Sequence record: MZ779063.1 | Strand: one strand, 5' to 3' | DNA: 64,000 nt | In this document: positions 1 to 64,000 of the stretch, piece by piece | How the letters are laid out: each line of letters begins with the position of its first letter | How positions within the stretch are numbered: position 1 is the first letter of the stretch | The notes under the pieces: generated by a model | Told to the model about the DNA's origin: nothing | The model's input: the letters and a program-made list of their open reading frames with translations, nothing else | Databases searched by the model: none | Program-made: the position numbers and the translations under genes

Positions 1-558
1 AAATTTGTATATCTTAAAACAGAAATAAAACCCAGTACTATTGTAGATTTAATAGATTCTTTATCAAGTGGTTTTAATTGGTTAATAAATGAATATATTT
101 CTAATGATATACTAAATATACATTATATAAAGAAAAATTTATTAGACATTTCCAATAGTGAATATAAAACTCTAGAAGAAACAAGATCTCAGTTAGATTT
201 AGAATTAGAATTCATAAGTAGTAATGAAAAACAAAGAAAGCAATCTAATATTTTAATAAAGGATATTCATAAAGAAATAAATTATATAAGGAATGAATAC
301 ACAAAAGTATTCACTCTTAAGAAAAGTAAAACCAGAAATAATAAACCAATAAAAATAAAAATTAGAAATTTATATGATGAAGATCCAATATCTATATTAA
401 AAATAATATTAGACTTAGGAGAAGAATATTGTATGAATAGTACTATATTTAACGCATTTACTTATTCATTAATGTTAACAAATAATTTAGATTTCATAGA
501 CGAAAAAGAATTTCAGGATATAGTTAAGAAAGAGAAAGTGAAAAATACTTTCATTTAA
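1..558 (+). CDS. Hypothetical protein, 5'-truncated by the window edge
   Basis: Frame 1 is open from base 1 to TAA at 556-558 (KFVYLKTEIKPS...VKNTFI*) and is followed by a terminator. It is absent from the ORF track because no start codon lies in the window. Confidence 0.75.
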   Translation, partial: KFVYLKTEIKPSTIVDLIDSLSSGFNWLINEYISNDILNIHYIKKNLLDISNSEYKTLEETRSQLDLELEFISSNEKQRKQSNILIKDIHKEINYIRNEYTKVFTLKKSKTRNNKPIKIKIRNLYDEDPISILKIILDLGEEYCMNSTIFNAFTYSLMLTNNLDFIDEKEFQDIVKKEKVKNTFI

Positions 559-564
559 AACATT

Positions 565-605
565 ATTCATATAGTTTGAGGAAATTTTCCTTAAGCTATA
601 TGAAT
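565..605 (+). terminator. Intrinsic terminator
   Basis: 18-bp stem ATTCATATAGTTTGAGGA / TCCTTAAGCTATATGAAT with two G-U pairs valid on the + strand, then a T-rich tract. Confidence 0.75.
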
Positions 606-754
606 TATTTTATTTTTTTTCTAAAAATATAAACTAATTTATATTAATAATTTTTATAATGTATCATTCACTTAGTCGCAAATATTTATTTATTTTAAGA
701 ACATAAATTTTATATCAAATAATATAGAATTTTTAAAAAGGAGAATTTAATTTT

Positions 755-1318
755 ATGGAAAAATATGATAAATTAACTGAAGAATTAGAAGCTTTATATG
801 AGCAATCTCAAGAAGAAGCTCTAGAAGAACAGTTCGAAAGCATTATCGAATCAACTGATGAAGATAAAGCAGAAGAAGTTGAAGATAAAGATTCTAAAGA
901 AGATTCAGACGAAGAAGAAACATCTGTTGAAGAACAATTTAACAGTATCTTAGAATCAGAAGATGAAGAATCTGATGAGGAAGAAGATGACGAAGATTCA
1001 GAAGAAGAACCGGTTGAAGAATCTGATGAGGAAGATTCAGAAGACGATTCAGAAGATGATGAAGATTCTTTAGAAGAAGAATTAAATCGTTTATTTGAAG
1101 AAAATGAAGACCCAGAAATGGATGTCGAAAAGCAAACTACAAAAGCTAATGACATGAACTCAAAAAAATCATCTGACTCTACTGAACATCCTGAAGAAGA
1201 TGTGAAAAAAATCACTTCAGAAGATGAAGACGAAGAAGAAGATGCTGAAGATGACGAAGAAGAATCTACTAATGAAGATGAATCATTAGAAGAATCATTA
1301 GATCGTATCTTTGGTTAA
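755..1318 (+). CDS. Highly acidic low-complexity protein, candidate prohead core/scaffold or internal protein
   Basis: SD AAGGAG upstream; D/E/S-rich with a repeated (S/A)(L/V)EE-x-(F/L)-x-x-(I/L)-x-E unit. The function is inferred. Confidence 0.7.
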   Translation: MEKYDKLTEELEALYEQSQEEALEEQFESIIESTDEDKAEEVEDKDSKEDSDEEETSVEEQFNSILESEDEESDEEEDDEDSEEEPVEESDEEDSEDDSEDDEDSLEEELNRLFEENEDPEMDVEKQTTKANDMNSKKSSDSTEHPEEDVKKITSEDEDEEEDAEDDEEESTNEDESLEESLDRIFG

Positions 1319-1339
1319 TTATTAATTAATCTTTAAAAT

Positions 1340-1373
1340 ATCCCCTAACCTTATTAATTTAAGGTTAGGGGAT
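1340..1373. terminator. Bidirectional terminator, CCCTAA stem family
   Basis: 14-bp perfect inverted repeat ATCCCCTAACCTTA / TAAGGTTAGGGGAT, loop TTAATT, between convergent genes. Confidence 0.85.
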
Positions 1374-1387
1374 TAATATTGTATTTT

Positions 1388-1846
1388 TTATCTGAAATAA
1401 TTAGTATTATCAGTCATTTTTCTTCCAAAAGCATCTAGTCCATCTAATGGATTAACTTTATCTCCAGTTGTTTTAAAATCATCTCCACCATAAGTGCCGC
1501 TAAAATTTGTATCTACGCCTTTAGATAATTCTTCACTCATTTTATTTAAGTGTCTTACTCTTTCAACTTTTCTCTGATAATAGTCTTCTGCTTCTTGTTG
1601 AGATTTTAATCTATTTTCATCAATAGTTTCGTTATCTTTTAATTTAGTTACTGGAGTAAAACCATCCATAACTACATAAAATTTATCAATTTGATCCTGA
1701 TAAATAAAAGGTATTTTAGTTTTTAAATGTAAAGTAGTTGGTTCATCTTCATACTGTAATGTCTCATATTCAAGTATATTACCTTCTTTATCGACAGTGA
1801 CAGATATATCCATCATAATTTCTTCTTTTTTCTTTTCTTCTGACAA
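1388..1846 (-). CDS. Hypothetical protein
   Basis: 152-aa ORF, TTG start, SD-like GAAAGAGATG, directly downstream of a tail fibre gene. Confidence 0.75.
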   Translation of the reverse strand: MSEEKKKEEIMMDISVTVDKEGNILEYETLQYEDEPTTLHLKTKIPFIYQDQIDKFYVVMDGFTPVTKLKDNETIDENRLKSQQEAEDYYQRKVERVRHLNKMSEELSKGVDTNFSGTYGGDDFKTTGDKVNPLDGLDAFGRKMTDNTNYFR

Positions 1847-1870
1847 GTCTTTTCATCTCTCTTTCATATT

Positions 1871-4867
1871 TTAGTTTCTTCCATAAATATAAGAGTTTAG
1901 GAACCAAGCATTTCCTTTTTGACCTGGTTTAACACGAGCTCGTATAGCTACTGAAGCTATAGATTGTTGTGGTATTCCTAAATCAACAATAATCTCTTTA
2001 AATTTAGTTTTAGTAACACTAGTAGAAGTGTCTTTAGGTATTGATACAGTTTTATCAAAAATTACACCATTCTGTTCGTTAAAAGAGTCTACTTTAATAT
2101 CTATACCACATTGTGGAGTAGCATACCATATACCAATGTGTAACCATCTAGTTTCATGTTGACCGTATAATGTCATAGCACGTCTAAAGTAGCTACCTGT
2201 AGTCTTATCACTAAACATAAATGCATTACCGACATTTTTAAATCTAGGAGTACCATTAGACATTAAATCTTGCACACCAGGTTCTGAACGTACATAAGCT
2301 GTAGTGAATCGTGGCATACCATTGTATACTAAATAACCACCATCAGGGCGTTTGATAGTGATACCGCCTTTAACTTCTCCCATAGCATCTAACATAGTTT
2401 GAACAACTATATTTTTAGACATTAAATTAGTAATAGCAGCTTCTTTAATAGTAGCTCTACCATTAGAAATTATTACATCACCATCATTAATATCAACCAT
2501 CTTAGATTTTAATTTAATACTATTAGGATCAATATCAAAAGAAGATAATTTATCATTAGATGAAGATGACATAGTAATACCATCAGCTAATAGAGATAAT
2601 GCAGAACCCATTTTTTCTATTTTAGTTTTATCAGCATTGTAAGTTTCTTTAGTAACACTTAGAGCGATATTATTTTCTGTTTGACTAATTCTACTTTCCA
2701 TATTAGTAATTCTAGCATTACTATCTTTAATAGACGGTTGCCAAGCAGTAGATTTATTACCTTCTTCAACTTTTAATCCTTCAATATCAACAGACATTGG
2801 GAAAGTTCCATTTTTATTAATAATCATATTAATTAATGTGTCAGTTGTAAATGAATCATTAGGAATAAATACTACTTCTATTAATGTTAAAGCAGAAGTA
2901 TCATCAAACGTAATATTACGTGAATCTTGACCTTTAGCAACACCATTAACAAAAGTATTAGTTATAGTTGAATTAGGTATACTAATATCAACATTAGTTA
3001 ATGTACCAGTTTTCTTTTCTAAGTTAAAGCTTAATATGTGTTCACGTCTATTTCTAACTTTATCTAATTTAAATTTAATACCTTGACCGTTAGCAGTTAA
3101 AGCTGTATTAAGTTCTCCGTATTCTAAATAATTAGTTTTAGTTAAAGTTACAGAACCAATTGGTGTAATATTAGCAATGCTAATTAAGTTCATACCGCCA
3201 ACTGTAATTTTACCGGCTTCTGTAACAGCATAACCATTAGAAATACTGTCAATAGATTTTTGAATAGCATCTTTAATATTCGATTGAGCTTCATTATATC
3301 TCAAGTAGTTAGTATTAAATTGAGCTATTTCTTCTTGAGTGGCTACACCGTCAATAATAGTATTAGTGATATCTTGTATTAGTATATTATATTTCTCATT
3401 AAATAAATCATATTTATTTTTTAAATCTGTTTTTACTGAATTAGCCATCATTTTATTAGGATAAAGTGTATTAAAGATTTTATCTATTTCAGCTTTATCT
3501 TTATCAATAACATTTTTCTGTTTATCAATAGCAATTCTTTCAGCATTAGATATAATACCATCTTTGAAAGCTTCAGTAACTGTATCACCTAAACCTACAG
3601 CATTCTTTTCGATATTAGTTATTTTACCATTAATAGTTTTATTATAGTTTTCTAACATATTATCATAATCTTCAGGTGCAGCTGTCCAGTCAGAAGACAC
3701 ACTACCTCGTTCAACTTTAACTCTAGCAATATCAAATGTACCACTTAATCCATTAAGGTCAGTATCTACTCCAAGAAGCAATTTAGTATTATTTCTTCCA
3801 GTTAGTGTTTGTTTATATACAAATGAATATCTATGCCATTCTTCATCAATATCTAAATACTTTTCAGCGATTGGTGTAGAATAATTACCAGAAGGATCAA
3901 TGAAGTAACAATAATCAAGTCTATTAAATGTATCTGATCTAAAATCAAATGAAATAGTATAAGTCTCATTATATTCTAGTTTAAAACCATTATAACTTTG
4001 AGCTCCTACTTGTCCTTCAATACCTTCAGTATTAATTGTAAAATAACTTTTACCGTTACTGTCTTGTCCAAAAGTTAAAGCATTTGGGTTTGATGAATTT
4101 AAAGCATCCGGTTTTAACAACCAATTACCTGAAACAGCTAAAGAATTTTCTAATAAGTTTTTACCACCAATAACAATACCGTCAATTTCAGATTTAGAAA
4201 CTGTTTGTTCTATTAAGTCTGCAAATTGAGATATCTGACTTTCAAATTCAGTTACTTTATTATTAACCGTATCTATATCAGCTCTAGTAACTGTATCTTG
4301 TAGAACTCTAGCTGTTTGTTCTCTAAATGATTCTAATTTAGTAATACTATCATTAATTTCATTAAGAGTGTAATCAGTAGCTATACTCTTAATGGACTCT
4401 GCAGTTTGTTCTACTTTAGTACTTAAATATTGTATAGATGATTCATATTTATTAACTTTAGACATTGCTATTGATAGGGACTCTTCATTAGATGAAACTC
4501 TTCCATTTAAAGAATCTAGATTACCTTTAATATCAGAATCCCATCCACCTTCAGCAACGCTATCAATATAGTCAATACTTAGTTTTTGGTATTTTCTTAA
4601 TTCAGTTTTTAATGTATCAAGTGTAACATAGTTAGATAAATCTAAATCAATATCGTGACTACCATCTAAATTTCTTAATTTTTCTATTAAATTATCATTT
4701 TCTTTATCTAAAGAATCAATACTTGTATTTAAGACATTAATTCTATTTTTATTATCTTCTGACAGATTTTTAATGCTATCTTGTTCTTGTAATAAAGAAT
4801 TGAATTTCGATTTAATAGAATTTATTTCTTCATTTATTTGAAGAAGATTTTTTTCTTTATCTTCCAT
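1871..4867 (-). CDS. Tail fibre / receptor-binding protein (998 aa)
   Basis: N-terminal coiled coil; GGKNLL / GGMNLI ... VERGSVSSDWTAAPED / VEEGNKSTAWQPS modules typical of Firmicute phage tail fibres; C-terminal beta domain with DLGIP. Confidence 0.75.
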   Translation of the reverse strand: MEDKEKNLLQINEEINSIKSKFNSLLQEQDSIKNLSEDNKNRINVLNTSIDSLDKENDNLIEKLRNLDGSHDIDLDLSNYVTLDTLKTELRKYQKLSIDYIDSVAEGGWDSDIKGNLDSLNGRVSSNEESLSIAMSKVNKYESSIQYLSTKVEQTAESIKSIATDYTLNEINDSITKLESFREQTARVLQDTVTRADIDTVNNKVTEFESQISQFADLIEQTVSKSEIDGIVIGGKNLLENSLAVSGNWLLKPDALNSSNPNALTFGQDSNGKSYFTINTEGIEGQVGAQSYNGFKLEYNETYTISFDFRSDTFNRLDYCYFIDPSGNYSTPIAEKYLDIDEEWHRYSFVYKQTLTGRNNTKLLLGVDTDLNGLSGTFDIARVKVERGSVSSDWTAAPEDYDNMLENYNKTINGKITNIEKNAVGLGDTVTEAFKDGIISNAERIAIDKQKNVIDKDKAEIDKIFNTLYPNKMMANSVKTDLKNKYDLFNEKYNILIQDITNTIIDGVATQEEIAQFNTNYLRYNEAQSNIKDAIQKSIDSISNGYAVTEAGKITVGGMNLISIANITPIGSVTLTKTNYLEYGELNTALTANGQGIKFKLDKVRNRREHILSFNLEKKTGTLTNVDISIPNSTITNTFVNGVAKGQDSRNITFDDTSALTLIEVVFIPNDSFTTDTLINMIINKNGTFPMSVDIEGLKVEEGNKSTAWQPSIKDSNARITNMESRISQTENNIALSVTKETYNADKTKIEKMGSALSLLADGITMSSSSNDKLSSFDIDPNSIKLKSKMVDINDGDVIISNGRATIKEAAITNLMSKNIVVQTMLDAMGEVKGGITIKRPDGGYLVYNGMPRFTTAYVRSEPGVQDLMSNGTPRFKNVGNAFMFSDKTTGSYFRRAMTLYGQHETRWLHIGIWYATPQCGIDIKVDSFNEQNGVIFDKTVSIPKDTSTSVTKTKFKEIIVDLGIPQQSIASVAIRARVKPGQKGNAWFLNSYIYGRN

Positions 4868-4905
4868 TATTAAATTTCACCAAACTTTCATTTTTATTTA
4901 AATAA

Positions 4906-4917
4906 TAAGTTGATGTT
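4906..4917 (-). promoter_or_regulatory. AR9-type late promoter motif AACA-N6-TA
   Basis: Minus strand reads AACA TCAACT TA, 39 nt upstream of the tail fibre ATG. Confidence 0.6.
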
Positions 4918-4929
4918 TTATGATTTTAA

Positions 4930-5436
4930 TTAAACGAATAATGAAAGATTGATTGCATTTGTATAAGGATCTGATAATTTATATACATAAATATTAGTAA
5001 TCATTAAATCTTTCATTTCAATTTCATTATTTTTCATCAATTCATCTAACTCTGTATCTTCTTTAATAGAATCAAAAATAGCTGGACCGATATACTTTAA
5101 TACTTCTTTGTCTAATTTGTCAGCTACATCTTCTTCATATTCTCTTAAGTAAGCTTCATACTCATCATTATTTCCCTGAAAACTTTGTTTATTTTTAGCA
5201 TGCAAATCTTCATCATCTAATTTAATAACAAATGTTGGTTTTTTAACATCAATATGTTTTTCTGCCGCTTCAGATCTAAATTTAAAGTTTTCAGATTTAT
5301 TAATAGTATCACGAATAATATCAACTGTATTCTCTAAATCGATATAGTTCATAATGTTATTTCTAATTCTCATTATTAACTGCAAATCTCTAATATCTTT
5401 TTCTTCATTAACTAATACATCTTTATTATTTCTCAT
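4930..5436 (-). CDS. Hypothetical protein
   Basis: 168-aa ORF starting 2 nt after the rusA stop. Confidence 0.75.
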   Translation of the reverse strand: MRNNKDVLVNEEKDIRDLQLIMRIRNNIMNYIDLENTVDIIRDTINKSENFKFRSEAAEKHIDVKKPTFVIKLDDEDLHAKNKQSFQGNNDEYEAYLREYEEDVADKLDKEVLKYIGPAIFDSIKEDTELDELMKNNEIEMKDLMITNIYVYKLSDPYTNAINLSLFV

Positions 5437-5438
5437 TT

Positions 5439-6089
5439 TTATTTATTCTCCATTCTTTTCTCTTTTATTTTTTCTATTAATGTTTTATACTTGTCTAATA
5501 ATACTTTATCCATTCTACCTTTAGATTCTTCTAGATCATCTTTTACATATTTAATATGTATGAATGTTTTATCTTTAAAATCACTAGAATACTTCTTAAG
5601 AGAAGTTACTTTAAATATCTGAGCATCATCTTTCCAAAACATTTCATTCATAACATCAAATGTAGTTTTTTGGAAATTATCAACATCAGGAGTATTTGTT
5701 CTCTTAATTAAACCTAAAAGTTTAAATAATATAAGTTTTATTGAATCAGTATTATTACAAGGATTTCTTTCTGTAATTAATTCAAATTCAATAGGTTTTT
5801 CAAAATTATTTTTAATGATATCTTTTATAAAATCTTCTTTTAATTCTTCTTTCATTCTTTTCTTTAGTTCTTTTTTATATGTGTGTAAAGGATCATAAGT
5901 TCTCATTCCGCTTTTTCTATGTCTAAGATATTGATAAACTTCATGATCATCTATAGAAATAATAATTTCATTATCATTTACACTTTTATATTCAATATTA
6001 CAATTTTTAACTTCTTCAATTTTATCTAATATCTTTTTAGGTACTTCTTTTTTCTTTTTAGGCATTTTTTCATTCAATTCCTTTAGCAA
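5439..6089 (-). CDS. rusA: RusA-like Holliday junction resolvase
   Basis: PDVDNFQKTTFDVM...WKDDAQI matches the RusA catalytic pattern PDxDNxxK...D...DD. Confidence 0.8.
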   Translation of the reverse strand: MLKELNEKMPKKKKEVPKKILDKIEEVKNCNIEYKSVNDNEIIISIDDHEVYQYLRHRKSGMRTYDPLHTYKKELKKRMKEELKEDFIKDIIKNNFEKPIEFELITERNPCNNTDSIKLILFKLLGLIKRTNTPDVDNFQKTTFDVMNEMFWKDDAQIFKVTSLKKYSSDFKDKTFIHIKYVKDDLEESKGRMDKVLLDKYKTLIEKIKEKRMENK

Positions 6090-6144
6090 AGTGTATATTT
6101 ATAATAATAACGTTATATGTATATTAAAATTTTTTATAAAATAA

Positions 6145-6176
6145 ACGGTAACATTCAATTTAATGAATGTTACCGT
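6145..6176 (-). terminator. Intrinsic terminator after holin
   Basis: 13-bp perfect stem ACGGTAACATTCA / TGAATGTTACCGT with a T tract on the minus strand. Confidence 0.8.
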
Positions 6177-6184
6177 AGAATATA

Positions 6185-6724
6185 TTAATTTGATTGATCT
6201 TCAGCAGATCCTCCACCTAAGATTTCAGGATTGTAATTAGCATCAGCTCTAACATCTGATTCTATTAATTCTTCATCATCTTCAGTAGAAACTTGTTGTT
6301 CTAAACCTTCACTCTCAGGGATTTCTGGATCCTTTGACAAGTTTGTAGTTTCTTGGTTGCTCTCTTGCTCCAAAAAAGGTTTCACTGGAGGAAGAACCGT
6401 ACCGTCATAGTCCATTGCTTGAAGAGATTTTTCATTATTTGTAGTAGGTCTACTTTTAGCTAAGTTACGTTCAGAGTCAGCTATTCCTTCAGTAGTACTA
6501 TCTACAAAACGACCAACTAAACTAGATATAACCCCTGCTAAAACTTGAACAATACTTAAAACATTAGTTTCAGTGTCACCAGAAACTTCTCCGCCAAAAG
6601 CACGAATTAAGAAAATAACTACGTTGACTAATTGAACTAATAGGGCTGCTGTCCATGCTTTATTTTTAAATCTAACTAATACGTTAATCTGTTTATCTTT
6701 ACCAATTTTTAAATTTTTTCCCAA
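6185..6724 (-). CDS. Holin, phi LC3-like family, with acidic C-terminal tail
   Basis: INVLVRFKNKAW, two hydrophobic helices, then VDSTTEGIADSERNL, resembling the LC3/LL-H holin signature (INWKVRxKNK ... DPTTxGxxDS). Confidence 0.75.
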   Translation of the reverse strand: MGKNLKIGKDKQINVLVRFKNKAWTAALLVQLVNVVIFLIRAFGGEVSGDTETNVLSIVQVLAGVISSLVGRFVDSTTEGIADSERNLAKSRPTTNNEKSLQAMDYDGTVLPPVKPFLEQESNQETTNLSKDPEIPESEGLEQQVSTEDDEELIESDVRADANYNPEILGGGSAEDQSN

Positions 6725-6764
6725 TTTAATATTTCTCCTTTTTTATTAAAATAAATATTTAAAA

Positions 6765-7322
6765 CTATCCTCCAAATATTCTTCTAAGTATATCTAAGAT
6801 TACTGAAGGAGCTAATATCAAAGACACTATATTGACAAATAAATTTCTTTTAAAAGTTTTATTTTCTTTTTCATCATTAGAACCGTCTTCAATCTTCTTA
6901 AACTCAATTTCAAAGTCTTCTATATTAAGTTTACTATCTAAACCCAATCTTAAATCTTGTATATCACTAGTTATTTTTCTTTCAACTTGTTCAACATTTT
7001 GATTTAATTCTTGTTTAACAGATTGTATTTGTGATTCTAATTCATAATGTCTTCTTTTTCTTTCTTCTTCTTCAATTTTTCTATTTTCTCTATCTTCTTT
7101 CATTTCTTTTCTAATTTCTTCAGTATTTTTACCCATGCTTTCAAGTAATACTTCTACACGTACTAAAGTGTTACTTGTTTTTTGACTCTCGGATTTAACT
7201 TCATCTATTTTCTTATCAAACTTCTCTTCAATTTCTTCTTTAAGTGAATTATTTGACTTTAGTAATTCTAATTCAGTTATAGATTTACTATTTTCATACA
7301 ATCTTCTTTTATCTTCTTCCAT
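6765..7322 (-). CDS. Coiled-coil protein with C-terminal membrane anchor (XhlA/holin-accessory-like)
   Basis: Long K/E heptad region and a single hydrophobic C-terminal helix (LFVNIVSLILAPSVIL); lies beside the holin. Confidence 0.6.
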   Translation of the reverse strand: MEEDKRRLYENSKSITELELLKSNNSLKEEIEEKFDKKIDEVKSESQKTSNTLVRVEVLLESMGKNTEEIRKEMKEDRENRKIEEEERKRRHYELESQIQSVKQELNQNVEQVERKITSDIQDLRLGLDSKLNIEDFEIEFKKIEDGSNDEKENKTFKRNLFVNIVSLILAPSVILDILRRIFGG

Positions 7323-7803
7323 TTATAATAGATTCCATTCTCATTTCAAGAATTGTAAATACTGCAAAGAAGAGATTTAGGAAAGAGATGATGATTTTTA
7401 ATATTATAGTAGATTGCATACCAGCACTATCTAAAGATAGAATAGCGTATATTAAAAATAGAGCGAAGTTAATAAATGCACCTATAGTCATTAAAGGTTT
7501 TGTCATGAAATTATCCAAGAATAGGGAAGCGGCTAAAGCCAATCCTCCAATAATTAAAAATACTCCATATGTTTTTAAATCCATAAAATGAGAAATAGCC
7601 ACATAAATATCTGATGTTCTATAAGCTTCTCTTGTTCTAAAAACAAATTGAAAACCATAAATTAAAGAATAAACAGCTAAGAAAATAGGAGTTATATAAT
7701 ATTTAAATTGCTTAAGAAAATAATATAATTTGATGACTAAACTATTTGCTTCTTCAACACTTAGATTATCTTCTCTATCATTATTTTTATTATCGTCCGT
7801 CAT
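7309..7803 (-). CDS. Four-helix integral membrane protein
   Basis: Four hydrophobic segments; its stop overlaps the next gene by 14 nt; SD AGGATGTGA. Confidence 0.75.
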   Translation of the reverse strand: MTDDNKNNDREDNLSVEEANSLVIKLYYFLKQFKYYITPIFLAVYSLIYGFQFVFRTREAYRTSDIYVAISHFMDLKTYGVFLIIGGLALAASLFLDNFMTKPLMTIGAFINFALFLIYAILSLDSAGMQSTIILKIIISFLNLFFAVFTILEMRMESIINGRR

Positions 7804-7846
7804 AGTTATTTTTCACATCCTATTCTTTTATTATAAATCTTTATTA

Positions 7847-7858
7847 TAAACCTTTGTT
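7847..7858 (-). promoter_or_regulatory. AR9-type late promoter motif
   Basis: AACA AAGGTT TA upstream of the membrane-protein/holin cluster. Confidence 0.6.
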
Positions 7859-7903
7859 CCTTTAATAGTCTTGATGAGTCCTATAAATTTTCGAGCAAAA
7901 TAA

Positions 7904-7937
7904 AGTCCCTAACACTCAAATAAGAATGTTAGGGACT
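7904..7937 (-). terminator. Intrinsic terminator, CCCTAA stem family
   Basis: AGTCCCTAACA / TGTTAGGGACT stem extended by a G-U pair valid on the minus strand; loop TTATTT; followed by TTATTTT. Confidence 0.8.
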
Positions 7938-8031
7938 GTTTGAAGACTTTGCCAAAATTAAAAGAAAAAAGAATAAAGATAGACAAGAACAAAGAAATTG
8001 TATGAAAGATATTTATGTAAATAACTTTCAT
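7909..8031 (-). CDS. Putative leaderless 40-aa hydrophobic peptide (or sRNA)
   Basis: The ATG coincides with the predicted +1 of the 8031-8042 promoter motif; translates as MKVIYINIFHTISLFLSIFILFSFNFGKVFKQSLTFLFEC*; no SD. Confidence 0.3.
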   Translation of the reverse strand: MKVIYINIFHTISLFLSIFILFSFNFGKVFKQSLTFLFEC

Positions 8032-8042
8032 ATAAATATGTT
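8031..8042 (-). promoter_or_regulatory. AR9-type late promoter motif
   Basis: AACA TATTTA TA on the minus strand, ~95 nt upstream of a terminator. Confidence 0.5.
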
Positions 8043-8076
8043 CTATTTTTCTTTATTCAATTGATGCTGATAAGAA

Positions 8077-8493
8077 TTACTGGTTAGGTAAAGATCCACC
8101 TTGAGCTGTTGAAGGGTTTTCAGGATCTTCTTCTTGAGGTTCTACTTCTGTAGCTCGACCAACACCTTGAACTTCAGAATCTTCAACTGAATCCTCAACC
8201 ATATGTTCTTCATCAATAGGATCGATTTCTTCAACTAATTCTTCACTACTATTGTGGGTTCCGCTTGTATACCATGTTTGAGATCCTCTAAAATCATTAG
8301 CTGGATCATATGATGGATCCGTCACCCAATCACCATTATTAGAATTTTCTTCATTGAAAGCAATTTCATTTAAAATTTCTTCAACTAATGCTTTTAACCC
8401 ATTGCCTTCAGAAACTTCTTCTAATTCCAATACTCCTTTAGCAACTAAGGTTGCATGAAAAGTTACAATAAAAGATTTTTTACTAAATTCCAT
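8077..8493 (-). CDS. Hypothetical protein, tail-fibre associated
   Basis: 138-aa ORF with SD AGAGGAA and an acidic C-terminus. Confidence 0.75.
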   Translation of the reverse strand: MEFSKKSFIVTFHATLVAKGVLELEEVSEGNGLKALVEEILNEIAFNEENSNNGDWVTDPSYDPANDFRGSQTWYTSGTHNSSEELVEEIDPIDEEHMVEDSVEDSEVQGVGRATEVEPQEEDPENPSTAQGGSLPNQ

Positions 8494-8508
8494 AATATAA
8501 AATTCCTC

Positions 8509-8862
8509 CTATTTTCTATTAGCCATTAAAGCAGCTAATCTCTCTTGAAGCTCACGAATTTCTTTTTCTTCAGGAGTTTCTTCTGGTTCTTCTTTCTTAT
8601 TAAAAGTTTCACCTGGTTTTTCAGCTAATCTAGGAGTAGCATTTTCATATTCTATTTTTAATTTTTCCATCTGTTCACGAATATTATGGTCTACAATAAA
8701 TATTACAGATTCTTTAGTTGAATCATTCATATTTCCTATAGAATAACCATAGAAATATCCTTCTTCATCTATATCTTGCATATTTATGATTAGCCAGAAT
8801 CGACCATCAATTCTTTTTCCTCTTTCATCATACATATTTTTATGTGTTTCTACAAATGCCAA
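8509..8862 (-). CDS. Small tail-fibre-associated protein (chaperone-like)
   Basis: The track start at 8877 (GTG) overlaps a GGAGG SD; TTG at 8862 lies 8 nt after the SD, so I take it as the start. C-terminal coiled coil. Confidence 0.7.
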   Translation of the reverse strand: MAFVETHKNMYDERGKRIDGRFWLIINMQDIDEEGYFYGYSIGNMNDSTKESVIFIVDHNIREQMEKLKIEYENATPRLAEKPGETFNKKEEPEETPEEKEIRELQERLAALMANRK

Positions 8863-8923
8863 TAAGAAAACCTCCACTATATTATTTTAATTTATAAATA
8901 ATAGTTTAAAATAATATAGTTAG

Positions 8924-11900
8924 TTATCTCACATCACTTTCAAAATTACTTAATGACATACGCACTATAGATATTTGACCTAATTGTGCACTTCCTGTAG
9001 AACCTGTTATAGAAAGCTGTATCAGTAAATATTTATTAAAATTATCAGGAACTCCTAAATCTATAGTTGCTATTCTTGTTGAAGTATCAACTTTAGAACT
9101 TCCTGTTACCCCTATTTCTTTATGCATTTTTATATCACTATTTGTTTTCCAACCCATACCATCACTAAATGTAATATAAAGATTATTGCCTTCAGTTACT
9201 GTTGCCCTGTAAACAAATTTTAGATATCTTCTATTATGATGATAACTAAATACATTTAGTGTCGCTTTGTCTTTACCTGATGATTCATCTAATTGTGCAT
9301 TATCGTAACCATATTTATAAATATCTCTATAAATATTATATGTTCCAGCTCTAGTATCGTCTAATACTATAGGTCTAAAGTTTTTTTCATTGGTAGCATG
9401 AGCAGATCCACTAACCCAGTTCCAAGTTCTAACTCCAGGCATAGTAGGCATAAAGTTAGTTTCAGATAAGAACATACCTTCAACCATTTGGTCAACACCG
9501 TTTTTTCTTATATTTAATCCAGTTGAATTTATTTCCACAAAATTATCAGTATCTAGAGCACTTTTTGATATTCTCAATACATCATTTGTAAATGAAAGAT
9601 TGCCTTTATTATTATATATTTTAACTTTATCCGTATTTAGATCTATACTACTAGATATCATTTTAATTGATTCCGAGTTCATAGTTATCTTACTTGATAA
9701 AGAACTAGTGCTATATTTATCTAATGCCGAAGGTGTCCATGGTTTTAATTGATTACCTTTTTCTAATTTTGGAAGAGCGTAATAAAATACAGTTCCATCA
9801 TTATAAGCATCAGTTTTATCATAGTTGTTATAACGTAATAGAAATCTTAGATAATTGGTTCTTCCATTACTAGAGTTTCTAGGTATTTTAGCTGTAAAAC
9901 TATATCTAACCCATTTATCAAATATAAATTCACTAGCAGGTATCTCAACTACACCAAATTTAGGATTGGTAGTTTGTTGTATATTCTCATAAGTTGCCAC
10001 CTCAAAATATATCTTATAAGTAAGGAATTTTCTAGCTGTTGCAGGAATGTATATATAAACAGAGCCTGTTACTTCATCTCCAATACTAAATTGACCTTCT
10101 TGACCTACAGGTAAATAGCTTGACATTACTGCAGGCCATGTTGTTCCAAAGTTATTATGTTTATATTTGAAGACATCTTTTACTTTATTAATATCAAAAC
10201 TAGTATCGTCATTAGAATCTTTCGACTCAATTACAGTTATATTTTCAAAAGAGGCAGTTATATCAGCATTATCTGTAGTTCCTGCTTTTGCAGCATAAAA
10301 TAACAACTGATTAATTTTATCCTCATTAGGAGTAGTAATTTCTATTACGTTTCTTTTAGTTGTGCTAACAGGATAATCTATTCTATTAACTGAACTAATT
10401 TCAGGTAATGTATCCAAATCAGTTGAATACCCTGAACCTTTATAAGGATATCTATATGGGTACAATGAAATTAAACCTTCACTATTTTTCCCAGATTGTA
10501 TATTATAATCAAATGCTACTTTATATTTAGTATTCTTTTTTAGATATCCATTTAATGGAAGAGTCATTCTTTTATAAGTTCCTCTGGATACATTGTTTAC
10601 ACGATAAACTGAACCTAAAGCTAGATTGTTATCGGTATTAAAAGTCATATCATCTTCAGAAGCTATTGAAAATCTAGGATTTTTAGGATAATTTCCTTCA
10701 TCCAGTCTTATATTTTTAAAGTAAAACTTACCATCTGAATATGGTGAAACGGAGGCTATTATTAATCTTAATTGAGTCATTCCGCTTAAATCTGAGCTAG
10801 TTAGATTGAACGTAGTTTGGAAAGTACTCCAATCATCATTGATATCATTTTCAGCAGATATTGTATAACTTAAAGGATTGATTGAACTTGATGATTTGTT
10901 CACACGTAAACTTACAGTAATAGACCCTTTAGTAGTTTCTAAAGATTTTCTAACATCAAAACTAAAAGTATAAGTACCTGGCTTAATTTTAGATAATTTT
11001 AAACTTCCATCTGCATCTTTATAATCAATATTAGATGTTTGCCATTGTTTCCATCCTTCATTAGAATTTGAAATTATAGAAAGATAATCTCTATAATTTG
11101 TAGTTGTATCTGTTGGATTTGATTCAGTTGATCCACTAAATGTGTATGTCCAGTAAGGTGAGTCAATCTTATCCGCAAAGTTTAAATTGTTTGATGTATC
11201 ATCATCATTAGTTTTCCAACCTTCCCATCCATTTCTAAGATCAGAGTTAATAAGTGCGTTATCTGCATTAAGATAATTATTTATTTTATTAACAGATAAC
11301 TCAATAGAATCTGCCTTTTGATCTATTTTAGAAGAAACAGTCGATATTGAAGTCTCAATATCTTCGGGAGCTGGTGTCCAATCAGTAGATTTATTACCTT
11401 TTTCAAGTTTAATCCATTCTATAGTTGATAGATAATTTCCATCTTTAGGCATATCGTATATTGTTAATAACTTACTTAAATTTCTTGAAGATTGTTTGGC
11501 AACCCCAGTACCTATCCATAAACCCTTTTTAGAATCATATGTTAAATTACATAAGTTTGTATAACCGTCATCAATATAAGCACTAAAATAGTGGTCTTTA
11601 TTATTTGTATTACCTTTTATTGTAACTGTATAAGTCTCATCCACTATCCAATCTAATGACAAATTATATGGTTTCCCATATAATGTATGATTTACATATT
11701 TATTATTTTTACTATCTAAAACTAAATTTCTTCCACCAATTCGAATATCATTAATTTGAGAGTTTACATCTTCGGGAGCTGGAGACCAGTCAGTTGCTTT
11801 ATTACCCTTTTCAATTTTAATATTTTCAATAGAGAATTTATCTCCATTGTTATTGTTATAAGCATATATAGCCCATCTAGTGTTAGTTCCAGAAGTCTTA

Positions 11901-14900
11901 GTTATTTTAGAAGTGTATTTATATCTAAATTTTTTATTACCAACATTAGTTATTGTATCGCTACCAATAGACATACCTGGATCTACTACACTATCATATA
12001 TTCTGAAAACATCTCCACGTTCCATTTGTAAGTCAAATGATATAGAAATTTCATCTCCGACTTTTACTTTATTCAATAACTCATCAATATAAATTCTCCA
12101 TAAATATTGATAAGATCCATTTGAATTATCTTCAAAGCCTTTATTCCAAGATAAACTGTTTTCTAATAAGTTTCTTGCACCAATCTGTATATTATTAATA
12201 TTTTCATTAACTCTATTTTCTACTGCAGTAACTTGTGATGTAATTTGATTTGGTAATTGTTGGATACTAGAAGTATTAGCAGCAATTTTACCATCCATCT
12301 CATCTTGTTTACTAACAATACTAGTAATCTTATCAGTTTCTACTTTTAATTCACTGTATTGATTTGTAGTTTTAGTATCTAATGTCGTAATAGAAGAAGC
12401 GTTAAGTGTAATATCTTTCTCAGTTTGAGTTATACGAGTTTCATTTTTAGCAAATCTACTTCTATAATCTTCTGGCGATACGTCCCAAGAAGAAGCCACA
12501 TTACCTTCTTCTAATTGAATATGACCTACATAAGTATCCTTAGTTGTATTATCAGCAGTAAACTGAATTTTAAGGAAATTATTAGTTTTAGAATTGAATC
12601 TCAACTCATAACGAGTAGGAGTTGTTGTCAATGTCTTAGCAGATTCAGTCATAGTAATAAGATAATCTTTAGGAGAAACTTCAGTAGTTAAACTTGAAGC
12701 TTTCGTAATAGGTGTTTTAATTACTGGAGACGCAGCTGCTGAATAAGCATCATAGCTTAATACATAATTCGTATTAGGTTTAACTGCAACTATTTGAGAC
12801 ACTTCAGATAAATTTGTTCTAGTATTAGCATAAGTTATACTATTATTAACTTTTTTAGTAATGCTAGCTAAGAAAGGTAAATCAAATTTTTCAGTTCCAG
12901 CAAGCATGTTCTTAGTACCAATTTTAACTTTTCCCGATATAGCTTCAGTACTAGTCTCAGTTGTTACTCTTTGATCTATTCTACCAATTTCAGCAGTAAT
13001 ATTTGTATTTAAATTTGATACAGTTTCATTAACGCTAGTTTTAGTGGCATAATCTTTAGAAATATCTTGTTTAATAGAATCAGCTGTAGTAGTAATGCTA
13101 GCCTGTAAAGTTTGTTTAGTGTCATTAATAGCAGATTGTCTATCTGTAACTTCTTGAGTTATTTTATCATTAGCTACTTTTAATTCACCAGTTAAATCAC
13201 TGATATTGCCTTCATTTTTAGTAACTTTATCAGCAGTAATAGTATAGCTATCATTAAGTTGGGTTACTTTAGTTGACAAATCAGAATAATTTTCATCACT
13301 TCTATCTATTCTAGAAACTAATGATGTGATATTATCAGTGGCTACTTTTAAACTACCTTCTAAATTAGTGACATTTTCTTGAGTGACTTTTTGTTCTTCA
13401 GAAATAGCTTTAATTTCTCCAGCAACTGTTTCTAATCTAGATGATATATCTCTGACAACTTTATCATCTAAATCTTCTATTTTCTTAGATACTTCTTGAC
13501 GAATCATATCTACTGTTTGACTGACTTCAGAGAAACCTTCGACTACCTGTTTACGATAATCATCCATTTCTTTTTTAGTCATCATAGTGGCTACTAATTC
13601 ATTAGTGTCAATTACAGTTTTCTTAACAGATTCTAATCCAGTGACATCGTACATTTCTAAATTAGTAACCCAGAATTTAGGTTCATCAGAACCATCTTCA
13701 AATTCTGTTACATCTGAATCTTCAGATTGGTTTACCTTAAAGTATAATGTCATATAGAAAGCACCGTATAAGAAACCATTAGTACCTCTAACATTTTCTT
13801 TAGTAATTAAACCTTGACGGTGATACCAACCATTAAATTCTTCAGGATCGTCATCTTCTTCTGTATTAGGAATATCTTCATCTTTAATTAAAGACCATTC
13901 AACATTACTATCAGTGAATGTTCCTGAAACTTTAGTTCCGGCAGGGAAACCTCCATCTTCAGAATCGTAATTAATTAAATCAAAAGGTCTATTTAAATAG
14001 ATACAATTGTTTTCTCTATCAATAGCTCCAAAATCCCAACCGTTCATGAATACATTTCTAGAATAAGTTGATTCTCCATAATTATAACCATCATTACTCT
14101 TGAAATTCCAAATAACTAATGAATGATTATCATTATAATCTACTAAATTAGGATTAATATTTTTATTAACTATTCCTGCATTTGATACATTATAATTATT
14201 AGTCATATTCTTAATAGCTTCTTCTTCATCTACCGGAGTTGAATTAGTTTCAACTGGTTCTTCAGATTCAGACATAGGGAGATCAGGTTCTGTAGTTTTA
14301 TCTTCTTCAGGAGTATCATCTGCATATATTACACTATCTTCTTCTTCATCAGGTAATGCATTAGGATCATCTATAGAAAGAATATCATCTGCATCACTAG
14401 GTAATATAACTGATCCATCTCTATCGTAATCATAAACAGGAGTATCATCTTCTTCATCTAACGGTGCAGATTGGAATCTATAAGTGTCATCAAGACCATC
14501 AAGACTCTTGAAATAAATAACTTTATCCCCTTGTCTTAATTCTTGAGCTAATTCAATTACAGGTTTCTCACTACCCATTACATGTTGTGATTCTATTAAT
14601 TGTCCGTCTTTATCATAACTTAAATGACCTATAGAAGAAGGAAGAGAATTATTATTCTTCATAAACATAGAAAGTTTGTATGTTTTCTCTGGATTAATTG
14701 GTATTAATCTTTCAGAAGAAACAGTATTGTTAAATCCTTCCATTCTAAATGAAGCTGCAGATTGGAAAGCGTCTGAATTATCGTAATACATTCCAGGAAA
14801 GTTTGATTCATCTCCTTGATCTGCATTACCATTAAAAATTAAGTTATCTCCACGAGAATCCATATAGTAATTAAATTCTTGTTGTGATACTTCTAATTCT

Positions 14901-16912
14901 TGACCTAAATCTTCTCTAACACTATTAGCTTCAGCCATAGCTTTATCTATATCTTTAGATTTTTGATCTAATTCTTCTTGTTGTTTTTCTAACTCTGTTT
15001 TAGTATTCTCTAAGTTAACTTTAGATTCAGCAATTTCATCTTTAGTTTTTTGAATCTGTTCTTGGATAAGATCAAACATATCTTGTTTATCTATAGTACC
15101 ATCTATTAAACCAGATTCAGAGTTAAGAGGTAAACCTAATACGCTTGATAGATTTTCTTTTAATTGATTTAAATTTTCTTTTAATCCTCTATCGGAATCA
15201 TTAAGGTCATTTTCAATTCTGTTAACTTTAACTCTCATTAATTCTAAAGAAGTTTTTACTTCATTGATATCTTCAGTTACGTTGATATTTCCTGTCAATT
15301 TTTGAGTTTTACTGTCATAAGATAAACCTAAAACTCTTCCAATTTCAGAAAATACAGTATCTTTAATACCATGAGAATATTCATTTTGAAGTTTATTCAT
15401 TTCTAAGTTAATAGCTTCATTAGATAATTCAATAATACGTTTAGTGCTATTGATTACAGAATAAAATCCTACAAAAGATTTATTAATATCTTTCATTAAT
15501 GATTCATTCTGATCAGCTCTATTAAGCTTATTAACTTCAGATTTTATTTTATCGAAATTAGTATCAATTTCTTTAATTTTGTCTCTAACCTGAATCTTAA
15601 TTGCATCTTCTTTAAGATAAGCAGAATCAAATATAGATTTCAATTGATTATTAACTTGATCTTTTTGAGATTTAATTAAATTAAAATCAGAAATAATGGC
15701 ATCAAAGTTAAGTTCTTTATTTGATTGTAATACACTTAGACCATCTGTACCACTACCGTTATTAGTGCTAATATCATTAATATAATTTTTAAATGATTCT
15801 AATTGTTTATTAACTAAAGATTCAACCAATTTAACATTATTACTTTCAGAAGATGTATTATCTTTAATAAAGATGTTATCATTAGCGTATTTAGTATAAT
15901 TCTCTAACATTTCAGGTTTATAAACTTCATTAGAATTTTTATACTTAGCAAAGAAGTTAAATTTCTCAATATTATAATCAAATAAACTTCTCTCTAATTT
16001 ATATATTTGAAACCCTGCTGTTAATTCAGGTTTTATATTTTTATAATTGATGAATATTTGACTTGATATAAATTTATTATAATGACAATTAGTCCAATTT
16101 CTTAGAACTAAACCAGTCATTTTTAAATCTATAGCATTCAAAGAACTGTCATTAAGGTATTTAGAAGCAATCTCTTCCATTTCATCTCTAGTTTTTCCTT
16201 TAACTTCCATAGTGTCAAATATATAATTTTCATCTTTAATAAATCTAGCTTGGTTTAATGAATCTTTAACAGTAATAGATTCATTATTATCATTATACAT
16301 AATTAAGCCAGTTTTAATATTTGATTTATCTACATTAAATTCAAAACCAGGAATTCTACCAGAAACTTCTTTAGGATTAGATTTTCTTAAATCTTTACCT
16401 TTATTAATTATTAAAGTTCTTTCATTTGTATTAATATCATACTTATGTCTAATAGATAAATCTTTTTCAAATAAAATATCTAATAATTTTTCAAATACAG
16501 ATTTATTATTTTTAGATAAAGTAATTTCTTCATCAACAACCAAATCATTATATTCAATATTATACCCTGTATTCAATAATAGAGTGCTTAATACTGATTT
16601 TAATTGTCCTTTTAATTCTTCATTAGAATTCACAAAAGTATTATTTAAATCTTTTACATAAGAAGGAATTAATGAAGATTTTAAACCATCTTCTTCAATA
16701 CAAACAAATTCAGAATCATTCTTACTTTCATCTTTAATAATTATATGTGTATTTTCTGAAATGTAGTTTTTACTTTTGAATTCAATATTAATAATTTCAG
16801 TTTTCTTACTAAAATCATATACTAATTTCTCACTAGAAATTACATTTTCAAAAGTTTCTGCAACTAATTTACCTTCAATTCTTTTACGTTCTTTATCTAG
16901 AATACTAATCAA
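8924..16912 (-). CDS. Giant tail fibre / host-specificity protein (2662 aa) with Tal-like N-terminal domain
   Basis: N-terminus resembles siphophage Tal/prophage tail hub domains (LSTLLLNTGY...VDKSNIKTGL); coiled coils; repeated IG(A/G/T)(R/K)NL...(L/I)E(K/E)GN...W(S/T)PAPED modules; C-terminal DLGVP. TTG start with SD AAAGGATGGTG. Confidence 0.8.
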   Translation of the reverse strand: MISILDKERKRIEGKLVAETFENVISSEKLVYDFSKKTEIINIEFKSKNYISENTHIIIKDESKNDSEFVCIEEDGLKSSLIPSYVKDLNNTFVNSNEELKGQLKSVLSTLLLNTGYNIEYNDLVVDEEITLSKNNKSVFEKLLDILFEKDLSIRHKYDINTNERTLIINKGKDLRKSNPKEVSGRIPGFEFNVDKSNIKTGLIMYNDNNESITVKDSLNQARFIKDENYIFDTMEVKGKTRDEMEEIASKYLNDSSLNAIDLKMTGLVLRNWTNCHYNKFISSQIFINYKNIKPELTAGFQIYKLERSLFDYNIEKFNFFAKYKNSNEVYKPEMLENYTKYANDNIFIKDNTSSESNNVKLVESLVNKQLESFKNYINDISTNNGSGTDGLSVLQSNKELNFDAIISDFNLIKSQKDQVNNQLKSIFDSAYLKEDAIKIQVRDKIKEIDTNFDKIKSEVNKLNRADQNESLMKDINKSFVGFYSVINSTKRIIELSNEAINLEMNKLQNEYSHGIKDTVFSEIGRVLGLSYDSKTQKLTGNINVTEDINEVKTSLELMRVKVNRIENDLNDSDRGLKENLNQLKENLSSVLGLPLNSESGLIDGTIDKQDMFDLIQEQIQKTKDEIAESKVNLENTKTELEKQQEELDQKSKDIDKAMAEANSVREDLGQELEVSQQEFNYYMDSRGDNLIFNGNADQGDESNFPGMYYDNSDAFQSAASFRMEGFNNTVSSERLIPINPEKTYKLSMFMKNNNSLPSSIGHLSYDKDGQLIESQHVMGSEKPVIELAQELRQGDKVIYFKSLDGLDDTYRFQSAPLDEEDDTPVYDYDRDGSVILPSDADDILSIDDPNALPDEEEDSVIYADDTPEEDKTTEPDLPMSESEEPVETNSTPVDEEEAIKNMTNNYNVSNAGIVNKNINPNLVDYNDNHSLVIWNFKSNDGYNYGESTYSRNVFMNGWDFGAIDRENNCIYLNRPFDLINYDSEDGGFPAGTKVSGTFTDSNVEWSLIKDEDIPNTEEDDDPEEFNGWYHRQGLITKENVRGTNGFLYGAFYMTLYFKVNQSEDSDVTEFEDGSDEPKFWVTNLEMYDVTGLESVKKTVIDTNELVATMMTKKEMDDYRKQVVEGFSEVSQTVDMIRQEVSKKIEDLDDKVVRDISSRLETVAGEIKAISEEQKVTQENVTNLEGSLKVATDNITSLVSRIDRSDENYSDLSTKVTQLNDSYTITADKVTKNEGNISDLTGELKVANDKITQEVTDRQSAINDTKQTLQASITTTADSIKQDISKDYATKTSVNETVSNLNTNITAEIGRIDQRVTTETSTEAISGKVKIGTKNMLAGTEKFDLPFLASITKKVNNSITYANTRTNLSEVSQIVAVKPNTNYVLSYDAYSAAASPVIKTPITKASSLTTEVSPKDYLITMTESAKTLTTTPTRYELRFNSKTNNFLKIQFTADNTTKDTYVGHIQLEEGNVASSWDVSPEDYRSRFAKNETRITQTEKDITLNASSITTLDTKTTNQYSELKVETDKITSIVSKQDEMDGKIAANTSSIQQLPNQITSQVTAVENRVNENINNIQIGARNLLENSLSWNKGFEDNSNGSYQYLWRIYIDELLNKVKVGDEISISFDLQMERGDVFRIYDSVVDPGMSIGSDTITNVGNKKFRYKYTSKITKTSGTNTRWAIYAYNNNNGDKFSIENIKIEKGNKATDWSPAPEDVNSQINDIRIGGRNLVLDSKNNKYVNHTLYGKPYNLSLDWIVDETYTVTIKGNTNNKDHYFSAYIDDGYTNLCNLTYDSKKGLWIGTGVAKQSSRNLSKLLTIYDMPKDGNYLSTIEWIKLEKGNKSTDWTPAPEDIETSISTVSSKIDQKADSIELSVNKINNYLNADNALINSDLRNGWEGWKTNDDDTSNNLNFADKIDSPYWTYTFSGSTESNPTDTTTNYRDYLSIISNSNEGWKQWQTSNIDYKDADGSLKLSKIKPGTYTFSFDVRKSLETTKGSITVSLRVNKSSSSINPLSYTISAENDINDDWSTFQTTFNLTSSDLSGMTQLRLIIASVSPYSDGKFYFKNIRLDEGNYPKNPRFSIASEDDMTFNTDNNLALGSVYRVNNVSRGTYKRMTLPLNGYLKKNTKYKVAFDYNIQSGKNSEGLISLYPYRYPYKGSGYSTDLDTLPEISSVNRIDYPVSTTKRNVIEITTPNEDKINQLLFYAAKAGTTDNADITASFENITVIESKDSNDDTSFDINKVKDVFKYKHNNFGTTWPAVMSSYLPVGQEGQFSIGDEVTGSVYIYIPATARKFLTYKIYFEVATYENIQQTTNPKFGVVEIPASEFIFDKWVRYSFTAKIPRNSSNGRTNYLRFLLRYNNYDKTDAYNDGTVFYYALPKLEKGNQLKPWTPSALDKYSTSSLSSKITMNSESIKMISSSIDLNTDKVKIYNNKGNLSFTNDVLRISKSALDTDNFVEINSTGLNIRKNGVDQMVEGMFLSETNFMPTMPGVRTWNWVSGSAHATNEKNFRPIVLDDTRAGTYNIYRDIYKYGYDNAQLDESSGKDKATLNVFSYHHNRRYLKFVYRATVTEGNNLYITFSDGMGWKTNSDIKMHKEIGVTGSSKVDTSTRIATIDLGVPDNFNKYLLIQLSITGSTGSAQLGQISIVRMSLSNFESDVR
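11360..11820. repeat. 53-bp imperfect direct repeat (11360-11412 and 11768-11820) flanking one 408-bp tail-fibre module
   Basis: ATCTTCGGGAGCTGG...TTTAA; about 7 mismatches; encodes (L/I)(K)(L/I)EKGNK(S/A)TDW(T/S)PAPED. Confidence 0.85.
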
Positions 16913-16942
16913 ATTTAATTCACCATCCTTTCATTTAATTGA

Positions 16943-16954
16943 TATTAATGTGTT
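16943..16954 (-). promoter_or_regulatory. AR9-type late promoter motif
   Basis: AACA CATTAA TA, 30 nt upstream of the giant tail fibre start. Confidence 0.6.
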
Positions 16955-16966
16955 CCATGTCAATAA

Positions 16967-17389
16967 TTAATAGTCTTCTAATTGTTCAGCTAGCGTATCA
17001 ATAATAGCAGCTTTTTTCCCTGATAGTTGAGTTTCCATATTATCAATAATATTTAATAAAATAGATTTATCTCTAACAGTAATAACTGCTTTTTCTTCAT
17101 CAATAGCTAATATATCTTCTTTAGCATTTGGGAATTCACTTACATTAAGAATAATACTTTCTGGATCTTTAGGGTCTTTAACAATATTACCATTTTCATC
17201 TTTTTTAGAAAATTCGTCAACCATATCTTTTCTATCTTTAGCATATTCTTCATAAGATTCTTTAAGTTGATTAATGAATTTAGTTCTATGTCTAGATTTA
17301 TTACCATTAAGTGGAATATTGAATAACACATCATATACAGTTTGTAAATCTTCATTTTTAATTGTAACTTGTTCAATTGTTTCTACCAT
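16967..17389 (-). CDS. DUF1617-like phage tail-module protein
   Basis: LFNIPLNGNKSRHRTKFINQL ... KDENGNIV resembles DUF1617 proteins of Firmicute siphophage tail modules; SD AAGGAG. Confidence 0.65.
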   Translation of the reverse strand: MVETIEQVTIKNEDLQTVYDVLFNIPLNGNKSRHRTKFINQLKESYEEYAKDRKDMVDEFSKKDENGNIVKDPKDPESIILNVSEFPNAKEDILAIDEEKAVITVRDKSILLNIIDNMETQLSGKKAAIIDTLAEQLEDY

Positions 17390-17506
17390 TTTTAGAAAAC
17401 TCCTTTTAAATTGATATTTATAATATAAATTAAGTTATTATGGCATTTTAAAAAATTACTCAACATTTTATTTATTATGAAACTAATAGAAAGTGGGTAG
17501 AAATAT

Positions 17507-18769
17507 ATGCCTCATTTAGGAAAAGAAAATGGTTATTCCATGTGTACTGCATCACCTTCATTATCTAGTGTTATATCAGGTGTACAATCATTCATGTGGA
17601 CATATTTTAAATCAATGTTCCCTAGTAATTTTTTTGCTTCAACTTATGTAAATACTTCTCTTAATTCAAATTCACTAAAAGATATGAAGGAACGTAAAAA
17701 AGGTTTTCCTCATTTATCAATGAATACACAATTTGAATTGGGTGATGGTTTTATGTCAGGTTTACCTATGTGGCATAAGACTGATAGATTTGTAATGAAA
17801 AATCTTAAAAGAAATTATAGATTGATATTTGAAGACGATACAAGAGGAATTAGAATATATACAGTTCCTCAAAGATATAAGATAGTATTTAATTACGGTA
17901 TACTATTACAAACAGAAATGGGAGCTTGGAACGTTCTTAATCACATTAATCAAACGTTTGAAAATGGTGGATATAATTATGCTAATGAAATAAGAATACC
18001 AACAAAATTACCAGAAATATTTATTGTTAATATATGTAGAAAACTAGGTTTAGATATTAATAACAATAAAGATAGAATGCAATTAAATGATTATATGATG
18101 ACAAATGGTTTAGGTCCAATTACTAATAAAAAAGATTTGTCTACTGGTAAAGAAAAGTATACTTATGATTATACTACTAATATATTATTAAATTATCCTG
18201 ATTTAACTAATTATGAAAAAGAAGTAACTAATCTAATAAATAAATCAGCTTCAGTTAGATATGCGATATCTGCTGAATTATGGGTACCTGGTAGTTATAT
18301 ATTAGAAATTGAAGATGATTTCAATATTCAAAGAGAAATTGATTCACTTTCAGATGATGTTTTACAATTCGACATTGCTATTTTACAAGATATGATTCCT
18401 AAGGAAAATGAAAGAGGAATGAAATTATTATTAGAAAGAAACTTTAATACTGAAATGAATGTTAAATTTGATTCAACTCAGATTGAAGAAATATTAGATA
18501 AAGATGTTATAAATTCAATTAAAGAACTTAATAAGATTAATGGGGACATTCAAAAAATCGTAGAATTCAAATTGTTTAAAAATAATAAACCTATGAGTAA
18601 AGATGAATATTTCGTTGATTATGATACATTTGAATTAATTGTAAAAGAACCTGAAGATAATAAGGTTCACACACTTGTAATGTATGCGGATACACGTAAG
18701 ATTAATATGATAAATGAATTAATAAATCAAGGAAGAAAAAAAGATTTATACAAAATGGACATATTTTAG
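17507..18769 (+). CDS. Virion structural protein, candidate tail-completion (T4 gp15-like)
   Basis: 420-aa ORF; VPQRYKIVFNYGILLQTEMGAWNVLNHINQTF is loosely similar to tail terminator folds. The function is tentative. Confidence 0.5.
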   Translation: MPHLGKENGYSMCTASPSLSSVISGVQSFMWTYFKSMFPSNFFASTYVNTSLNSNSLKDMKERKKGFPHLSMNTQFELGDGFMSGLPMWHKTDRFVMKNLKRNYRLIFEDDTRGIRIYTVPQRYKIVFNYGILLQTEMGAWNVLNHINQTFENGGYNYANEIRIPTKLPEIFIVNICRKLGLDINNNKDRMQLNDYMMTNGLGPITNKKDLSTGKEKYTYDYTTNILLNYPDLTNYEKEVTNLINKSASVRYAISAELWVPGSYILEIEDDFNIQREIDSLSDDVLQFDIAILQDMIPKENERGMKLLLERNFNTEMNVKFDSTQIEEILDKDVINSIKELNKINGDIQKIVEFKLFKNNKPMSKDEYFVDYDTFELIVKEPEDNKVHTLVMYADTRKINMINELINQGRKKDLYKMDIF

Positions 18770-18789
18770 AAAAAAAAATCAAAATATTA

Positions 18790-18821
18790 GAGGTAACTAT
18801 CAAATTAATGATAGTTACCTC
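18790..18821. terminator. Bidirectional terminator
   Basis: 13-bp perfect stem GAGGTAACTATCA / TGATAGTTACCTC, loop AATTAA, between convergent genes. Confidence 0.85.
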
Positions 18822-18828
18822 AATTTTA

Positions 18829-19635
18829 TTATTTTACATTAGTTCTGTATTCAAGAATAGTTTTTACTAAAAGCATATTAGCATTTAATTCTTTAGAAGT
18901 TCCTTCAGCTTCTTCAGCTTTAAGTTTACCTACTTGTTCTAAAGACATCATTTCCATTGGATTAATATTTTTAGGAATTTTACCTGAATTAAGTTTAATA
19001 ACTTCGCTAGCTTGCATAGCTTTAATAGATTCATTTAAAAATTCATTAATGACTGAATCTGAAAAGCTTTTAATAACTTTGTTATCTTCTTTTTTAGTGA
19101 TATCATTACCTTTAATTAAGTCTGCTCTGTTATAATATACAAATAAATCAATATAAGTTACTAAGATTATATTGTATATTTCTTGGAAGTTTAAATTAGT
19201 GCCCATATTTTCATCAGTGTAATTCAACATTAATGCAAATACTCTTTCACTAATATTACTTTGTCCTTCTGGAAGAAATTCATCAAAACCTACACTTCTA
19301 GACATTGATAAGAAGTCCATAATATTTCTTGCAAAGTTTTCTTCACTGTTTAATTCATTTTCATCAGTAAAGAATTTAACAAAATCAGAATATGATAGAC
19401 CAGTAATATCATCTGATTTTCTTCTAATCATTTTCATACTATAAAAATCTCTAAATGTTTTACTATCTCCAGTTGAACCTAATTTATCTTCTAAGATTTC
19501 TAATTCTTTTCTGTTGGATTCTTCTTTCATTTCTTTCATTAATACATTTGAAACATCCTCGTTAATTCTTTCTAAATCATTGTTAAATAATTCAATTGCT
19601 TGGTTTAATTCTTCCATTATCCATTTCATCTCCAT
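18829..19635 (-). CDS. Hypothetical protein
   Basis: 268-aa helical ORF; the start could be the second ATG, since ATGGAG may serve as the SD. Confidence 0.75.
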   Translation of the reverse strand: MEMKWIMEELNQAIELFNNDLERINEDVSNVLMKEMKEESNRKELEILEDKLGSTGDSKTFRDFYSMKMIRRKSDDITGLSYSDFVKFFTDENELNSEENFARNIMDFLSMSRSVGFDEFLPEGQSNISERVFALMLNYTDENMGTNLNFQEIYNIILVTYIDLFVYYNRADLIKGNDITKKEDNKVIKSFSDSVINEFLNESIKAMQASEVIKLNSGKIPKNINPMEMMSLEQVGKLKAEEAEGTSKELNANMLLVKTILEYRTNVK

Positions 19636-19716
19636 TTATAAAAATTATTTAAGATTATTTAATTACCATTAATCTCATTTATATAATATATATTTAAATA
19701 ATGTTTATAATTTTAT

Positions 19717-20370
19717 TTATATATCTGAAGCTTCTAATAATTCATTATACTGTTCTATTTGATGATCTAACATGTAATCTTTATAATACGAAACAAATTC
19801 ATTTACTTTACCAAATATTGAAGATAATGGAATGATAATTTTACCTGCATGAGCTAATTGATGATTTGTTTTGGATAGTAATACTAAACCTACTTTATTA
19901 TCGAAATGTAATTTCATAACTCTTTCTGCTATATCTATTGATGTGAATTGTTCATCTTCCATTATAGCTCTATTAACTACTATTTCTACAATCTCATATA
20001 ATGTAAAAGGAAAGTGATGATATTCCATTGTAACCATGTCTTCTGTTAAATTTGACATTGTTATATCATTTTTTAGATTGTATTCTTCTTTTAATATTGA
20101 TAAATACTTTTTATATTCATTTGATCTTCTTACTAATCCTTCTACATTCTTAATAAATTTCTTTAAACTATTTTCTGATTCTATTTCAAAGTATAAACTT
20201 GATATTTGAAATTTACTTTTTTTATTTACTAATGTTGTATTATTATTTGAATCTTTCTTGATTAGTATATTATTAATTCTATTATTTTTATTTAATTTAA
20301 CTTTACTACTTGAAAATTTCTTATTATTAAATTTTATATCTACATTTTTATTACTACTCATTTTATTCAA
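19717..20370 (-). CDS. HNH-like (beta-beta-alpha-metal) conserved jumbo phage protein
   Basis: MEYHHFPFTLY ... VGLVLLSKTNHQLAH pattern; N/K-rich N-terminus. Confidence 0.5.
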   Translation of the reverse strand: MNKMSSNKNVDIKFNNKKFSSSKVKLNKNNRINNILIKKDSNNNTTLVNKKSKFQISSLYFEIESENSLKKFIKNVEGLVRRSNEYKKYLSILKEEYNLKNDITMSNLTEDMVTMEYHHFPFTLYEIVEIVVNRAIMEDEQFTSIDIAERVMKLHFDNKVGLVLLSKTNHQLAHAGKIIIPLSSIFGKVNEFVSYYKDYMLDHQIEQYNELLEASDI

Positions 20371-20437
20371 TTCCTTTTTATTAATTAAAAATTAATTAAT
20401 TTATTATATTTATATTCCTTATTTATTAAAAATTCTT

Positions 20438-20483
20438 TAATTAAAAATATATTTATTAAAAATTTATTAATAATATTTATATT
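20438..20483. repeat. AT-only element repeated at 63966-64000
   Basis: TAATTAAAAATATATTTATTAA (22 nt) and TTTATTAATAATATTTATATT (21 nt) are shared; this copy has one extra 11-nt unit. Confidence 0.65.
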
Positions 20484-20778
20484 AATTAAAATTTAATAAT
20501 TAAAAATAAATAAACTACCCCCTAAATCCCCCTTCTTGTAAAACAAATTCCAAACTATATATTAAATTATTAGCTCAGAAAATTAAAAATTTTTACTAAA
20601 TAATATATCTGTTACAAAATGTATTAATCTAATACAGATATATTAATTCTTTTTTATAAGTATAATTATATAATTATTTCAATCATTGGTATGTTTATTT
20701 TTGAATTGAATAGAGAACATATTAAGTTAATATAGATTTTTAAATTAAAAATATTATAGAAAATATACAGAGATATAT

Positions 20779-20790
20779 AACAACCTTTTA
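20779..20790 (+). promoter_or_regulatory. AR9-type late promoter motif
   Basis: AACA ACCTTT TA, 38 nt upstream of the baseplate gene ATG. Confidence 0.6.
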
Positions 20791-20828
20791 TTAAATATAC
20801 AAAGAGAGCGAGGATTAAATGAGATATA

Positions 20829-23372
20829 ATGGCTATAGAATTTAATGATTTTAATAGATTCAGTAAAGATGATTTAAGAAAATACAATCCTCTCTATTTT
20901 TATAAAGCATTTACTGAAGAAGATATAGAAAATTTAGATGATGTTATTAAATATTGTCAAGGTCTAATTATTAAAGATCAGTCAATGGCAGATAAATTAG
21001 AATCAAATGACTCAATGATGGAATCTGATTTATATATAAGAGCTAAAGATGATACGCTCGATGATTACTATTCAGTTTTCGATAGAGATAGTATATTAAG
21101 AACGTATAAAGAAAAAAATCCATACTATGGTAAATTAAGAAATTTATATGATATTGATCCATACGATTCAAGAACGACTAGCGATTTTCAAATAATAAAA
21201 GCACTTAATAAAACTTTAGATAATAAAGAAGAATCTATATTATTGGAAAGTTATACAGAATCAGTTGAATATTTTAAAAAAGTAACTCATACTAGAGCGT
21301 TTAATAATCAAATATATTACAGAGAAATGTTTTATATGTATCTAATTAATGCAACTCTACATAGATATATTAATAAAACTATGTATAGAATATTCGATGT
21401 TGATAGATATACAAGGAGAGATCTTAAAAATGCATTTATATCTAATGGTTTGGATTACTTTGATGAGTTCCCACTTGAATATCAAAGAAGAACTTACAAA
21501 AGATTAAATGATTTAATTAGAAATAAAGGCACTAATGAAATATTTCCTATAATTGAAGAAATATTCTCTATTAATTCTATTGATATTAATAAATATTATC
21601 TAGCTAAGCATCCGAATGATTTGAAATTTTATAAAACTAATGTAAATGATAATTTCAATCCTTATAAAAATAACCAATATAGCTACAATGAAATTGTCGA
21701 TCTTGATCCATATTGGAGAAATACTAAAGAAGAAGTTATGGATAAAGCATTTAACGTTATACAAACTAAATATTTGTCTACTGATGCTGTTATAGATATA
21801 ATTAATAACAGTAAATCTTTATCATTCTTATACAGTTTAATTAACTTAATGAAAGAAGATAAAAATATTATCGAAGATGACAGTTTCAATATGACTAATA
21901 CAAGAATTAGTTCTAGAAAATTTAATGTCTTTGACGGAATTGTTACACTTAATACACTTGTCATAAATTATATTAAATGGAATGATAACATTAAGAATGA
22001 TAAAAATATGAATATATATGCGTATAATTTTAATTCAGATATAAAAGATACTGTAGATGATATTCGTAATTATATTTATTCTAGACAATTTGATAAATCA
22101 GACTATACTGATTTTGCTAGAGAATTAAATTTCCTTAATATTAAGAAATTTAAAAATAGAAATACATTAAGCTATGAAGATATCATAAATGAATATGAAT
22201 CATCTGACTTAGCTCAAAGACAATTTAAATTCATCTCTGAAATGTTAACTGGTGAAAATGGATCAACTCAATTAGAATATTATATTGAAAATGATTTAAT
22301 TATTGATGGTATGCGTTATTTATGGACTCAGATATCAAAACCAGAAAGAAACTTCTTATTCAAAAATATTTCTTATTATGAAAACTTTATGAAGATATAT
22401 AAGAAATTCTTAAATGTAATGGTAAGAGATGGAAGAATTGATAGAGAAGACGTATATAAAATAATGATTGAAGACGAATCAATTGATAAAGAATTAAAAG
22501 ATTTTGTTAAAGTTATGAATGTTAGATTTTTAAATGAATCTTACGATAGATATAAAGACAATAAGAATGCTGAAAATATTGAAAATATAGTTACTGCAGT
22601 CAGAAAATCTATAGACTATTCAATTAAGAATAATCAATATACTTCTAAAAAACAAATATCTAGATATCCTGCATTAAAATCATATATTTCAGATATATTA
22701 GTTTATGATGATTCTGATAAAGATTTAATAAATATTTATGATATTATTAATATGTATAAGCATAATGAAAAATTCCGTAAAGAACTAGAAGAATTAATAT
22801 ATAATGCGAATGATCCTCATTTAAGAGAAAAATTTATTACATTGCATAAACAACTATTTATCAATAATTCTAGTAATGATGTATTTAATGGATTTAAGAC
22901 CTATTCAGATTATCTTAAATTTAAAGAACCTGATTTGTATTATTATACTATTGTAGAATCAGAAATATATGATGAAGATACATTTGATAGAGAAACTATC
23001 TTTAGAGAAAGAATTTTTGAATTAGTTAGTAGTATTGATAATCATTTAAATTTAAAAGAACAGTATTTCACTAATAGTAATTTTGTAGGTATAGTTAATT
23101 TTATCAGAGATTATATTACTATTTTAATTACATTATTTAAATCTTATTCAACTGATTTAATTTATACTAGTCTATTATTTAAATTAGATGATAAATTTGA
23201 AAATAGTATACATTTAATAGACGAAGCCAATGTTAAATATAGTGGAACTTCTAAAAAAGTAGATAAAATCAATACACTTGACAATAAAAATATCATTGAT
23301 AAAATTAATAGAAAAGAAAGTATTGAGACTAAAGATGAATTAAAAATCTCAATAATTAAGAAGGGAGATTAA
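20829..23372 (+). CDS. Baseplate wedge protein (gp7/P2 gpI-like)
   Basis: LNDLIRNKGTNEIFPIIEEIF resembles the xxKGT motif of wedge proteins; precedes a tail-collar-like gene. Confidence 0.55.
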   Translation: MAIEFNDFNRFSKDDLRKYNPLYFYKAFTEEDIENLDDVIKYCQGLIIKDQSMADKLESNDSMMESDLYIRAKDDTLDDYYSVFDRDSILRTYKEKNPYYGKLRNLYDIDPYDSRTTSDFQIIKALNKTLDNKEESILLESYTESVEYFKKVTHTRAFNNQIYYREMFYMYLINATLHRYINKTMYRIFDVDRYTRRDLKNAFISNGLDYFDEFPLEYQRRTYKRLNDLIRNKGTNEIFPIIEEIFSINSIDINKYYLAKHPNDLKFYKTNVNDNFNPYKNNQYSYNEIVDLDPYWRNTKEEVMDKAFNVIQTKYLSTDAVIDIINNSKSLSFLYSLINLMKEDKNIIEDDSFNMTNTRISSRKFNVFDGIVTLNTLVINYIKWNDNIKNDKNMNIYAYNFNSDIKDTVDDIRNYIYSRQFDKSDYTDFARELNFLNIKKFKNRNTLSYEDIINEYESSDLAQRQFKFISEMLTGENGSTQLEYYIENDLIIDGMRYLWTQISKPERNFLFKNISYYENFMKIYKKFLNVMVRDGRIDREDVYKIMIEDESIDKELKDFVKVMNVRFLNESYDRYKDNKNAENIENIVTAVRKSIDYSIKNNQYTSKKQISRYPALKSYISDILVYDDSDKDLINIYDIINMYKHNEKFRKELEELIYNANDPHLREKFITLHKQLFINNSSNDVFNGFKTYSDYLKFKEPDLYYYTIVESEIYDEDTFDRETIFRERIFELVSSIDNHLNLKEQYFTNSNFVGIVNFIRDYITILITLFKSYSTDLIYTSLLFKLDDKFENSIHLIDEANVKYSGTSKKVDKINTLDNKNIIDKINRKESIETKDELKISIIKKGD

Positions 23373-23377
23373 AAAGC

Positions 23378-24214
23378 TTGTTTAATTTTGATAGATTTTC
23401 AAGAAGACTTGTTGAAAGTAACGCTATGGAACAAGAAAAAATAGATGAGATAAGCTCAAGAGTGGAAACAAGAGACTCTAACGCTATTAATATCAAATCA
23501 GATTTTAAAGAAGATATAGGAAATTACATTAAAGGTATTGTTAAATTTTCTAATCCTAGAACAGGTGAACTAATACATCAAGAAGAAAATTTAGTTTTAA
23601 TGAGAACTCGTGTTTGGTTATTAGAAAAATTATTTGGTAAAGGTATACCTTCAAACTATAATGCAGATAGTACCCCTGATCGTACAATTTGTTTATTCTC
23701 GATTGGGTCAGGTGGAGCAGATGTTAACAATGCAGCTTTTTCTCCTTATACAGTTAAGTATTCGGATCAAAAATTAAATAGACCAATTCCATTTGTAGTA
23801 GAAAATCCAGATAAAGAAAATTCTGATTTAACTGCAAATAATCCTAGTATGATTGAAGAATTATCTGATGAACAGAGAAGAAAATATTATCTTCCTGAAG
23901 ATAAACAAGATGGAACTACTAGTTTCTATGGTAAACGTTTTACTAATGCGACTAAAGAAAATCCTCTTGGAGATTCAAAAGGATGGATTATTGATAATGA
24001 AGATGGTTCAGTAGCATTTTCATTAAAAATGTCAGTAGAACCAGATGAAGCTAGAGGTTCTATCGTAAATGAATTAGGTTTATGGTTAGCTAAATATAAT
24101 GAAACTGAAAATAAATTTGATGGTACTGAATTAGCTACAAGACTTACATTTGATAGTCGTTCTTTAAAGAACTTATCAGATGGATTAGATATAGAATATA
24201 TTATTTATATTTAA
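23378..24214 (+). CDS. Baseplate / tail-fibre attachment protein (DUF3751/T4 gp8-like)
   Basis: FSIGSGG ... VNELGLWL ... LATRLTF ... IEYIIYI pattern of fibre-attachment domains. Confidence 0.55.
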   Translation: MFNFDRFSRRLVESNAMEQEKIDEISSRVETRDSNAINIKSDFKEDIGNYIKGIVKFSNPRTGELIHQEENLVLMRTRVWLLEKLFGKGIPSNYNADSTPDRTICLFSIGSGGADVNNAAFSPYTVKYSDQKLNRPIPFVVENPDKENSDLTANNPSMIEELSDEQRRKYYLPEDKQDGTTSFYGKRFTNATKENPLGDSKGWIIDNEDGSVAFSLKMSVEPDEARGSIVNELGLWLAKYNETENKFDGTELATRLTFDSRSLKNLSDGLDIEYIIYI

Positions 24215-24221
24215 TAAAATA

Positions 24222-24251
24222 ACCACAACGATAAATTAATATCGTTGTGGT
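24222..24251. terminator. Bidirectional terminator
   Basis: 12-bp perfect stem ACCACAACGATA / TATCGTTGTGGT, loop AATTAA, convergent genes. Confidence 0.85.
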
Positions 24252-24255
24252 ATAT

Positions 24256-24474
24256 TTATTTTTTATCTTGTTCTTTTATCTCTTCTAATAGGATTTCATT
24301 AAAAGTAGATAACTTATCTATTACTTTTCTTTGATTTCTATTTTCTTTTTCTATCATATTAATTCTTATAGATATATCTTCCAAATTCTTAAGGATTAAT
24401 TTAGTTCTTACAATTAATGGTAGACTTATCAATAAGAAATATATTAAGAGGCAAAGGATAACAAGCTGTATCAA
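24256..24474 (-). CDS. Small membrane-anchored coiled-coil protein
   Basis: SD GGAGG, TTG start, N-terminal hydrophobic helix. Confidence 0.7.
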   Translation of the reverse strand: MIQLVILCLLIYFLLISLPLIVRTKLILKNLEDISIRINMIEKENRNQRKVIDKLSTFNEILLEEIKEQDKK

Positions 24475-24543
24475 TAGCGGTTTCCTCCAGTACTTACATT
24501 ATAGAAAAAATTTTATAGAAAAGGGAGCGTTGATGAAAATACT

Positions 24544-25212
24544 ATGAATTATAAAGAATCGTTTAAAGAATTTGACTTCAGCAGAGACTTTGAAGCTGTA
24601 GTCATAGATAACTCAGATTTTGATACAAAATATGAAGTTAAGCTATTTGTTTTTGAACTAATAATGACCACCTTGCAAGATTCCCCAAGAAATATCAAAA
24701 GAAATCTATATGCATCAAATATTATTAATATAGAAGATTTAGATATATCTGAGAATATTGATATTGGAAATTATTTAGTCTGTCAACCGTTGATGAATAA
24801 TGATCTTGATAAACCTTTAAGAAAACCTGAATTATATGACAGAGTTTTACTTAAATTCCATAATGCAAATCCTAAATTCCCATATTATTACGATATGCAT
24901 CTTCCAAGAAAATATAAACCTGAAGAACCTCATATTCCTAATAGAAGACAAATCAAAGGAAATTATTATAGATTGCTTATGTATAGAGAAGAAAACATGA
25001 CAGGAAATGACGTTAATGTAGTAGGAATAACACTGCATGGTCTAGGATATTCTGTCAATAAATATGATAGTAAAAACTATATATTCGATAGAACTATGTT
25101 AGAATCATTATTACAGTTCCAAAAAGATAATAACCTTAAACAAGATGGAGACGTTGGCCCAATTACATTTAACAAATTAATAGAAAAATACAATGCAATT
25201 AGCTATTGTTAG
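24544..25212 (+). CDS. Baseplate spike/hub-like OB-fold protein with C-terminal peptidoglycan-binding domain
   Basis: KPELYDRVLLKFHNANPKFPYY resembles the gp5/VgrG OB-fold end; MTGNDV...LQFQKDNNLKQDGDVGPITFNKL is a clear PG_binding_1 signature. Confidence 0.7.
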   Translation: MNYKESFKEFDFSRDFEAVVIDNSDFDTKYEVKLFVFELIMTTLQDSPRNIKRNLYASNIINIEDLDISENIDIGNYLVCQPLMNNDLDKPLRKPELYDRVLLKFHNANPKFPYYYDMHLPRKYKPEEPHIPNRRQIKGNYYRLLMYREENMTGNDVNVVGITLHGLGYSVNKYDSKNYIFDRTMLESLLQFQKDNNLKQDGDVGPITFNKLIEKYNAISYC

Positions 25213-25229
25213 AAATGAGGAATTAAAAA

Positions 25230-25814
25230 ATGTATTATGAAATTAAACAAGATAGACGAAGAAGAAGTAGTACTTTTCAAACACATATAATAATTACTCA
25301 TATGAATAATTTAATACTTAAGGAAAACAAATTTAGTGATAGAGATTTACTTAAAGGATCTTATAAATATTCTTGGGGTAAAGTTCAGAATTATCTAATT
25401 AGACATGCTAATATTAGAGCATTACCTATGCATTATTATGTAGAATTAATAGATAAAGATTACGCTGTTATGGAAGGATTATCTGATTATAAACCTAGCT
25501 ACTACCTTCAAGAATTAGCAGATAAAGGAATTATACCTCAGAAATATAAAAATAGTATTTTAATAGCTGTAGCTGATGATTTTAATTTATATAATCCTGA
25601 TGTACGTATGTTTAAACATCTAGCAGATAAATTATTAGTACCTTTATGTAAAAGACATCGATTAAGTTTTCATGAGATAAAATTATTAGATGAAATTTAT
25701 AGAGATGACTATCTTGATCATCTTGATGAAAATCGTTTTGAAACTAAATCTATGAATAGATTTGATAAACAGAGATTAAAAAATCAATTTAATATCTATA
25801 ATGTAATGAAATAA
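25230..25814 (+). CDS. Degenerate Amidase_2/PGRP-fold protein
   Basis: HIIITH...PMHYYV...VMEG...YKNSILIAV aligns by eye to the T7 lysozyme fold, but the catalytic Tyr, the second His and the Cys appear replaced. Confidence 0.55.
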   Translation: MYYEIKQDRRRRSSTFQTHIIITHMNNLILKENKFSDRDLLKGSYKYSWGKVQNYLIRHANIRALPMHYYVELIDKDYAVMEGLSDYKPSYYLQELADKGIIPQKYKNSILIAVADDFNLYNPDVRMFKHLADKLLVPLCKRHRLSFHEIKLLDEIYRDDYLDHLDENRFETKSMNRFDKQRLKNQFNIYNVMK

Positions 25815-25846
25815 AATTTATTTATATTTTGTTACTAACAATATAA

Positions 25847-26140
25847 ATATAGAAATTTAGATTTCTATATTGTTTTACCTTTTGTTTTGTCTTATGTTTG
25901 TGCTCTGATTTCAAAGTCATTTTGCTCTTAACTTCGTATAGTATAAAACTTTGCTATTTATAATTTTTTTAGCTAAGTTAATAAAGCTTATAAGCTTTAT
26001 TGGACAAACTGCCATGTCAAATTTATAAATAACTTACAATATATTAGCGTATTAAGTTTTTATAATAAAAAAATTATTGCTTTCGCTTAATGATTAAATT
26101 TCTATTTTAATCTTTATTTATGATTTACTCCTTATATAAA
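25847..26140. ncRNA. Candidate structured non-coding RNA
   Basis: ~300 nt with no SD-led ORF; nested stems (AAAACTT/AAGTTTT enclosing TATTTATAA/TTATAAATA enclosing GACA/TGTC and AATAAAGCT/AGCTTTATT); bounded by hairpins. Confidence 0.35.
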
Positions 26141-26152
26141 TAAAAAATAAAT

Positions 26153-26182
26153 CCCCAATACCATAGAAAAATGGTATTGGGG
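26153..26182. terminator. Terminator, CCCC-AATAC variant of the stem family
   Basis: 12-bp stem CCCCAATACCAT / ATGGTATTGGGG with A/T tracts on both sides. Confidence 0.8.
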
Positions 26183-26189
26183 TATTTTA

Positions 26190-26903
26190 TTAACCGAAAT
26201 ATAATTTCTTTCTGTTACTATTAAATATAGAATAATTTTCCATCTTTTCTACTAACTCTCTACGTTTATCTCTTGCTTCACGTAAATCATCCATATTAAG
26301 ATTTAATTCTCCAAAAGTAGTTTGTAAGTTCTGGAATCTACTTCTCATAGCATATAGTGATATTTGAACATCATAAGAAGCTAATTCTAAGAAATAGTCA
26401 TGCATATTATTTGGTACAGAACCAAAATGTTTATCATGATAAGTATTCAGAACTATTAGTAAATTAACAGAACCAATTACAGCAGAACTTAATATTTCTA
26501 TTTTATTAGGATGATGGTATCTAAAAGTAGATGGTGATAAATTAATTGCCATTAAATCAGACATCATTTGACTATCTATAGGATTTCCCATAGCAAATCC
26601 TGCATAAGGACTCATATTACCTGCATATCCAGTTAAATTAGTAACAGGATTATTAGCTCCAATTACTCTATTAATATTAACTATAGGATTCTCAGAATCT
26701 ATATAGAACATATTAGTAGTTCCTTCTACTTTATCTTCTGGTTTTATAATTACTCTTTCTTGCTTAGGATGAAATTTACTAAATGTAGGAATAGTGAATC
26801 TTTCTACTGTTTTAATAATTTCATCAGGTTTTAATTCTAAATCAGTGAACATGAAACCTACATCACGTTCAATATAGTTAAGTATTTCTGTATTGGTTAA
26901 CAT
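26190..26903 (-). CDS. Neck / head-completion protein (T4 gp13-like)
   Basis: DVGFMFTDLELKPDEIIKTVERFTIPTFSKFHP parallels T4 gp13 [30 protein letters not shown]. Confidence 0.65.
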   Translation of the reverse strand: MLTNTEILNYIERDVGFMFTDLELKPDEIIKTVERFTIPTFSKFHPKQERVIIKPEDKVEGTTNMFYIDSENPIVNINRVIGANNPVTNLTGYAGNMSPYAGFAMGNPIDSQMMSDLMAINLSPSTFRYHHPNKIEILSSAVIGSVNLLIVLNTYHDKHFGSVPNNMHDYFLELASYDVQISLYAMRSRFQNLQTTFGELNLNMDDLREARDKRRELVEKMENYSIFNSNRKKLYFG

Positions 26904-26927
26904 AACCTTTAATCACATCCATACACA

Positions 26928-27770
26928 TTATTTAAAGTTTCTATAGAAATCATCAAGTCCATTAAGAACAGATTCTTCTAAGAACACTTTGATAGTTTTA
27001 TTACTTTCTCTAATTGAAGCTAATTGAGAACCTTTATCATAACTGATATTAGATTCATCAACTCCAGCAAATCCCATATCTTCTGCAATGTATTTCACAT
27101 TATCTGAATTTTCTTTAATATAAGTTAAAACTTCTCTAGGAGAGAATTCAGTAATTTTACCATTAGCAAACATATCAATTGATTCATTTACCATTTGTAA
27201 ATCATTAGGATTATAGTTATTATGACCTTCTGAAATAATATTTTGAATATAAGAATCTTGATGAGATGGAATTACTACCCAATCATAGCAAATTAATCTT
27301 AAAGGCTTAGTAACTTCAACTTCACCAGAAGGAGTTCTATTAATTTTACTGAAACCACGCATTGAGAAAGATACGTCAGATTTTTGTCTAATTAAACCTT
27401 TCATATCTTTACCAGCTGCTGTTTGAGCTGTTTCTACTTCTCCCATTAATTTATTACCATTCCACCAAGTTCTAGTAACAATATGAGAAATATTGCGTTG
27501 ATCAATATACATTTGACGTTTAGGTTCATCACTTAAGGGATGTCCTGATTCCCCGTAAAAAGTTCTTCTTGCTAATTTTTCTTGTATTACTGGACTATCT
27601 AAACCACTTTGAATAACATCTTTACGATAAACACGACCATTACGGTTTTGTCTATCCGCTTCTTGTAACTCAGCAATGAATCTAACCGATTTATTATTAT
27701 CTTGAACTACTTCTGGTTGAGAAGTTGTATTAGATTCATTAATAAGATAAGCTTTTATATCTTTAGACAT
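26928..27770 (-). CDS. Prohead core protease (T4 gp21-like)
   Basis: QNRNGRVY, YGESGHP, NISH and VSFSMRG motifs. Confidence 0.85.
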   Translation of the reverse strand: MSKDIKAYLINESNTTSQPEVVQDNNKSVRFIAELQEADRQNRNGRVYRKDVIQSGLDSPVIQEKLARRTFYGESGHPLSDEPKRQMYIDQRNISHIVTRTWWNGNKLMGEVETAQTAAGKDMKGLIRQKSDVSFSMRGFSKINRTPSGEVEVTKPLRLICYDWVVIPSHQDSYIQNIISEGHNNYNPNDLQMVNESIDMFANGKITEFSPREVLTYIKENSDNVKYIAEDMGFAGVDESNISYDKGSQLASIRESNKTIKVFLEESVLNGLDDFYRNFK

Positions 27771-27804
27771 TTATTTAACTTCCTTTCACATATTAAATTT
27801 AGAA

Positions 27805-27842
27805 TATTTAAATGTTTGATAAGCAATTTTAACAATAGAATA
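27805..27842. promoter_or_regulatory. Back-to-back pair of AR9-type late promoter motifs
   Basis: Minus strand AACA TTTAAA TA (27805-27816) toward the protease; plus strand AACA ATAGAA TA (27831-27842) toward the head genes. Confidence 0.65.
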
Positions 27843-27870
27843 TTAACCTTAATGAAAATATGAATAGGAT

Positions 27871-28890
27871 GTGAAATACTTGAAGAATTTCAATGAAGTA
27901 GAAAGTGAATTAAAATATTTCATAGAACAAACAGATAACGATTCTTTTCCTGTTGATTTATATGATAAATTGATTGATATTGAAAAGTATGCAGATGTAG
28001 ATTCTTTTACAAGTGATCAAGTTAGGAAATCGGTTAAATATCTTGTTGCTTTAAAAGATTCACTAGAAAGATTTGAAATTGAAAATGAACAGTCTGAAAT
28101 GGCAGTTAATATGGTTCTTCATAAAATAGAATTTTTAAAAGATAAGTATAATACTCTTTATATTAATAAACGTGTTCCAAATAATGGTTACATAGATAAT
28201 TTATATAAAGAAGATTTCAGTTCTAATATTAATACAGAATTTAATTTTAAACAATTAACTGTAGCATTAGCTGAAAGTCCTGCTGATTCTAAACTAGAAA
28301 GAAAAGCTGTTATTAATTTCTTAATGGAAGGTAATATGAATTATCTCAATGAAGCTTATGACGATGATGATGACGAAGATTATCTTGATGGTCTTGATAG
28401 TAGTTTTGAAACTTCTAAAGAACCTAAAGTTGCTGAAAAGAATTTAAATAGATTAATTGGTTCTGTTAAAAAAGCAACCGCTTCTTCTAAAAATATGAAT
28501 GATAAACAATTAGCTAAAGCTAACCGTATTAGATTTGTAAGAGCTTTATTAACTGGAATTTTATTCTGTATTGGTTTAAAAATTAGTTCAGCAGCTATTG
28601 GTAAAGCTAAAACAGCTTTAATAGGGTTATTGACTGTAATTGTTTATAATGCAAGTAAAGGTAATGAACTTAATAGACTTATCATTGTATTAGAAGAAAG
28701 AATCCAAACTTTAGAGAATAGAATTGATTCGACTGATGATGGAGAAAAGAGAAAAGAATTAAGAATATTAAAATCAGATTTAGAAGGTCAACTTAAGAAA
28801 GCTAATTTCCAAAAGAAATCTATTGAGAAAACTAAAAATGCGATTTCTCGTGGAGATGTAAACGATAGTGGGTCAGCGTATGACTATTAA
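27871..28890 (+). CDS. Candidate internal head protein with two hydrophobic helices
   Basis: Located in the head cluster; YLNE^A putative protease site followed by an acidic patch; hydrophobic hairpin and C-terminal coiled coil. Confidence 0.6.
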   Translation: MKYLKNFNEVESELKYFIEQTDNDSFPVDLYDKLIDIEKYADVDSFTSDQVRKSVKYLVALKDSLERFEIENEQSEMAVNMVLHKIEFLKDKYNTLYINKRVPNNGYIDNLYKEDFSSNINTEFNFKQLTVALAESPADSKLERKAVINFLMEGNMNYLNEAYDDDDDEDYLDGLDSSFETSKEPKVAEKNLNRLIGSVKKATASSKNMNDKQLAKANRIRFVRALLTGILFCIGLKISSAAIGKAKTALIGLLTVIVYNASKGNELNRLIIVLEERIQTLENRIDSTDDGEKRKELRILKSDLEGQLKKANFQKKSIEKTKNAISRGDVNDSGSAYDY

Positions 28891-29554
28891 TAATAGAGAT
28901 CTTTTATCTGAATCAATTAAAAAATTATTAAATGGTAATAATATTCTTAATGAAGCTGAAGATGATGAAACTAATAATGATTCTTCAGATACTAATACAG
29001 ATGATACAAGTTCGGAAGATACTACTAATGATAATGAAGAATCTTCAGAAGAAAATTCAGAAACAGAAGAAGATAATCAAGATGATAATAATGAAGATGA
29101 TTCTAGTGCAGATGACTCTGAAAGTGATTCAGGATTAGATGATGGTTCAGAAGAGAATTCAGATGAAGACAATCCTTTAGACGATCAATCTGAAGAAGAA
29201 AATAATGAGCCTAAAGAAACTAATTCAGATAAATATCTAAAATTACAAATATTTAATAAATTAAATGATTTAATAGATGTTTCATTAAAATTTAAAGATA
29301 TTGTAAATGAAAAGAATATGGAATCATTTGATAAAAATGAAAAAGAAAAAATGAGTGAGATTACTGTCCAAACTTCAAATAACTTAGACAGTTTAATTGA
29401 TAGTATTAATTTATTTAACAATAAATTTATAAATAATATTGATGCTGATAAATGTCAAAAACTTTATACGAAGTTTGAAAGTACTTATGAAGAGATCTTC
29501 AATATTTATTTAAAAGAATACAATAAATTGAATAAAGACAAAAAAAGCAAATAG
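28880..29554 (+). CDS. Acidic low-complexity head-cluster protein (scaffold/core-like)
   Basis: In-frame ATG at 28880 (track start is GTG 28868); LLSES and ILNEA sites, a long D/E/S/N tract, helical C-terminus; directly upstream of the capsid gene. Confidence 0.65.
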   Translation: MTINNRDLLSESIKKLLNGNNILNEAEDDETNNDSSDTNTDDTSSEDTTNDNEESSEENSETEEDNQDDNNEDDSSADDSESDSGLDDGSEENSDEDNPLDDQSEEENNEPKETNSDKYLKLQIFNKLNDLIDVSLKFKDIVNEKNMESFDKNEKEKMSEITVQTSNNLDSLIDSINLFNNKFINNIDADKCQKLYTKFESTYEEIFNIYLKEYNKLNKDKKSK

Positions 29555-29603
29555 TTTTATATTTCAAATTTTATTCCGTTTTATTAATATTTATAAAATT
29601 AAT

Positions 29604-29615
29604 AACATTAACATA
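29604..29615 (+). promoter_or_regulatory. AR9-type late promoter motif for the major capsid gene
   Basis: AACA TTAACA TA, ~118 nt upstream of the capsid ATG. Confidence 0.6.
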
Positions 29616-29732
29616 TGAAAAGAAATATTTCATTACAAATAATGATTATTTTTTATAAACAAATTTATATAATAAAATTAATAAATATAAACTACACGCT
29701 AATATATTTAAGAAAAGGAGCAGAAAAAATTT

Positions 29733-31337
29733 ATGTTAAACCCAAACAGAATTAAAGATGAATTTTCGGTTCGTTTAGAAGATATCGAAAACTCTATTAA
29801 TGAATCATATAACCTTAGTACTATCGGCGGAGATTTCGCTGCTATTGCTACTGACGATGCAGTATTTGAAAGCTATAAAGATCAATTATTAGAAGGTTTT
29901 GACGCTGCTGAAGGAGAAGCTTTAGCTGGAATGTTAGATAATACTCGTGAAGAAATCTTAATGGAATCTTCAATGGGGCCTATCCAACCTTACGCTTCAC
30001 TTTCTATGCCTATTTTAGTTAAACTTTGGGCTCGTTTAGCTTTAACTGAAGCTTTACCAACTCAAGTTGCTAACAAACCAAACTTTACAGTTCCAATCTT
30101 AACTCCATATGTTGTGGATGCAGATGGTAACAAACATGCTTTACCAGAATCAATTAATAACACACCTGAAACTTTAGTTGGATTAGTTCAAATTAAAGAA
30201 GATATCGCAGTTGAAGGTGGAAAAATTACTGATTACGATTTATTTAATGGATTAAAAGAAGGTAAAGAAGTTCGTAAAGGTATTGACCGTTTAGACCGTA
30301 AATTCAAAATCGTTGAAGCTAAATGGAGTGATTCATTCGATGAACGTACTTCAGCTGCAGGATTCGTTGAATTAGGTTCTAATGTAGTTAAATTACAAGA
30401 CAATGATACATTAGTAGGACAAATTAAATATCCTACAAATGGTGATGGTGAAGTTGAAACTGACACTGTCTTAGGTAAAGTAGATGTTTCTACAGGTGAA
30501 CTTACTTTGACTTCAGCTTCAGGTAAATTAACTGATGTTAAAGTTAAAGGTTATGTAGCTTCTGAACAACATACTTCAGCTACAAACGTTGAACTTGGTT
30601 TAACTCGTAAAGACGTTGTTATTGATACAGCTCAACACATCGAAGCTACAGTACCTCTTGAAGTAATTCAAGATATGAAAGCTACTTATGATATCGATGG
30701 AGTTGCTCGTTTATCAGAAACTATGTCTCAATTATCTAGTCAAAAAGTTGACTTAGACATTATTGAATTCTTAGATCACGAATATAAAGAAACTGATGCT
30801 AAATATCACTTCAGCTTCGATGTATTCCCACATAGTGATTACAGTGCTCATCCTAAAGATTGGTTAGAAGGTCTACGTGAAGTAATTGACCACACTACTC
30901 AATCAATGAAAAACGATTACAAATTATATGACGTTCAATTCGTTATCGTTGGTAACCCATTAGACGTTCGTTTAATCCCTAACGTTTCTTGGACTTTCAA
31001 TGGTGGAGACCGTAACGCTGATGCTTATTCTAACGGAATCAAAATTAACTATTCATTAGGTGCTGCTTCAGGTACTGCTAACTACCGTATTATCGGTTCT
31101 GACTTAGTACGTCAAGGTGAATTAACTATTATTGCTATTCCTCAACAAGATAACTATAAAACATTCATGTTCTACCCTTACACATTCAATGTTGTAAATG
31201 GTGGAGGTTACCTAAATACTCGTAACCCTAATGTTCCTAACATGATGATGACTCGTAGATATACAGTTGAATCATTTGTTCCGATCATTGGACGTATTAC
31301 AATCAAAAACAACAACGGTTCAGTATACGCTCGATAA
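29733..31337 (+). CDS. Major capsid protein precursor
   Basis: 534 aa; T4 gp23-like N-terminus (ILMES^SMGPIQPYASLSMPIL); high-expression codon bias (CGT, TTC, AAC, ATC); strong SD and its own terminator. Confidence 0.85.
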   Translation: MLNPNRIKDEFSVRLEDIENSINESYNLSTIGGDFAAIATDDAVFESYKDQLLEGFDAAEGEALAGMLDNTREEILMESSMGPIQPYASLSMPILVKLWARLALTEALPTQVANKPNFTVPILTPYVVDADGNKHALPESINNTPETLVGLVQIKEDIAVEGGKITDYDLFNGLKEGKEVRKGIDRLDRKFKIVEAKWSDSFDERTSAAGFVELGSNVVKLQDNDTLVGQIKYPTNGDGEVETDTVLGKVDVSTGELTLTSASGKLTDVKVKGYVASEQHTSATNVELGLTRKDVVIDTAQHIEATVPLEVIQDMKATYDIDGVARLSETMSQLSSQKVDLDIIEFLDHEYKETDAKYHFSFDVFPHSDYSAHPKDWLEGLREVIDHTTQSMKNDYKLYDVQFVIVGNPLDVRLIPNVSWTFNGGDRNADAYSNGIKINYSLGAASGTANYRIIGSDLVRQGELTIIAIPQQDNYKTFMFYPYTFNVVNGGGYLNTRNPNVPNMMMTRRYTVESFVPIIGRITIKNNNGSVYAR

Positions 31338-31367
31338 GAGTAGTACTTTATCATTGCTATTTATATT

Positions 31368-31396
31368 ACCCATACATCTCTCTGAGGTGTATGGGT
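31368..31396 (+). terminator. Terminator after the capsid gene
   Basis: 13-bp stem ACCCATACATCTC / GAGGTGTATGGGT (one G-U) then TTATTTT. Confidence 0.8.
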
Positions 31397-31430
31397 TTAT
31401 TTTATATCAAAAAGGAGAATATAATTCATT

Positions 31431-32585
31431 ATGAATTTACAAGAAGAACAACAATTAAATAAAATTAATAAAATAATGAATATCAATGAAGATGCTTTTA
31501 ATTTTAGTAAAAATACTTCATTATTGAGAGAAATAGATGAAGAATTTAAAACATTATTAGATAGTTATAATTATGATAAATCTGATTTTGATTTAATTGA
31601 TAAACATGAAATAAATAAAATATCTACTAATATTTCTAAAATCACTAAGAAGCTATTTAATACTAATATGAAATTAAAATTTGTTGAAGCTGATCCTAAA
31701 GGAAAAGATAAATTTAGAGTTGAATCAATTGCAAGTACAATTATAAAACCAGAACAAATTAGAAATACATTAGATGGAATTTCTAAAATAGTTATAGAAG
31801 AAAAGAATGGAATATATTATTCTAAACCTAGAGAAATTGAAGTTTTTATGGAGTTATCATCTTTAAGATACTTTTTAGAAATGAAAAAGAATTCTAAGAA
31901 GGTATCTTTTTCTAATTTTAATGAAAGAGTTTGTACTTCAATATTATTACATGAAATAGGACATAATTTATTTTTACCTATTGAAATTAAAGTAATAACT
32001 CAAGGTAAAGAACCTGCTTTTGAGCTTAAATATAAAGACAATAAACCGGTACAATTTCAATATACTAAAGATATAGAAGCGGACACTGATAGAAATTTAA
32101 AATTAGCTGGTCCTATGATAATTTCTATGACACTAATGGTTGCTATTTTAACTTCATTAACAGGTGTAGCTGCTATAACTGGAATTGCTTCTATTTTTTC
32201 TTTCTTTAAATTAGGATCAATGGATAATAAAAGAGTAGAAAAAATGAATTATAATCTATCTGAAAGATCTGCTAATCAATTACCTGCTTTATATGGATAT
32301 GCAAAAGAGAATATAATGCTTTACGATATGGTTTATGCTGCAACTAATAGTAAAATGGAAAAAACTAAAAATAATATTTTCAGTAAAATATTTAGAGGAT
32401 TAATGTATCCTGGTAGATTATTTATTAGAAATTATAAAGACTATTCATCAGATTCCATTGATAATACTATTAAGACTCTTAAATTTGAAATAAGTAACCC
32501 TAATAATAGTAAAGAAGTTAAAGAAAGTTTAAAACAACAACTTTCTGATATTCAAACTTTGATGAAGAAATCAGATAGAATGTAG
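31431..32585 (+). CDS. Zincin-like (HExxH) protein with hydrophobic hairpin, probable head-associated
   Basis: ILLHEIGH motif, downstream LSERSAN...YGY and a transmembrane-like segment. Confidence 0.6.
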   Translation: MNLQEEQQLNKINKIMNINEDAFNFSKNTSLLREIDEEFKTLLDSYNYDKSDFDLIDKHEINKISTNISKITKKLFNTNMKLKFVEADPKGKDKFRVESIASTIIKPEQIRNTLDGISKIVIEEKNGIYYSKPREIEVFMELSSLRYFLEMKKNSKKVSFSNFNERVCTSILLHEIGHNLFLPIEIKVITQGKEPAFELKYKDNKPVQFQYTKDIEADTDRNLKLAGPMIISMTLMVAILTSLTGVAAITGIASIFSFFKLGSMDNKRVEKMNYNLSERSANQLPALYGYAKENIMLYDMVYAATNSKMEKTKNNIFSKIFRGLMYPGRLFIRNYKDYSSDSIDNTIKTLKFEISNPNNSKEVKESLKQQLSDIQTLMKKSDRM

Positions 32586-32610
32586 ATAAGAAAAGTGAGT
32601 TGAAATAAAT

Positions 32611-34644
32611 ATGACTACTAAACCAAAATTAAAGAAAAAAGTGTATTACGATTATAAAACTAATAATGTTAGTTTTTTAAGAGTAGCTAGAGATCTTAAG
32701 AAGAACAACGTTAGAAATTATGGTATTCCATTAACTTTATATGATAAAAATCTTGTGGGAGTAGATCCTTGGGATCCTGAACTTTCTGATGAAATGAAAA
32801 CTCGTGTGTTAAGAGAAGCTAAAATTAATATATGGTTTTATCTAAGGGAAGTTATAAGAGTTCCTGTTCCTGGTGGTAAGGTTATGTATGAACTTCATAG
32901 AGGTAATATGGCTATGACTTTTTGTATGCTACATAACCTCGATACAGCTATAATGCTTCCACGTCAGCACTATAAAACATATTCAGCTGTATGTTATTAT
33001 TCATGGATAATGTTATTAGTAGGTAGTAACTATACAATGCTATTTACACATAAATCATATTCAGATACAACGGAAAACTTAAAACGTCTTAAAAACTTAT
33101 TTAAAGAGAAGTGTTTACCTGAATATGTATTAGCTAACTTTGGTGATAAAAATGATAGAGATAAGATTAATGAGTTTCAATTAGCTAGTAATAATAATAC
33201 CATTAAAACAGTTTCACCACCAACCAATGCTGAATCTGCAAACAAGGCAGGAAGAGGTAGTACCGTTCCAATGGTTTGGCTAGATGAGTGGGCTTTCATT
33301 CCACATAATCAAACAATGTTTGAAGCAATGAGACCAGCAGTCTCTACAGCATCAGCTATAGCTAAAAAGAACGGTACACCTTATGGTCTTCTTATCACCA
33401 CAACACCGAGTACTTTAGATGTACCTCAAGGACAGTTTTTCTTTGAACAAATGAATGATGCGGCTCAATGGACAGAAAAAATATATGATTATTACATTAA
33501 TTCTGAAGAAGAAGGTAACGAAAAATTAGAAGAATATATGGAAAGTAATTCAGGTAATTCATTCATCTATATAGAATATTCATATAAAGAATTAGGTAAA
33601 GATGACACTTGGTTAGAAAAGCAAAAACGTCAAATTGGTTCTTTAGAAGCAGTTAAACGTGAAATACTTCTTGAATGGGCATTTAGTAACGATGATTCAT
33701 TATTTGATGAAGAACAAATGTCAGAATTATCATTATATGCAAATAAAGAGATATATAATACTATTGATTTTAAAATAAATGGTAAAACTTATTATGTTCA
33801 TATGATTAAAAAGATGGAAAATATGCATGAAAAGAACTGGCTTGTTGGTATTGACATATCTGGCGGTCTTGGTCGAGATAATACTGCATTTACTGTAGTT
33901 GATCCGGGTACATTAGAACCAGTAATGGTCTTCCAAAATAATATAATTAATGGTCCTACTTTCAGAAAATTAATTAAAGAACTTATTACACTTTATATAC
34001 CTAATGCAGTATTAATACCTGAACGTAACTATGCTGGTACAGTAATGATAGAAGATATGATTCAAACTGATAATATTGGAGATAATATTTTTTATTCATT
34101 AAAGAATAGAACAGCAGAAAAACAAGTTGAAGTTAATAAACAAGTATTTAATGAAATGCCTAGACATAGCACTAATAAAGTTACTAAACAAGTAAGAAGA
34201 TATGGTATCGATACAACTAAAAAATCTCGTGACTTAATGCTTAATGAAATTTTATCAATGATAGTTGAAGAAAAGCCTTATCTGGTTAATAATAAACCAT
34301 TATTCCAACAAATAAAATCTCTTCAAATGAAAAAAGGTAGAATTGATCATCCTGATGGCGGTCATGATGACTTACTTATGAGTTATTTATTCTGCTTATA
34401 CGCATACTATTATGAAAAAGATATTAAGAAATTTGTTAAAGTTAAATACGGTTCAATAGTATCTCCAACTGGAGAAAATGCGGAAGAGATTGAAAAAGAA
34501 AGACAAGCTAGAAGAAAAGATATTGCATCCATAAAACGTATTGGTGGAATTATTGATGGTAATTCTCCTAGCAATCCTCTATTACAGAATAATAATTCCG
34601 CTCCAAATCAAAAATCAAAAAGAATAATGAATTTATTGGATTGA
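32611..34644 (+). CDS. terL: Terminase large subunit
   Basis: PRQHYKT (Walker A variant), WLDEWAF (Walker B), GIDISGG..D and HDD nuclease motifs. Confidence 0.9.
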   Translation: MTTKPKLKKKVYYDYKTNNVSFLRVARDLKKNNVRNYGIPLTLYDKNLVGVDPWDPELSDEMKTRVLREAKINIWFYLREVIRVPVPGGKVMYELHRGNMAMTFCMLHNLDTAIMLPRQHYKTYSAVCYYSWIMLLVGSNYTMLFTHKSYSDTTENLKRLKNLFKEKCLPEYVLANFGDKNDRDKINEFQLASNNNTIKTVSPPTNAESANKAGRGSTVPMVWLDEWAFIPHNQTMFEAMRPAVSTASAIAKKNGTPYGLLITTTPSTLDVPQGQFFFEQMNDAAQWTEKIYDYYINSEEEGNEKLEEYMESNSGNSFIYIEYSYKELGKDDTWLEKQKRQIGSLEAVKREILLEWAFSNDDSLFDEEQMSELSLYANKEIYNTIDFKINGKTYYVHMIKKMENMHEKNWLVGIDISGGLGRDNTAFTVVDPGTLEPVMVFQNNIINGPTFRKLIKELITLYIPNAVLIPERNYAGTVMIEDMIQTDNIGDNIFYSLKNRTAEKQVEVNKQVFNEMPRHSTNKVTKQVRRYGIDTTKKSRDLMLNEILSMIVEEKPYLVNNKPLFQQIKSLQMKKGRIDHPDGGHDDLLMSYLFCLYAYYYEKDIKKFVKVKYGSIVSPTGENAEEIEKERQARRKDIASIKRIGGIIDGNSPSNPLLQNNNSAPNQKSKRIMNLLD

Positions 34645-34651
34645 TTACAAT

Positions 34652-34685
34652 AAAGGTAATGGCATAATAATTTGTCATTACCTTT
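34652..34685 (+). terminator. Intrinsic terminator
   Basis: 13-bp stem AAAGGTAATGGCA / TGTCATTACCTTT (one G-U) then a T tract. Confidence 0.8.
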
Positions 34686-34822
34686 TTATTATCACAAATT
34701 TTTATTATTCCATCTTAACTAATTTGTATAATAGAATTTCAAGAATAATTTTAAATTAGAATTTTTTCTAAATTTAATAGAATAATATAATATATAATAA
34801 TAAAACGGATGGTGAAAATAAA

Positions 34823-35614
34823 TTGGCAAAAACATATTTAATTGACGATAAAGATGATTTAGAAATGGTAAAAGAAGAATATGATGAAGTCATTATGAAT
34901 ATATCTGAAGACATTATGATTGATAATATTAAAGAACAAATTGAAGATTCAAATTCAAGACAGTTCTATATTAATCAATATCATAAAGATTTCTTTGAAT
35001 ACTTTGAAATTAGATTTAAATTTATTTTAGAAAGATATAAAGAAGATAATGATATCTTAATTAAAACTAAACAAGTTTATCATGATATTCTTAATGAAAT
35101 TCAAGAATCTATTGAAAATACTTATCAATTTTCTTTAGAATTTCCAGAAGATATTTTAATTGAAGATAAAGCTCAATACATTAAATCATTGTATAATTTC
35201 TTTGTATTAAATAAAAAAGAAACTTTAAATAATTTATTTATTAACTATATTGAGAAGAATATAATGCAATTAGCTAAAACTTATAAAGATAGTATGGATG
35301 AAGATGTTATTAACTCTCTTTCATATAATAACTTAAAGAAAACTATTGATAATGATTATACACCTTTAGTATATTCTATTCCTGAAATTATTGATGGTAT
35401 TCATATTTCTGATAATGAAGATGTAATAGAGACTATTATCTATGATGAAGAATCTGAATTAAATAACTATCAAATTGATAAAATGTTAGTAGAACAATCT
35501 GTAACAGATGTTAGATTTGATAATCATTTAATTAATGTATTTAGAGATTCTTTTATAGAGAATAATGTATTACATCGAGAAGTTCAATACTATTTTATAG
35601 ATAAGTATAAATAA
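34823..35614 (+). CDS. Hypothetical protein
   Basis: 263-aa ORF, TTG start, SD GGATGGTG. Confidence 0.75.
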   Translation: MAKTYLIDDKDDLEMVKEEYDEVIMNISEDIMIDNIKEQIEDSNSRQFYINQYHKDFFEYFEIRFKFILERYKEDNDILIKTKQVYHDILNEIQESIENTYQFSLEFPEDILIEDKAQYIKSLYNFFVLNKKETLNNLFINYIEKNIMQLAKTYKDSMDEDVINSLSYNNLKKTIDNDYTPLVYSIPEIIDGIHISDNEDVIETIIYDEESELNNYQIDKMLVEQSVTDVRFDNHLINVFRDSFIENNVLHREVQYYFIDKYK

Positions 35615-35638
35615 TAACATATAAGGAGAAAAGCTAAA

Positions 35639-36385
35639 ATGACTGAAGATAAGAGCAAAGAATTAGATTTAGAAAAATTAGAACAAGATATAGAACAAGC
35701 TAATGATGAATTTGAAAAAGAAAATGAAAAGATTGAGAAAGAGTTAGAAGAAACAAAAGAGGGAATTAATAAAGAAATAGCTTCTTATTATGGTAAAGAT
35801 AGTATTAGTCTTAATGACACTATTTCAGTAGATGCTAAGGTTAATAGATACCAAGAAAAATTAGACTTTATTAATGGAGATTTAAGTTTTGATAGTGAAG
35901 ATGATATTCCTGAAAGACTTAAACCTTTTAAAAATATGGAAATAAAAGATACTAAACAAATTGAAAATATTATTCAACAAATTAAAGACAGTAAAGAGGC
36001 TAAACATCTTGTAGAAAATATTACTATTAGTAAATTACCTGTTAATGATAATAAACTTAAAAAAGTAAATGAAAAATTAAATATGAAAATTTACAGATAT
36101 AATAAGTTACATGGTAATGAAAATAATGAATATAATTACATTGATTTAGAAGATATTCATAATACTCTAAAAAATGCTTTAGACAACGATAGTTTCAAAG
36201 AATCAAATACATTATACAAATTTATGTGTGCATTAGGTTCATACATGTCGCAAAATTATGAAAAATATCCTTACTATATAAAATCTCTTTCTGAAAATGT
36301 TGACTACATTGGAAAATTCGGTAATAAATTAGATCAGAACGAAGACTTTATCAAAGTAATAAATAGTATTCTTAAGAAATACTAA
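35639..36385 (+). CDS. Hypothetical protein with N-terminal coiled coil
   Basis: 248-aa ORF, SD AAGGAG. Confidence 0.75.
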   Translation: MTEDKSKELDLEKLEQDIEQANDEFEKENEKIEKELEETKEGINKEIASYYGKDSISLNDTISVDAKVNRYQEKLDFINGDLSFDSEDDIPERLKPFKNMEIKDTKQIENIIQQIKDSKEAKHLVENITISKLPVNDNKLKKVNEKLNMKIYRYNKLHGNENNEYNYIDLEDIHNTLKNALDNDSFKESNTLYKFMCALGSYMSQNYEKYPYYIKSLSENVDYIGKFGNKLDQNEDFIKVINSILKKY

Positions 36386-36427
36386 AATATATTATTAAAA
36401 ATTATAAGAAAGAGGTTTGATTAAAAG

Positions 36428-36667
36428 ATGGAACAAATTAAATTTTATACTAAGAATAACTGTGCTAAATGTGGTTTCAGTAAAATGTTTTTAAATAATA
36501 AAGGTGTTGCTTACACTGAAATCAATATTGATGAAGATGAAAGTGCTAAAGAAGAACTTTTATCTAAAGGATACCAATCATTACCTGTAATTGATTTTGG
36601 AACAGATGTAATCGTTGGTAATGATCCTGCTAAATTAAATCAAATTTTATCTACAGTTACTGCTTAA
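36428..36667 (+). CDS. nrdH: NrdH-redoxin
   Basis: YTKNNCAKC (CxxC) and GYQSLPVI; at the head of the nrd cluster. Confidence 0.9.
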   Translation: MEQIKFYTKNNCAKCGFSKMFLNNKGVAYTEINIDEDESAKEELLSKGYQSLPVIDFGTDVIVGNDPAKLNQILSTVTA

Positions 36668-36691
36668 TTAAATATAAAGGAGATTATAATT

Positions 36692-36892
36692 ATGCAAACT
36701 ATTTTTAATAGTCCAGAAGAAGTAGATTTTAAAAAATTAGCTGAGAAAGCTAGAAATAATGATAATGAATTAAATACAAAAGCTGTTCATGAAGGAGAAT
36801 ACAATTACAATTTCAGTATTGAAGGTTGGAATTACTCATTCAGTTCAGATGGAACTTATTGGAAATGGAATTATCAACAAGTTAATCAATAA
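36692..36892 (+). CDS. Small hypothetical protein
   Basis: SD AAGGAG, 66 aa, aromatic-rich C-terminus. Confidence 0.7.
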   Translation: MQTIFNSPEEVDFKKLAEKARNNDNELNTKAVHEGEYNYNFSIEGWNYSFSSDGTYWKWNYQQVNQ

Positions 36893-36910
36893 TAATGATT
36901 AATAAAAAAC

Positions 36911-36941
36911 GATCTATCACAGAGATAATCTGTGATGGATC
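36911..36941 (+). terminator. Terminator between nrdH and nrdI
   Basis: 13-bp stem GATCTATCACAGA / TCTGTGATGGATC (one U-G) then TATTTTT. Confidence 0.75.
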
Positions 36942-36979
36942 TATTTTTAACGAAAAATTTTATATTTGGAGAGATTTAA

Positions 36980-37384
36980 ATGAAATTACTTTATTTCTCA
37001 TTAACAGGAAATAGTAAAAAATTTGCTGAGAAATTAGATAGCTCTATAGTAGGAGAACCTATTGAACTTAATAGAGATAATTGTGATGATATTAAAATGG
37101 ATGAAGAGTATGTATTAGTATGTGGATCTTACAATACTCCTCACGCTATTTACAATCATGTAGAAAAATTCTTTAATAATGGTAATAATTTAGAATTATG
37201 TAAAGGTATAATTGGCTCAGGAAATAGAAACCTAAATTATCAATTCTTAACTACACCTAAAAGATTATGTAGTGATTTTAATTTAGAATTGATTGCAGGA
37301 GTAGAATTGTTTGGAATTAAAAATGAACATTTAGAAGTAAATAAAAAATTAGAAGAGTTATCTAACTCTAGTATTATAAATTAA
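36980..37384 (+). CDS. nrdI: Class Ib RNR flavodoxin NrdI
   Basis: YFSLTGNSKKF and GIIGSGNRN motifs. Confidence 0.9.
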   Translation: MKLLYFSLTGNSKKFAEKLDSSIVGEPIELNRDNCDDIKMDEEYVLVCGSYNTPHAIYNHVEKFFNNGNNLELCKGIIGSGNRNLNYQFLTTPKRLCSDFNLELIAGVELFGIKNEHLEVNKKLEELSNSSIIN

Positions 37385-37410
37385 TATATTGTAAGGAGAC
37401 TTTTAATAAA

Positions 37411-39612
37411 ATGCCAAAAGAAATAGACTTAACTTCAGAAAAATTTAAAGATTATTCATATAACGAATTAAACTCAAGAGGTTCACAATTAAAAGATGGT
37501 AATTTAGATTTAGAATTTGAATTAACATCTGTTAAAAAATATTTCTTAGATTCAGTTAATAAGAATGTAAGATACTTTAAAACATATAAAGAAAAAATTA
37601 ATTATTTAGTTGATAATGATTATATTGATGGAGACATGATCAGTAATTATGATTTTGAATTTATTAAAGGATTAATGAAAGAATTAATGGCTTATAAACA
37701 TAGATTCACTCGTCTATTAGGAGCTAAGAAATTCTATGAACAGTATGCAATGAAAGATGATGCAGGAGAAATTTTATTAGAACTATATGAAGATAGAATT
37801 TTATTTGTAGCTTTATATTTAGCTGATGGTGATGAAGAATTAGCTAGAAATATTGCTAATGAAATTATTACAGGTACTTTCCAACCTGCTACACCAACAT
37901 TCCTTAATGCAGGTAGAGTACGTTCTGGGGAATTAGTAAGTTGTTTCTTATTAACTATGGAAGATTCTTTATCATCTATTTATAGAAATATTTCTAACGT
38001 GGCACAATTAAGTAAACGTGGTGGAGGAATTGGAGTATCTTTAAGTAATTTACGTGCTGACAATGATCCAATTAAAGGTGTTGAAGGAGCAGCTTCAGGA
38101 GTAGTTCCAGTTATGAAAGTATTTGAAGACACATTATCGTATGTAAATCAATTGGGTCAACGTAATGGTGCAGGTGCACTTTACTTAAACATTTTCCATA
38201 AAGATGTAGTAAAATTCTTAGATACTAAGAAAGAAAATGCTGATGAGAAAGTAAGATTAAAAACTATTTCATTAGGTTTAACAGTTCCAGATAAATATTA
38301 TCAATTAGTTAAAGAAAATAAATCATTATATACATTTAGTCCATATGATATTAAAAAATATTACGATTTAGATTTCGATAGTATTGACTTTAATACTTAC
38401 TATGATATCTTTGTAGATGATAAACGTATTAGCAAAGAGAAAATGTATGCTCGTGATTTAGAAACTACTATTAGTAAATTACAACAAGAATCTGGCTATC
38501 CTTATATCATTAATATTGATACTGCTAATAGAGCTAATCCAATTAGTCATGGTACAATTAAAATGAGTAACCTATGTAGTGAAATTTTACAAGTACAATA
38601 CCCTTCATTAGTTGACGATAATCAACAATATGTTAAAACAGGAACAGACGTTTCATGTAACTTAGCTTCAACTATCGTACCTGGTTTAATGAAATCAGAA
38701 GACTTTGGTAAATCAGTTGGAACTATGTTAAGAAGTTTAAATTCAGTGGCAGAAAAATCTAATATTGAAGCTGTACCTACAGTTAAGAAAGCTAATGATT
38801 TATTCCATACGGTTGGTTTAGGTGCAATGGGATTACACACATATTTAGCTGAAAATCATATTCAATATGGATCAGAAGAATCTAAAGACTTTACTAATAT
38901 TTATTTCATGTTATTAAACTATTGGACATTAGTTGAATCAAATAAAATTGCTAAAGAAAAAGATGAATCATTCTACTTATTTGATAAAACTGAATATGCT
39001 GATGGTTCTTACTTTGATAAACGTTATATTGGTAAAAATATTCAACCACGTACTGAAAAAGTTAAAGAATTATTTGAAGATATCTTTATTCCATCTGATA
39101 GTGATTGGGAACAATTAAGAAATAATATCGTTATGGATGGTTTATACAATCAAAATAGATTAGCTGTAGCACCTAATGGTTCTATTGGTTATGTTAGAGA
39201 AGTATCACCTTCAATTCACCCTATTGTTGAATTAATTGAAGAACGTGTAGAAGGTAAAACAGGTACTACTTTCTATCCAGCACCAGGTATTACACCAGAT
39301 AACTTTGATTACTTTAAGAAAAATGCTTATCAATTAGATATGAGAGATATGATTGATTTATATTCAGAAGCTCAATATCATGTAGATCAAGGTATTTCTA
39401 TGAATATTTATTTAATGAATGAACTTGATCCAGATCTTTATGAATGGAAAAAAGATTCTTTAGATAAAGAAACTACTACTCGTGATATTAGTAGATTACG
39501 TAACTATGCTTACAGTAAAGGTATTAAATCTATGTATTATACTCGTATTTATTCACCAGACCATGATGAAAATTCTCAAGGTATTGTTGAATGTGAATCT
39601 TGTTCTATTTAA
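37411..39612 (+). CDS. nrdE: Ribonucleotide reductase class Ib alpha subunit
   Basis: PATPTFLNAG, LVSCF, MSNLCSE, GLGAMG, KSMYY and the C-terminal CESC; uninterrupted. Confidence 0.95.
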   Translation: MPKEIDLTSEKFKDYSYNELNSRGSQLKDGNLDLEFELTSVKKYFLDSVNKNVRYFKTYKEKINYLVDNDYIDGDMISNYDFEFIKGLMKELMAYKHRFTRLLGAKKFYEQYAMKDDAGEILLELYEDRILFVALYLADGDEELARNIANEIITGTFQPATPTFLNAGRVRSGELVSCFLLTMEDSLSSIYRNISNVAQLSKRGGGIGVSLSNLRADNDPIKGVEGAASGVVPVMKVFEDTLSYVNQLGQRNGAGALYLNIFHKDVVKFLDTKKENADEKVRLKTISLGLTVPDKYYQLVKENKSLYTFSPYDIKKYYDLDFDSIDFNTYYDIFVDDKRISKEKMYARDLETTISKLQQESGYPYIINIDTANRANPISHGTIKMSNLCSEILQVQYPSLVDDNQQYVKTGTDVSCNLASTIVPGLMKSEDFGKSVGTMLRSLNSVAEKSNIEAVPTVKKANDLFHTVGLGAMGLHTYLAENHIQYGSEESKDFTNIYFMLLNYWTLVESNKIAKEKDESFYLFDKTEYADGSYFDKRYIGKNIQPRTEKVKELFEDIFIPSDSDWEQLRNNIVMDGLYNQNRLAVAPNGSIGYVREVSPSIHPIVELIEERVEGKTGTTFYPAPGITPDNFDYFKKNAYQLDMRDMIDLYSEAQYHVDQGISMNIYLMNELDPDLYEWKKDSLDKETTTRDISRLRNYAYSKGIKSMYYTRIYSPDHDENSQGIVECESCSI

Positions 39613-39627
39613 TTGGAGGTATTTAAT

Positions 39628-39846
39628 ATGACATTAAAAGAAAAATTTGAAAGTAAATATAGAAATTTAAATAAAGAACCAGAAATTTTAATTGTAGTAA
39701 TTAAACTACCAAGTGGAGCTAAGGAAGTAATTTCCAATAGCTCTGACTTGGATAATAAAGTTCATTATTACTTAGAAAATTATGATGATCAATTTAGACA
39801 TGTTAGAGATAGCAATGTACAGATAATTGATTTCGTATTAGTTTAA
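39628..39846 (+). CDS. Small hypothetical protein between nrdE and nrdF
   Basis: GGAGG SD places the start at ATG 39628 rather than the track TTG at 39613. Confidence 0.7.
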   Translation: MTLKEKFESKYRNLNKEPEILIVVIKLPSGAKEVISNSSDLDNKVHYYLENYDDQFRHVRDSNVQIIDFVLV

Positions 39847-39871
39847 AAATAAAGAAAAAGGATGAAGTTAA

Positions 39872-40942
39872 ATGGATAGAGGAGATTTCTTAACAAGTTA
39901 TACAAAAGATAAAGGTTATTATACACCTGTAAATTGGAATAGAGTAGATGATTATGTAGATATTATGACATATGACACTTTAGTATCTCAATTTTGGACA
40001 TCAACACGTATTCCAGTATCTAATGATATTAAAGCTTGGTCTAATACTGATGATTTAACTAAAGGAGTAGTTAATAAAGTATTTGCTGAATTAACTATTT
40101 TAGATACACTTCAATCTCGTGAAGGTTCTGATGCTTTAATGCATAGTGCATTAACTACATTAGAAGAAGATGTATTAAGAAATATCGGTTTTATGGAATC
40201 AATTCATGCTCGTAGTTATAGTACTATTTTTACTACATTATGTACTTCAAAAGAAGTAGATGAAAACTTTGAATGGGCAGAAAATAATAAATATGTACAA
40301 AAGAAAATTAAATTAATAAATGAAGCTTATCAATCTGGAGATATTCTTAAAATTCAAGCAGCTTCAGTATTCTTAGAATCATTCTTATTCTATTCAGGTT
40401 TCTATACTCCTTTAAGATTAAAAGATAGTCTTAAATCAGTTCTTGAAATCATAAAATTAATCTTAAGAGATGAGTCTGTTCATGGTTCATATATTGGATA
40501 TAAATTCAGTAAGAGATTTGAAAAATTAAGTGAAGAAGAAAAAAATGAAACTAAAATGTGGGTAAATAACTTACTATTTGAACTTTATCAAGTTGAATGT
40601 GAATTCATTGAAGAAGTTTATACTGAAATTGGTTGGGCAGAAGATGTTAAATTATTCGCTCAATATAATGCTAATAAAGCTCTATTAAATCTTAAATTAG
40701 ATCCTATTTTCGAAACTACTGAAGAAGATGTAAACCCTATCGTAATGGCAGGATTAAAAACTTCTACAGGAAATCATGACTTCTTCTCTCAAGAAGGTAA
40801 TGGTTATTTATTAGGTAAAGCTGAAAATACTAAAGAAGAAGATTATGATTCAATCGATATTAATGAACTTAATAAGAATATCATTGATTCGTATAAAGAT
40901 AAAGCAGACGATAGATTTAGTCATAGTTACTATATAGATTAA
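39872..40942 (+). CDS. nrdF: Ribonucleotide reductase class Ib beta subunit
   Basis: Canonical ligands: TILD, MESIHARSY, FLES, RDESVH; C-terminal HDFFS...GY. Confidence 0.95.
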   Translation: MDRGDFLTSYTKDKGYYTPVNWNRVDDYVDIMTYDTLVSQFWTSTRIPVSNDIKAWSNTDDLTKGVVNKVFAELTILDTLQSREGSDALMHSALTTLEEDVLRNIGFMESIHARSYSTIFTTLCTSKEVDENFEWAENNKYVQKKIKLINEAYQSGDILKIQAASVFLESFLFYSGFYTPLRLKDSLKSVLEIIKLILRDESVHGSYIGYKFSKRFEKLSEEEKNETKMWVNNLLFELYQVECEFIEEVYTEIGWAEDVKLFAQYNANKALLNLKLDPIFETTEEDVNPIVMAGLKTSTGNHDFFSQEGNGYLLGKAENTKEEDYDSIDINELNKNIIDSYKDKADDRFSHSYYID

Positions 40943-41029
40943 TAAAAATTTTATTGAATGATTAACAAATATAGTATAATAAAAATAAAAAAGGTAATTT
41001 GTTTTTATTATGATTAATTTGCATACATT

Positions 41030-41061
41030 TCCCCTAACATTCTTAATTGATTGTTAGGGGA
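41030..41061 (+). terminator. Terminator, CCCTAA stem family
   Basis: TCCCCTAACA / TGTTAGGGGA, loop TTAATT, then TTTTTT. Confidence 0.8.
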
Positions 41062-41086
41062 TTTTTTACGCCAAATTTTGATCTGT

Positions 41087-41098
41087 AACAAAGATATA
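41087..41098 (+). promoter_or_regulatory. AR9-type late promoter motif
   Basis: AACA AAGATA TA upstream of the RNAP fragment gene. Confidence 0.6.
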
Positions 41099-41132
41099 TT
41101 AATTCAATTAATGGGAAAGGAGATAAAATGGA

Positions 41133-41879
41133 TTGAAACTTAAAGAACTTAAAAGAGATGGAAATTCTATTATATTCACTGGTGAAATATTAGACATTTA
41201 CATTCCAAGAGAACAATTCAAAAAAGGTTTATCAGAACATCGTGGTGAGTATATTAACACGTATGGAATGTTTCAATTTGAAATAAAAACTGAGAAGCAA
41301 GCTGAAGAAGGTAAACAAGGTGTTTTAAGAAAAATGAAATATCCTAACCCTATCGATTTTAACTATGTAGAGAATTTTAAGTTTGATGGAAAACTGTCAG
41401 ATAACATGGATTCAATACAATATGAAGTCTTTAGACTAAGAACCGGATGTCAATTTGTAGCTAATGTTAATATAGAACAATCAGCTGAAACTGTTAAGAA
41501 TTTCTTATTCTTATTCCATGCAGGTAAATTACCTACTTTTATAGATTATAATGATATTATTAAACTTCATTATGATGTATTGGATAGTAATAAAGTAAAC
41601 CTTAAATCTAATTCATTAACTTATGAATTGATTATTGCTGAATTATGTAGATATAAAGAAAATGTAGAAACGCCTTATAGAATAGCTTTAAATAAAAAAC
41701 AAAATGTTGGCCCTTTAGATTATATTAATTACAATCTTAAAAAATTACCTAACCTTAATTCTACATTTGCTTCATTCACATTTGAAGGTATGGATGATAC
41801 TATTGTGACATCTATAGGTAGAACTGCTAAAGGTGGAACAGAAAAACGTTCACCATTAGAAGACGTAATGAAATATTAA
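41133..41879 (+). CDS. Split multisubunit RNA polymerase, beta-prime C-terminal fragment
   Basis: ELIIAELCR and NSTFASFTFEGMDDTIVTSI parallel bacterial RpoC C-terminal HIEVIVRQMLR and ESFISAASFQETTRVL. Confidence 0.6.
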   Translation: MKLKELKRDGNSIIFTGEILDIYIPREQFKKGLSEHRGEYINTYGMFQFEIKTEKQAEEGKQGVLRKMKYPNPIDFNYVENFKFDGKLSDNMDSIQYEVFRLRTGCQFVANVNIEQSAETVKNFLFLFHAGKLPTFIDYNDIIKLHYDVLDSNKVNLKSNSLTYELIIAELCRYKENVETPYRIALNKKQNVGPLDYINYNLKKLPNLNSTFASFTFEGMDDTIVTSIGRTAKGGTEKRSPLEDVMKY

Positions 41880-41902
41880 TAAGAAAGGATGAATCTAATA
41901 AA

Positions 41903-42097
41903 ATGTTCTGGAAAGTATCAAAGAATCTCTTAAAGTTATCTAGAAGTATTTTAACATTCATTGAACTTAATTCAAATAAAAAGAAATATCCACCTTATTT
42001 AGCTTTTTTAGTATTCCAGAATAGTATAACAATAGATCAAGTTCCTAATGAATTTAAAGAAGAAGTTCAATATTTATTGGATGAAAGTTTTAAATAA
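41903..42097 (+). CDS. Small hypothetical protein (XkdX/CD1375-like C-terminus)
   Basis: SD AAGGATGA; ITIDQVPNEFKEEVQYLL resembles the TIxxVP..LK..V..LL pattern. Confidence 0.55.
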   Translation: MFWKVSKNLLKLSRSILTFIELNSNKKKYPPYLAFLVFQNSITIDQVPNEFKEEVQYLLDESFK

Positions 42098-42135
42098 ATT
42101 ATGATTGGTATCATTGTATATACTTTTCTAAATTA

Positions 42136-42147
42136 AACATACTATTA
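42136..42147 (+). promoter_or_regulatory. AR9-type late promoter motif
   Basis: AACA TACTAT TA upstream of the tail sheath gene. Confidence 0.6.
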
Positions 42148-42225
42148 TAAAATTTAATTATAATATAAAATCTATTGAAATTAATCACATAGATGTAAAT
42201 ATTCGAAAGGAAGGTTACAAAACAT

Positions 42226-45200
42226 ATGGCAGACTTTATGTATCTCCATCCTTCTGTACAAACACAAATCAACTCTTATCAAAATAATTACCCTACAGCT
42301 GAAGGTCCTGTAACATTATTTGCTGCAGACACTTTTGAAAAAGGTAAAGATGGAGTTATTGATTTTGTAGGTACTGAAGAAGAATTTATTTTTAAATATG
42401 GTGAACCAAACTATACGAAATACGGTCAAGCTGCTTATAACCTCGTGAACTGGTTACGTTCTGGTGGTCAAGCTTATGTATTACGTGTATTACCTAAAAA
42501 TGCAACTTACTCTCATGCTATATTAAACGTACAAAGTAGAGTACAAAAAGATGGTAAAAAAGTTTTAACGGATGCAAATGAATTAGTTAAAATTGATGAT
42601 GTTAAAATTCGTCCAACAATTGCATTTGTTAAGAAAAATAATAGAAATATTGAAGAATTAGTTAACGAAATCACTTTAGATCGTGGTAATGAACAAACAG
42701 TAGACGGTTATAATAATAACTTCTTACTTTTAGCTTATCCAAATGGTCGTGGTGAATCTTATAATGATTTAGGTATTCGTTTAACTTTAAATACTTCATA
42801 TGACACTAGTGGTCGTACTGAACGTGTTTATAACTTAGAAGTACTTGAATTTGACGAATTTAGTAATGTTAATGTAATTGATGGCCCATTCTTAGTTACA
42901 TTTGATCCAGATTCAATTTCAGATACTGGTGAATCAATGTTCATCGAAGAGGTTGTTAATCGTTATTCTAAATACGTTAACATCAAATTTAATCTAGAAA
43001 ACTTCCAAAATCTAGCTAAAGAAATTAATCCTAATGTACATCCTGCAAGCATTGATGTTATTTCTGGTAAATCTAAAGTTAGTATTGATGGAACTCCTGA
43101 GACTTTCTACTCAGAAAAAACTAAACAATCTGAAGATATCCATATCACTTTACACCGTTACAATAATAAAGGTGTACCAGTAACTATTAGTGGTAACCCT
43201 GTATTGAATAAACCTGATTTTAACGATCCAGTTGAAAATGCATTAATTTCATTAGACAATGGTATGCGTGAAAAAACTTTCGTTACAGATTCAGATCGTC
43301 TTTCTTACATGAGAGATCAATACAAAACTTTACGTTCTGATAATTTTACAGAATTTAAATCATTATTAAATAAAATTATTGTACCGGGTAATGGTTTATT
43401 TGAAGATGATGCAGGTAGCTTACCTAAAACTATTAAAGATAATTTAGTTTCTGCAAAATTAACACAAGAAGATGTAACTGCAGATATCAATGATGAAGAA
43501 GCAGTTGAAGAAGAATTAGCTGGAAAATTCAAACCTTCTGAAATTAATTTCGGTGGTAAACCTGCTGGAGCAGCTGAACGTTTAGTTCAAGATTATAACA
43601 CTTATTTTGAAGATTCAAATGAAGAAAATCTTTCTGCAGTACTTTCAGGTACAGAAGAAATTGGTTCTTTATTATTAAACGAATTCTTAGATAACGGTAA
43701 TAAACTTAACGCTGCTTACGAATTAGTTTATAAATCTAATTCAGGTATTTCTTCAAATCCTAAATATCAAGCTGATGTTAAAGAATTACGTGATGTATTG
43801 GCTCAAAAAGACCAAATCCGTATCTTTGGTATTCAACATAAATCTAATATCTTAGATATTACAAATGATATTGCTGAATTACGTATTGGTATGAAATCAG
43901 TTACTAACTTAGAAGGTATGTCTAAAGTATTAAATGATACTGAAACAGAATTACGCTATGTAATTGACAACTTAATGCCTGCTGTTCGTGAAGGACTTCC
44001 TAAAGAAGCAGTTGACTTTATTAACACTGTTCCTGATGGTGATGATGAAGATACAGAACGTGATTTAGTTTCTCCAGAAGCTATGTTAAACTCATTAGCT
44101 GACAAACAAATGTTAGTTGACGATATTAACTTAGGATTAATGGAAGACAATGCTGCTAACCGTGAAGAAGTATTCGTAGCTTGTAATGAAATCGCTAACC
44201 AATTAGTTGATTTAATTAACAGAGCTGTTTCAGTAGCTTCTGTATATAAAGTTGCTCGTGCGGTACGTATTGCAGCTAATACAATCTATTATGATATTTC
44301 TATCTTCCGTAAAAATATTGATGAAATGATTCAAACTCGTTCTAACTATACAGAAAGAGATATTACATTGAATGCTCATCAAAATATTGAATTAGCTGTT
44401 GCTAACTTGAATAAAGCTAACTCTAAATACTTCAATACTAATCTTATTGATGTATCTAGTCCAGTTAAATTCTTATTCGGTTCTGATGGTGACTTCTCTT
44501 ATGCTGAAGACATTTCATATAAAGATCGTAAAAACTCTGTTAACCGTGAATTAATTAAAGCTTATAAAGGTTTAATTGATGAAGAAATTACAAACACTAA
44601 AGCTTATCCATTTGATGTTGTTCTTGATGCTCGTTATTCTAACGAAGTTAAGTTCGCTATCTCTGAATTAGCTAAAAATGTTCGTAAAGACTTTGTATTC
44701 TTAGCTGATACGGTTACTGATCGTTACCCAGTTAGTCCTGAAGATGCAATTAGATGGAGAAAAGAAGAATTTGCTGTTTCTTCTGAGTATACAGCTATTT
44801 ACTCTCAAGATTTAACTTACTATGATGAGTACACTGGTAGAGACATTCGTTTCACACCAACTTATCGTTTAGCTTCAATGATTCCTTATCAAGCTGTTAA
44901 CTCTGGTTTACACTTCCCAATTGCAGGACCTAGACGTGGACTAGTTGAAGGACATAAAGCTTTATCTTGGGCTCCTAATGAACCTTATAAAGAAAAACTT
45001 TATACTTCTAAAATTAACTACATTGAAAAAGATATTGATAGAACTAAATTTGGTGCACAAATGACTTCTATTAAATCTGATGGTCCATTATCTAACTTGA
45101 ACAATATCTTTACATTAAATCAAATTAAACGTGATGCAGAAACTCTTGTTTCTGATTACCAATTTGAATTAAATGATGATGAAACTCGTTCAATTATGGG

Positions 45201-45378
45201 TACAGAGTTGAATGCTTATCTTACTCGTTATGTATCTAACCGTAGCTGTGAAACTATTCAAGCTGAAGTTAGTGCAGATGAATACGATAAATCTCAACGT
45301 ATTGTACGTGTTAAAATTTCTGTTAAATTCAACAATGTTATTGAACGTATCTTCATTGACATTAATGTTGAAAAATAA
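42226..45378 (+). CDS. Tail sheath protein
   Basis: N-terminal YLHPSVQTQI and FIFKYGEP; C-terminal PIAGPRRG and VRVKISVKFNNVIERIFIDINV; followed by the tube gene. Confidence 0.9.
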   Translation: MADFMYLHPSVQTQINSYQNNYPTAEGPVTLFAADTFEKGKDGVIDFVGTEEEFIFKYGEPNYTKYGQAAYNLVNWLRSGGQAYVLRVLPKNATYSHAILNVQSRVQKDGKKVLTDANELVKIDDVKIRPTIAFVKKNNRNIEELVNEITLDRGNEQTVDGYNNNFLLLAYPNGRGESYNDLGIRLTLNTSYDTSGRTERVYNLEVLEFDEFSNVNVIDGPFLVTFDPDSISDTGESMFIEEVVNRYSKYVNIKFNLENFQNLAKEINPNVHPASIDVISGKSKVSIDGTPETFYSEKTKQSEDIHITLHRYNNKGVPVTISGNPVLNKPDFNDPVENALISLDNGMREKTFVTDSDRLSYMRDQYKTLRSDNFTEFKSLLNKIIVPGNGLFEDDAGSLPKTIKDNLVSAKLTQEDVTADINDEEAVEEELAGKFKPSEINFGGKPAGAAERLVQDYNTYFEDSNEENLSAVLSGTEEIGSLLLNEFLDNGNKLNAAYELVYKSNSGISSNPKYQADVKELRDVLAQKDQIRIFGIQHKSNILDITNDIAELRIGMKSVTNLEGMSKVLNDTETELRYVIDNLMPAVREGLPKEAVDFINTVPDGDDEDTERDLVSPEAMLNSLADKQMLVDDINLGLMEDNAANREEVFVACNEIANQLVDLINRAVSVASVYKVARAVRIAANTIYYDISIFRKNIDEMIQTRSNYTERDITLNAHQNIELAVANLNKANSKYFNTNLIDVSSPVKFLFGSDGDFSYAEDISYKDRKNSVNRELIKAYKGLIDEEITNTKAYPFDVVLDARYSNEVKFAISELAKNVRKDFVFLADTVTDRYPVSPEDAIRWRKEEFAVSSEYTAIYSQDLTYYDEYTGRDIRFTPTYRLASMIPYQAVNSGLHFPIAGPRRGLVEGHKALSWAPNEPYKEKLYTSKINYIEKDIDRTKFGAQMTSIKSDGPLSNLNNIFTLNQIKRDAETLVSDYQFELNDDETRSIMGTELNAYLTRYVSNRSCETIQAEVSADEYDKSQRIVRVKISVKFNNVIERIFIDINVEK

Positions 45379-45386
45379 TTAAACTT

Positions 45387-45420
45387 ATAGGATACGGCTT
45401 AATATACAGTCGTATCCTAT
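45387..45420 (+). terminator. Terminator/attenuator between sheath and tube
   Basis: 13-bp stem ATAGGATACGGCT / AGTCGTATCCTAT (one G-U) then TTTT. Confidence 0.75.
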
Positions 45421-45531
45421 TTTATTATATAAATAAAGATCTTATATTAAATTATACGTATGAAGATGGTATATAAACTTCTATAATATACATTTATGTA
45501 AATAAGATTAATGAAAAGGAGAAAATAATAT

Positions 45532-46338
45532 ATGATTTTACCAAGTAAAAATCAGCGTGTGTTTGATAATAACATCGCTAAGAACAAGTGGTTCTATAAT
45601 GGACATATGAATCTTCAAACTCTTGAGTTTGATCCATTCGTAACTGGTTATTCATTCATAGTATGGACTAAGATTCCTTCTTGGGTTGAAAAACAATTCC
45701 CTGGTTTTAAAGCTATGACTCAAAAGAACTTTAAATCATTCCAAGGTTTAGAAAACATTGAAATGACTACAAACGATTATATGCATACGTTTAACGGTAA
45801 TAACTATCGTACAGCTGCTAGTATTACAAAAGGAAACACTGGTTTCCAAATGACTCACCAAGAATTCTCTGGTAGTCCAATTAAAAATATGTATCAATAC
45901 TGGGTATCTGGTATCCGTGATCCTCGTACTGGTATTGCAACTTATCCTAAAATTCATAATTTAGAATATGCTGCTAAAAACCATACAGGTGAATTATTAT
46001 ATATTCAAACTCGTCCAGATGCTAATAATACATCTAAAAATAATATTGAATTCGCTGCTTATTACACTGCAGTAATGCCTACTCGTATTTCTCTTGATCA
46101 CCATAACTACACTATGGAAACTCATGAAGAAGCACAAATTGAGCAAGACTTTGCAGGTAATATGGAAATTTCAGCACGTGTAAATGACTTTGCTAAGTCT
46201 AAACTTAATGAAATTTACAGCTTCACTGAACAAGGTATGTTTGATCCATCTGCACCTAAAACTGCTGGAGATAACTTATCTGATTTCGACTATAATAAAG
46301 GTGGAATCACTGGTTCAGGTAACGGAGATCTTAAATAA
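45532..46338 (+). CDS. Tail tube protein
   Basis: Position after the sheath; FDPFVTGY, EFSGSPI and YWVSGIRDPRTG; high-expression codon bias. Confidence 0.75.
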   Translation: MILPSKNQRVFDNNIAKNKWFYNGHMNLQTLEFDPFVTGYSFIVWTKIPSWVEKQFPGFKAMTQKNFKSFQGLENIEMTTNDYMHTFNGNNYRTAASITKGNTGFQMTHQEFSGSPIKNMYQYWVSGIRDPRTGIATYPKIHNLEYAAKNHTGELLYIQTRPDANNTSKNNIEFAAYYTAVMPTRISLDHHNYTMETHEEAQIEQDFAGNMEISARVNDFAKSKLNEIYSFTEQGMFDPSAPKTAGDNLSDFDYNKGGITGSGNGDLK

Positions 46339-46357
46339 TAGATTCTCTCAAATAAAA

Positions 46358-46389
46358 TCCCCTAATACTAAATTAATAGTATTAGGGGA
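46358..46389. terminator. Bidirectional terminator, CCCTAA stem family
   Basis: 13-bp stem TCCCCTAATACTA / TAGTATTAGGGGA, loop AATTAA, convergent genes. Confidence 0.85.
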
Positions 46390-46400
46390 ATATTTTTGAA

Positions 46401-48566
46401 TTATTTATTAATTCTACTGTATATATGACAAAATGTTATGTCGTCTAAATTTACTGTTTCATTTAATAATCTTTCTTTCCAGTTCTCTCCAAGATCATAT
46501 ATCATTTCTGATAATACTTTTTCTGTATAATTTTGTAAAGGAACTAGTTTAGCATCATATTTACTGAATTTTCGTATATAGTTTTCATAACTTAAATCGT
46601 CAGATACATATTTAATAGATTCAAATATATAAGGTTTAAATATCATATATCTATCAAAATCCATATCATCATGAATCATCAATAATTTAGGTAAATAATA
46701 AGATTCAATAGGTACTTTAATTTCTAATCCTTGAATATTATTTTTATAATGAACTTCATATTTTAATTTTCTATCTTTCCAATCAAAATTATTAAGAGCA
46801 TAATGTATAGGTTCTTCTTTAAGGTAATAATCAATTCCATCATTACTATATGATTGAACACTATCAAACGATCTAGGATCGTTATCTGAATCAATATTAT
46901 TTAACTCATTATCTTCATTAGTCATTACATAATCTTCATATATAAAATAATAATTTTTAATATTAGGATACACTAAAGCTTTTTTATTGACATTTGAATG
47001 TTTTTTGACTGTATTTGAATTTATAATAAGAGAATCAAATAAGAAATTATTTTTGTCAGGTGTAGTTATTTGTATATCATTTTCTTTTCTAAGATAAATT
47101 TCATTGATATATTCATCTATATTCATTTCTGGAAATCTCTTATATAAACCTAATGTACATAAATTGTTATGATCTTCATGAACTTTAGCAATATAATTTT
47201 TACCATTAATATTTACTACCGCTTCTTCTTGTTTAGAATTCTTTATTTGATCATTATTAAATTTTCTTCTAAATAATATTTTGAAATCATACATTCCAGA
47301 TTCAGATAAATTTAAAGTATTCTTAACAGTTCCTGTAGTTAAAGAAAATTTATCAGATAAACTACTAACTTCTTCTATATTTGTAGTTTTATTATCTATT
47401 TTAAAAGTTTCTAAAGTTTTACCGGTTCCTTGATTATAAGAATCATTATCTATATAGAAATCTTTAATAGGTACTATAGTTCTAGTTCCTACTTTAAAGT
47501 GATTTTCTTGTTTTGAATAGAAAGGATTTTTAGCTTCAGGAACTTCAACTTCTTCTAATAATATAACGTTTATATCATTTTCTTTAGTAGAGAAGTTTTT
47601 ATCATATTCAAATTTAAATGTGTGAATTCCTTCTTCTAAATATAAAGGCGGTTCTTCAAAATATTCATCTTTAGCATCATCATATTTTTCTAATATAGAT
47701 CTAAACCATAATAAACTTTTATTCGTAGGAGTTCTAAAATAACTTCCCACATTATCTATAAATACTTTATTCACTGTACCATTATTATAATGATTTCCAG
47801 CTTTAAATCTTACTTCATAATGGGATGATTTAGGAATATTAATTTTCATTTCTAATATTCCATCTTCTATAGTCACATATCCTTTTCCTAAGAACCTATC
47901 ATAACCTGAATCTCTCTTATAAGCTCCATCAAATTCACTTTCTCTAGTTCTATAAACATCACCTAGATATGCATCATAGAATATTCTTCCATCTTCTACT
48001 AATCCATTATATATAATGCCATCTATTAATTCAGATTCTTTTAATATTTTTTGATTAAACGCATAGTCTTTAGGATAATTATTATTATCTTTATAGACTG
48101 GTGGATAAGGTTCAATTTTCACCTCACTTTCTACCAGATTGTTAAAATTTAAATCTTCATACTCAATATTACCTATATAATTGGTATCATATATTCTTTC
48201 CATTTTACCTAAGTAATTATAATATATTGTAAATAAATCATATTTTAATTCACCAATTAATTCATAAGGTCTTTCTTCATAAACTAAAACATCTTTAGTT
48301 AATTCATTTTGATTTAATATAGGATTTTCAATTCCATATTCTTTTTTAATATAGGAAGCTGATTCAAATAAATTAACCTCACCATCTTCTTTAAAAGATA
48401 ATTTTTTGTATTCATCAGAATCAAATTCTATTTTTAATAATAATTTTTCTTTCTTTTTAGTTTTAGTTGTAATCAATGGTCTATTTTCATTATCTTTAAT
48501 TTTAGTAATAACGATTTCACCATTATTATTTTTATCAATTAACTCTTCTATTCTATAAAGCTTCAT
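46401..48566 (-). CDS. Protein with tandem CBM6/CBM35-like jelly-roll domains
   Basis: INIPKSSHYEVRF...VFIDN...LYLEEGIHTFKF, and a second LNLSESGMYDFKI...VNING...FDSLII unit. Confidence 0.5.
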   Translation of the reverse strand: MKLYRIEELIDKNNNGEIVITKIKDNENRPLITTKTKKKEKLLLKIEFDSDEYKKLSFKEDGEVNLFESASYIKKEYGIENPILNQNELTKDVLVYEERPYELIGELKYDLFTIYYNYLGKMERIYDTNYIGNIEYEDLNFNNLVESEVKIEPYPPVYKDNNNYPKDYAFNQKILKESELIDGIIYNGLVEDGRIFYDAYLGDVYRTRESEFDGAYKRDSGYDRFLGKGYVTIEDGILEMKINIPKSSHYEVRFKAGNHYNNGTVNKVFIDNVGSYFRTPTNKSLLWFRSILEKYDDAKDEYFEEPPLYLEEGIHTFKFEYDKNFSTKENDINVILLEEVEVPEAKNPFYSKQENHFKVGTRTIVPIKDFYIDNDSYNQGTGKTLETFKIDNKTTNIEEVSSLSDKFSLTTGTVKNTLNLSESGMYDFKILFRRKFNNDQIKNSKQEEAVVNINGKNYIAKVHEDHNNLCTLGLYKRFPEMNIDEYINEIYLRKENDIQITTPDKNNFLFDSLIINSNTVKKHSNVNKKALVYPNIKNYYFIYEDYVMTNEDNELNNIDSDNDPRSFDSVQSYSNDGIDYYLKEEPIHYALNNFDWKDRKLKYEVHYKNNIQGLEIKVPIESYYLPKLLMIHDDMDFDRYMIFKPYIFESIKYVSDDLSYENYIRKFSKYDAKLVPLQNYTEKVLSEMIYDLGENWKERLLNETVNLDDITFCHIYSRINK

Positions 48567-48596
48567 TGTAATAACTCAACTCTCTTCTATAATATT

Positions 48597-50057
48597 TTAT
48601 GATAATGCACTTCCAATAGCACTGTTAGGATGAGGGTTTGCTTGAGATTTATAACCGTAAATAGTATCATCTATTTGTTGTTTAAATACTCTTCCTTTTA
48701 ACACTTGCATACTTCTTGAATACTGATTTTGCATATTAATTTGAGCTTTATCTATAATTGATAGTTGATCTCTTCTAATACCTGCTAAACAATCAATATA
48801 AGAAATTAAACCTGTATTAAATTTCATACGTTGGAATGATTTTGATGCCATTAAGTTAGGGTACATATCTCTTACATTTAGTGAAACTGTTATTTCTCTA
48901 GGGAAACCATCTGCTGTCCATGTACCTTCTTCTCCACGAACTATATTCATTGATGTTATAATACCTGTATGACATTCAAATCTACCAGGACAGTTTGCTC
49001 TAACAATGAATGGTTGTTTATATGAGAAAATAGAATCTTGTAAAGGTAAAGCTAATACCAATAATGACATGAACGGTAAATATACATTTTCAAAAATAGA
49101 TTGAGGATCTCCATACGCACTATAGAATTTAAATTCTAAGTTATAAGTACGGTCAAAAGTTGAGTTCATCCATACATCAGGATAATACATTGATGCTCCA
49201 TCTAAATTTTCCATAAAGTTACCAACTATACCACCTAATACTGGCATATTTGCAACCATATCATTAATGCTATCTTTAATAGATCTTGTAATTTTACCTA
49301 AAATAGAAGCTCCTCCAATACGAGCCATTTCTTTTTCTTCACGTATTTCTTGGTTTTTATTATTAATCTGAGAAGCTATATCAGATTGATTATACTCATG
49401 CATTGCTGATTCAGATACACTAGTAGCTTTATCCGCATAATAAGCTAAACCATAGTTTTTGTCATCTAAAGATCCACCTAAATCAAATGATCCTTTTAAT
49501 CCCATAGATGCATGTAATTGACTTCCCATGGTTTGTACGTATTTATAATATTCACTCATTTTAGGTTCAAAACTAACCATACGTCCATCTTTAGTATTAC
49601 CTATACCAACTAATCCAGCTGTAGTATTTGCCAATCTATCTAAACCTTCTCCAAAACTCCATAATTTACCTTCACCCGGTTTACCAAATAGTTTACCGTT
49701 CAATTTAGGCATACCTGGCATTATAAATACTAAAGGTAAGTCTAATTCAAATGTTCTTTTATATATTCTTCTATTAGGGTCATCTAAACTAGAGTAGTAC
49801 ATAGGCATTCCAAATACATCTAGTTCACCTTTAACATTTCTCAATTTAGTTTTATCGGAAGCACCATATTCAGAAATATTACGAGTATTACCTGTAGCAT
49901 CTTTAAATACACCTAAATCATTCTGACTTGGATCATATTCTTGGAAATCATAATCACCTTTAGTTTCATCAGGTTTAGGTATTAAAGCAATATCGTCATC
50001 ACTAATATCTAAAGGTTTCGTACTACCTTTTTCATTTTTATCTTTTTCTTCTGCCAA
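48597..50057 (-). CDS. Baseplate hub / tail-tube initiator-like virion protein
   Basis: YPDVWMNSTFDRTYNLEFKF...PFIVRANCPG...GIITSMNIVRG...GFPREITVSLNVRD resembles T4 gp48/gp54-like tube-cap folds; directly after the tape measures. Confidence 0.55.
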   Translation of the reverse strand: MAEEKDKNEKGSTKPLDISDDDIALIPKPDETKGDYDFQEYDPSQNDLGVFKDATGNTRNISEYGASDKTKLRNVKGELDVFGMPMYYSSLDDPNRRIYKRTFELDLPLVFIMPGMPKLNGKLFGKPGEGKLWSFGEGLDRLANTTAGLVGIGNTKDGRMVSFEPKMSEYYKYVQTMGSQLHASMGLKGSFDLGGSLDDKNYGLAYYADKATSVSESAMHEYNQSDIASQINNKNQEIREEKEMARIGGASILGKITRSIKDSINDMVANMPVLGGIVGNFMENLDGASMYYPDVWMNSTFDRTYNLEFKFYSAYGDPQSIFENVYLPFMSLLVLALPLQDSIFSYKQPFIVRANCPGRFECHTGIITSMNIVRGEEGTWTADGFPREITVSLNVRDMYPNLMASKSFQRMKFNTGLISYIDCLAGIRRDQLSIIDKAQINMQNQYSRSMQVLKGRVFKQQIDDTIYGYKSQANPHPNSAIGSALS

Positions 50058-50098
50058 TATTATTCACTTCCTTTAATTTCATTTATTTTGAAATAATA

Positions 50099-50138
50099 TA
50101 TGCGGATATGACATATAATAAACTGTCATATCCGCATA
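50099..50138 (-). terminator. 15-bp hairpin after tape measure A
   Basis: TATGCGGATATGACA / TGTCATATCCGCATA perfect stem; weak U tract. Confidence 0.6.
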
Positions 50139-50188
50139 ATCTTTACTATATAAAAGAGTTGTTCTTCTATTTATTCAAATTATTAACT

Positions 50189-53100
50189 TTATTTACCTGA
50201 AAATACTGGTATAGCAGATCTCACGTCAATATTGAATTGATCTCCATAAGCTCTATTAATAGCTTCTTGAAGATCAGAATCTCCTTGTGAAGGTCCATTA
50301 TTATTACCTGGATTGATAATAATAGTACTTCCGTTTCCATTATTACCACCTGTACCAGGATTATATGGATCATTAGGATTAACAATGACATTACCATTAT
50401 TATTACCATTATTGCCATTAGCTCCATTGTTTCCATTTTGTCCATTATTTCCAGTATTGCCGTTGCTACCATTATTTCCATTTGCACCGTTAATAATATC
50501 TGGATTATTTTGTAAATTATCTTTAATGATTCTATCAATTTCTTTATTAATTTCTTTGATAATTACATTACCTTTAGAATCAACTAAGTCACCTTTATTA
50601 TTGATAGTCGTGTTATTAAAGATATTATCACCTTTATTAATAGTAGTGTTATTACCTTTAAATGACATTTTTCTAAGTTGATCTAACATCTTAGCTGTAT
50701 TTTTATCAATATTACTTGTATGCTTAGTAATTTCATCTAAATCCATACGTTTTTGCTTATCAACTTTCATAGGTCCATTTTTGTAAGATACTGTAGAATT
50801 GTTATAATTATTGGTAATATTATAAATATTTCTTACAGTATTATTATCGCCTTGAATTGTTTGATGAGTAGTAGAATTGTTGGTTGTAGTTCCTGGTGAA
50901 GTATAGTTATTATTAACTATAGTAGAATTAGTATTTCCACCATTATTAATTACAGTACTTCCGCCAGAAGAACTTCCTGATCCTTGTTGTTGAGATTGAT
51001 TTGGCATTGATGAAGATGACCCATCTTGACCATTTGCACCAGATTGACCATCAGAACCACTAGATCCTGATGAACCTGAAGAACCAGAGTCTCCTGATTC
51101 CCCATCTTCTCCATCAGACCCTGATGAACCTGATTCAGATTTCTTCTTACCAGCTTCAGATTTAAGCTTTTCTTGTTGTTCTTGGTCTATTTTTTTGGCT
51201 TCTTCGTAATCAATACCATATATTTGAGCGTAACGTTTCATTAAACGGTCATTTAATGCTTCTTGTTCTTCTTCATCCATACGGTTATCGTCACGTCCAG
51301 TAATGGATCCGTACCAAGTACCATTTTTGAAACTATATTCTGAAGCTCCTGGTGAATCTCCTGATTCTGAACTTTCATCACTTGAGCTTCCGCTATCAGA
51401 ACCTCCTTCACCATATCTCATATAACCATCAATTCCCCATTTAGGGTTTTTATATTTATTAGCACTGTTAATAACAACACCATCAACACCATTAGCCTCT
51501 ACTTGTTTACCTCCACCAATGTACATTGTAACGTGTTCTATATTATCACATAAAATAATGTCACCTGGTTTAAGGTCTTTGGGGCTTTTAGCTTTAATTT
51601 TCTTAAAAGGCGTATCTCCATTCCAGAATGAATGAGTAGTGGCGTTCTTATCCATATCTAAACCAGCTTTTACATAAGCTCTAGCTATCAAACTAGAACA
51701 GTCAAAAGAATTAGCTCCTTGTCTGTTAGGTTGTGAATATTTTGCACCAACCTGTTTCTTAGCCCATGCAACAGCTTTATCAATTTTGGCTTTTTGACTT
51801 CCGCCACCGCCACCGCCTCTTTGTATAGGTGGATTACCTTTAATTATTCCTGTTCTACGTGAGCTTTTGTTTTTTCCTGATGTAGATGAAACCATGTTAG
51901 AAAATTTACTAATATCATTTGTATCAGCTATAACTGAACCGGCCCCACCTCCGCCAGCTCCTCCACCTTTTTTCTTAGTAGATTTTTTATCAGAACCACT
52001 GAATTTTTTGATAAAAGCATTACCAGAAGAAATACGTGACCCTAAAGCAGGAACACCGGCTCTTTCATATTTACTTACCCAAGAAGCAGCTGCTTGTTCT
52101 ACTGTTTTAGTAGTTTTAAGGTGAGATAAGGCAGCACTTTCTGATCCACTTAATTCTTTCCATAAATAATCCAATTGTAAGTCTAAATCAGACCATTTTT
52201 TACCTTTTTCTTTAGCATATTTCATTAAACCTTGTCTACGAGTATTATCCCATTGAGCAATACCAATACCATAACCAGAAATAGCACTATTAGCTTTTGC
52301 TTCATCAAATTTGGCATCTCCTTGAACACGATCAGCTTTCATTCCAGATTCATGTGCAAAGTTACCTAAAACACCAGCAACTTGTTCATTAGAAAGTCCT
52401 TTATCTTTAAGGAAATTCCAAATTTTCTCTGCACCTTCACCTTCAATTCCAGCTGCATCACTTCCTGAAGATGATGCTGAACTTGATGAAGATGATCCAG
52501 ATCCGGCCATAAATCCAGCCATGATATCATTCATCATACCGCCTAATTTATCGAACCAATCACCAATAGTATTAACTACTTCTCCTCCTGGTTCATTTAT
52601 ATCTAGTTTAGATTTTTTCTTTTTCTTCTTACTTAATAAAGAATAGAAAGGTGACATACGCATCATAGTCTCTGCTAATTTCTTAGGTGTTTTCTTAAGT
52701 TTACTCATGAGATTTTTAGGCATTAATTTATTCATTTGATGACCAATTCTACCCATTACAGATAATGGAGAATCTTTCATAGCTCCATCTACATCTTTCT
52801 TGATAGAATCTCTAGTTTTTCCTGCTGACTCTTCTACTTGTTTTTTAGCATCTTTACTAGCTTTATCTGACATGCCTTGCATTTCTGCTATTTCTTTTTT
52901 AGCTCTATCAGATGCTTCGCCTTCAATTCCTTCTTGATATGAACTTAATTCTTCTTTACTAGCTTCAGTCATTTCTTTACTCATATTTCCCATTTCTTCT
53001 TCATGACTAGAGAATTTATCTTTTAACCATCCCCAACCAGATTTAATTAATCCAGTTCCTCCTTGAAGAAGCATAGAAGTCATACCAGTTAAATTACTTA

Positions 53101-56077
53101 AGCCTTTACCAGCTAATGCCAAAGGAGCCATCAATAACATAGAAGCTCCGCCAACAACTTTTTTAATCAATCCTCCAAAGCCACTTGATTTTTCTTCCAT
53201 AGCCATATCAGTTTGATCTCCAAAGCTTTTAGCCATACCTGTAGTTTTCTGAACCATATTCATACCTAAACCAAATGCCGGTTTTACAATTGATTTATAT
53301 AATCCCATTCCAGCTAATCCCAATAAAGGAGTAGAAGCTAATAATGGATTATCTTTAATAAAACCACCTATAATTGAAGATTTATCTAAAGAACCATTCA
53401 TTTTAGTATCAACTGAAGGATCAACTGCAAAATTTTCTCCACCAGGTTGAGTTGAATCTAATTTTTCTTGTTCTTTTTTAGTCTTAGAAGGGTGATCATT
53501 GAATCCAATAATACTACCTAATGTCTTAATTGGGTGTTTTAAAGATTCAATAGGGTTGGCTATAGTTCTAATAATGTCTGGGCCAGCTAATGCTAATGAT
53601 GCAATTTGTCCAACTACAGGAATAGCATTTACACCAACACGAGCACCTACTTTAGCTCCTGCTTTAAGTAATCCTTTACCTATAGCTTTTTTAGCACCTT
53701 TTCCAGCAGCCATTTTAGCAGCTCTAGCTTTAAGTTTCCCTTTAAGTCTACTACCTGCACCGGCCATTAAAGCACCACCGGCAGCAAATTTACCAGTTAA
53801 AGAACCACCCATACTAGTTATTTTACCACCTAATTTAGTATTAGATAATTTACCTATTTTTTCTTTAACAAGGTCTTTACCTTTATTTTTATATTTATCA
53901 AATTTTTCTTTGACATGTTTATTACTATCAATAAGATCTTGAACGTCTCCTACTTTATCTGCAAAATCTTTATCATCTGAAGTGTCAGAAGCTTTCGTTT
54001 GTCCATTTTCTAAAGTTTGTTCATTAGGAATAATAGTAGATCTATTATCCTCATCATTAATATTATCATTTCTTCTTGTACTATCAGATTGTCTACTTTG
54101 ATTTGGACTAGAAGATGTTGTAGAAGTATTTTTATTTAAAGTTTGTTCTCTAGGATCTATTTCTCTAGAAACATTTTCATTAGGTTGATTTACATCACTA
54201 ATTATACCACTTGAATTTTTATCACTAGAATTACTACTATATCTTTGTTCAGGTATTTTATTATTTATTCTAGATACAATTTGTTTAATTTCACTTATAT
54301 CTTTATTAACGATATTAAAGCTAATATTATCATATACTGTATCTTTATTAGTGCTAAGAATACCGCTTCTATTTTCATTATTTAATTTAGAAGTAATATT
54401 TTTAGAAATACCTTTTCTTTGATTTTCATCATTAAGAGCATTTATAGAACTACTAGATAATCTCTTCTTAATATCTTTAGATTCTTTATTTAATTGCATT
54501 CTAGTTTTAGTTAAACTAGTTTTAGCTTCTTTATCATTAAATAATTTATCTAGAAGAATATTAAATGGATCATTAGGATCATTTGATTTAATTTGATCAA
54601 GTTCATTGCTTTTATTAATATTTTTAGAAATGATTTCTTTAATCTTAGATGTAGCTTTATTTTTATTATCTTCATTACTGAAAAGATCAATACCCATTTC
54701 AGAAGCTATATTTTCAAATTCTTTAGTAAAACTAGATTCTTTGATAGTTTTATTAACTTTTTCTTCTATATCATCTTTAATAGACTTGGAAGTTTTAAAT
54801 GAACCTGAATCATAGTCATAATGAATTTCTTGTCCATCTTCTGAAGTTAAACCAACTATTTTAGATAGATAACCAGGTATAACTGTATTAAGCGTATTAT
54901 GAGTTTCCACATCAAAAGCAACTTTTTGATGTCTGTCTTTTCTGTTAGCAGTTGATATACCACCAGTTACACTATCAAATATTTTGTCAATTAATTTACT
55001 TTTACCTGATTTAACATCTTCAAGAAGATCATCTCTTCTTTTATCTCTTTTTCTTTGTTTATCACCATTATCATTATCACTAAAAGGACTAAATTTCTTA
55101 TTAGCAAATTTACCAACAGCTTTTTCTATGAAAGTATTTTCATTATTAAGAAAATCAAAAGCTTTACCTTTAGCTACATCAACTAAACCTAAACTTTTAA
55201 TACCTTGTTTTTTAGAACCAATAACTTCTTTAAGTAATTCAGTTCCTTGTTTTTTAATAAAGTCTTTAGCTTTATCTTTGAATCCTTCTTCTTGAGATCC
55301 TTCTAATATACTTGATAAAGTTATATTAGATAAGAATAGATCTTCTAATGAATTACTATTTTTAATTTCAGATATATTCTTAATTTTAGTATTCTGTCTA
55401 ATAGCATTACTAGTTTGAATTAAACCATTTAAGTTTTGGAACATACTTTCTCTAATACTATCGTTAGCTTCTCTCATTAAATTAAGATTATCAATCATAG
55501 AAGTAAATCCGGTAGTATTTATTTGAGAAAGATTAGATACAGAAGAAGTTAATAGAGCTGTAGATTTAGCAGAAGAACCACCATCATTAATAACTGTTGT
55601 AGAAGATACTATTTTAGATTTATTATCATCTTCTTCATCAAAGTCATCAAATTCAAAATCTCCATCTAAAGAATCATCTGTGTCAGAATCCATATCTGAA
55701 AAACTATCATCAAAACCAAAATCTTCAAAATCACCACCGATATCCATACCCATGTTATTGAAGTCTTTTAGTGATCCTTTATCTTGGATAGTTTCTCCAG
55801 TTTTAAAGGTATTTTTAGTAGATTCTAAAGCTTCTTTAGATAAATCTTTAGTAGATTCACTTATCTTTTGTAATTGTTTTTTCTTTTTATTCTTTAATTC
55901 TTTGACAGCTTTTAATGGATTATTTTGATCCATCATACGTTTCATGTCATTAGACTTCATTTTATTTAAATTTTTGTTAAATTCAATATCTATATATTTT
56001 CTAGAAGATTTAGAGGAGGAGTTATTTCTAAACTCCTTCTCTATCTTGCTAGTGTTAAATTTCTTATCTCTAGCCAA
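50189..56077 (-). CDS. Tape-measure-like virion protein A with phage-tail lysozyme and NlpC/P60 domains
   Basis: IWNFLKDKGLSNEQVAGVLGNFAHESG...GIAQW (Phage_lysozyme2, ~52000-52440); FDCSSL...PGDII..EHVTMY (NlpC/P60, ~51410-51795); FDVETH..VIPGYL conserved block. Confidence 0.85.
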   Translation of the reverse strand: MARDKKFNTSKIEKEFRNNSSSKSSRKYIDIEFNKNLNKMKSNDMKRMMDQNNPLKAVKELKNKKKKQLQKISESTKDLSKEALESTKNTFKTGETIQDKGSLKDFNNMGMDIGGDFEDFGFDDSFSDMDSDTDDSLDGDFEFDDFDEEDDNKSKIVSSTTVINDGGSSAKSTALLTSSVSNLSQINTTGFTSMIDNLNLMREANDSIRESMFQNLNGLIQTSNAIRQNTKIKNISEIKNSNSLEDLFLSNITLSSILEGSQEEGFKDKAKDFIKKQGTELLKEVIGSKKQGIKSLGLVDVAKGKAFDFLNNENTFIEKAVGKFANKKFSPFSDNDNGDKQRKRDKRRDDLLEDVKSGKSKLIDKIFDSVTGGISTANRKDRHQKVAFDVETHNTLNTVIPGYLSKIVGLTSEDGQEIHYDYDSGSFKTSKSIKDDIEEKVNKTIKESSFTKEFENIASEMGIDLFSNEDNKNKATSKIKEIISKNINKSNELDQIKSNDPNDPFNILLDKLFNDKEAKTSLTKTRMQLNKESKDIKKRLSSSSINALNDENQRKGISKNITSKLNNENRSGILSTNKDTVYDNISFNIVNKDISEIKQIVSRINNKIPEQRYSSNSSDKNSSGIISDVNQPNENVSREIDPREQTLNKNTSTTSSSPNQSRQSDSTRRNDNINDEDNRSTIIPNEQTLENGQTKASDTSDDKDFADKVGDVQDLIDSNKHVKEKFDKYKNKGKDLVKEKIGKLSNTKLGGKITSMGGSLTGKFAAGGALMAGAGSRLKGKLKARAAKMAAGKGAKKAIGKGLLKAGAKVGARVGVNAIPVVGQIASLALAGPDIIRTIANPIESLKHPIKTLGSIIGFNDHPSKTKKEQEKLDSTQPGGENFAVDPSVDTKMNGSLDKSSIIGGFIKDNPLLASTPLLGLAGMGLYKSIVKPAFGLGMNMVQKTTGMAKSFGDQTDMAMEEKSSGFGGLIKKVVGGASMLLMAPLALAGKGLSNLTGMTSMLLQGGTGLIKSGWGWLKDKFSSHEEEMGNMSKEMTEASKEELSSYQEGIEGEASDRAKKEIAEMQGMSDKASKDAKKQVEESAGKTRDSIKKDVDGAMKDSPLSVMGRIGHQMNKLMPKNLMSKLKKTPKKLAETMMRMSPFYSLLSKKKKKKSKLDINEPGGEVVNTIGDWFDKLGGMMNDIMAGFMAGSGSSSSSSASSSGSDAAGIEGEGAEKIWNFLKDKGLSNEQVAGVLGNFAHESGMKADRVQGDAKFDEAKANSAISGYGIGIAQWDNTRRQGLMKYAKEKGKKWSDLDLQLDYLWKELSGSESAALSHLKTTKTVEQAAASWVSKYERAGVPALGSRISSGNAFIKKFSGSDKKSTKKKGGGAGGGGAGSVIADTNDISKFSNMVSSTSGKNKSSRRTGIIKGNPPIQRGGGGGGSQKAKIDKAVAWAKKQVGAKYSQPNRQGANSFDCSSLIARAYVKAGLDMDKNATTHSFWNGDTPFKKIKAKSPKDLKPGDIILCDNIEHVTMYIGGGKQVEANGVDGVVINSANKYKNPKWGIDGYMRYGEGGSDSGSSSDESSESGDSPGASEYSFKNGTWYGSITGRDDNRMDEEEQEALNDRLMKRYAQIYGIDYEEAKKIDQEQQEKLKSEAGKKKSESGSSGSDGEDGESGDSGSSGSSGSSGSDGQSGANGQDGSSSSMPNQSQQQGSGSSSGGSTVINNGGNTNSTIVNNNYTSPGTTTNNSTTHQTIQGDNNTVRNIYNITNNYNNSTVSYKNGPMKVDKQKRMDLDEITKHTSNIDKNTAKMLDQLRKMSFKGNNTTINKGDNIFNNTTINNKGDLVDSKGNVIIKEINKEIDRIIKDNLQNNPDIINGANGNNGSNGNTGNNGQNGNNGANGNNGNNNGNVIVNPNDPYNPGTGGNNGNGSTIIINPGNNNGPSQGDSDLQEAINRAYGDQFNIDVRSAIPVFSGK
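51120..51352. repeat. 233-bp segment duplicated at 56597-56829
   Basis: Same length, no indels, 3 amino-acid differences in 78; most nucleotide differences are synonymous. Confidence 0.95.
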
Positions 56078-56100
56078 TTATTAGTTCCACCTCCTGCTAT

Positions 56101-59100
56101 CTATTTCAATTCTTCTAATAAACGGTCTAATTCTTTAGTAGATGCTAATGTATTTTTATCTATATTAGCTAACATTCTTACTAAATCATCTGAATACCAT
56201 AATTTTTCATAATCATAAGTATAACCAGAGTTACCATTTTCAATTTTAGAATTTTTATGATTGTTTACAATTTTATTATAATGGTTAGTTACTCGGTTTT
56301 TACCTTTTATAAATTCTTTATTCACATTTTCATTATTAATGACATTACTTTGTCCATTTTGATAATTGTTATTAACTGTTTTAGTATTTTTACTACCTTG
56401 ATTGTTAACAGCATTATTACCTCTATTAATATTAGAAAAACCACTATTAGCTAATGTTGGTAATTGGAATACCGGAGGATTTCCGATATTCTTATTATTA
56501 GTTATTTGAGATCTTGATTCTTGTGGTTTAGATGGCGATGCTGAAGAATCAGAACTATCTGAAGATTCTTCATCTCCAGAATCTTCACTTCCAGATCCTG
56601 ATGAACCTGATTCAGATTTCTTCTTACCGGCTTCAGATTTTTTCTTTTCTTGTTGTTCTTGATCGATCTTTTTAGCTTCTTCATAGTCAATACCGTATAT
56701 CTGAGCATAACGTTTCATTAATCTATCATTTAATTCTTCTTGCTCGTCTTCATCCATACGGTTATCATCACGACCAGTTATTGAACCATACCAAGTACCA
56801 TTTTTGAAACTATATTCTGAAGCTCCTGGACCTGATTCACTATTTCCTTCTTTATCATCTTCATCACTTTTAGAAGCAGAAGAACTAGATCCTCCTCCGC
56901 CAATAGTCTCTTTAATTGTACTTGCTAAAGCTTTCTTACCTTTACTATTCGGATGAACACCTAAACCATCATTTTCAATCATATCAGAACTGGCTTTACT
57001 ATTCCAGTCTATTACTTTTGAATCTGAACTTTCAATAGCTTTATTAGTTGCTTCAATAATATCAGAAATATCAGATCCTTTTCTCTTTTCAGGATCTACA
57101 TACGTATTAACAAAGTATACATCTGCTTTGTCATACATATCTTCTATTTCTTTAACATTACCTGTAGTTAATCCTCCATTAGTACCTAATTGCACTATAA
57201 TTGCATTTTTATCTTTATTGTATTTCTTTTTGTTGGATTCTAATACATTTTTACCATTAGGCGAAGGACCTCCACTTGAATAAGTTCTTGAAGGAACTGC
57301 ATTAATTTGAATTTTACTAACTGATTTTCTTATTTCAGAAGCAGCTCCTGCACCTATGGAGTCACCTACCATAAATACTTTATTGTAGGATTTACCTCCA
57401 CCGCCTCCACCAGTTACCGTTTTAGCTATTTTTCTAATGGCTTCAGGAGTATTACTGAATGGAAATCTATCTTTAATAAAATTATCAACTCGTTTTTTAA
57501 TCTTCTTAATATTGTATATATCTGAATTGTAAATCTTAGTTTTTTCTTTTTCTGCCTTTTCTTCAGTTTTCTTCTGATTATTTTCTAATTTATTTAAAAG
57601 AGCTCTATCATTTCTTACTTCTTTAGCTCTTTGTCTTTTAGCTTCTTTGACTTCTTGTGATTTATAACCACCGTCTACCATTTTTACAGTAGGATCAAAT
57701 GCAGCTCCACCTTTTTTACCTTTTTTAGATTTTCCAGCTTTACTACCTTTGTCTTCATCACTACCGCCTTTAGAACCTTTTAAAGGAGCTTTAATCCAAG
57801 GTGATGGATCTACAGAGTTTTTCTCCATAGCCCAACCGCCTGGTTTACCTTTATTTATTTGGAAGTGAAGGTGACCTGAACCAGCAGTATTAGCACCAGT
57901 GTTACCTGAGATTGCTATAACTTGTCCAATTTTAACTTTATCGCCCTTTTTAACTAATTGTTTAGTTAAATGCATATACGTACTATAGATGTTACCAGGT
58001 GATTTAACTTGAACAATATTACCTCCACCCGGATCGGTGTTTGATCTAATAACTGTACCTTCTACCATACATTTAACTTTTTGACCTGGAAGCATACCTA
58101 TATCAATACCATAGTGCTTTCCTCCGTTAAATGATAAACCAGAATAGTTACCATATGGTTGCCAAATCGCAGCACTTGGTATTTTTTTCATCCAAGCACC
58201 AACTGTGCCATCTGGTATTTGATTAATAGAACCAGGTACAATTTTCTTAGTATTCATATCTACTTCGCCAGCTTCACCTGAAACTTCAGGTTCACCGTCT
58301 CCACCAGAATCGCCACCACTGGAATTTTTCATTTTAGACATTGCAACAACCATTTCTTCCATTTTAACTAAGAAACGACTGAACCAATCTCCGATTTCTC
58401 CTTTACCATATTTAGAGAAATCAATTCCGCCTTTAGCTATTTGATACAAACTACCTAGAGGTGTACTCATGAACATATCTTTTTGAATATCTTCTTCAGC
58501 TTTTGGTCCTGATTTCATTTTATTATCAGTAATTGTTTTAAACATATCTCCACCAACTTTAGCTAGTGGGAACATAGGAGATGCTCTAAACATTAGTTTA
58601 GAAGTACTTAATATTAATCTACCTAAACCTGTTTGATCTTCAGTATGTTTTTCTTCTTTACTTTTAGCTTCATCTTCTATTTTATCACCAGGATGTTCAC
58701 CAATTCCGAAGAAACTACCTAATGTTTTAATAGGGTGTTTTAATGATTCAATAGGATGTTTAATAGTCTTGATAATATCAGGAGCCCACATTGCTGCACC
58801 AATTACTGGTCCAACAAATGGTATGAATGGTAATGCTGTTTTCAATCCTGCTTTTAATGCAAATTTTCCTCCAGCTTTCATTGCACCTTTACCGAATAAT
58901 TTATTTTTAGCTTTACCTATAGCACCAAAGGCTTTTCCTCCAAGTTTCTTAGCTCCACCAAATAAACCTTTACCGATAGATTTAGCTCTGTTAAAACCTT
59001 TAGAAGCAAATTTACTTATTCCTTTAGTTGCAGCTGAAGCATTCTTTTTATTAAATATTTTAGATATACCACTTTTAGCTACTTTCCCTATAGTTTTACC

Positions 59101-62073
59101 GGCACTTAATCCTTTTTTAACTAATCCTGCACCTTTACCTATAACCATTTTACCTAAAGATTTAACAGAAGGTAATTTATCTTTAGCAAATTTTCCAATA
59201 CCTTTAAATACATTACCTATTTTTTTAGGAGCACCTTTAATACCTCTAAATAATTTTCCTAATCCAAATTTTCCAGCTATATTTTTAATTCCGCCACCTA
59301 TTTTACCTAACATGCCAGGCATACTAGTAAAGAATTTACCTATTCCGCTTGGTAATAATTTAGATAATAATTTAGGTCCAAATTTAGCAGCTAAGAATCC
59401 TCCAGCACCCAACATTGCAGCGTTACCTAAGAATCCTCCAGCAGATGCTAAGAATCCTTTCTTACCAGGTTCTAGATCTTTTTTACCATTTTTACCTTTC
59501 ATTAATGAACCTAATACAGCTGCAGAAGTTCCAGCAAATAAAACTGGTCCCATTTTACTAAAATCAAGCATACCGTTCATCATTTTTTTAGCACCAATGG
59601 ATTTTTCAGCTTCTCCACCTTTTCCAAAGTTTATATTACCTCTAATGGATTCAGCAATTTCTTTTTTATTGGAACCTGTTATTTTAGACATAACATCTTC
59701 CCCAGATTTTCCTGCATCGGCAGTTGAAAGGCCTTGTTTCATTCTTTCTAAAGCTCCAGCATCTTGAGAATCTTCCATATCTTTTTTAATAGTTGGATCA
59801 TTGCCAAAAGCAGTTTTAACTAAATCGATTATTGTACTCTTAGCTTTCTTTTCTTTTTCCTCTCTAGTTAAATCATCTATTGTTTTGCTTGGTTCTTTAG
59901 TGTAAGTATCTTTATTAGCCTCATTATTATTAATTGATAATTTATTTAAACCAGGAATATTCTTCATTAAATCCATTAATGGATTATTATCTATAATACT
60001 AGATTGATTTATATTCTGATAAGGATATTCATCATCTTGATCTGGTTGAGTATTTTCTTGAGTTGAATTAACTCTACTAGATGCAGAAGAAACCATATCT
60101 TTAATAGCACTTGTAGGATTTTCTTTGTATTCTTTAGCTTTATTAACTGCATTAGAAAGACTATTTAATTTATCCATTACAGAAGCATGAGCTTCATTAC
60201 TTCCATTATTTCCACTTAGAATAGGGAAATTTTTACCTTTATCTATGATATTATTGATCGTATTAACTTTATTATTAATAAATTCTTTATTATTATTAAT
60301 ATTATCATTACTGAAATTATTGTCTAATTTTCTTTCTATTTCTAAGAAAATATTTTTAATTTCTTCTAAATCACTATTTTCCCAGTTAATATTACCAAAA
60401 TCTTTAATCTGATTAATATTATCATTATTATTAGATCTAGAATAAGTCGAATTAGATTTATTTAAACCTTCTATTTCAGTAAATGCCATTATTCTTGAAT
60501 TATCTTTTTTATCAAGTGTTTTTGAAATAGATTTCTTAATATTGAATAAATCAGTATTAAATTTAGCTGAATTCTTTTCAAACACTTCAGATAATGACTC
60601 AGTATTAACATTTATATTTTTCTGATTAACTATTTCTTTAAGTTTAGAAGTTTTTTGGATAGGTTTGTCTATTTTAGTTAATTCAGCTAAAACTTCTTTA
60701 GTTCTTTCTTCATCATTATCTAATTTAGATAATAATTCTTTACCTAAATAAGTATCTTTAAAATTAAATAAAGAATCTGATTTAATCTTATCCAAGTCTT
60801 TTTTCTTAGCCGAACCTCGATTTTCCCAAACGCCTTTTCGGTAATTATAGATACTACCTAATTCAGCATTATCTGCTAATCCGCCTGAACGACCTTCTTT
60901 TTTGGCTATCAAATTACCTTGAAGTCTAGATAAGAAGTCTGGTATAACTTTATTAATAGACGTATGAGATTCCATATCAAATTGAACAGGAGTATCTTTT
61001 TTACGTTTATTTTTTAGAGAAATACCGCCTTTACCATCACCTAATAACTCTTCTTTAAATTGATCTAATCTACCTGAAAGAGCATTTCCTAAATTAGATA
61101 TATACTTATTATCATTGCCAGTTAATCTTTCTAAACCTTTAGTAAGTTTACTATCTTCATCAAGATTTCTATTAATAAGCATAGAACCTATATTTTGTGG
61201 ATCAAATCTTTTATTCAATCTATTAAATATATTTTTATTATCGCCTTCAGGATCATAACCACCAATATCACCGTAAAGAAGTTTATTAAATGCAATTTTA
61301 GCTCCTTGAGTTGCAGCAAATTCAATAGGATTTTTAGCTACACCCATCAGCATTGATTTAAGTTGGTCTCCGGACATCATACCCATTAATAAATTTTCAG
61401 GATTAGTTTTCTCATCCAAATATTTTAATAAACTAATATTACCATTCAATATAGAATGTAATTTACTTTGTTTATTTCTTTTGGTATTTTCTTCCATTAT
61501 TGTATTTTGATATATACCATCCTGTATTGTACTTAAATTTGATAAAGCTGAATCTACGAGACTGTTAGTTGCTTGCATTGATAAAGAATAATTATTCAGT
61601 GCAATATTTGTTCCAACAAATCCTCTTTGATTTATCTCAGCTAAATTATTCATTGCTACTAGAGGTGAATTTGTTATTTTAGATTTCTTTTTATCTGATA
61701 AACTAACAATTTCAGATTTAGTCCCATCAGGATTATCAATATATTCTGTTACTGATTCATATTCAGGTTTTTCATTAGATAATTTTTCATTACTACTTGA
61801 AAAAAGATCATTTTCATTAGATTTATTTTTTAGTGTTTTTAATAAATCATTAGTAGAACCTTTAACTTCAGAAAATTTCTTTAATCTTCTTTCATCATTG
61901 TTGAATAATTTTAAACCTGAATCTCCCACTATAGCATCTAATGATGGATTAGATTTTATAAACGCATTAAAAAGAATACGACCAGTATTTTTAGAAGCAT
62001 TTTTAATGACAGTTGATTTATTATTATTTTCTAATTGTCTAATATTCTTTTTATTTCTATTATTTTTAGCCAA
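56101..62073 (-). CDS. Tape-measure-like virion protein B with M23 peptidase and SGNH (OatA-C-like) domains
   Basis: HYGID...YMHL...HLHF (M23, ~57800-58170); GDS...LGTNG...DW...DGLGVH (SGNH, ~56900-57390); FDMESH..VIPDFL block shared with protein A. Confidence 0.85.
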   Translation of the reverse strand: MAKNNRNKKNIRQLENNNKSTVIKNASKNTGRILFNAFIKSNPSLDAIVGDSGLKLFNNDERRLKKFSEVKGSTNDLLKTLKNKSNENDLFSSSNEKLSNEKPEYESVTEYIDNPDGTKSEIVSLSDKKKSKITNSPLVAMNNLAEINQRGFVGTNIALNNYSLSMQATNSLVDSALSNLSTIQDGIYQNTIMEENTKRNKQSKLHSILNGNISLLKYLDEKTNPENLLMGMMSGDQLKSMLMGVAKNPIEFAATQGAKIAFNKLLYGDIGGYDPEGDNKNIFNRLNKRFDPQNIGSMLINRNLDEDSKLTKGLERLTGNDNKYISNLGNALSGRLDQFKEELLGDGKGGISLKNKRKKDTPVQFDMESHTSINKVIPDFLSRLQGNLIAKKEGRSGGLADNAELGSIYNYRKGVWENRGSAKKKDLDKIKSDSLFNFKDTYLGKELLSKLDNDEERTKEVLAELTKIDKPIQKTSKLKEIVNQKNINVNTESLSEVFEKNSAKFNTDLFNIKKSISKTLDKKDNSRIMAFTEIEGLNKSNSTYSRSNNNDNINQIKDFGNINWENSDLEEIKNIFLEIERKLDNNFSNDNINNNKEFINNKVNTINNIIDKGKNFPILSGNNGSNEAHASVMDKLNSLSNAVNKAKEYKENPTSAIKDMVSSASSRVNSTQENTQPDQDDEYPYQNINQSSIIDNNPLMDLMKNIPGLNKLSINNNEANKDTYTKEPSKTIDDLTREEKEKKAKSTIIDLVKTAFGNDPTIKKDMEDSQDAGALERMKQGLSTADAGKSGEDVMSKITGSNKKEIAESIRGNINFGKGGEAEKSIGAKKMMNGMLDFSKMGPVLFAGTSAAVLGSLMKGKNGKKDLEPGKKGFLASAGGFLGNAAMLGAGGFLAAKFGPKLLSKLLPSGIGKFFTSMPGMLGKIGGGIKNIAGKFGLGKLFRGIKGAPKKIGNVFKGIGKFAKDKLPSVKSLGKMVIGKGAGLVKKGLSAGKTIGKVAKSGISKIFNKKNASAATKGISKFASKGFNRAKSIGKGLFGGAKKLGGKAFGAIGKAKNKLFGKGAMKAGGKFALKAGLKTALPFIPFVGPVIGAAMWAPDIIKTIKHPIESLKHPIKTLGSFFGIGEHPGDKIEDEAKSKEEKHTEDQTGLGRLILSTSKLMFRASPMFPLAKVGGDMFKTITDNKMKSGPKAEEDIQKDMFMSTPLGSLYQIAKGGIDFSKYGKGEIGDWFSRFLVKMEEMVVAMSKMKNSSGGDSGGDGEPEVSGEAGEVDMNTKKIVPGSINQIPDGTVGAWMKKIPSAAIWQPYGNYSGLSFNGGKHYGIDIGMLPGQKVKCMVEGTVIRSNTDPGGGNIVQVKSPGNIYSTYMHLTKQLVKKGDKVKIGQVIAISGNTGANTAGSGHLHFQINKGKPGGWAMEKNSVDPSPWIKAPLKGSKGGSDEDKGSKAGKSKKGKKGGAAFDPTVKMVDGGYKSQEVKEAKRQRAKEVRNDRALLNKLENNQKKTEEKAEKEKTKIYNSDIYNIKKIKKRVDNFIKDRFPFSNTPEAIRKIAKTVTGGGGGGKSYNKVFMVGDSIGAGAASEIRKSVSKIQINAVPSRTYSSGGPSPNGKNVLESNKKKYNKDKNAIIVQLGTNGGLTTGNVKEIEDMYDKADVYFVNTYVDPEKRKGSDISDIIEATNKAIESSDSKVIDWNSKASSDMIENDGLGVHPNSKGKKALASTIKETIGGGGSSSSASKSDEDDKEGNSESGPGASEYSFKNGTWYGSITGRDDNRMDEDEQEELNDRLMKRYAQIYGIDYEEAKKIDQEQQEKKKSEAGKKKSESGSSGSGSEDSGDEESSDSSDSSASPSKPQESRSQITNNKNIGNPPVFQLPTLANSGFSNINRGNNAVNNQGSKNTKTVNNNYQNGQSNVINNENVNKEFIKGKNRVTNHYNKIVNNHKNSKIENGNSGYTYDYEKLWYSDDLVRMLANIDKNTLASTKELDRLLEELK

Positions 62074-62106
62074 ACTTCAAATTCACCCCTAACATGATTT
62101 TCTTAA

Positions 62107-62118
62107 TACATATATGTT
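62107..62118 (-). promoter_or_regulatory. AR9-type late promoter motif
   Basis: AACA TATATG TA upstream of tape measure B. Confidence 0.6.
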
Positions 62119-62167
62119 TCTATCAGATTCATATAGATTAAATTAAAAGATAAAAAAAAAATAAAAT

Positions 62168-62219
62168 ATTCACCCTAACACAAATAATCCAATTAAGGAC
62201 TAAATGTGTTAGGGTGAAT
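62168..62219 (-). terminator. Long terminator hairpin, CCCTAA stem family
   Basis: 15-bp ATTCACCCTAACACA / TGTGTTAGGGTGAAT, internal loop, inner TCC/GGA, loop AATTAA; T tract on the minus strand. Confidence 0.8.
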
Positions 62220-62224
62220 TAATA

Positions 62225-62893
62225 TTATTTATTCTTGACTACATCTTGTATCTTATTCAATACACTATCTAAATTTTTAGTATAAACTAAATTAGTAAAT
62301 AATACATCTAATAAAAATACTATAGTTTTATGTGTAATGTAAAATAAATTATTAACTATTTTATCTTGTTCTTCTTCGCTAATTTCTTCTTTATCTTGAT
62401 GATATTTTCTATTAGGTAATGAACGTCTACTTAATCCCATATATTCAACTAAATATTCATTTAATTTCGTTTTAATATCATCAAGTCTATCATAATCACT
62501 AATACTCTTATCGTTAGCTAAAAGAAGAGTTTTGTTATAATCGATATTACTTGTTTGAAGAAATTTATTGTCCATATATTTACTTAATAATGTTGAATTG
62601 ATAGATATTAAGTAAAGAATAATGTCTAATAATTCTTTTGATGCATTATTAATATATTCAAACTTCTGAGACTGATTGTATTCAGGATTATTAGTAATTT
62701 GATTTATTTCATAATTAAATTCATGAATTTCTTCAACTATTTGAGGTATGAATCTATCTACCATTTGATGTAATTCCTCATTACCAAAATCGTAACGAGA
62801 AATTACATTTACATGATTTATATACATAGCACTTATATCTAATTCAATAGATTCTCTTTTCTTATAAAAATGTTTCATTGACAATTCCTCCAT
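62225..62893 (-). CDS. MazG-like all-alpha NTP pyrophosphatase
   Basis: IVEEIHEF ... KELLDIILYL fits the EExxE / ExxD metal-binding pattern; SD GGAGG. Confidence 0.6.
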   Translation of the reverse strand: MEELSMKHFYKKRESIELDISAMYINHVNVISRYDFGNEELHQMVDRFIPQIVEEIHEFNYEINQITNNPEYNQSQKFEYINNASKELLDIILYLISINSTLLSKYMDNKFLQTSNIDYNKTLLLANDKSISDYDRLDDIKTKLNEYLVEYMGLSRRSLPNRKYHQDKEEISEEEQDKIVNNLFYITHKTIVFLLDVLFTNLVYTKNLDSVLNKIQDVVKNK

Positions 62894-62907
62894 GTTTTTA
62901 ATTGGTC

Positions 62908-63825
62908 TTATCTAAAACGTTTTTTGTATTCTTCTTCATATTTAGCATTGATATCTGAGACTTTAATATCTTTACCATCATCTGTTTTAAAGTTATCTTT
63001 ATCAATTTCTTCACCTTTAATTACTTCTTTATCTTCATTTTCTACTTTAGCTACCATAGCAATATGAGGTGGTACAAATGATGCTTGTTTAACTGTTTCC
63101 ATTTTAGCATTATGAATACGACCTTTAATTAATTTACGAGAGAAATGTACATTTTTCATAGTTAATGTTTTACCTTTAACTAGTGCATTTTCTCTAAGTG
63201 CATCAATTTCATTAATAATATCACTTAATTCTTTTTTAGAATATCTATTATCTTCTAGATTTGCTACTAAGTCATTAATAAGTTCTTCTTTAGTATAAGA
63301 TTTCTCACTGAATTTTTTAACATTTTTCTTTCTACTAGTCATTTTCTTTTTACCAACCTTCTGATTTGATTTAGTTTTTGTACTTTGTTTCTTTTCTTTT
63401 AATACTGGATTCTTAACTTCTTCTTTAGTCTCTTCTTGCTTAGTTTCTACTTTATCCTCTTCTTGTTTAGTTTCTTTTTGCTTAATTTCTTTTGCTTTCT
63501 CTGGATTTAAACCTGAAGCTGTTACAGTTACTTTATCATAAGAACTTTCTGTTGGAATATCTTTAAGATTAATTTCAACATCTTTAAGTTCATCTGAATT
63601 GATGAAAATTTCTTTTTTATCATAATTAATCTTAATAACATCATCATCTTCAGGAATTAAAACTAAATTCTTTCTGTCATATTTCTCTGGAATAGTTTCG
63701 ATATCAAATGTAATTGTATCTCCTTCATATCCTTGTTCTTCTGATAATTTAATCTTAGCTGACTCTAATACAGTTAAATCCTCTTTTTCTTTTGTAACTT
63801 TCTTTCTTGTAATTGCCATATCCAA
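62908..63825 (-). CDS. HU/TF1-like DNA-binding protein with long N-terminal extension
   Basis: YTKEELINDL...SKKELSDII...LVKGKTLTM...IKGRIHN...FVPP resembles the HU fold (MTKxELI...GR.NP). Confidence 0.7.
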   Translation of the reverse strand: MDMAITRKKVTKEKEDLTVLESAKIKLSEEQGYEGDTITFDIETIPEKYDRKNLVLIPEDDDVIKINYDKKEIFINSDELKDVEINLKDIPTESSYDKVTVTASGLNPEKAKEIKQKETKQEEDKVETKQEETKEEVKNPVLKEKKQSTKTKSNQKVGKKKMTSRKKNVKKFSEKSYTKEELINDLVANLEDNRYSKKELSDIINEIDALRENALVKGKTLTMKNVHFSRKLIKGRIHNAKMETVKQASFVPPHIAMVAKVENEDKEVIKGEEIDKDNFKTDDGKDIKVSDINAKYEEEYKKRFR

Positions 63826-64000
63826 ATCTCTCCTTATATAAAATAATTTGAAGCTAATATTCTTACTAACTTCATTAAAATAATATATATTTATATTATT
63901 AATTGAAGTTTATAAATTTTTATTATTAGAGTTTTTCTATGATCCAGAGTATTAATATATTTTATTAATTAAAAATATATTTATTAATAATATTTATATT

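Follow-up and report, generated by a model that had tools for sequence, protein, structure and literature searches.

The two giant tape-measure-like genes in the window (the whole stretch of 64,000 nt analysed here) encode a shared 78-aa module in which selection on the protein sequence, judging from the substitution pattern, has allowed almost no change, while the two proteins have otherwise diverged. The window is ~99.9% identical to vB_SauM-UFV_DC4, a Staphylococcus jumbo myophage whose group is AR9/PBS1-like. Gene A (50189-56077; 1962 aa; a giant tape-measure-like tail lysin) and gene B (56101-62073; 1990 aa; a giant tape-measure-like protein) both begin with TTG and are tandem paralogs arranged head to tail with a 23 nt gap. 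All features given below, like the two genes, lie on the minus strand. Next downstream of A is the gene of a 486-aa virion protein (48597-50057), a probable baseplate tail-tube initiator/cap (T4 gp48-like) that also has conserved counterparts in LPJP1 and in jumbo phages of the phiKZ-like and PBS1-like kinds; beyond an intervening 721-aa ORF come the genes of the tail sheath and tube. B and A are therefore directly upstream of the probable tube-cap gene and near the sheath and tube genes, the location looked for in a tape-measure gene. Protein-atlas look-ups of the upstream 222-aa and 305-aa genes as tail chaperones were uninformative.

In published annotations B is a "tape measure protein" and A a "tail lysin". 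Profile matches place a phage tail lysozyme domain (PF18013) at aa 1216-1359 of A (52001-52432) and NlpC/P60, its last enzyme domain, at aa 1455-1541 (51455-51715), and a Peptidase M23 domain at aa 1319-1409 of B (57847-58119). The last enzyme domain of B (aa ~1567-1724; 56902-57375) is probably an OatA-like SGNH domain: GDS, GTNG and D..GVH motifs are visible, the match to Pfam GDSL was 16.7 bits, below the cut-off of 23.6, and a phmmer search of the PDB gave E = 5.7e-10 to the "Acetyltransferase" entries 6WN9/6VJP, which we take to be OatA C-terminal domains. Matches of A and B to tape-measure PHROGs were confined to the lysozyme and M23 domains, and no tape-measure family match was found outside the enzyme domains, the N-terminal 1200 aa of both proteins matching no family. 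We call the two proteins tape-measure-like on the basis of their position, their size and the matches of their enzyme domains to tape-measure PHROGs. Gene context and domain content suggest that both are in the virion, and neither was detected in the published virion proteomes of DC4 and SA1. For PALS2, a tail length of 201 +/- 29 nm has been published.

The module occupies aa 1576-1653 of A (51119-51352) and aa 1749-1826 of B (56596-56829), and these are the only two copies in the window. It consists of a 52-aa core, EYSF...KKID (51185-51340 in A; 56662-56817 in B), and a charged tail, QEQQEKLKSEAGKKKSESGSSG in A (51119-51184; 56596-56661 in B). The first-pass annotation had placed the module at 51120-51352 and 56597-56829; both segments are real but were set 1 nt off at their starts. 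A plus-strand reading of these segments was rejected, as it gave only stops. In both proteins the module follows the last enzyme domain, NlpC/P60 in A and the SGNH-type domain in B, and is flanked on both sides by acidic Ser/Gly linkers of variable length; its place after the last enzyme domain, between Ser/Gly linkers, had been noticed at first. Likewise, the early count of three residue changes and over 20 silent ones agrees with our alignment, in which 75 of 78 residues are identical (the replacements being E/D, A/E and L/K) and 26 of 234 nt differ, giving 20 purely synonymous and 3 non-synonymous codons. This similarity is far beyond chance. At the nucleotide level it has sharp edges that coincide with the ends of the module; outside them, A and B are 25-43% identical or unalignable, so the description of two otherwise diverged paralogs holds. 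A second shared island, (N/H)PIESLKHPIKTLGS, is only 15 aa long (53513-53557 in A; 58714-58758 in B). The C-terminus of A contains an Asn-rich region, a NIDKNT helix (50696-50713) and collagen-like repeats; B has a NIDKNT helix at 56149-56166, and the spacing from the module to this helix is alike in the two proteins (199-219 aa).

Silent divergence combined with protein identity had been read as strong purifying selection after duplication, and dN/dS values bear this out: 0.02-0.04 between the paralogs and 0.00-0.05 between orthologs for the module, whereas the four enzyme domains lie at 0.1-0.7. The silent sites of A and B are close to saturation, the same codon being used at 52 of the 72 identical-residue positions when 45.6 are expected at saturation (z = 1.7). 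Those orthologs in which silent sites are saturated retain the protein sequence, with dN of 0-0.065 in the module compared with 0.1-0.64 in the enzyme domains. In LY01, the silent sites of A and B are fully diverged, yet 69 of 78 residues, and 57 of the first 62, are identical in protein. Because silent sites are nearly saturated, the constraint is on the protein and not on the DNA. When 60-aa windows are ranked by conservation among orthologs, the module comes first in A (0.94) and second in B (0.92), whereas the enzyme domains reach 0.5-0.7 on the same scale, and 46 of the 52 core positions, including most of the charged helix residues, are invariant in 20 copies.

There has also been copying between the tandem genes in this region. 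In the module tree the copies group by phage lineage and not by paralog, and the AU test rejects A-monophyly for the whole module (p = 0.003) and for its 3' tail (p = 0.001). The charged tail varies between phage lineages and is nearly identical in the two paralogs of one genome; this grouping points to gene conversion. At the second shared island, 2 kb upstream and taken as a control, A and B formed separate clades with 100/100 support, so the concerted evolution is confined to the module. The tree evidence thus indicates that the module is occasionally homogenised between the tandem genes by gene conversion; the signal of conversion, which the first-pass annotation had suggested as an older event, is significant for the tail, and for the core alone it was not significant (AU test, p = 0.12). 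Recent conversion as the sole cause of the similarity was ruled out by calibrating the codon identity. The variant pattern of PALS2_A in a low-complexity stretch is possibly a short conversion tract, and an apparent micro-conversion at the DC4 3' edge turned out on realignment to be a 6-nt indel. The clustering of silent differences in the module is suggestive only: p was 0.017 for the initial stretch of 12 codons without change and 0.33 for the longest such run anywhere.

The module was present in both paralogs of all 10 known related phages, two copies per genome, and was absent from none of the orthologs. In a library of 1.84 billion proteins its sole representative was the 1973-aa tape measure protein of Staphylococcus phage Machias, and in a database of 5.8 billion proteins it formed five clusters, one of them that of the query itself and the other four named as Staphylococcus jumbo phages. 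A search of IMG/VR and JGI metagenome contigs returned no carrier, so that protein and contig searches together found none beyond Staphylococcus jumbo phages. The family had not been recognised at first sight, and it gave no meaningful match to a known domain in Pfam (best E = 0.084, below the cut-off), PHROGs (best E = 0.002, to a family of unknown function), PDB sequences (best E = 0.1) or Foldseek (nothing at E <= 0.001).

The core is predicted to form an aromatic beta-hairpin and then a helix-turn-helix (helical hairpin). It is acidic (pI 4.4-4.5) within otherwise basic proteins, and the 62-aa stretch PGAS...QEK of A has a net charge of -6 and a pI of 4.5. Monomer models were of modest confidence, with mean pLDDT of 63 and 48. 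When the last 256 aa were modelled with AF2, order was predicted only for the module and the terminal helices; in B most of this region was predicted to be disordered and the module packed on nothing. The C-terminal hairpin-plus-helix was considered as an internal duplication and rejected (hhalign probability 0.2).

What might such a module do? The first-pass annotation had proposed a shared docking, processing or ejection-signal domain. The near-invariance produced by selection and copying points to one tail partner that the two proteins both have to fit, and we tentatively favour, as the most likely role, an element by which both would be docked or registered in tail assembly. The module would be a small protein element, an acidic core of ~52 aa with a charged tail of ~22 aa, tethered by flexible acidic Ser/Gly linkers, with an exchangeable cassette of peptidoglycan hydrolases on one side and the C-terminal end of the protein on the other. 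During tail assembly, A and B would each fit one common binding site. This could be offered by a partner of both in the lumen of the tube or the hub of the baseplate, e.g., the adjoining gp48-like tube initiator or a chaperone; alternatively, A and B may bind each other. In this way two proteins with different enzyme cargo could enter one tail and leave via it. Complex prediction with two A modules and one B module (an A2B trimer) gave a median score of 0.03, which counts neither for nor against docking. That A and B form a mixed (heteromeric) tape-measure bundle in one tail, with the module as a registration or oligomerisation knot, seems improbable to us; if true, one injection would deliver a muramidase, an NlpC/P60 peptidase, an M23 glycyl-glycine peptidase and an O-acetyl esterase. 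We know of no description of a heteromeric tape measure.

Many lysins carry a small wall-binding domain C-terminal to their catalytic domains, and one possible interpretation is that the module targets both tail lysins, which act on the same wall, to a conserved staphylococcal wall ligand. That it immediately follows the final catalytic domain of both A and B would suit such a role, as would the restriction of its carriers to phages of one host genus and the richness in aromatics of the hairpin FKNGTWYGSITG, which we take to resemble a single choline-binding/YG-type repeat. However, there is one hairpin per module and not the tandem ~20-aa repeats of CW_binding_1, and the module matched neither CW_binding_1 (PF01473), SH3b, LysM nor other wall-binding families even at E <= 10. 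Both the core and the linkers are acidic, whereas the domains known to bind the staphylococcal wall, itself anionic, are basic. In addition, a ligand-groove domain would not usually keep almost every surface charge fixed, as this module does, and the phage endolysins do not carry the module, there being only two copies per genome. We consider wall binding unlikely.

Tape measures may be cleaved, as in lambda gpH -> H* and T5 pb2, and in other phages processing occurs near the C-terminus. The module could accordingly be a maturation element, recognised in, or serving as an intramolecular chaperone for, a proteolytic step of tail assembly that splits the C-terminal end of A and B from the part with the enzymes; it lies on flexible linkers between cargo and C-terminal end, and identical recognition would be required in the two proteins. 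We regard this reading as quite unlikely, because an invariant surface covering 46 of 52 core positions far exceeds the needs of a cleavage site and no protease motif was identified; the virion proteomes of DC4 and SA1, moreover, hold no peptides of A or B.

Could the module be a by-product of recombination, arising from recent gene conversion only or serving as a functionless homology arm for swaps of enzyme cassettes? Gene conversion does happen, the homology tract is sharply bordered, and LY01 shows that phage lineages have swapped the enzyme cassette whose 3' side the module bounds. The near-saturated silent sites of the paralogs, with replacements almost absent, contradict this explanation, and both the silent-saturated orthologs and the LY01 pair keep the protein, making it very improbable. 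An element acting at the nucleotide level in both genes, such as a regulatory RNA, an internal promoter or a recoding signal, would fit the 89% nucleotide identity over 234 nt amid otherwise dissimilar DNA and can practically be dismissed, since amino-acid identity and a strong AT-rich codon bias already predict nearly as many identical codons as are seen, the differences fall almost only at third codon positions and the other reading frames are full of stops.

Apart from the 15-aa island, the module is the only place where the diverged A and B are forced to stay alike. It is consequently the most promising handle on how two tape-measure-like proteins are loaded into one tail, on which protein holds them there, and on how swapped enzyme cassettes continue to suit the assembly machinery. 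A boundary for engineering is marked by it as well: the cargo upstream appears exchangeable, the module itself does not. Staphylococcal jumbo phages are under consideration for therapy, and we know of no structural characterisation of their tails.

Two single-copy proteins of other phages occupy the same site upstream of the gp48-like gene and share the overall architecture of A and B. The giant "lysis domain, VgrG-like" protein gp95 of the AR9-group Bacillus phage PBS1 has weak N-terminal homology to A/B (E = 9e-5) and lacks the module entirely. For Listeria phage LPJP1, whose protein is a TMP-lysin, the match runs collinearly from NlpC/P60 up to and including module helix 1 (E = 2e-15); this protein has only the helix-1 motif TEEEKKAIGDRINSKYAKEYGL, at the position of the module after NlpC/P60, but neither the hairpin nor helix 2.

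Like T5 pb2, the TMP and tail lysin of Staphylococcus phage K/Twort type and mycobacteriophage TMPs, A and B are giant proteins with peptidoglycan hydrolase domains, and would likewise be largely helical/hydrophobic proteins of the tail lumen. Their enzyme domains match tape-measure PHROGs and the tape-measure or tail-lysin genes of Twort/K, and, as for known muralytic TMPs, the genes adjoin tube-initiator, tube and sheath genes. Unlike in those systems, there are two tandem paralogs and not one gene, and the N-terminal 1200 aa are without a family. Mycobacteriophage TMPs have small conserved motifs, but the module has no counterpart in any of these proteins. Another comparison is with the conserved boxes of T-even tail-fibre genes that mediate exchange: like them, the module is a short segment of paralogous structural genes, homogenised within the genome and bordering swapped cassettes. 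In contrast to these boxes, it is the protein sequence that is held constant here, with saturated silent sites, so that recombination is secondary and not the reason for the module's existence. We see in the module not a new kind of system but an uncharacterised domain, restricted to one clade and unusually strongly constrained.

In the window, which is ~99.9% identical to Staphylococcus phage vB_SauM-UFV_DC4 (DC4), a 263-kb jumbo myophage of the AR9/PBS1-like group, two giant ORFs lie head to tail on the minus strand, gene A (50189-56077, 1962 aa) and gene B (56101-62073, 1990 aa). Each encodes one copy of a 78-aa module, at 51119-51352 (−) in A (aa 1576-1653) and at 56596-56829 (−) in B (aa 1749-1826), and a profile from all known copies found only these two in the 64-kb window. 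The first-pass annotation had marked 51120-51352 and 56597-56829, the right segment but one base off, where a plus-strand reading runs into stops and the coding strand is the minus strand. Its description of a near-invariant segment with 3 residue changes and numerous silent ones held: the copies differ at 26/234 nucleotides, with 20 purely synonymous codon differences and 3 replacements (E/D, A/E, L/K). Outside the module, A and B are 25-43% identical or do not align, and the DNA similarity starts abruptly at module codon 1 and stops a few bases past the last codon.

Two enzyme domains were identified in A, a phage tail lysozyme (PF18013, aa 1216-1359) and NlpC/P60 (aa 1455-1541); B has a peptidase M23 domain (aa 1319-1409) and an OatA-like domain at 56902-57375 (−; aa ~1567-1724). 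The latter falls below the Pfam GDSL threshold, but at E = 6e-10 its sequence matches 6WN9/6VJP, PDB entries titled 'Acetyltransferase' that we take to be the C-terminal, SGNH-type domains of OatA, the peptidoglycan O-acetyltransferase. Because B has this further domain, the module follows the last enzyme domain in both proteins, just where it had been placed. If the B domain is an O-acetyl esterase, A and B together would carry four complementary wall-degrading activities, and the virion-borne esterase could make S. aureus peptidoglycan that resists lysozyme accessible to A's lysozyme domain.

Published annotations call B a 'tape measure protein' and A a 'tail lysin' and describe both as having helical and transmembrane-like content; we infer that A and B are tape measure proteins from where they lie, how large they are and what cargo they carry. 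Outside the enzyme domains, their N-terminal 1200 aa matched no family, tape-measure families included, and neither protein was detected in the virion proteomes of DC4 and the related phage SA1. Both genes start with TTG (56077 and 62073), the spacer between them (56078-56100) is only 23 nt and no terminator is annotated there in relatives, suggesting co-transcription and deliberately weak translation initiation. Downstream of A, a probable gp48-like tube-cap gene (48597-50057, −) encodes a 486-aa virion protein with T4 tail-tube-cap (gp48) families among its feature and structure neighbours. Homologues of this protein occur in phiKZ-like, PBS1-like and Listeria jumbo phages, and some of them bear the annotation 'baseplate tail-tube protein'. 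The genes for tail sheath and tube come next, separated from the tube-cap gene by a 721-aa ORF. The tube-cap gene is intact in the window; in the related phage Machias (L002, 10251-13368) the annotation shows it interrupted by an intron-like insert that encodes a TnpB/CasX-like 'transposase', and in the Bacillus phage PBS1 the match (L013, 15791-18186) is spread over ORFs 96-98. Mobile insertions seem to favour this gene. Elsewhere in the window, a 2662-aa ORF at 8924-16912 (−) without a Pfam match may correspond to the very long 'tail fiber' genes that are listed for SA1.

The 52-aa core of the module (EYSF...KKID) is invariant at 46/52 positions in 20 copies (11 distinct protein sequences), most charged helix residues among them. 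When 60-aa windows were ranked by conservation among orthologs of four lineages, the module came first in A (0.94) and second in B (0.92); the catalytic domains scored 0.5-0.7 in the same comparison. The dN/dS comparison proposed in the first-pass annotation, made by the Nei-Gojobori method, put the two paralogs of this genome at 0.04 over the whole module and 0.02 over the core; between orthologs, the core showed 0.00-0.05 and the four enzyme domains 0.1-0.7. Strong purifying selection after duplication and an older conversion had been offered as alternatives, and both processes are seen.

Codon-usage bias is strong in this genome, so the silent-site comparison needed calibration. Independent codon draws for the same residues are expected to agree at ~59-63% of codons; the paralogs used the same codon at 52/72 positions vs 45.6 expected (z = 1.7), and gene-wide codon agreement was 0.91 for DC4-S6, 0.78-0.80 for DC4-LY01 and 0.65-0.68 for DC4-SA1 and DC4-Machias. 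By this calibration the silent sites of the module are close to saturation, ruling out recent gene conversion as the sole cause, and the 89% nucleotide identity of the copies is essentially amino-acid identity plus codon bias, which excludes a DNA- or RNA-level element.

The A and B modules of one genome differ by 26 nt in DC4, 32 nt in Machias and 47 nt in SA1, and most orthologous comparisons among these lineages give larger distances (41-59 nt). In a maximum-likelihood tree the copies cluster by phage lineage, and the AU test on the whole module rejected monophyly of the A copies (p = 0.003), a grouping chosen after the distance table was seen. The signal comes mostly from the charged tail (codons 57-78, p = 0.001), which varies between KLKSEAGKKKSES and ELKAKAGKEATES among lineages and is near-identical in A and B of the same genome; restricted to the core, the test was not significant (p = 0.12). 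The control region for the tree was a second shared island around (N/H)PIESLKHPIKTLGS (53513-53557 in A, 58714-58758 in B, both −), where A was split from B with 100/100 support; therefore, the duplication is older than the lineage splits and homogenisation is limited to the module. Intense purifying selection throughout the module with patchy gene conversion superimposed is the best reading of these sequences. The (N/H)PIESLKHPIKTLGS motif itself, which comes after a Gly/Lys-rich hydrophobic region, is invariant in 18/20 paralog copies checked, the search pattern finding no match in Madawaska A and MarsHill A, and its surroundings, unlike the module, give a clean A-vs-B tree without concerted evolution.

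In both genes of LY01 (L011), the enzyme cassettes share only 0.33-0.68 nucleotide identity with the DC4 type vs 0.91-0.98 for the flanking backbone, the diverged segments spanning codons ~1241-1880 of B and ~1161-1600 of A with the module at or near the 3' border. Such excess divergence over the backbone indicates an exchange of enzyme cassettes between phage lineages. The LY01 B module core has the Machias-type residues R23 and K43.

By tblastn against 50,697 phage records, the module was confined to 10 Staphylococcus jumbo phages, always with two copies per genome. The profile search for other carriers that had been suggested matched one protein among 1.84 billion representative proteins, a word-indexed search of 5.8 billion proteins returned five clusters (the query's own and four from Staphylococcus jumbo phages), and IMG/VR and JGI metagenome contigs yielded no module. 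Nor did Pfam, PHROG, PDB sequences or Foldseek give a match, in agreement with the family having gone unrecognised at first reading. The sole distant echo was found in Listeria phage LPJP1, where TEEEKKAIGDRINSKYAKEYGL follows NlpC/P60 and a linker, collinear with module helix 1, and the hairpin and second helix are missing. From this collinearity, at least part of the module predates the A/B duplication and the architecture of A is the ancestral one. A ends in a ~170-aa extension (50192-50700, −) with collagen-like GNNG repeats and a conserved end FNIDVRSAIPVFSGK, absent from B; the end of the LPJP1 protein (SITPILAGY) resembles it, further supporting A as the ancestral form. At the same locus, PBS1 encodes just one giant homologue (gp95, which contains a VgrG3-like muramidase domain), and LPJP1 apparently also has one gene, so the duplication is specific to the staphylococcal clade. 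The single tape-measure/lysin gene of LPJP1 (L012, ~10789-15882) is annotated in pieces and contains runs of ambiguous bases; an in-frame stop (15373-15375) between its NlpC/P60-plus-helix-1 part and its collagen-like C-terminal part may be a sequencing artefact or a real split.

AlphaFold2, run on shallow alignments, predicted a short beta-hairpin (YSFKNGTWY) at low confidence, followed by two helices joined at YGID (pLDDT 75-87), with disordered linkers on both flanks. The module and the C-terminal helices were the only ordered parts predicted in the final 256 aa of B, and no packing between them was seen in the model; an internal duplication within this C-terminal region was tried and rejected. 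Over its first 62 residues the module is acidic (net -6 or -7, pI about 4.4-4.5), the whole A and B proteins being otherwise basic (net +25 and +73). The module lies 199-213 aa (A) or 201-219 aa (B) from the conserved C-terminal NIDKNT helix. The data show that the module is an independently tethered mini-domain with its whole surface constrained, needed in identical form in two proteins with different cargo and homogenised between them.

The leading explanation, plausible if tentative, is a docking or registration role in tail assembly shared by A and B, whose copies of the module would bind either a single partner common to both or the other paralog. A single complex prediction (A2B, two A modules and one B module) gave no answer, and the docking step is therefore one that we infer. 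That the module binds the cell wall is unlikely, given its acidity, its single hairpin and the lack of a family match, and a processing element is slightly less probable still. A by-product of recombination is highly improbable and a nucleotide-level element has next to no probability, both being contradicted by the data.

The published descriptions of these phages consulted here note two possible tape measure proteins and do not mention the module. It belongs to no described family and is an uncharacterised domain, restricted to this clade, within lysins that are tape-measure-like and duplicated. Its main interest is as a handle for how two such proteins share one tail. The enzyme domains of A and B are related to those of T5 pb2 and of the Twort/K-type TMP and tail lysin, and A and B would work similarly to these muralytic tape measure proteins.

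Follow-up and report, generated by a model that had tools for sequence, protein, structure and literature searches.

What are the two adjacent genes of about 2000 codons each in the Staphylococcus jumbo phage DC4, one annotated as a tape measure and the other as a lysozyme, and why are there two? The pair occupies the minus strand of a 64,000-nucleotide stretch of record MZ779063.1 (the window), as adjacent open reading frames at exactly the bounds given by a first-pass annotation, which had read them as tandem paralogous tape measures. The literature has already noted 'two potential tape measure proteins' in these phages, and the annotated gene pair and the existence of tape measures with built-in wall hydrolases are likewise known. 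The shared ancestry of the two proteins (here A and B), their division of labor, the swapping of their modules and the OatA-like fourth domain are not previously described. The genes and signals of the locus are as follows.

56101..62073, minus strand: paralogue B, 1990 aa from a TTG start (UFVDC4_00260; existing annotation 'tail tape measure protein')
50189..56077, minus strand: paralogue A, 1962 aa from a TTG start (UFVDC4_00259; existing annotation 'tail lysozyme')
62150..62216, minus strand: terminator-like hairpin and T-run upstream of B; the equivalent place in Madawaska is annotated as a terminator
48597..50057, minus strand: 486 aa, homologous to gp182 of phiKZ, which forms the baseplate 'spacer' ring (9xqs_K, E 1.6e-26; 11lx_H, E 4.5e-27)
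46401..48566, minus strand: 721-aa open reading frame, final gene ahead of the terminator; confined to Staphylococcus jumbo phages and Listeria phage LPJP1
46358..46389, no strand assigned: bidirectional terminator-like hairpin at the end of the B-A-spacer-721-aa string, an annotated terminator in Madawaska
42226-45378, plus strand: tail sheath, running toward the same terminator as the B-A string
45532-46338, plus strand: tail tube (PF23806), running toward the same terminator as the B-A string

The A start codon lies 23 nt past the B stop codon and is preceded by AGGAGG, and the gap between them holds no regulatory element. A readthrough fusion of B and A is unlikely, since the two frames differ and A has a strong ribosome-binding site of its own. 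The hairpin and T-run upstream of B suggest that a new transcription unit begins there; the sheath and tube genes are 4-8 kb away from the pair. Searches of PHROGs and Pfam gave nothing usable for the 721-aa gene or for the two genes upstream (305 and 222 aa).

Common ancestry of A and B

Alignment of B with A by BLASTP with composition correction returned three collinear blocks: an N-terminal block that includes the FD.E(T/S)H..VIP motif (B140-583 / A179-608, E 1e-9), a block combining a hydrophobic segment with the PDII motif (B1065-1151 / A804-879, E 6e-17), and the C-terminal module and tail (B1749-1985 / A1576-1801, E 2e-39). Because all three were found again in each of the six Staphylococcus jumbo phages compared, they are not products of chance, and the alignments establish A and B as true paralogues of common ancestry. 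The shared blocks listed in the first-pass annotation are thus significant, and the GDWF motif, poly-Gly linkers and N/S-rich tails that it had added to them are indeed present in both proteins.

60325..61656, minus strand: B N-terminal shared domain (residues 140-583), FD.ESH..VIP at 60919-60987
54254..55543, minus strand: A N-terminal shared domain (residues 179-608), FD.ETH..VIP at 54854-54922
58714..58845, minus strand: B hydrophobic Gly-rich IP.VG segment and PDII (residues 1077-1120), candidate membrane-inserting
53513..53638, minus strand: A hydrophobic IP.VG segment and PDII (residues 814-855), within the BLASTP block
58381..58392, minus strand: GDWF motif of B, immediately upstream of its enzyme cassette
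52553..52564, minus strand: GDWF motif of A, immediately upstream of its enzyme cassette
56581..56829, minus strand: conserved module as found in B, with its 61-aa core (residues 1750-1810) at 56644-56826
51104..51352, minus strand: conserved module as found in A, with its 61-aa core (residues 1577-1637) at 51167-51349
51014..51130, minus strand: first of two collagen-like G-X-Y runs in A, with 13 triplets; the other, with 10, is at 50399-50488

The scaffold reaches beyond the staphylococcal phages. The FD.ESH..VIP block of B aligns with AR9 gp203 at the equivalent position, the N-terminal domain of A matches the same protein with E 3e-8, and the hydrophobic IP.VG segment is common to AR9, BpSp and phiR1-37 as well. 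Between B orthologues, the IP.VG/PDII segment is 89-98% identical. For the PDII stretches, the earlier translation was correct and the earlier ranges were too short, covering only the last 14 codons of 53513-53581 and 58714-58782. A PDB sequence search found no relative of the two scaffolds (the first 1200-1290 aa of A and B), and a word-based protein search using A's N-terminal region returned only five proteins.

What had been described as a 78-aa module corresponds to a 249-nt direct repeat (51104-51352 and 56581-56829) with a DNA identity of 88% and a protein identity of ~94%. Comparison of protein identity (87-100%) with DNA identity (80-91%) shows strong purifying selection on the 61-aa module, which hardly varies in either paralogue and is a candidate docking element common to the two. 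Concerted evolution was rejected as the main cause of this similarity, as DNA identity within genomes (86-89%) is about that between genomes (80-91%) while protein identity is 87-100%. The module of SA1 bears signs of local gene conversion.

Collagen-like runs occur in A orthologues only, with 5-13 triplets in every one of them; as the runs lack Pro and are rich in Ser and Asn, a triple helix is only a candidate structure. The idea that one gene is a decaying duplicate was also rejected: A and B are both intact in 10 of 10 Staphylococcus jumbo phages, and catalytic residues are kept in the six examined.

Four wall-enzyme domains and their exchange

Each paralogue carries two enzyme domains between its GDWF block and its conserved module, which bears out the earlier proposal of an equivalent slot as well as its assignment of four domain types.

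52001..52432, minus strand: A PF18013 phage tail lysozyme (residues 1216-1359), Pfam E 7e-36
51455..51715, minus strand: A NlpC/P60 (residues 1455-1541), Pfam E 5e-11
57793..58179, minus strand: B peptidase M23, lysostaphin/LytM type, Pfam E 1.5e-21
56902..57381, minus strand: B SGNH domain, like the OatA C-terminal domain; Ser1572 (GDS), Asn1632 (GTN), His1707
56854..58293, minus strand: B enzyme cassette (residues 1261-1740), a recombination unit by DNA identity to LY01

Catalytic motifs are intact in all four domains of DC4, whose plausible targets are glycan strands, stem peptides, pentaglycine bridges and an ester bond. The A lysozyme scores 123.9 bits against a Pfam gathering cut-off of 28.2; its Glu1243 is conserved in six orthologues and, from its position in an HES motif, is probably the catalytic residue. 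A weak PDB sequence match (E 1.5e-4) links this domain to the set comprising 3CSQ/3CSR 'Morphogenesis protein 1' and the diffocin hub-hydrolase 8V3W_H. The NlpC/P60 domain scores 42.9 bits against a cut-off of 23, conserves Cys1460 and His1515, and has the CwlO DL-endopeptidase among its PDB matches; its bond specificity is uncertain because orthologues also match Amidase_5. In the M23 domain of B, the HxxxD (H1320, D1324) and HxH (H1401, H1403) motifs are intact and conserved in six orthologues, and the best PDB matches are 5KQB (E 1.4e-22), LytM and lysostaphin; with these motifs and with glycyl-glycine endopeptidases as its nearest relatives, the domain belongs by sequence to the lysostaphin/LytM subfamily.

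For the SGNH domain, Pfam searches with excised pieces gave only sub-threshold matches (Lipase_GDSL, E 0.0085); sequence and fold comparison with the PDB confirmed its identity. Among PDB sequences it matches the OatA C-terminal domain from S. aureus best (E 5e-10), and a confident predicted model (pLDDT 87.6), whose top fold matches are all SGNH domains, likewise has that domain as its best fold match, with a target-normalized TM of ~0.8; the closest solved relative is thus the same in sequence and in fold. The domain has the block I Ser, the block III Asn, the block V His and the alpha/beta/alpha fold of the superfamily, and the counterparts of Ser1572, Asn1632 and His1707 are invariant or nearly so among 47 homologues. 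Block II has Ser in place of the Gly of S. aureus OatA, and the block V DxxH (Asp at H-3) is absent from DC4 B, which has an Asp at H-5 (D-G-L-G-V-H), as do 32 of the 47 homologues. OatA is the peptidoglycan O-acetyltransferase of S. aureus, an enzyme that renders staphylococci lysozyme-resistant and in which a fused membrane AT3 domain feeds the acetyl group. No AT3 domain was found in B or nearby, and the B domain is not a member of the OatA-type SGNH-AT3 family. Its closest homologues (37-44% identity) are fused in one chain to a PF18013 lysozyme and, in some cases, to M23 or CHAP as well, a pattern that suggests a functional linkage of the two enzymes.

Only the clade of DC4, S6, PALS2, Madawaska and MarsHill retains the catalytic Ser and the catalytic His; both are lost in Machias, AH12, PB50, SA1 and LY01 (5 of 10 phages). 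The four-enzyme kit of the first-pass annotation accordingly stands for the DC4 clade and falls for the other five, and ester cleavage cannot be essential to the design. An OatA-related domain offers a possible link to staphylococcal lysozyme resistance, with an apparently active allele in one clade and dead copies in others.

The cassette has a history of its own. Along the B genes of DC4 and LY01, DNA identity falls from 85-91% to ~50% near 58290 and is regained near 56800; the LY01 scaffold is 91% identical to that of DC4 and its cassette only 37%, while the LY01 M23 is 89% identical to that of Machias. The history of the cassette thus differs from that of the scaffold, and the cassette was exchanged by recombination. 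The M23 of DC4 shares up to 62% identity with those in the tape measures of staphylococcal siphophages and prophages, and in single-gene relatives other enzymes occupy the same slot. The suggestion of swappable cassettes therefore has real support, and the slot has a traceable history of exchange among jumbo phages and with the tape measures of unrelated staphylococcal phages.

Position, length and alternative readings

The gene that follows A ties the locus to a solved structure. In a profile-sequence search, the 486-aa protein matched a 'tail tube initiator complex protein' as well as the PHIKZ182 chain of the baseplate solved for phiKZ. Its AlphaFold model is of low confidence (pLDDT 53.6); the fold matches, which are baseplate proteins, were used because the profile-sequence search independently agreed. 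The spacer ring made by phiKZ gp182 sits in the central channel, with the tube initiator on one side and the hub on the other. A gp182 homologue also follows the giant gene in PhiPA3, phiR1-37, AR9 and BpSp, directly in three of them and after a small endolysin gene in phiR1-37, and the order of giant gene and spacer is the same in five other jumbo phage lineages. By gene order, A and B thus lie in the tail module, next to the genes of the tube and the central channel of the baseplate.

AR9, BpSp, PhiPA3, phiR1-37 and LPJP1 have one giant gene, and two are present in 10 of 10 Staphylococcus jumbo phages and in one metagenomic relative (L011), whose copies differ in length by 188 aa. Since Bacillus relatives are single-copy, the tandem pair does not extend to the Bacillus and Staphylococcus jumbo phages in general. 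In a neighbor-joining tree of N-terminal domains, bootstrap values of 59% and 45% were too low to tell a single duplication behind both the L011 and the Staphylococcus pairs from two separate ones. As the best explanation, which we accept as a whole with guarded preference, A and B are tandem paralogues of a single giant protein, represented by phiKZ gp181 and AR9 gp203, encoded just upstream of the spacer gene. Duplication of such a gene would then have been accompanied by a split of wall-degrading functions between the copies.

Length is compatible with a ruler. Across six phages, B has 1973-2020 aa and A 1900-1963 aa, with 1925 aa in AR9 gp203; length is kept to ~3% in both paralogues while the scaffolds are only ~55-62% identical and carry indels of 40-110 residues on each side. 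A textbook rule gives tape measures ~0.15 nm of tail per residue. By this rough arithmetic the full lengths correspond to ~295-300 nm and the ~1690 non-enzymatic residues to ~250 nm, and measured tails are 233-237 nm. A and B gave no match to the usual tape-measure Pfam families (PF10145, PF20155 or equivalent), while the staphylococcal siphophage tape measure phiIPLA35 gp50 matched PF10145; their matches to PHROG 'tape measure' entries fall on the enzyme domains only. Neither protein was among those detected by LC-MS of virions of DC4 (15 proteins) or SA1 (52 proteins, including sheath, capsid and portal), and the DC4, SA1, BpSp and PALS2 papers report no detection of A, B or their counterparts. 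Phage JS1 was set aside as a source of virion evidence, being an unrelated 143-kb phage. The phiKZ needle is built of other proteins, the spike gp164 and the hub gp101, and the earlier proposal of a 'hetero-oligomeric ejected needle' gains no support from the virion data. In the phiKZ structural atlas gp181 is unmodelled and no tape measure is modelled, so that a lumen location is only putative for the prototype, too. That A and B are tape measures, occur in virions and form hetero-oligomers is inferred.

In the model that we favor, A and B would be made late and, given the TTG starts of both genes, at a low level, from one transcription unit with the spacer. Their C-terminal parts would dock in the central baseplate channel, and the chains would extend up the tube lumen as length-constrained proteins of tape-measure type. 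Upon tail contraction, both would be expelled and the wall opened locally, with the B M23 cutting pentaglycine bridges, the B SGNH acting as an esterase, most plausibly on 6-O-acetyl-MurNAc, the A lysozyme cutting glycan strands and the A NlpC/P60 cutting the stem peptide, after which the hydrophobic segments may enter the cytoplasmic membrane. Duplication would have spread four bulky catalytic domains over two chains while ruler length was kept in each. Against this model counts the space available, as folded domains of 15-20 kDa on six chains would crowd a tube lumen of ~4 nm. Taken as a whole, from tandem paralogy through expulsion to the four enzymes, we judge it moderately probable. If A and B do share one tail, they would form a rare two-component tape measure and a natural case of a contractile injection machine that widens its enzymatic payload at constant length.

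Existing annotations divide the roles differently, with B as tape measure and A as 'tail lysin', and one paralogue only, most likely B, may fill the lumen and set tail length, A being a derived tail-tip or baseplate-anchored lysin with the docking parts only. The collagen-like runs and the longer C-terminal tail, found only in A, suggest a different quaternary arrangement; the length of A is somewhat more variable (1900-1963 versus 1973-2020 aa), and the unequal L011 copies point the same way. Yet no element of the scaffold is missing from A, neither the N-terminal domain nor the hydrophobic IP.VG/PDII segment, and A stays within ~3% of the length of B across six divergent phages despite many indels, which is hard to explain if its length is irrelevant. 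We give such a single ruler a lesser but appreciable probability. Competition of A and B for one site is conceivable as well, given the near-identical candidate docking module; virions would then carry one protein, the other or variable mixtures, suiting hosts whose walls differ, as host walls do in O-acetylation and cross-bridge chemistry. A single transcription unit with 23-nt spacing and no regulatory element between the genes, the loss of neither copy in any phage, and enzyme sets that are complementary rather than redundant make this very improbable.

The missing tape-measure family match on the scaffold, the lack of a solved homologue and the lack of virion detection would also be compatible with internal head (ejection) proteins or soluble lysis-from-without factors, for which the tape-measure label would be an annotation habit. 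Conservation of the giant gene beside the baseplate spacer gene in distant jumbo phages, the reported tail association of phiKZ gp181, the neighboring sheath and tube genes, and enzyme domains that most resemble those embedded in the tape measures of other phages of staphylococci all speak for the tail, and we consider a non-tail role very improbable. Within the favored two-ruler model, a more specific joint reading is offered only tentatively. The DC4/S6-clade B would have acquired a competent OatA-related SGNH domain, which the tail would deliver together with the enzymes it enables; 6-O-acetyl groups, which confer muramidase resistance in S. aureus, would be stripped so that the A lysozyme can cut; A and B would co-assemble in one tail through the 61-aa module; and the dead copy of the sister lineages would serve as a binding module for the same ligand.

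Comparison with known systems

The nearest counterparts are phiKZ gp181, listed as a tail-associated lysin, PhiPA3 gp213, phiR1-37 g083, AR9 gp203 and BpSp gp263, which are giant like A and B (1797-2553 aa) and encoded upstream of the gp182-type spacer gene, directly except in phiR1-37. Further common features are a hydrophobic segment of the IP.VG type and, in the C-terminal third, a domain that cleaves peptidoglycan, and AR9 gp203 also has the FD..VIP block positioned as in A and B. They differ in that each phage has a single copy bearing a single glycan-cleaving domain (SLT or VgrG3-like_C lysozyme), and in lacking the 61-aa module, M23, SGNH and PF18013.

Embedded wall hydrolases also occur in phiIPLA35 gp50, phage K ORF55 and the Twort tape measure (~1350-2070 aa). 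Siphophage and K/Twort-like tape measures have M23 domains 46-62% identical to that of B and PF18013 domains 40-48% identical to that of A, but they are single genes with a canonical PhageMin_Tail/TMP_3 scaffold and no SGNH. An active muramidase domain has been reported for the phiIPLA35 tape measure. T5 pb2, a tape measure to which muralytic and membrane-fusing activities are also ascribed, offers a mechanistic template as an ejected ruler that opens wall and membrane; it differs as the single-gene product of a siphophage with a Gram-negative host, and no sequence relationship to A or B was found.

Smaller devices show the same pairing of activities. 3CSQ/3CSR (phage phi29 gp13) and diffocin 8V3W_H, the weak matches to the A lysozyme (E 1.5e-4) and NlpC/P60 (E 8.5e-7), likewise bring together an enzyme that cuts glycan and one that cuts peptide where an injection device has its tip, although these are short tip or hub proteins and not rulers. 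Hydrolases that combine SGNH and PF18013 (optionally with M23, CHAP, GH3 or glucosaminidase) occur in type IV secretion-like loci, including those of Candidatus Saccharibacteria; they contain the nearest homologues of the B SGNH domain and join in a single chain the enzyme types split between A and B; they are cellular, 420-980 aa long and without a ruler scaffold.

For the SGNH domain itself, OatA shares the GDS Ser, the block III Asn and the block V His. Four residues past the catalytic Ser, OatA has an Asp where the phage domain has Gly, the conserved Asp whose replacement reportedly raised the rates of both hydrolysis and transfer; the block V Asp of the phage domain is two residues further from the His, and the AT3 membrane partner of OatA has no phage equivalent. 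An SGNH/GDSL esterase-type domain is found on a staphylococcal phage tail tip at the C-terminus of phi11 Gp44 (Tal), in whose paper muramic acid 6-O-acetyl groups are reported to take part in phi11 adsorption. That protein, not retrieved by tblastn with the B SGNH domain, is a tail-associated lysin rather than a tape-measure-like protein, and its domain resembles CE2-type carbohydrate esterases rather than OatA.

Two adjacent paralogues and their genomic setting

The window matches Staphylococcus phage vB_SauM-UFV_DC4 (MZ779063) at 100% identity, while PALS2, S6, Madawaska and MarsHill are 95-98% identical to it; all five (the DC4 clade) are jumbo myophages related to AR9/PBS1. The features considered here, from upstream to downstream, are as follows.

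62225-63825 (-): conserved 305-aa and 222-aa genes
Upstream of B: terminator-like hairpin; a matching terminator is annotated in Madawaska
56101-62073 (-): B, UFVDC4_00260, 1990 aa; record label 'tail tape measure protein'
50189-56077 (-): A, UFVDC4_00259, 1962 aa; record label 'tail lysozyme'
48597-50057 (-): spacer gene, 486 aa
46401-48566 (-): 721-aa ORF, directly after the spacer gene
46358-46389: bidirectional terminator, closing the B-A-spacer-721-aa string and the converging sheath-tube unit

B, A, the spacer gene and the 721-aa ORF form a string with short gaps and no terminators between genes, and TTG is the start codon of both A and B, here and in SA1. The 721-aa ORF, which has no family, PDB or PHROG match, is confined to the ten Staphylococcus jumbo phages and Listeria phage LPJP1 (26% identity). 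The 305-aa and 222-aa genes, separated from B by the terminator, belong to no detectable family, and their position alone would suit candidate tail assembly chaperones.

BLASTP of B against A recovers three significant, collinear blocks: an N-terminal block of ~440 residues (E 1e-9) containing the FD.E(T/S)H..VIP motif, a hydrophobic segment leading into PDII...KTLGS (E 6e-17), and the C-terminal module and tail (E 2e-39). The PDII...KTLGS block lies at 53513-53581 in A and 58714-58782 in B, its translation agreeing with the motif quoted in the first-pass annotation, whose proposal of two neighbouring paralogues is thereby borne out. The same three blocks link A and B of Madawaska, LY01, SA1, AH12 and Machias, indicating that the duplication is older than these lineages. 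The C-terminal halves of both genes (50000-54000 and 56000-60000) have a G+C content of 0.32-0.34, versus 0.25-0.26 in the N-terminal halves, probably reflecting Gly/Ala-rich composition rather than foreign origin. Every A orthologue contains G-X-Y runs of 5-13 triplets that are free of proline and rich in Ser/Asn (50399-51130 (-) in A); none were found in B orthologues or single-copy relatives.

The spacer gene belongs to a family found in 196 phage records. Its profile hits proteins in two solved phage structures: chain PHIKZ182 in the phiKZ baseplate (E 1.6e-26) and, in another phage, a 'tail tube initiator complex protein' (E 4.5e-27). According to the phiKZ atlas, gp182 is present in six copies, which make up a spacer ring in the central channel, between the tube initiator and the hub. 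A giant gene, single-copy in each case, precedes the spacer gene in PhiPA3, phiR1-37, AR9, BpSp and LPJP1; a small endolysin gene intervenes in phiR1-37, and in LPJP1 the annotation divides the giant gene into three consecutive ORFs. Insertions seem to strike the spacer gene repeatedly: it is annotated as joined from two pieces in Machias (L002:20766-23877), around a transposase ORF that the record, citing HHpred, likens to CasX, and from three pieces in AR9 (L004:15791-18126), around two small ORFs.

A second tandem pair occurs in L011, a 67.6-kb metagenomic contig (Logan ERR8055733) from an uncultured jumbo phage, where neighbouring giant genes for proteins of 1496 and 1684 aa, together with the spacer region, span L011:345-11947. 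Over their N-terminal 550 residues the two proteins share 25% identity (E 7e-30), and each is a relative of A, B and AR9 gp203, a single-copy counterpart; a distance tree gives no choice between one shared duplication and a second one for this pair. The spacer homologue that follows has gained a CHAP domain, thus placing a wall hydrolase on the baseplate spacer in this lineage.

Enzyme complement and the SGNH domain of B

Pfam assigns a PF18013 lysozyme and NlpC/P60 to A and peptidase M23 to B. The one weak point among the domain calls is the SGNH domain of B, which Pfam detects only at E 0.0085. Residues ~1565-1725 of B nonetheless match PDB 6WN9/6VJP (E 5e-10), the closest solved relative; the fold-search table and a review both assign these entries to S. 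aureus OatA, as its C-terminal catalytic domain. An AlphaFold model built with 47 homologues (pLDDT 87.6, core >95) has as its five best fold matches the C-terminal domains of OatA from S. aureus and S. pneumoniae. The complementary enzymes that had been proposed, lysozyme and NlpC/P60 in A and M23 and SGNH in B, are upheld. Among 50,697 phage records, the SGNH domain is restricted to the ten Staphylococcus jumbo phages.

OatA is a peptidoglycan O-acetyltransferase whose product renders the wall lysozyme-resistant (review). The B domain is not an OatA-type transferase by architecture, as the AT3 partner is absent. Across the family alignment the GDS Ser, block III Asn and block V His show little or no variation, and the block V Asp lies five residues before the His, not three, in most members. 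OatA has an Asp four residues after the catalytic Ser, presumably the conserved Asp whose replacement increased hydrolysis ~fourfold, whereas the phage domain has Gly at the same position. The description of this effect in the literature gives no residue numbers. The Gly would fit an esterase activity of the B domain.

Local alignment of SGNH segments places the catalytic Ser and His in the DC4 clade only, where query residues 1-178 are 100% identical in S6, PALS2, Madawaska and MarsHill. In Machias, AH12, SA1 and LY01, Ser is replaced by Glu or Asp and His by Met or Thr, with the Asn and fold signature retained; when the Machias segment is aligned independently to OatA, the substitutions are the same. 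PB50 is grouped with these phages solely since its match equals AH12/Machias in identity. Judged by these residues, half of the known relatives carry a predicted pseudo-enzyme in the SGNH position, and the fourth enzyme is predicted to be active in the DC4 clade only. The proposed four-enzyme kit thus holds for the window and fails for Machias, AH12, PB50, SA1 and LY01. By contrast, all six phages compared conserve the M23 metal/catalytic residues, the lysozyme Glu, and the Cys and His of NlpC/P60.

Cassette exchange, the shared module and tail length

Windowed identity between DC4 and LY01 B is 85-100% over residues 1-1260, ~80% over residues 1741-1990, and 25-53% in between, with DNA-level breaks near 58290 and 56800. 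In pairwise tables the LY01 B scaffold (the non-enzyme part) is closer to DC4 (91% identity, against 54% with Machias), while the LY01 M23 is closer to Machias (89%, against 51% with DC4). This incongruence, together with the differing enzymes of single-gene relatives, which carry a VgrG3-like_C lysozyme (AR9, BpSp) or SLT (PhiPA3, phiR1-37) in the same C-terminal slot, upholds the view that the enzyme cassettes are swappable and have been exchanged.

Downstream of the cassette lies the conserved module, a 249-nt direct repeat in A and B (88% DNA identity) with a 61-aa core; no other part of either protein is as well conserved. In the two paralogues of all six phages the core is 87-100% identical in protein and 80-91% in DNA, indicating purifying selection rather than recent copying. 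AR9, BpSp, PhiPA3 and phiR1-37 lack the module, while its helical half finds a faint counterpart in LPJP1 (E 4e-4). On the simplest reading, both paralogues bind the same putative partner through it. The A copy in SA1 carries residues otherwise typical of B copies, which suggests local gene conversion between the paralogues.

The first-pass interpretation is thus supported in part: paralogy, complementary enzymes and swappable cassettes stand, whereas co-assembly of A and B in one tail and the tape-measure role itself are inferred. AR9 gp203 (1925 aa) has the FD..VIP block at the same position as A and B, and an IP.VG-type hydrophobic Gly-rich segment occurs in AR9 gp203, BpSp and phiR1-37. 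Distant orthologues differ by 40-110 residues of indels in each direction, yet lengths are kept (B 1973-2020 aa, A 1900-1963 aa in six phages). At 0.15 nm per residue, the ~1690 non-enzymatic residues of each would span ~250 nm; measured tails are 233-237 nm. Three copies each would fill about half of a roughly estimated lumen (4 nm x 235 nm, ~2950 nm3; 1.21 nm3 per kDa), an arrangement possible only with chains largely extended. Several results speak against the tape-measure role: neither protein matches tape-measure families, no solved homologue was found, and neither was detected in the DC4 or SA1 virion proteomes. The phiKZ atlas does not include gp181, the phiKZ counterpart; an earlier review lists it as tail-associated.

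Relation to known wall-degrading systems

The DC4 paper describes a tail lysozyme and an M23-containing tape measure; we found no mention in the literature of the A/B paralogy, the SGNH domain and its OatA likeness, active and dead SGNH alleles, cassette exchange, the conserved module or the spacer-gene identity.

The DC4 M23 is at most 59-62% identical to M23 in canonical tape measures from phages and prophages of staphylococci and mammaliicocci, and is nearer to these than to the M23 of other jumbo phages. Its nearest structure is 5KQB (E 1.4e-22), which we take to be S. aureus LytU, followed by the glycyl-glycine endopeptidases LytM and lysostaphin. The A lysozyme is 40-48% identical to lysozymes that Twort, K-like and SPbeta-like staphylococcal phages carry in tape measures or tail lysins, and weakly matches 3CSQ/3CSR 'Morphogenesis protein 1'. 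Matches of the A NlpC/P60 include a diffocin hub-hydrolase and the CwlO DL-endopeptidase; which stem-peptide bond it cuts is uncertain, since A orthologues also match Amidase_5.

An exhaustive HMMER search identified the nearest relatives of the SGNH domain (37-44% identity) not as OatA but as hydrolases of 420-980 aa, in which a PF18013 lysozyme, and often M23, CHAP, GH3 or glucosaminidase, shares the chain with it. Multi-domain hydrolases of this kind (P0010, P0015, P0022 and P0173), two of them beside VirB4/TraG-type ATPases, include a cluster from Candidatus Saccharibacteria. They may serve a type IV secretion-like system of these epibionts by piercing the wall. The enzyme types split between A and B are thus joined in single chains elsewhere, in peptidoglycan-piercing machines, which supports A and B acting on one substrate.
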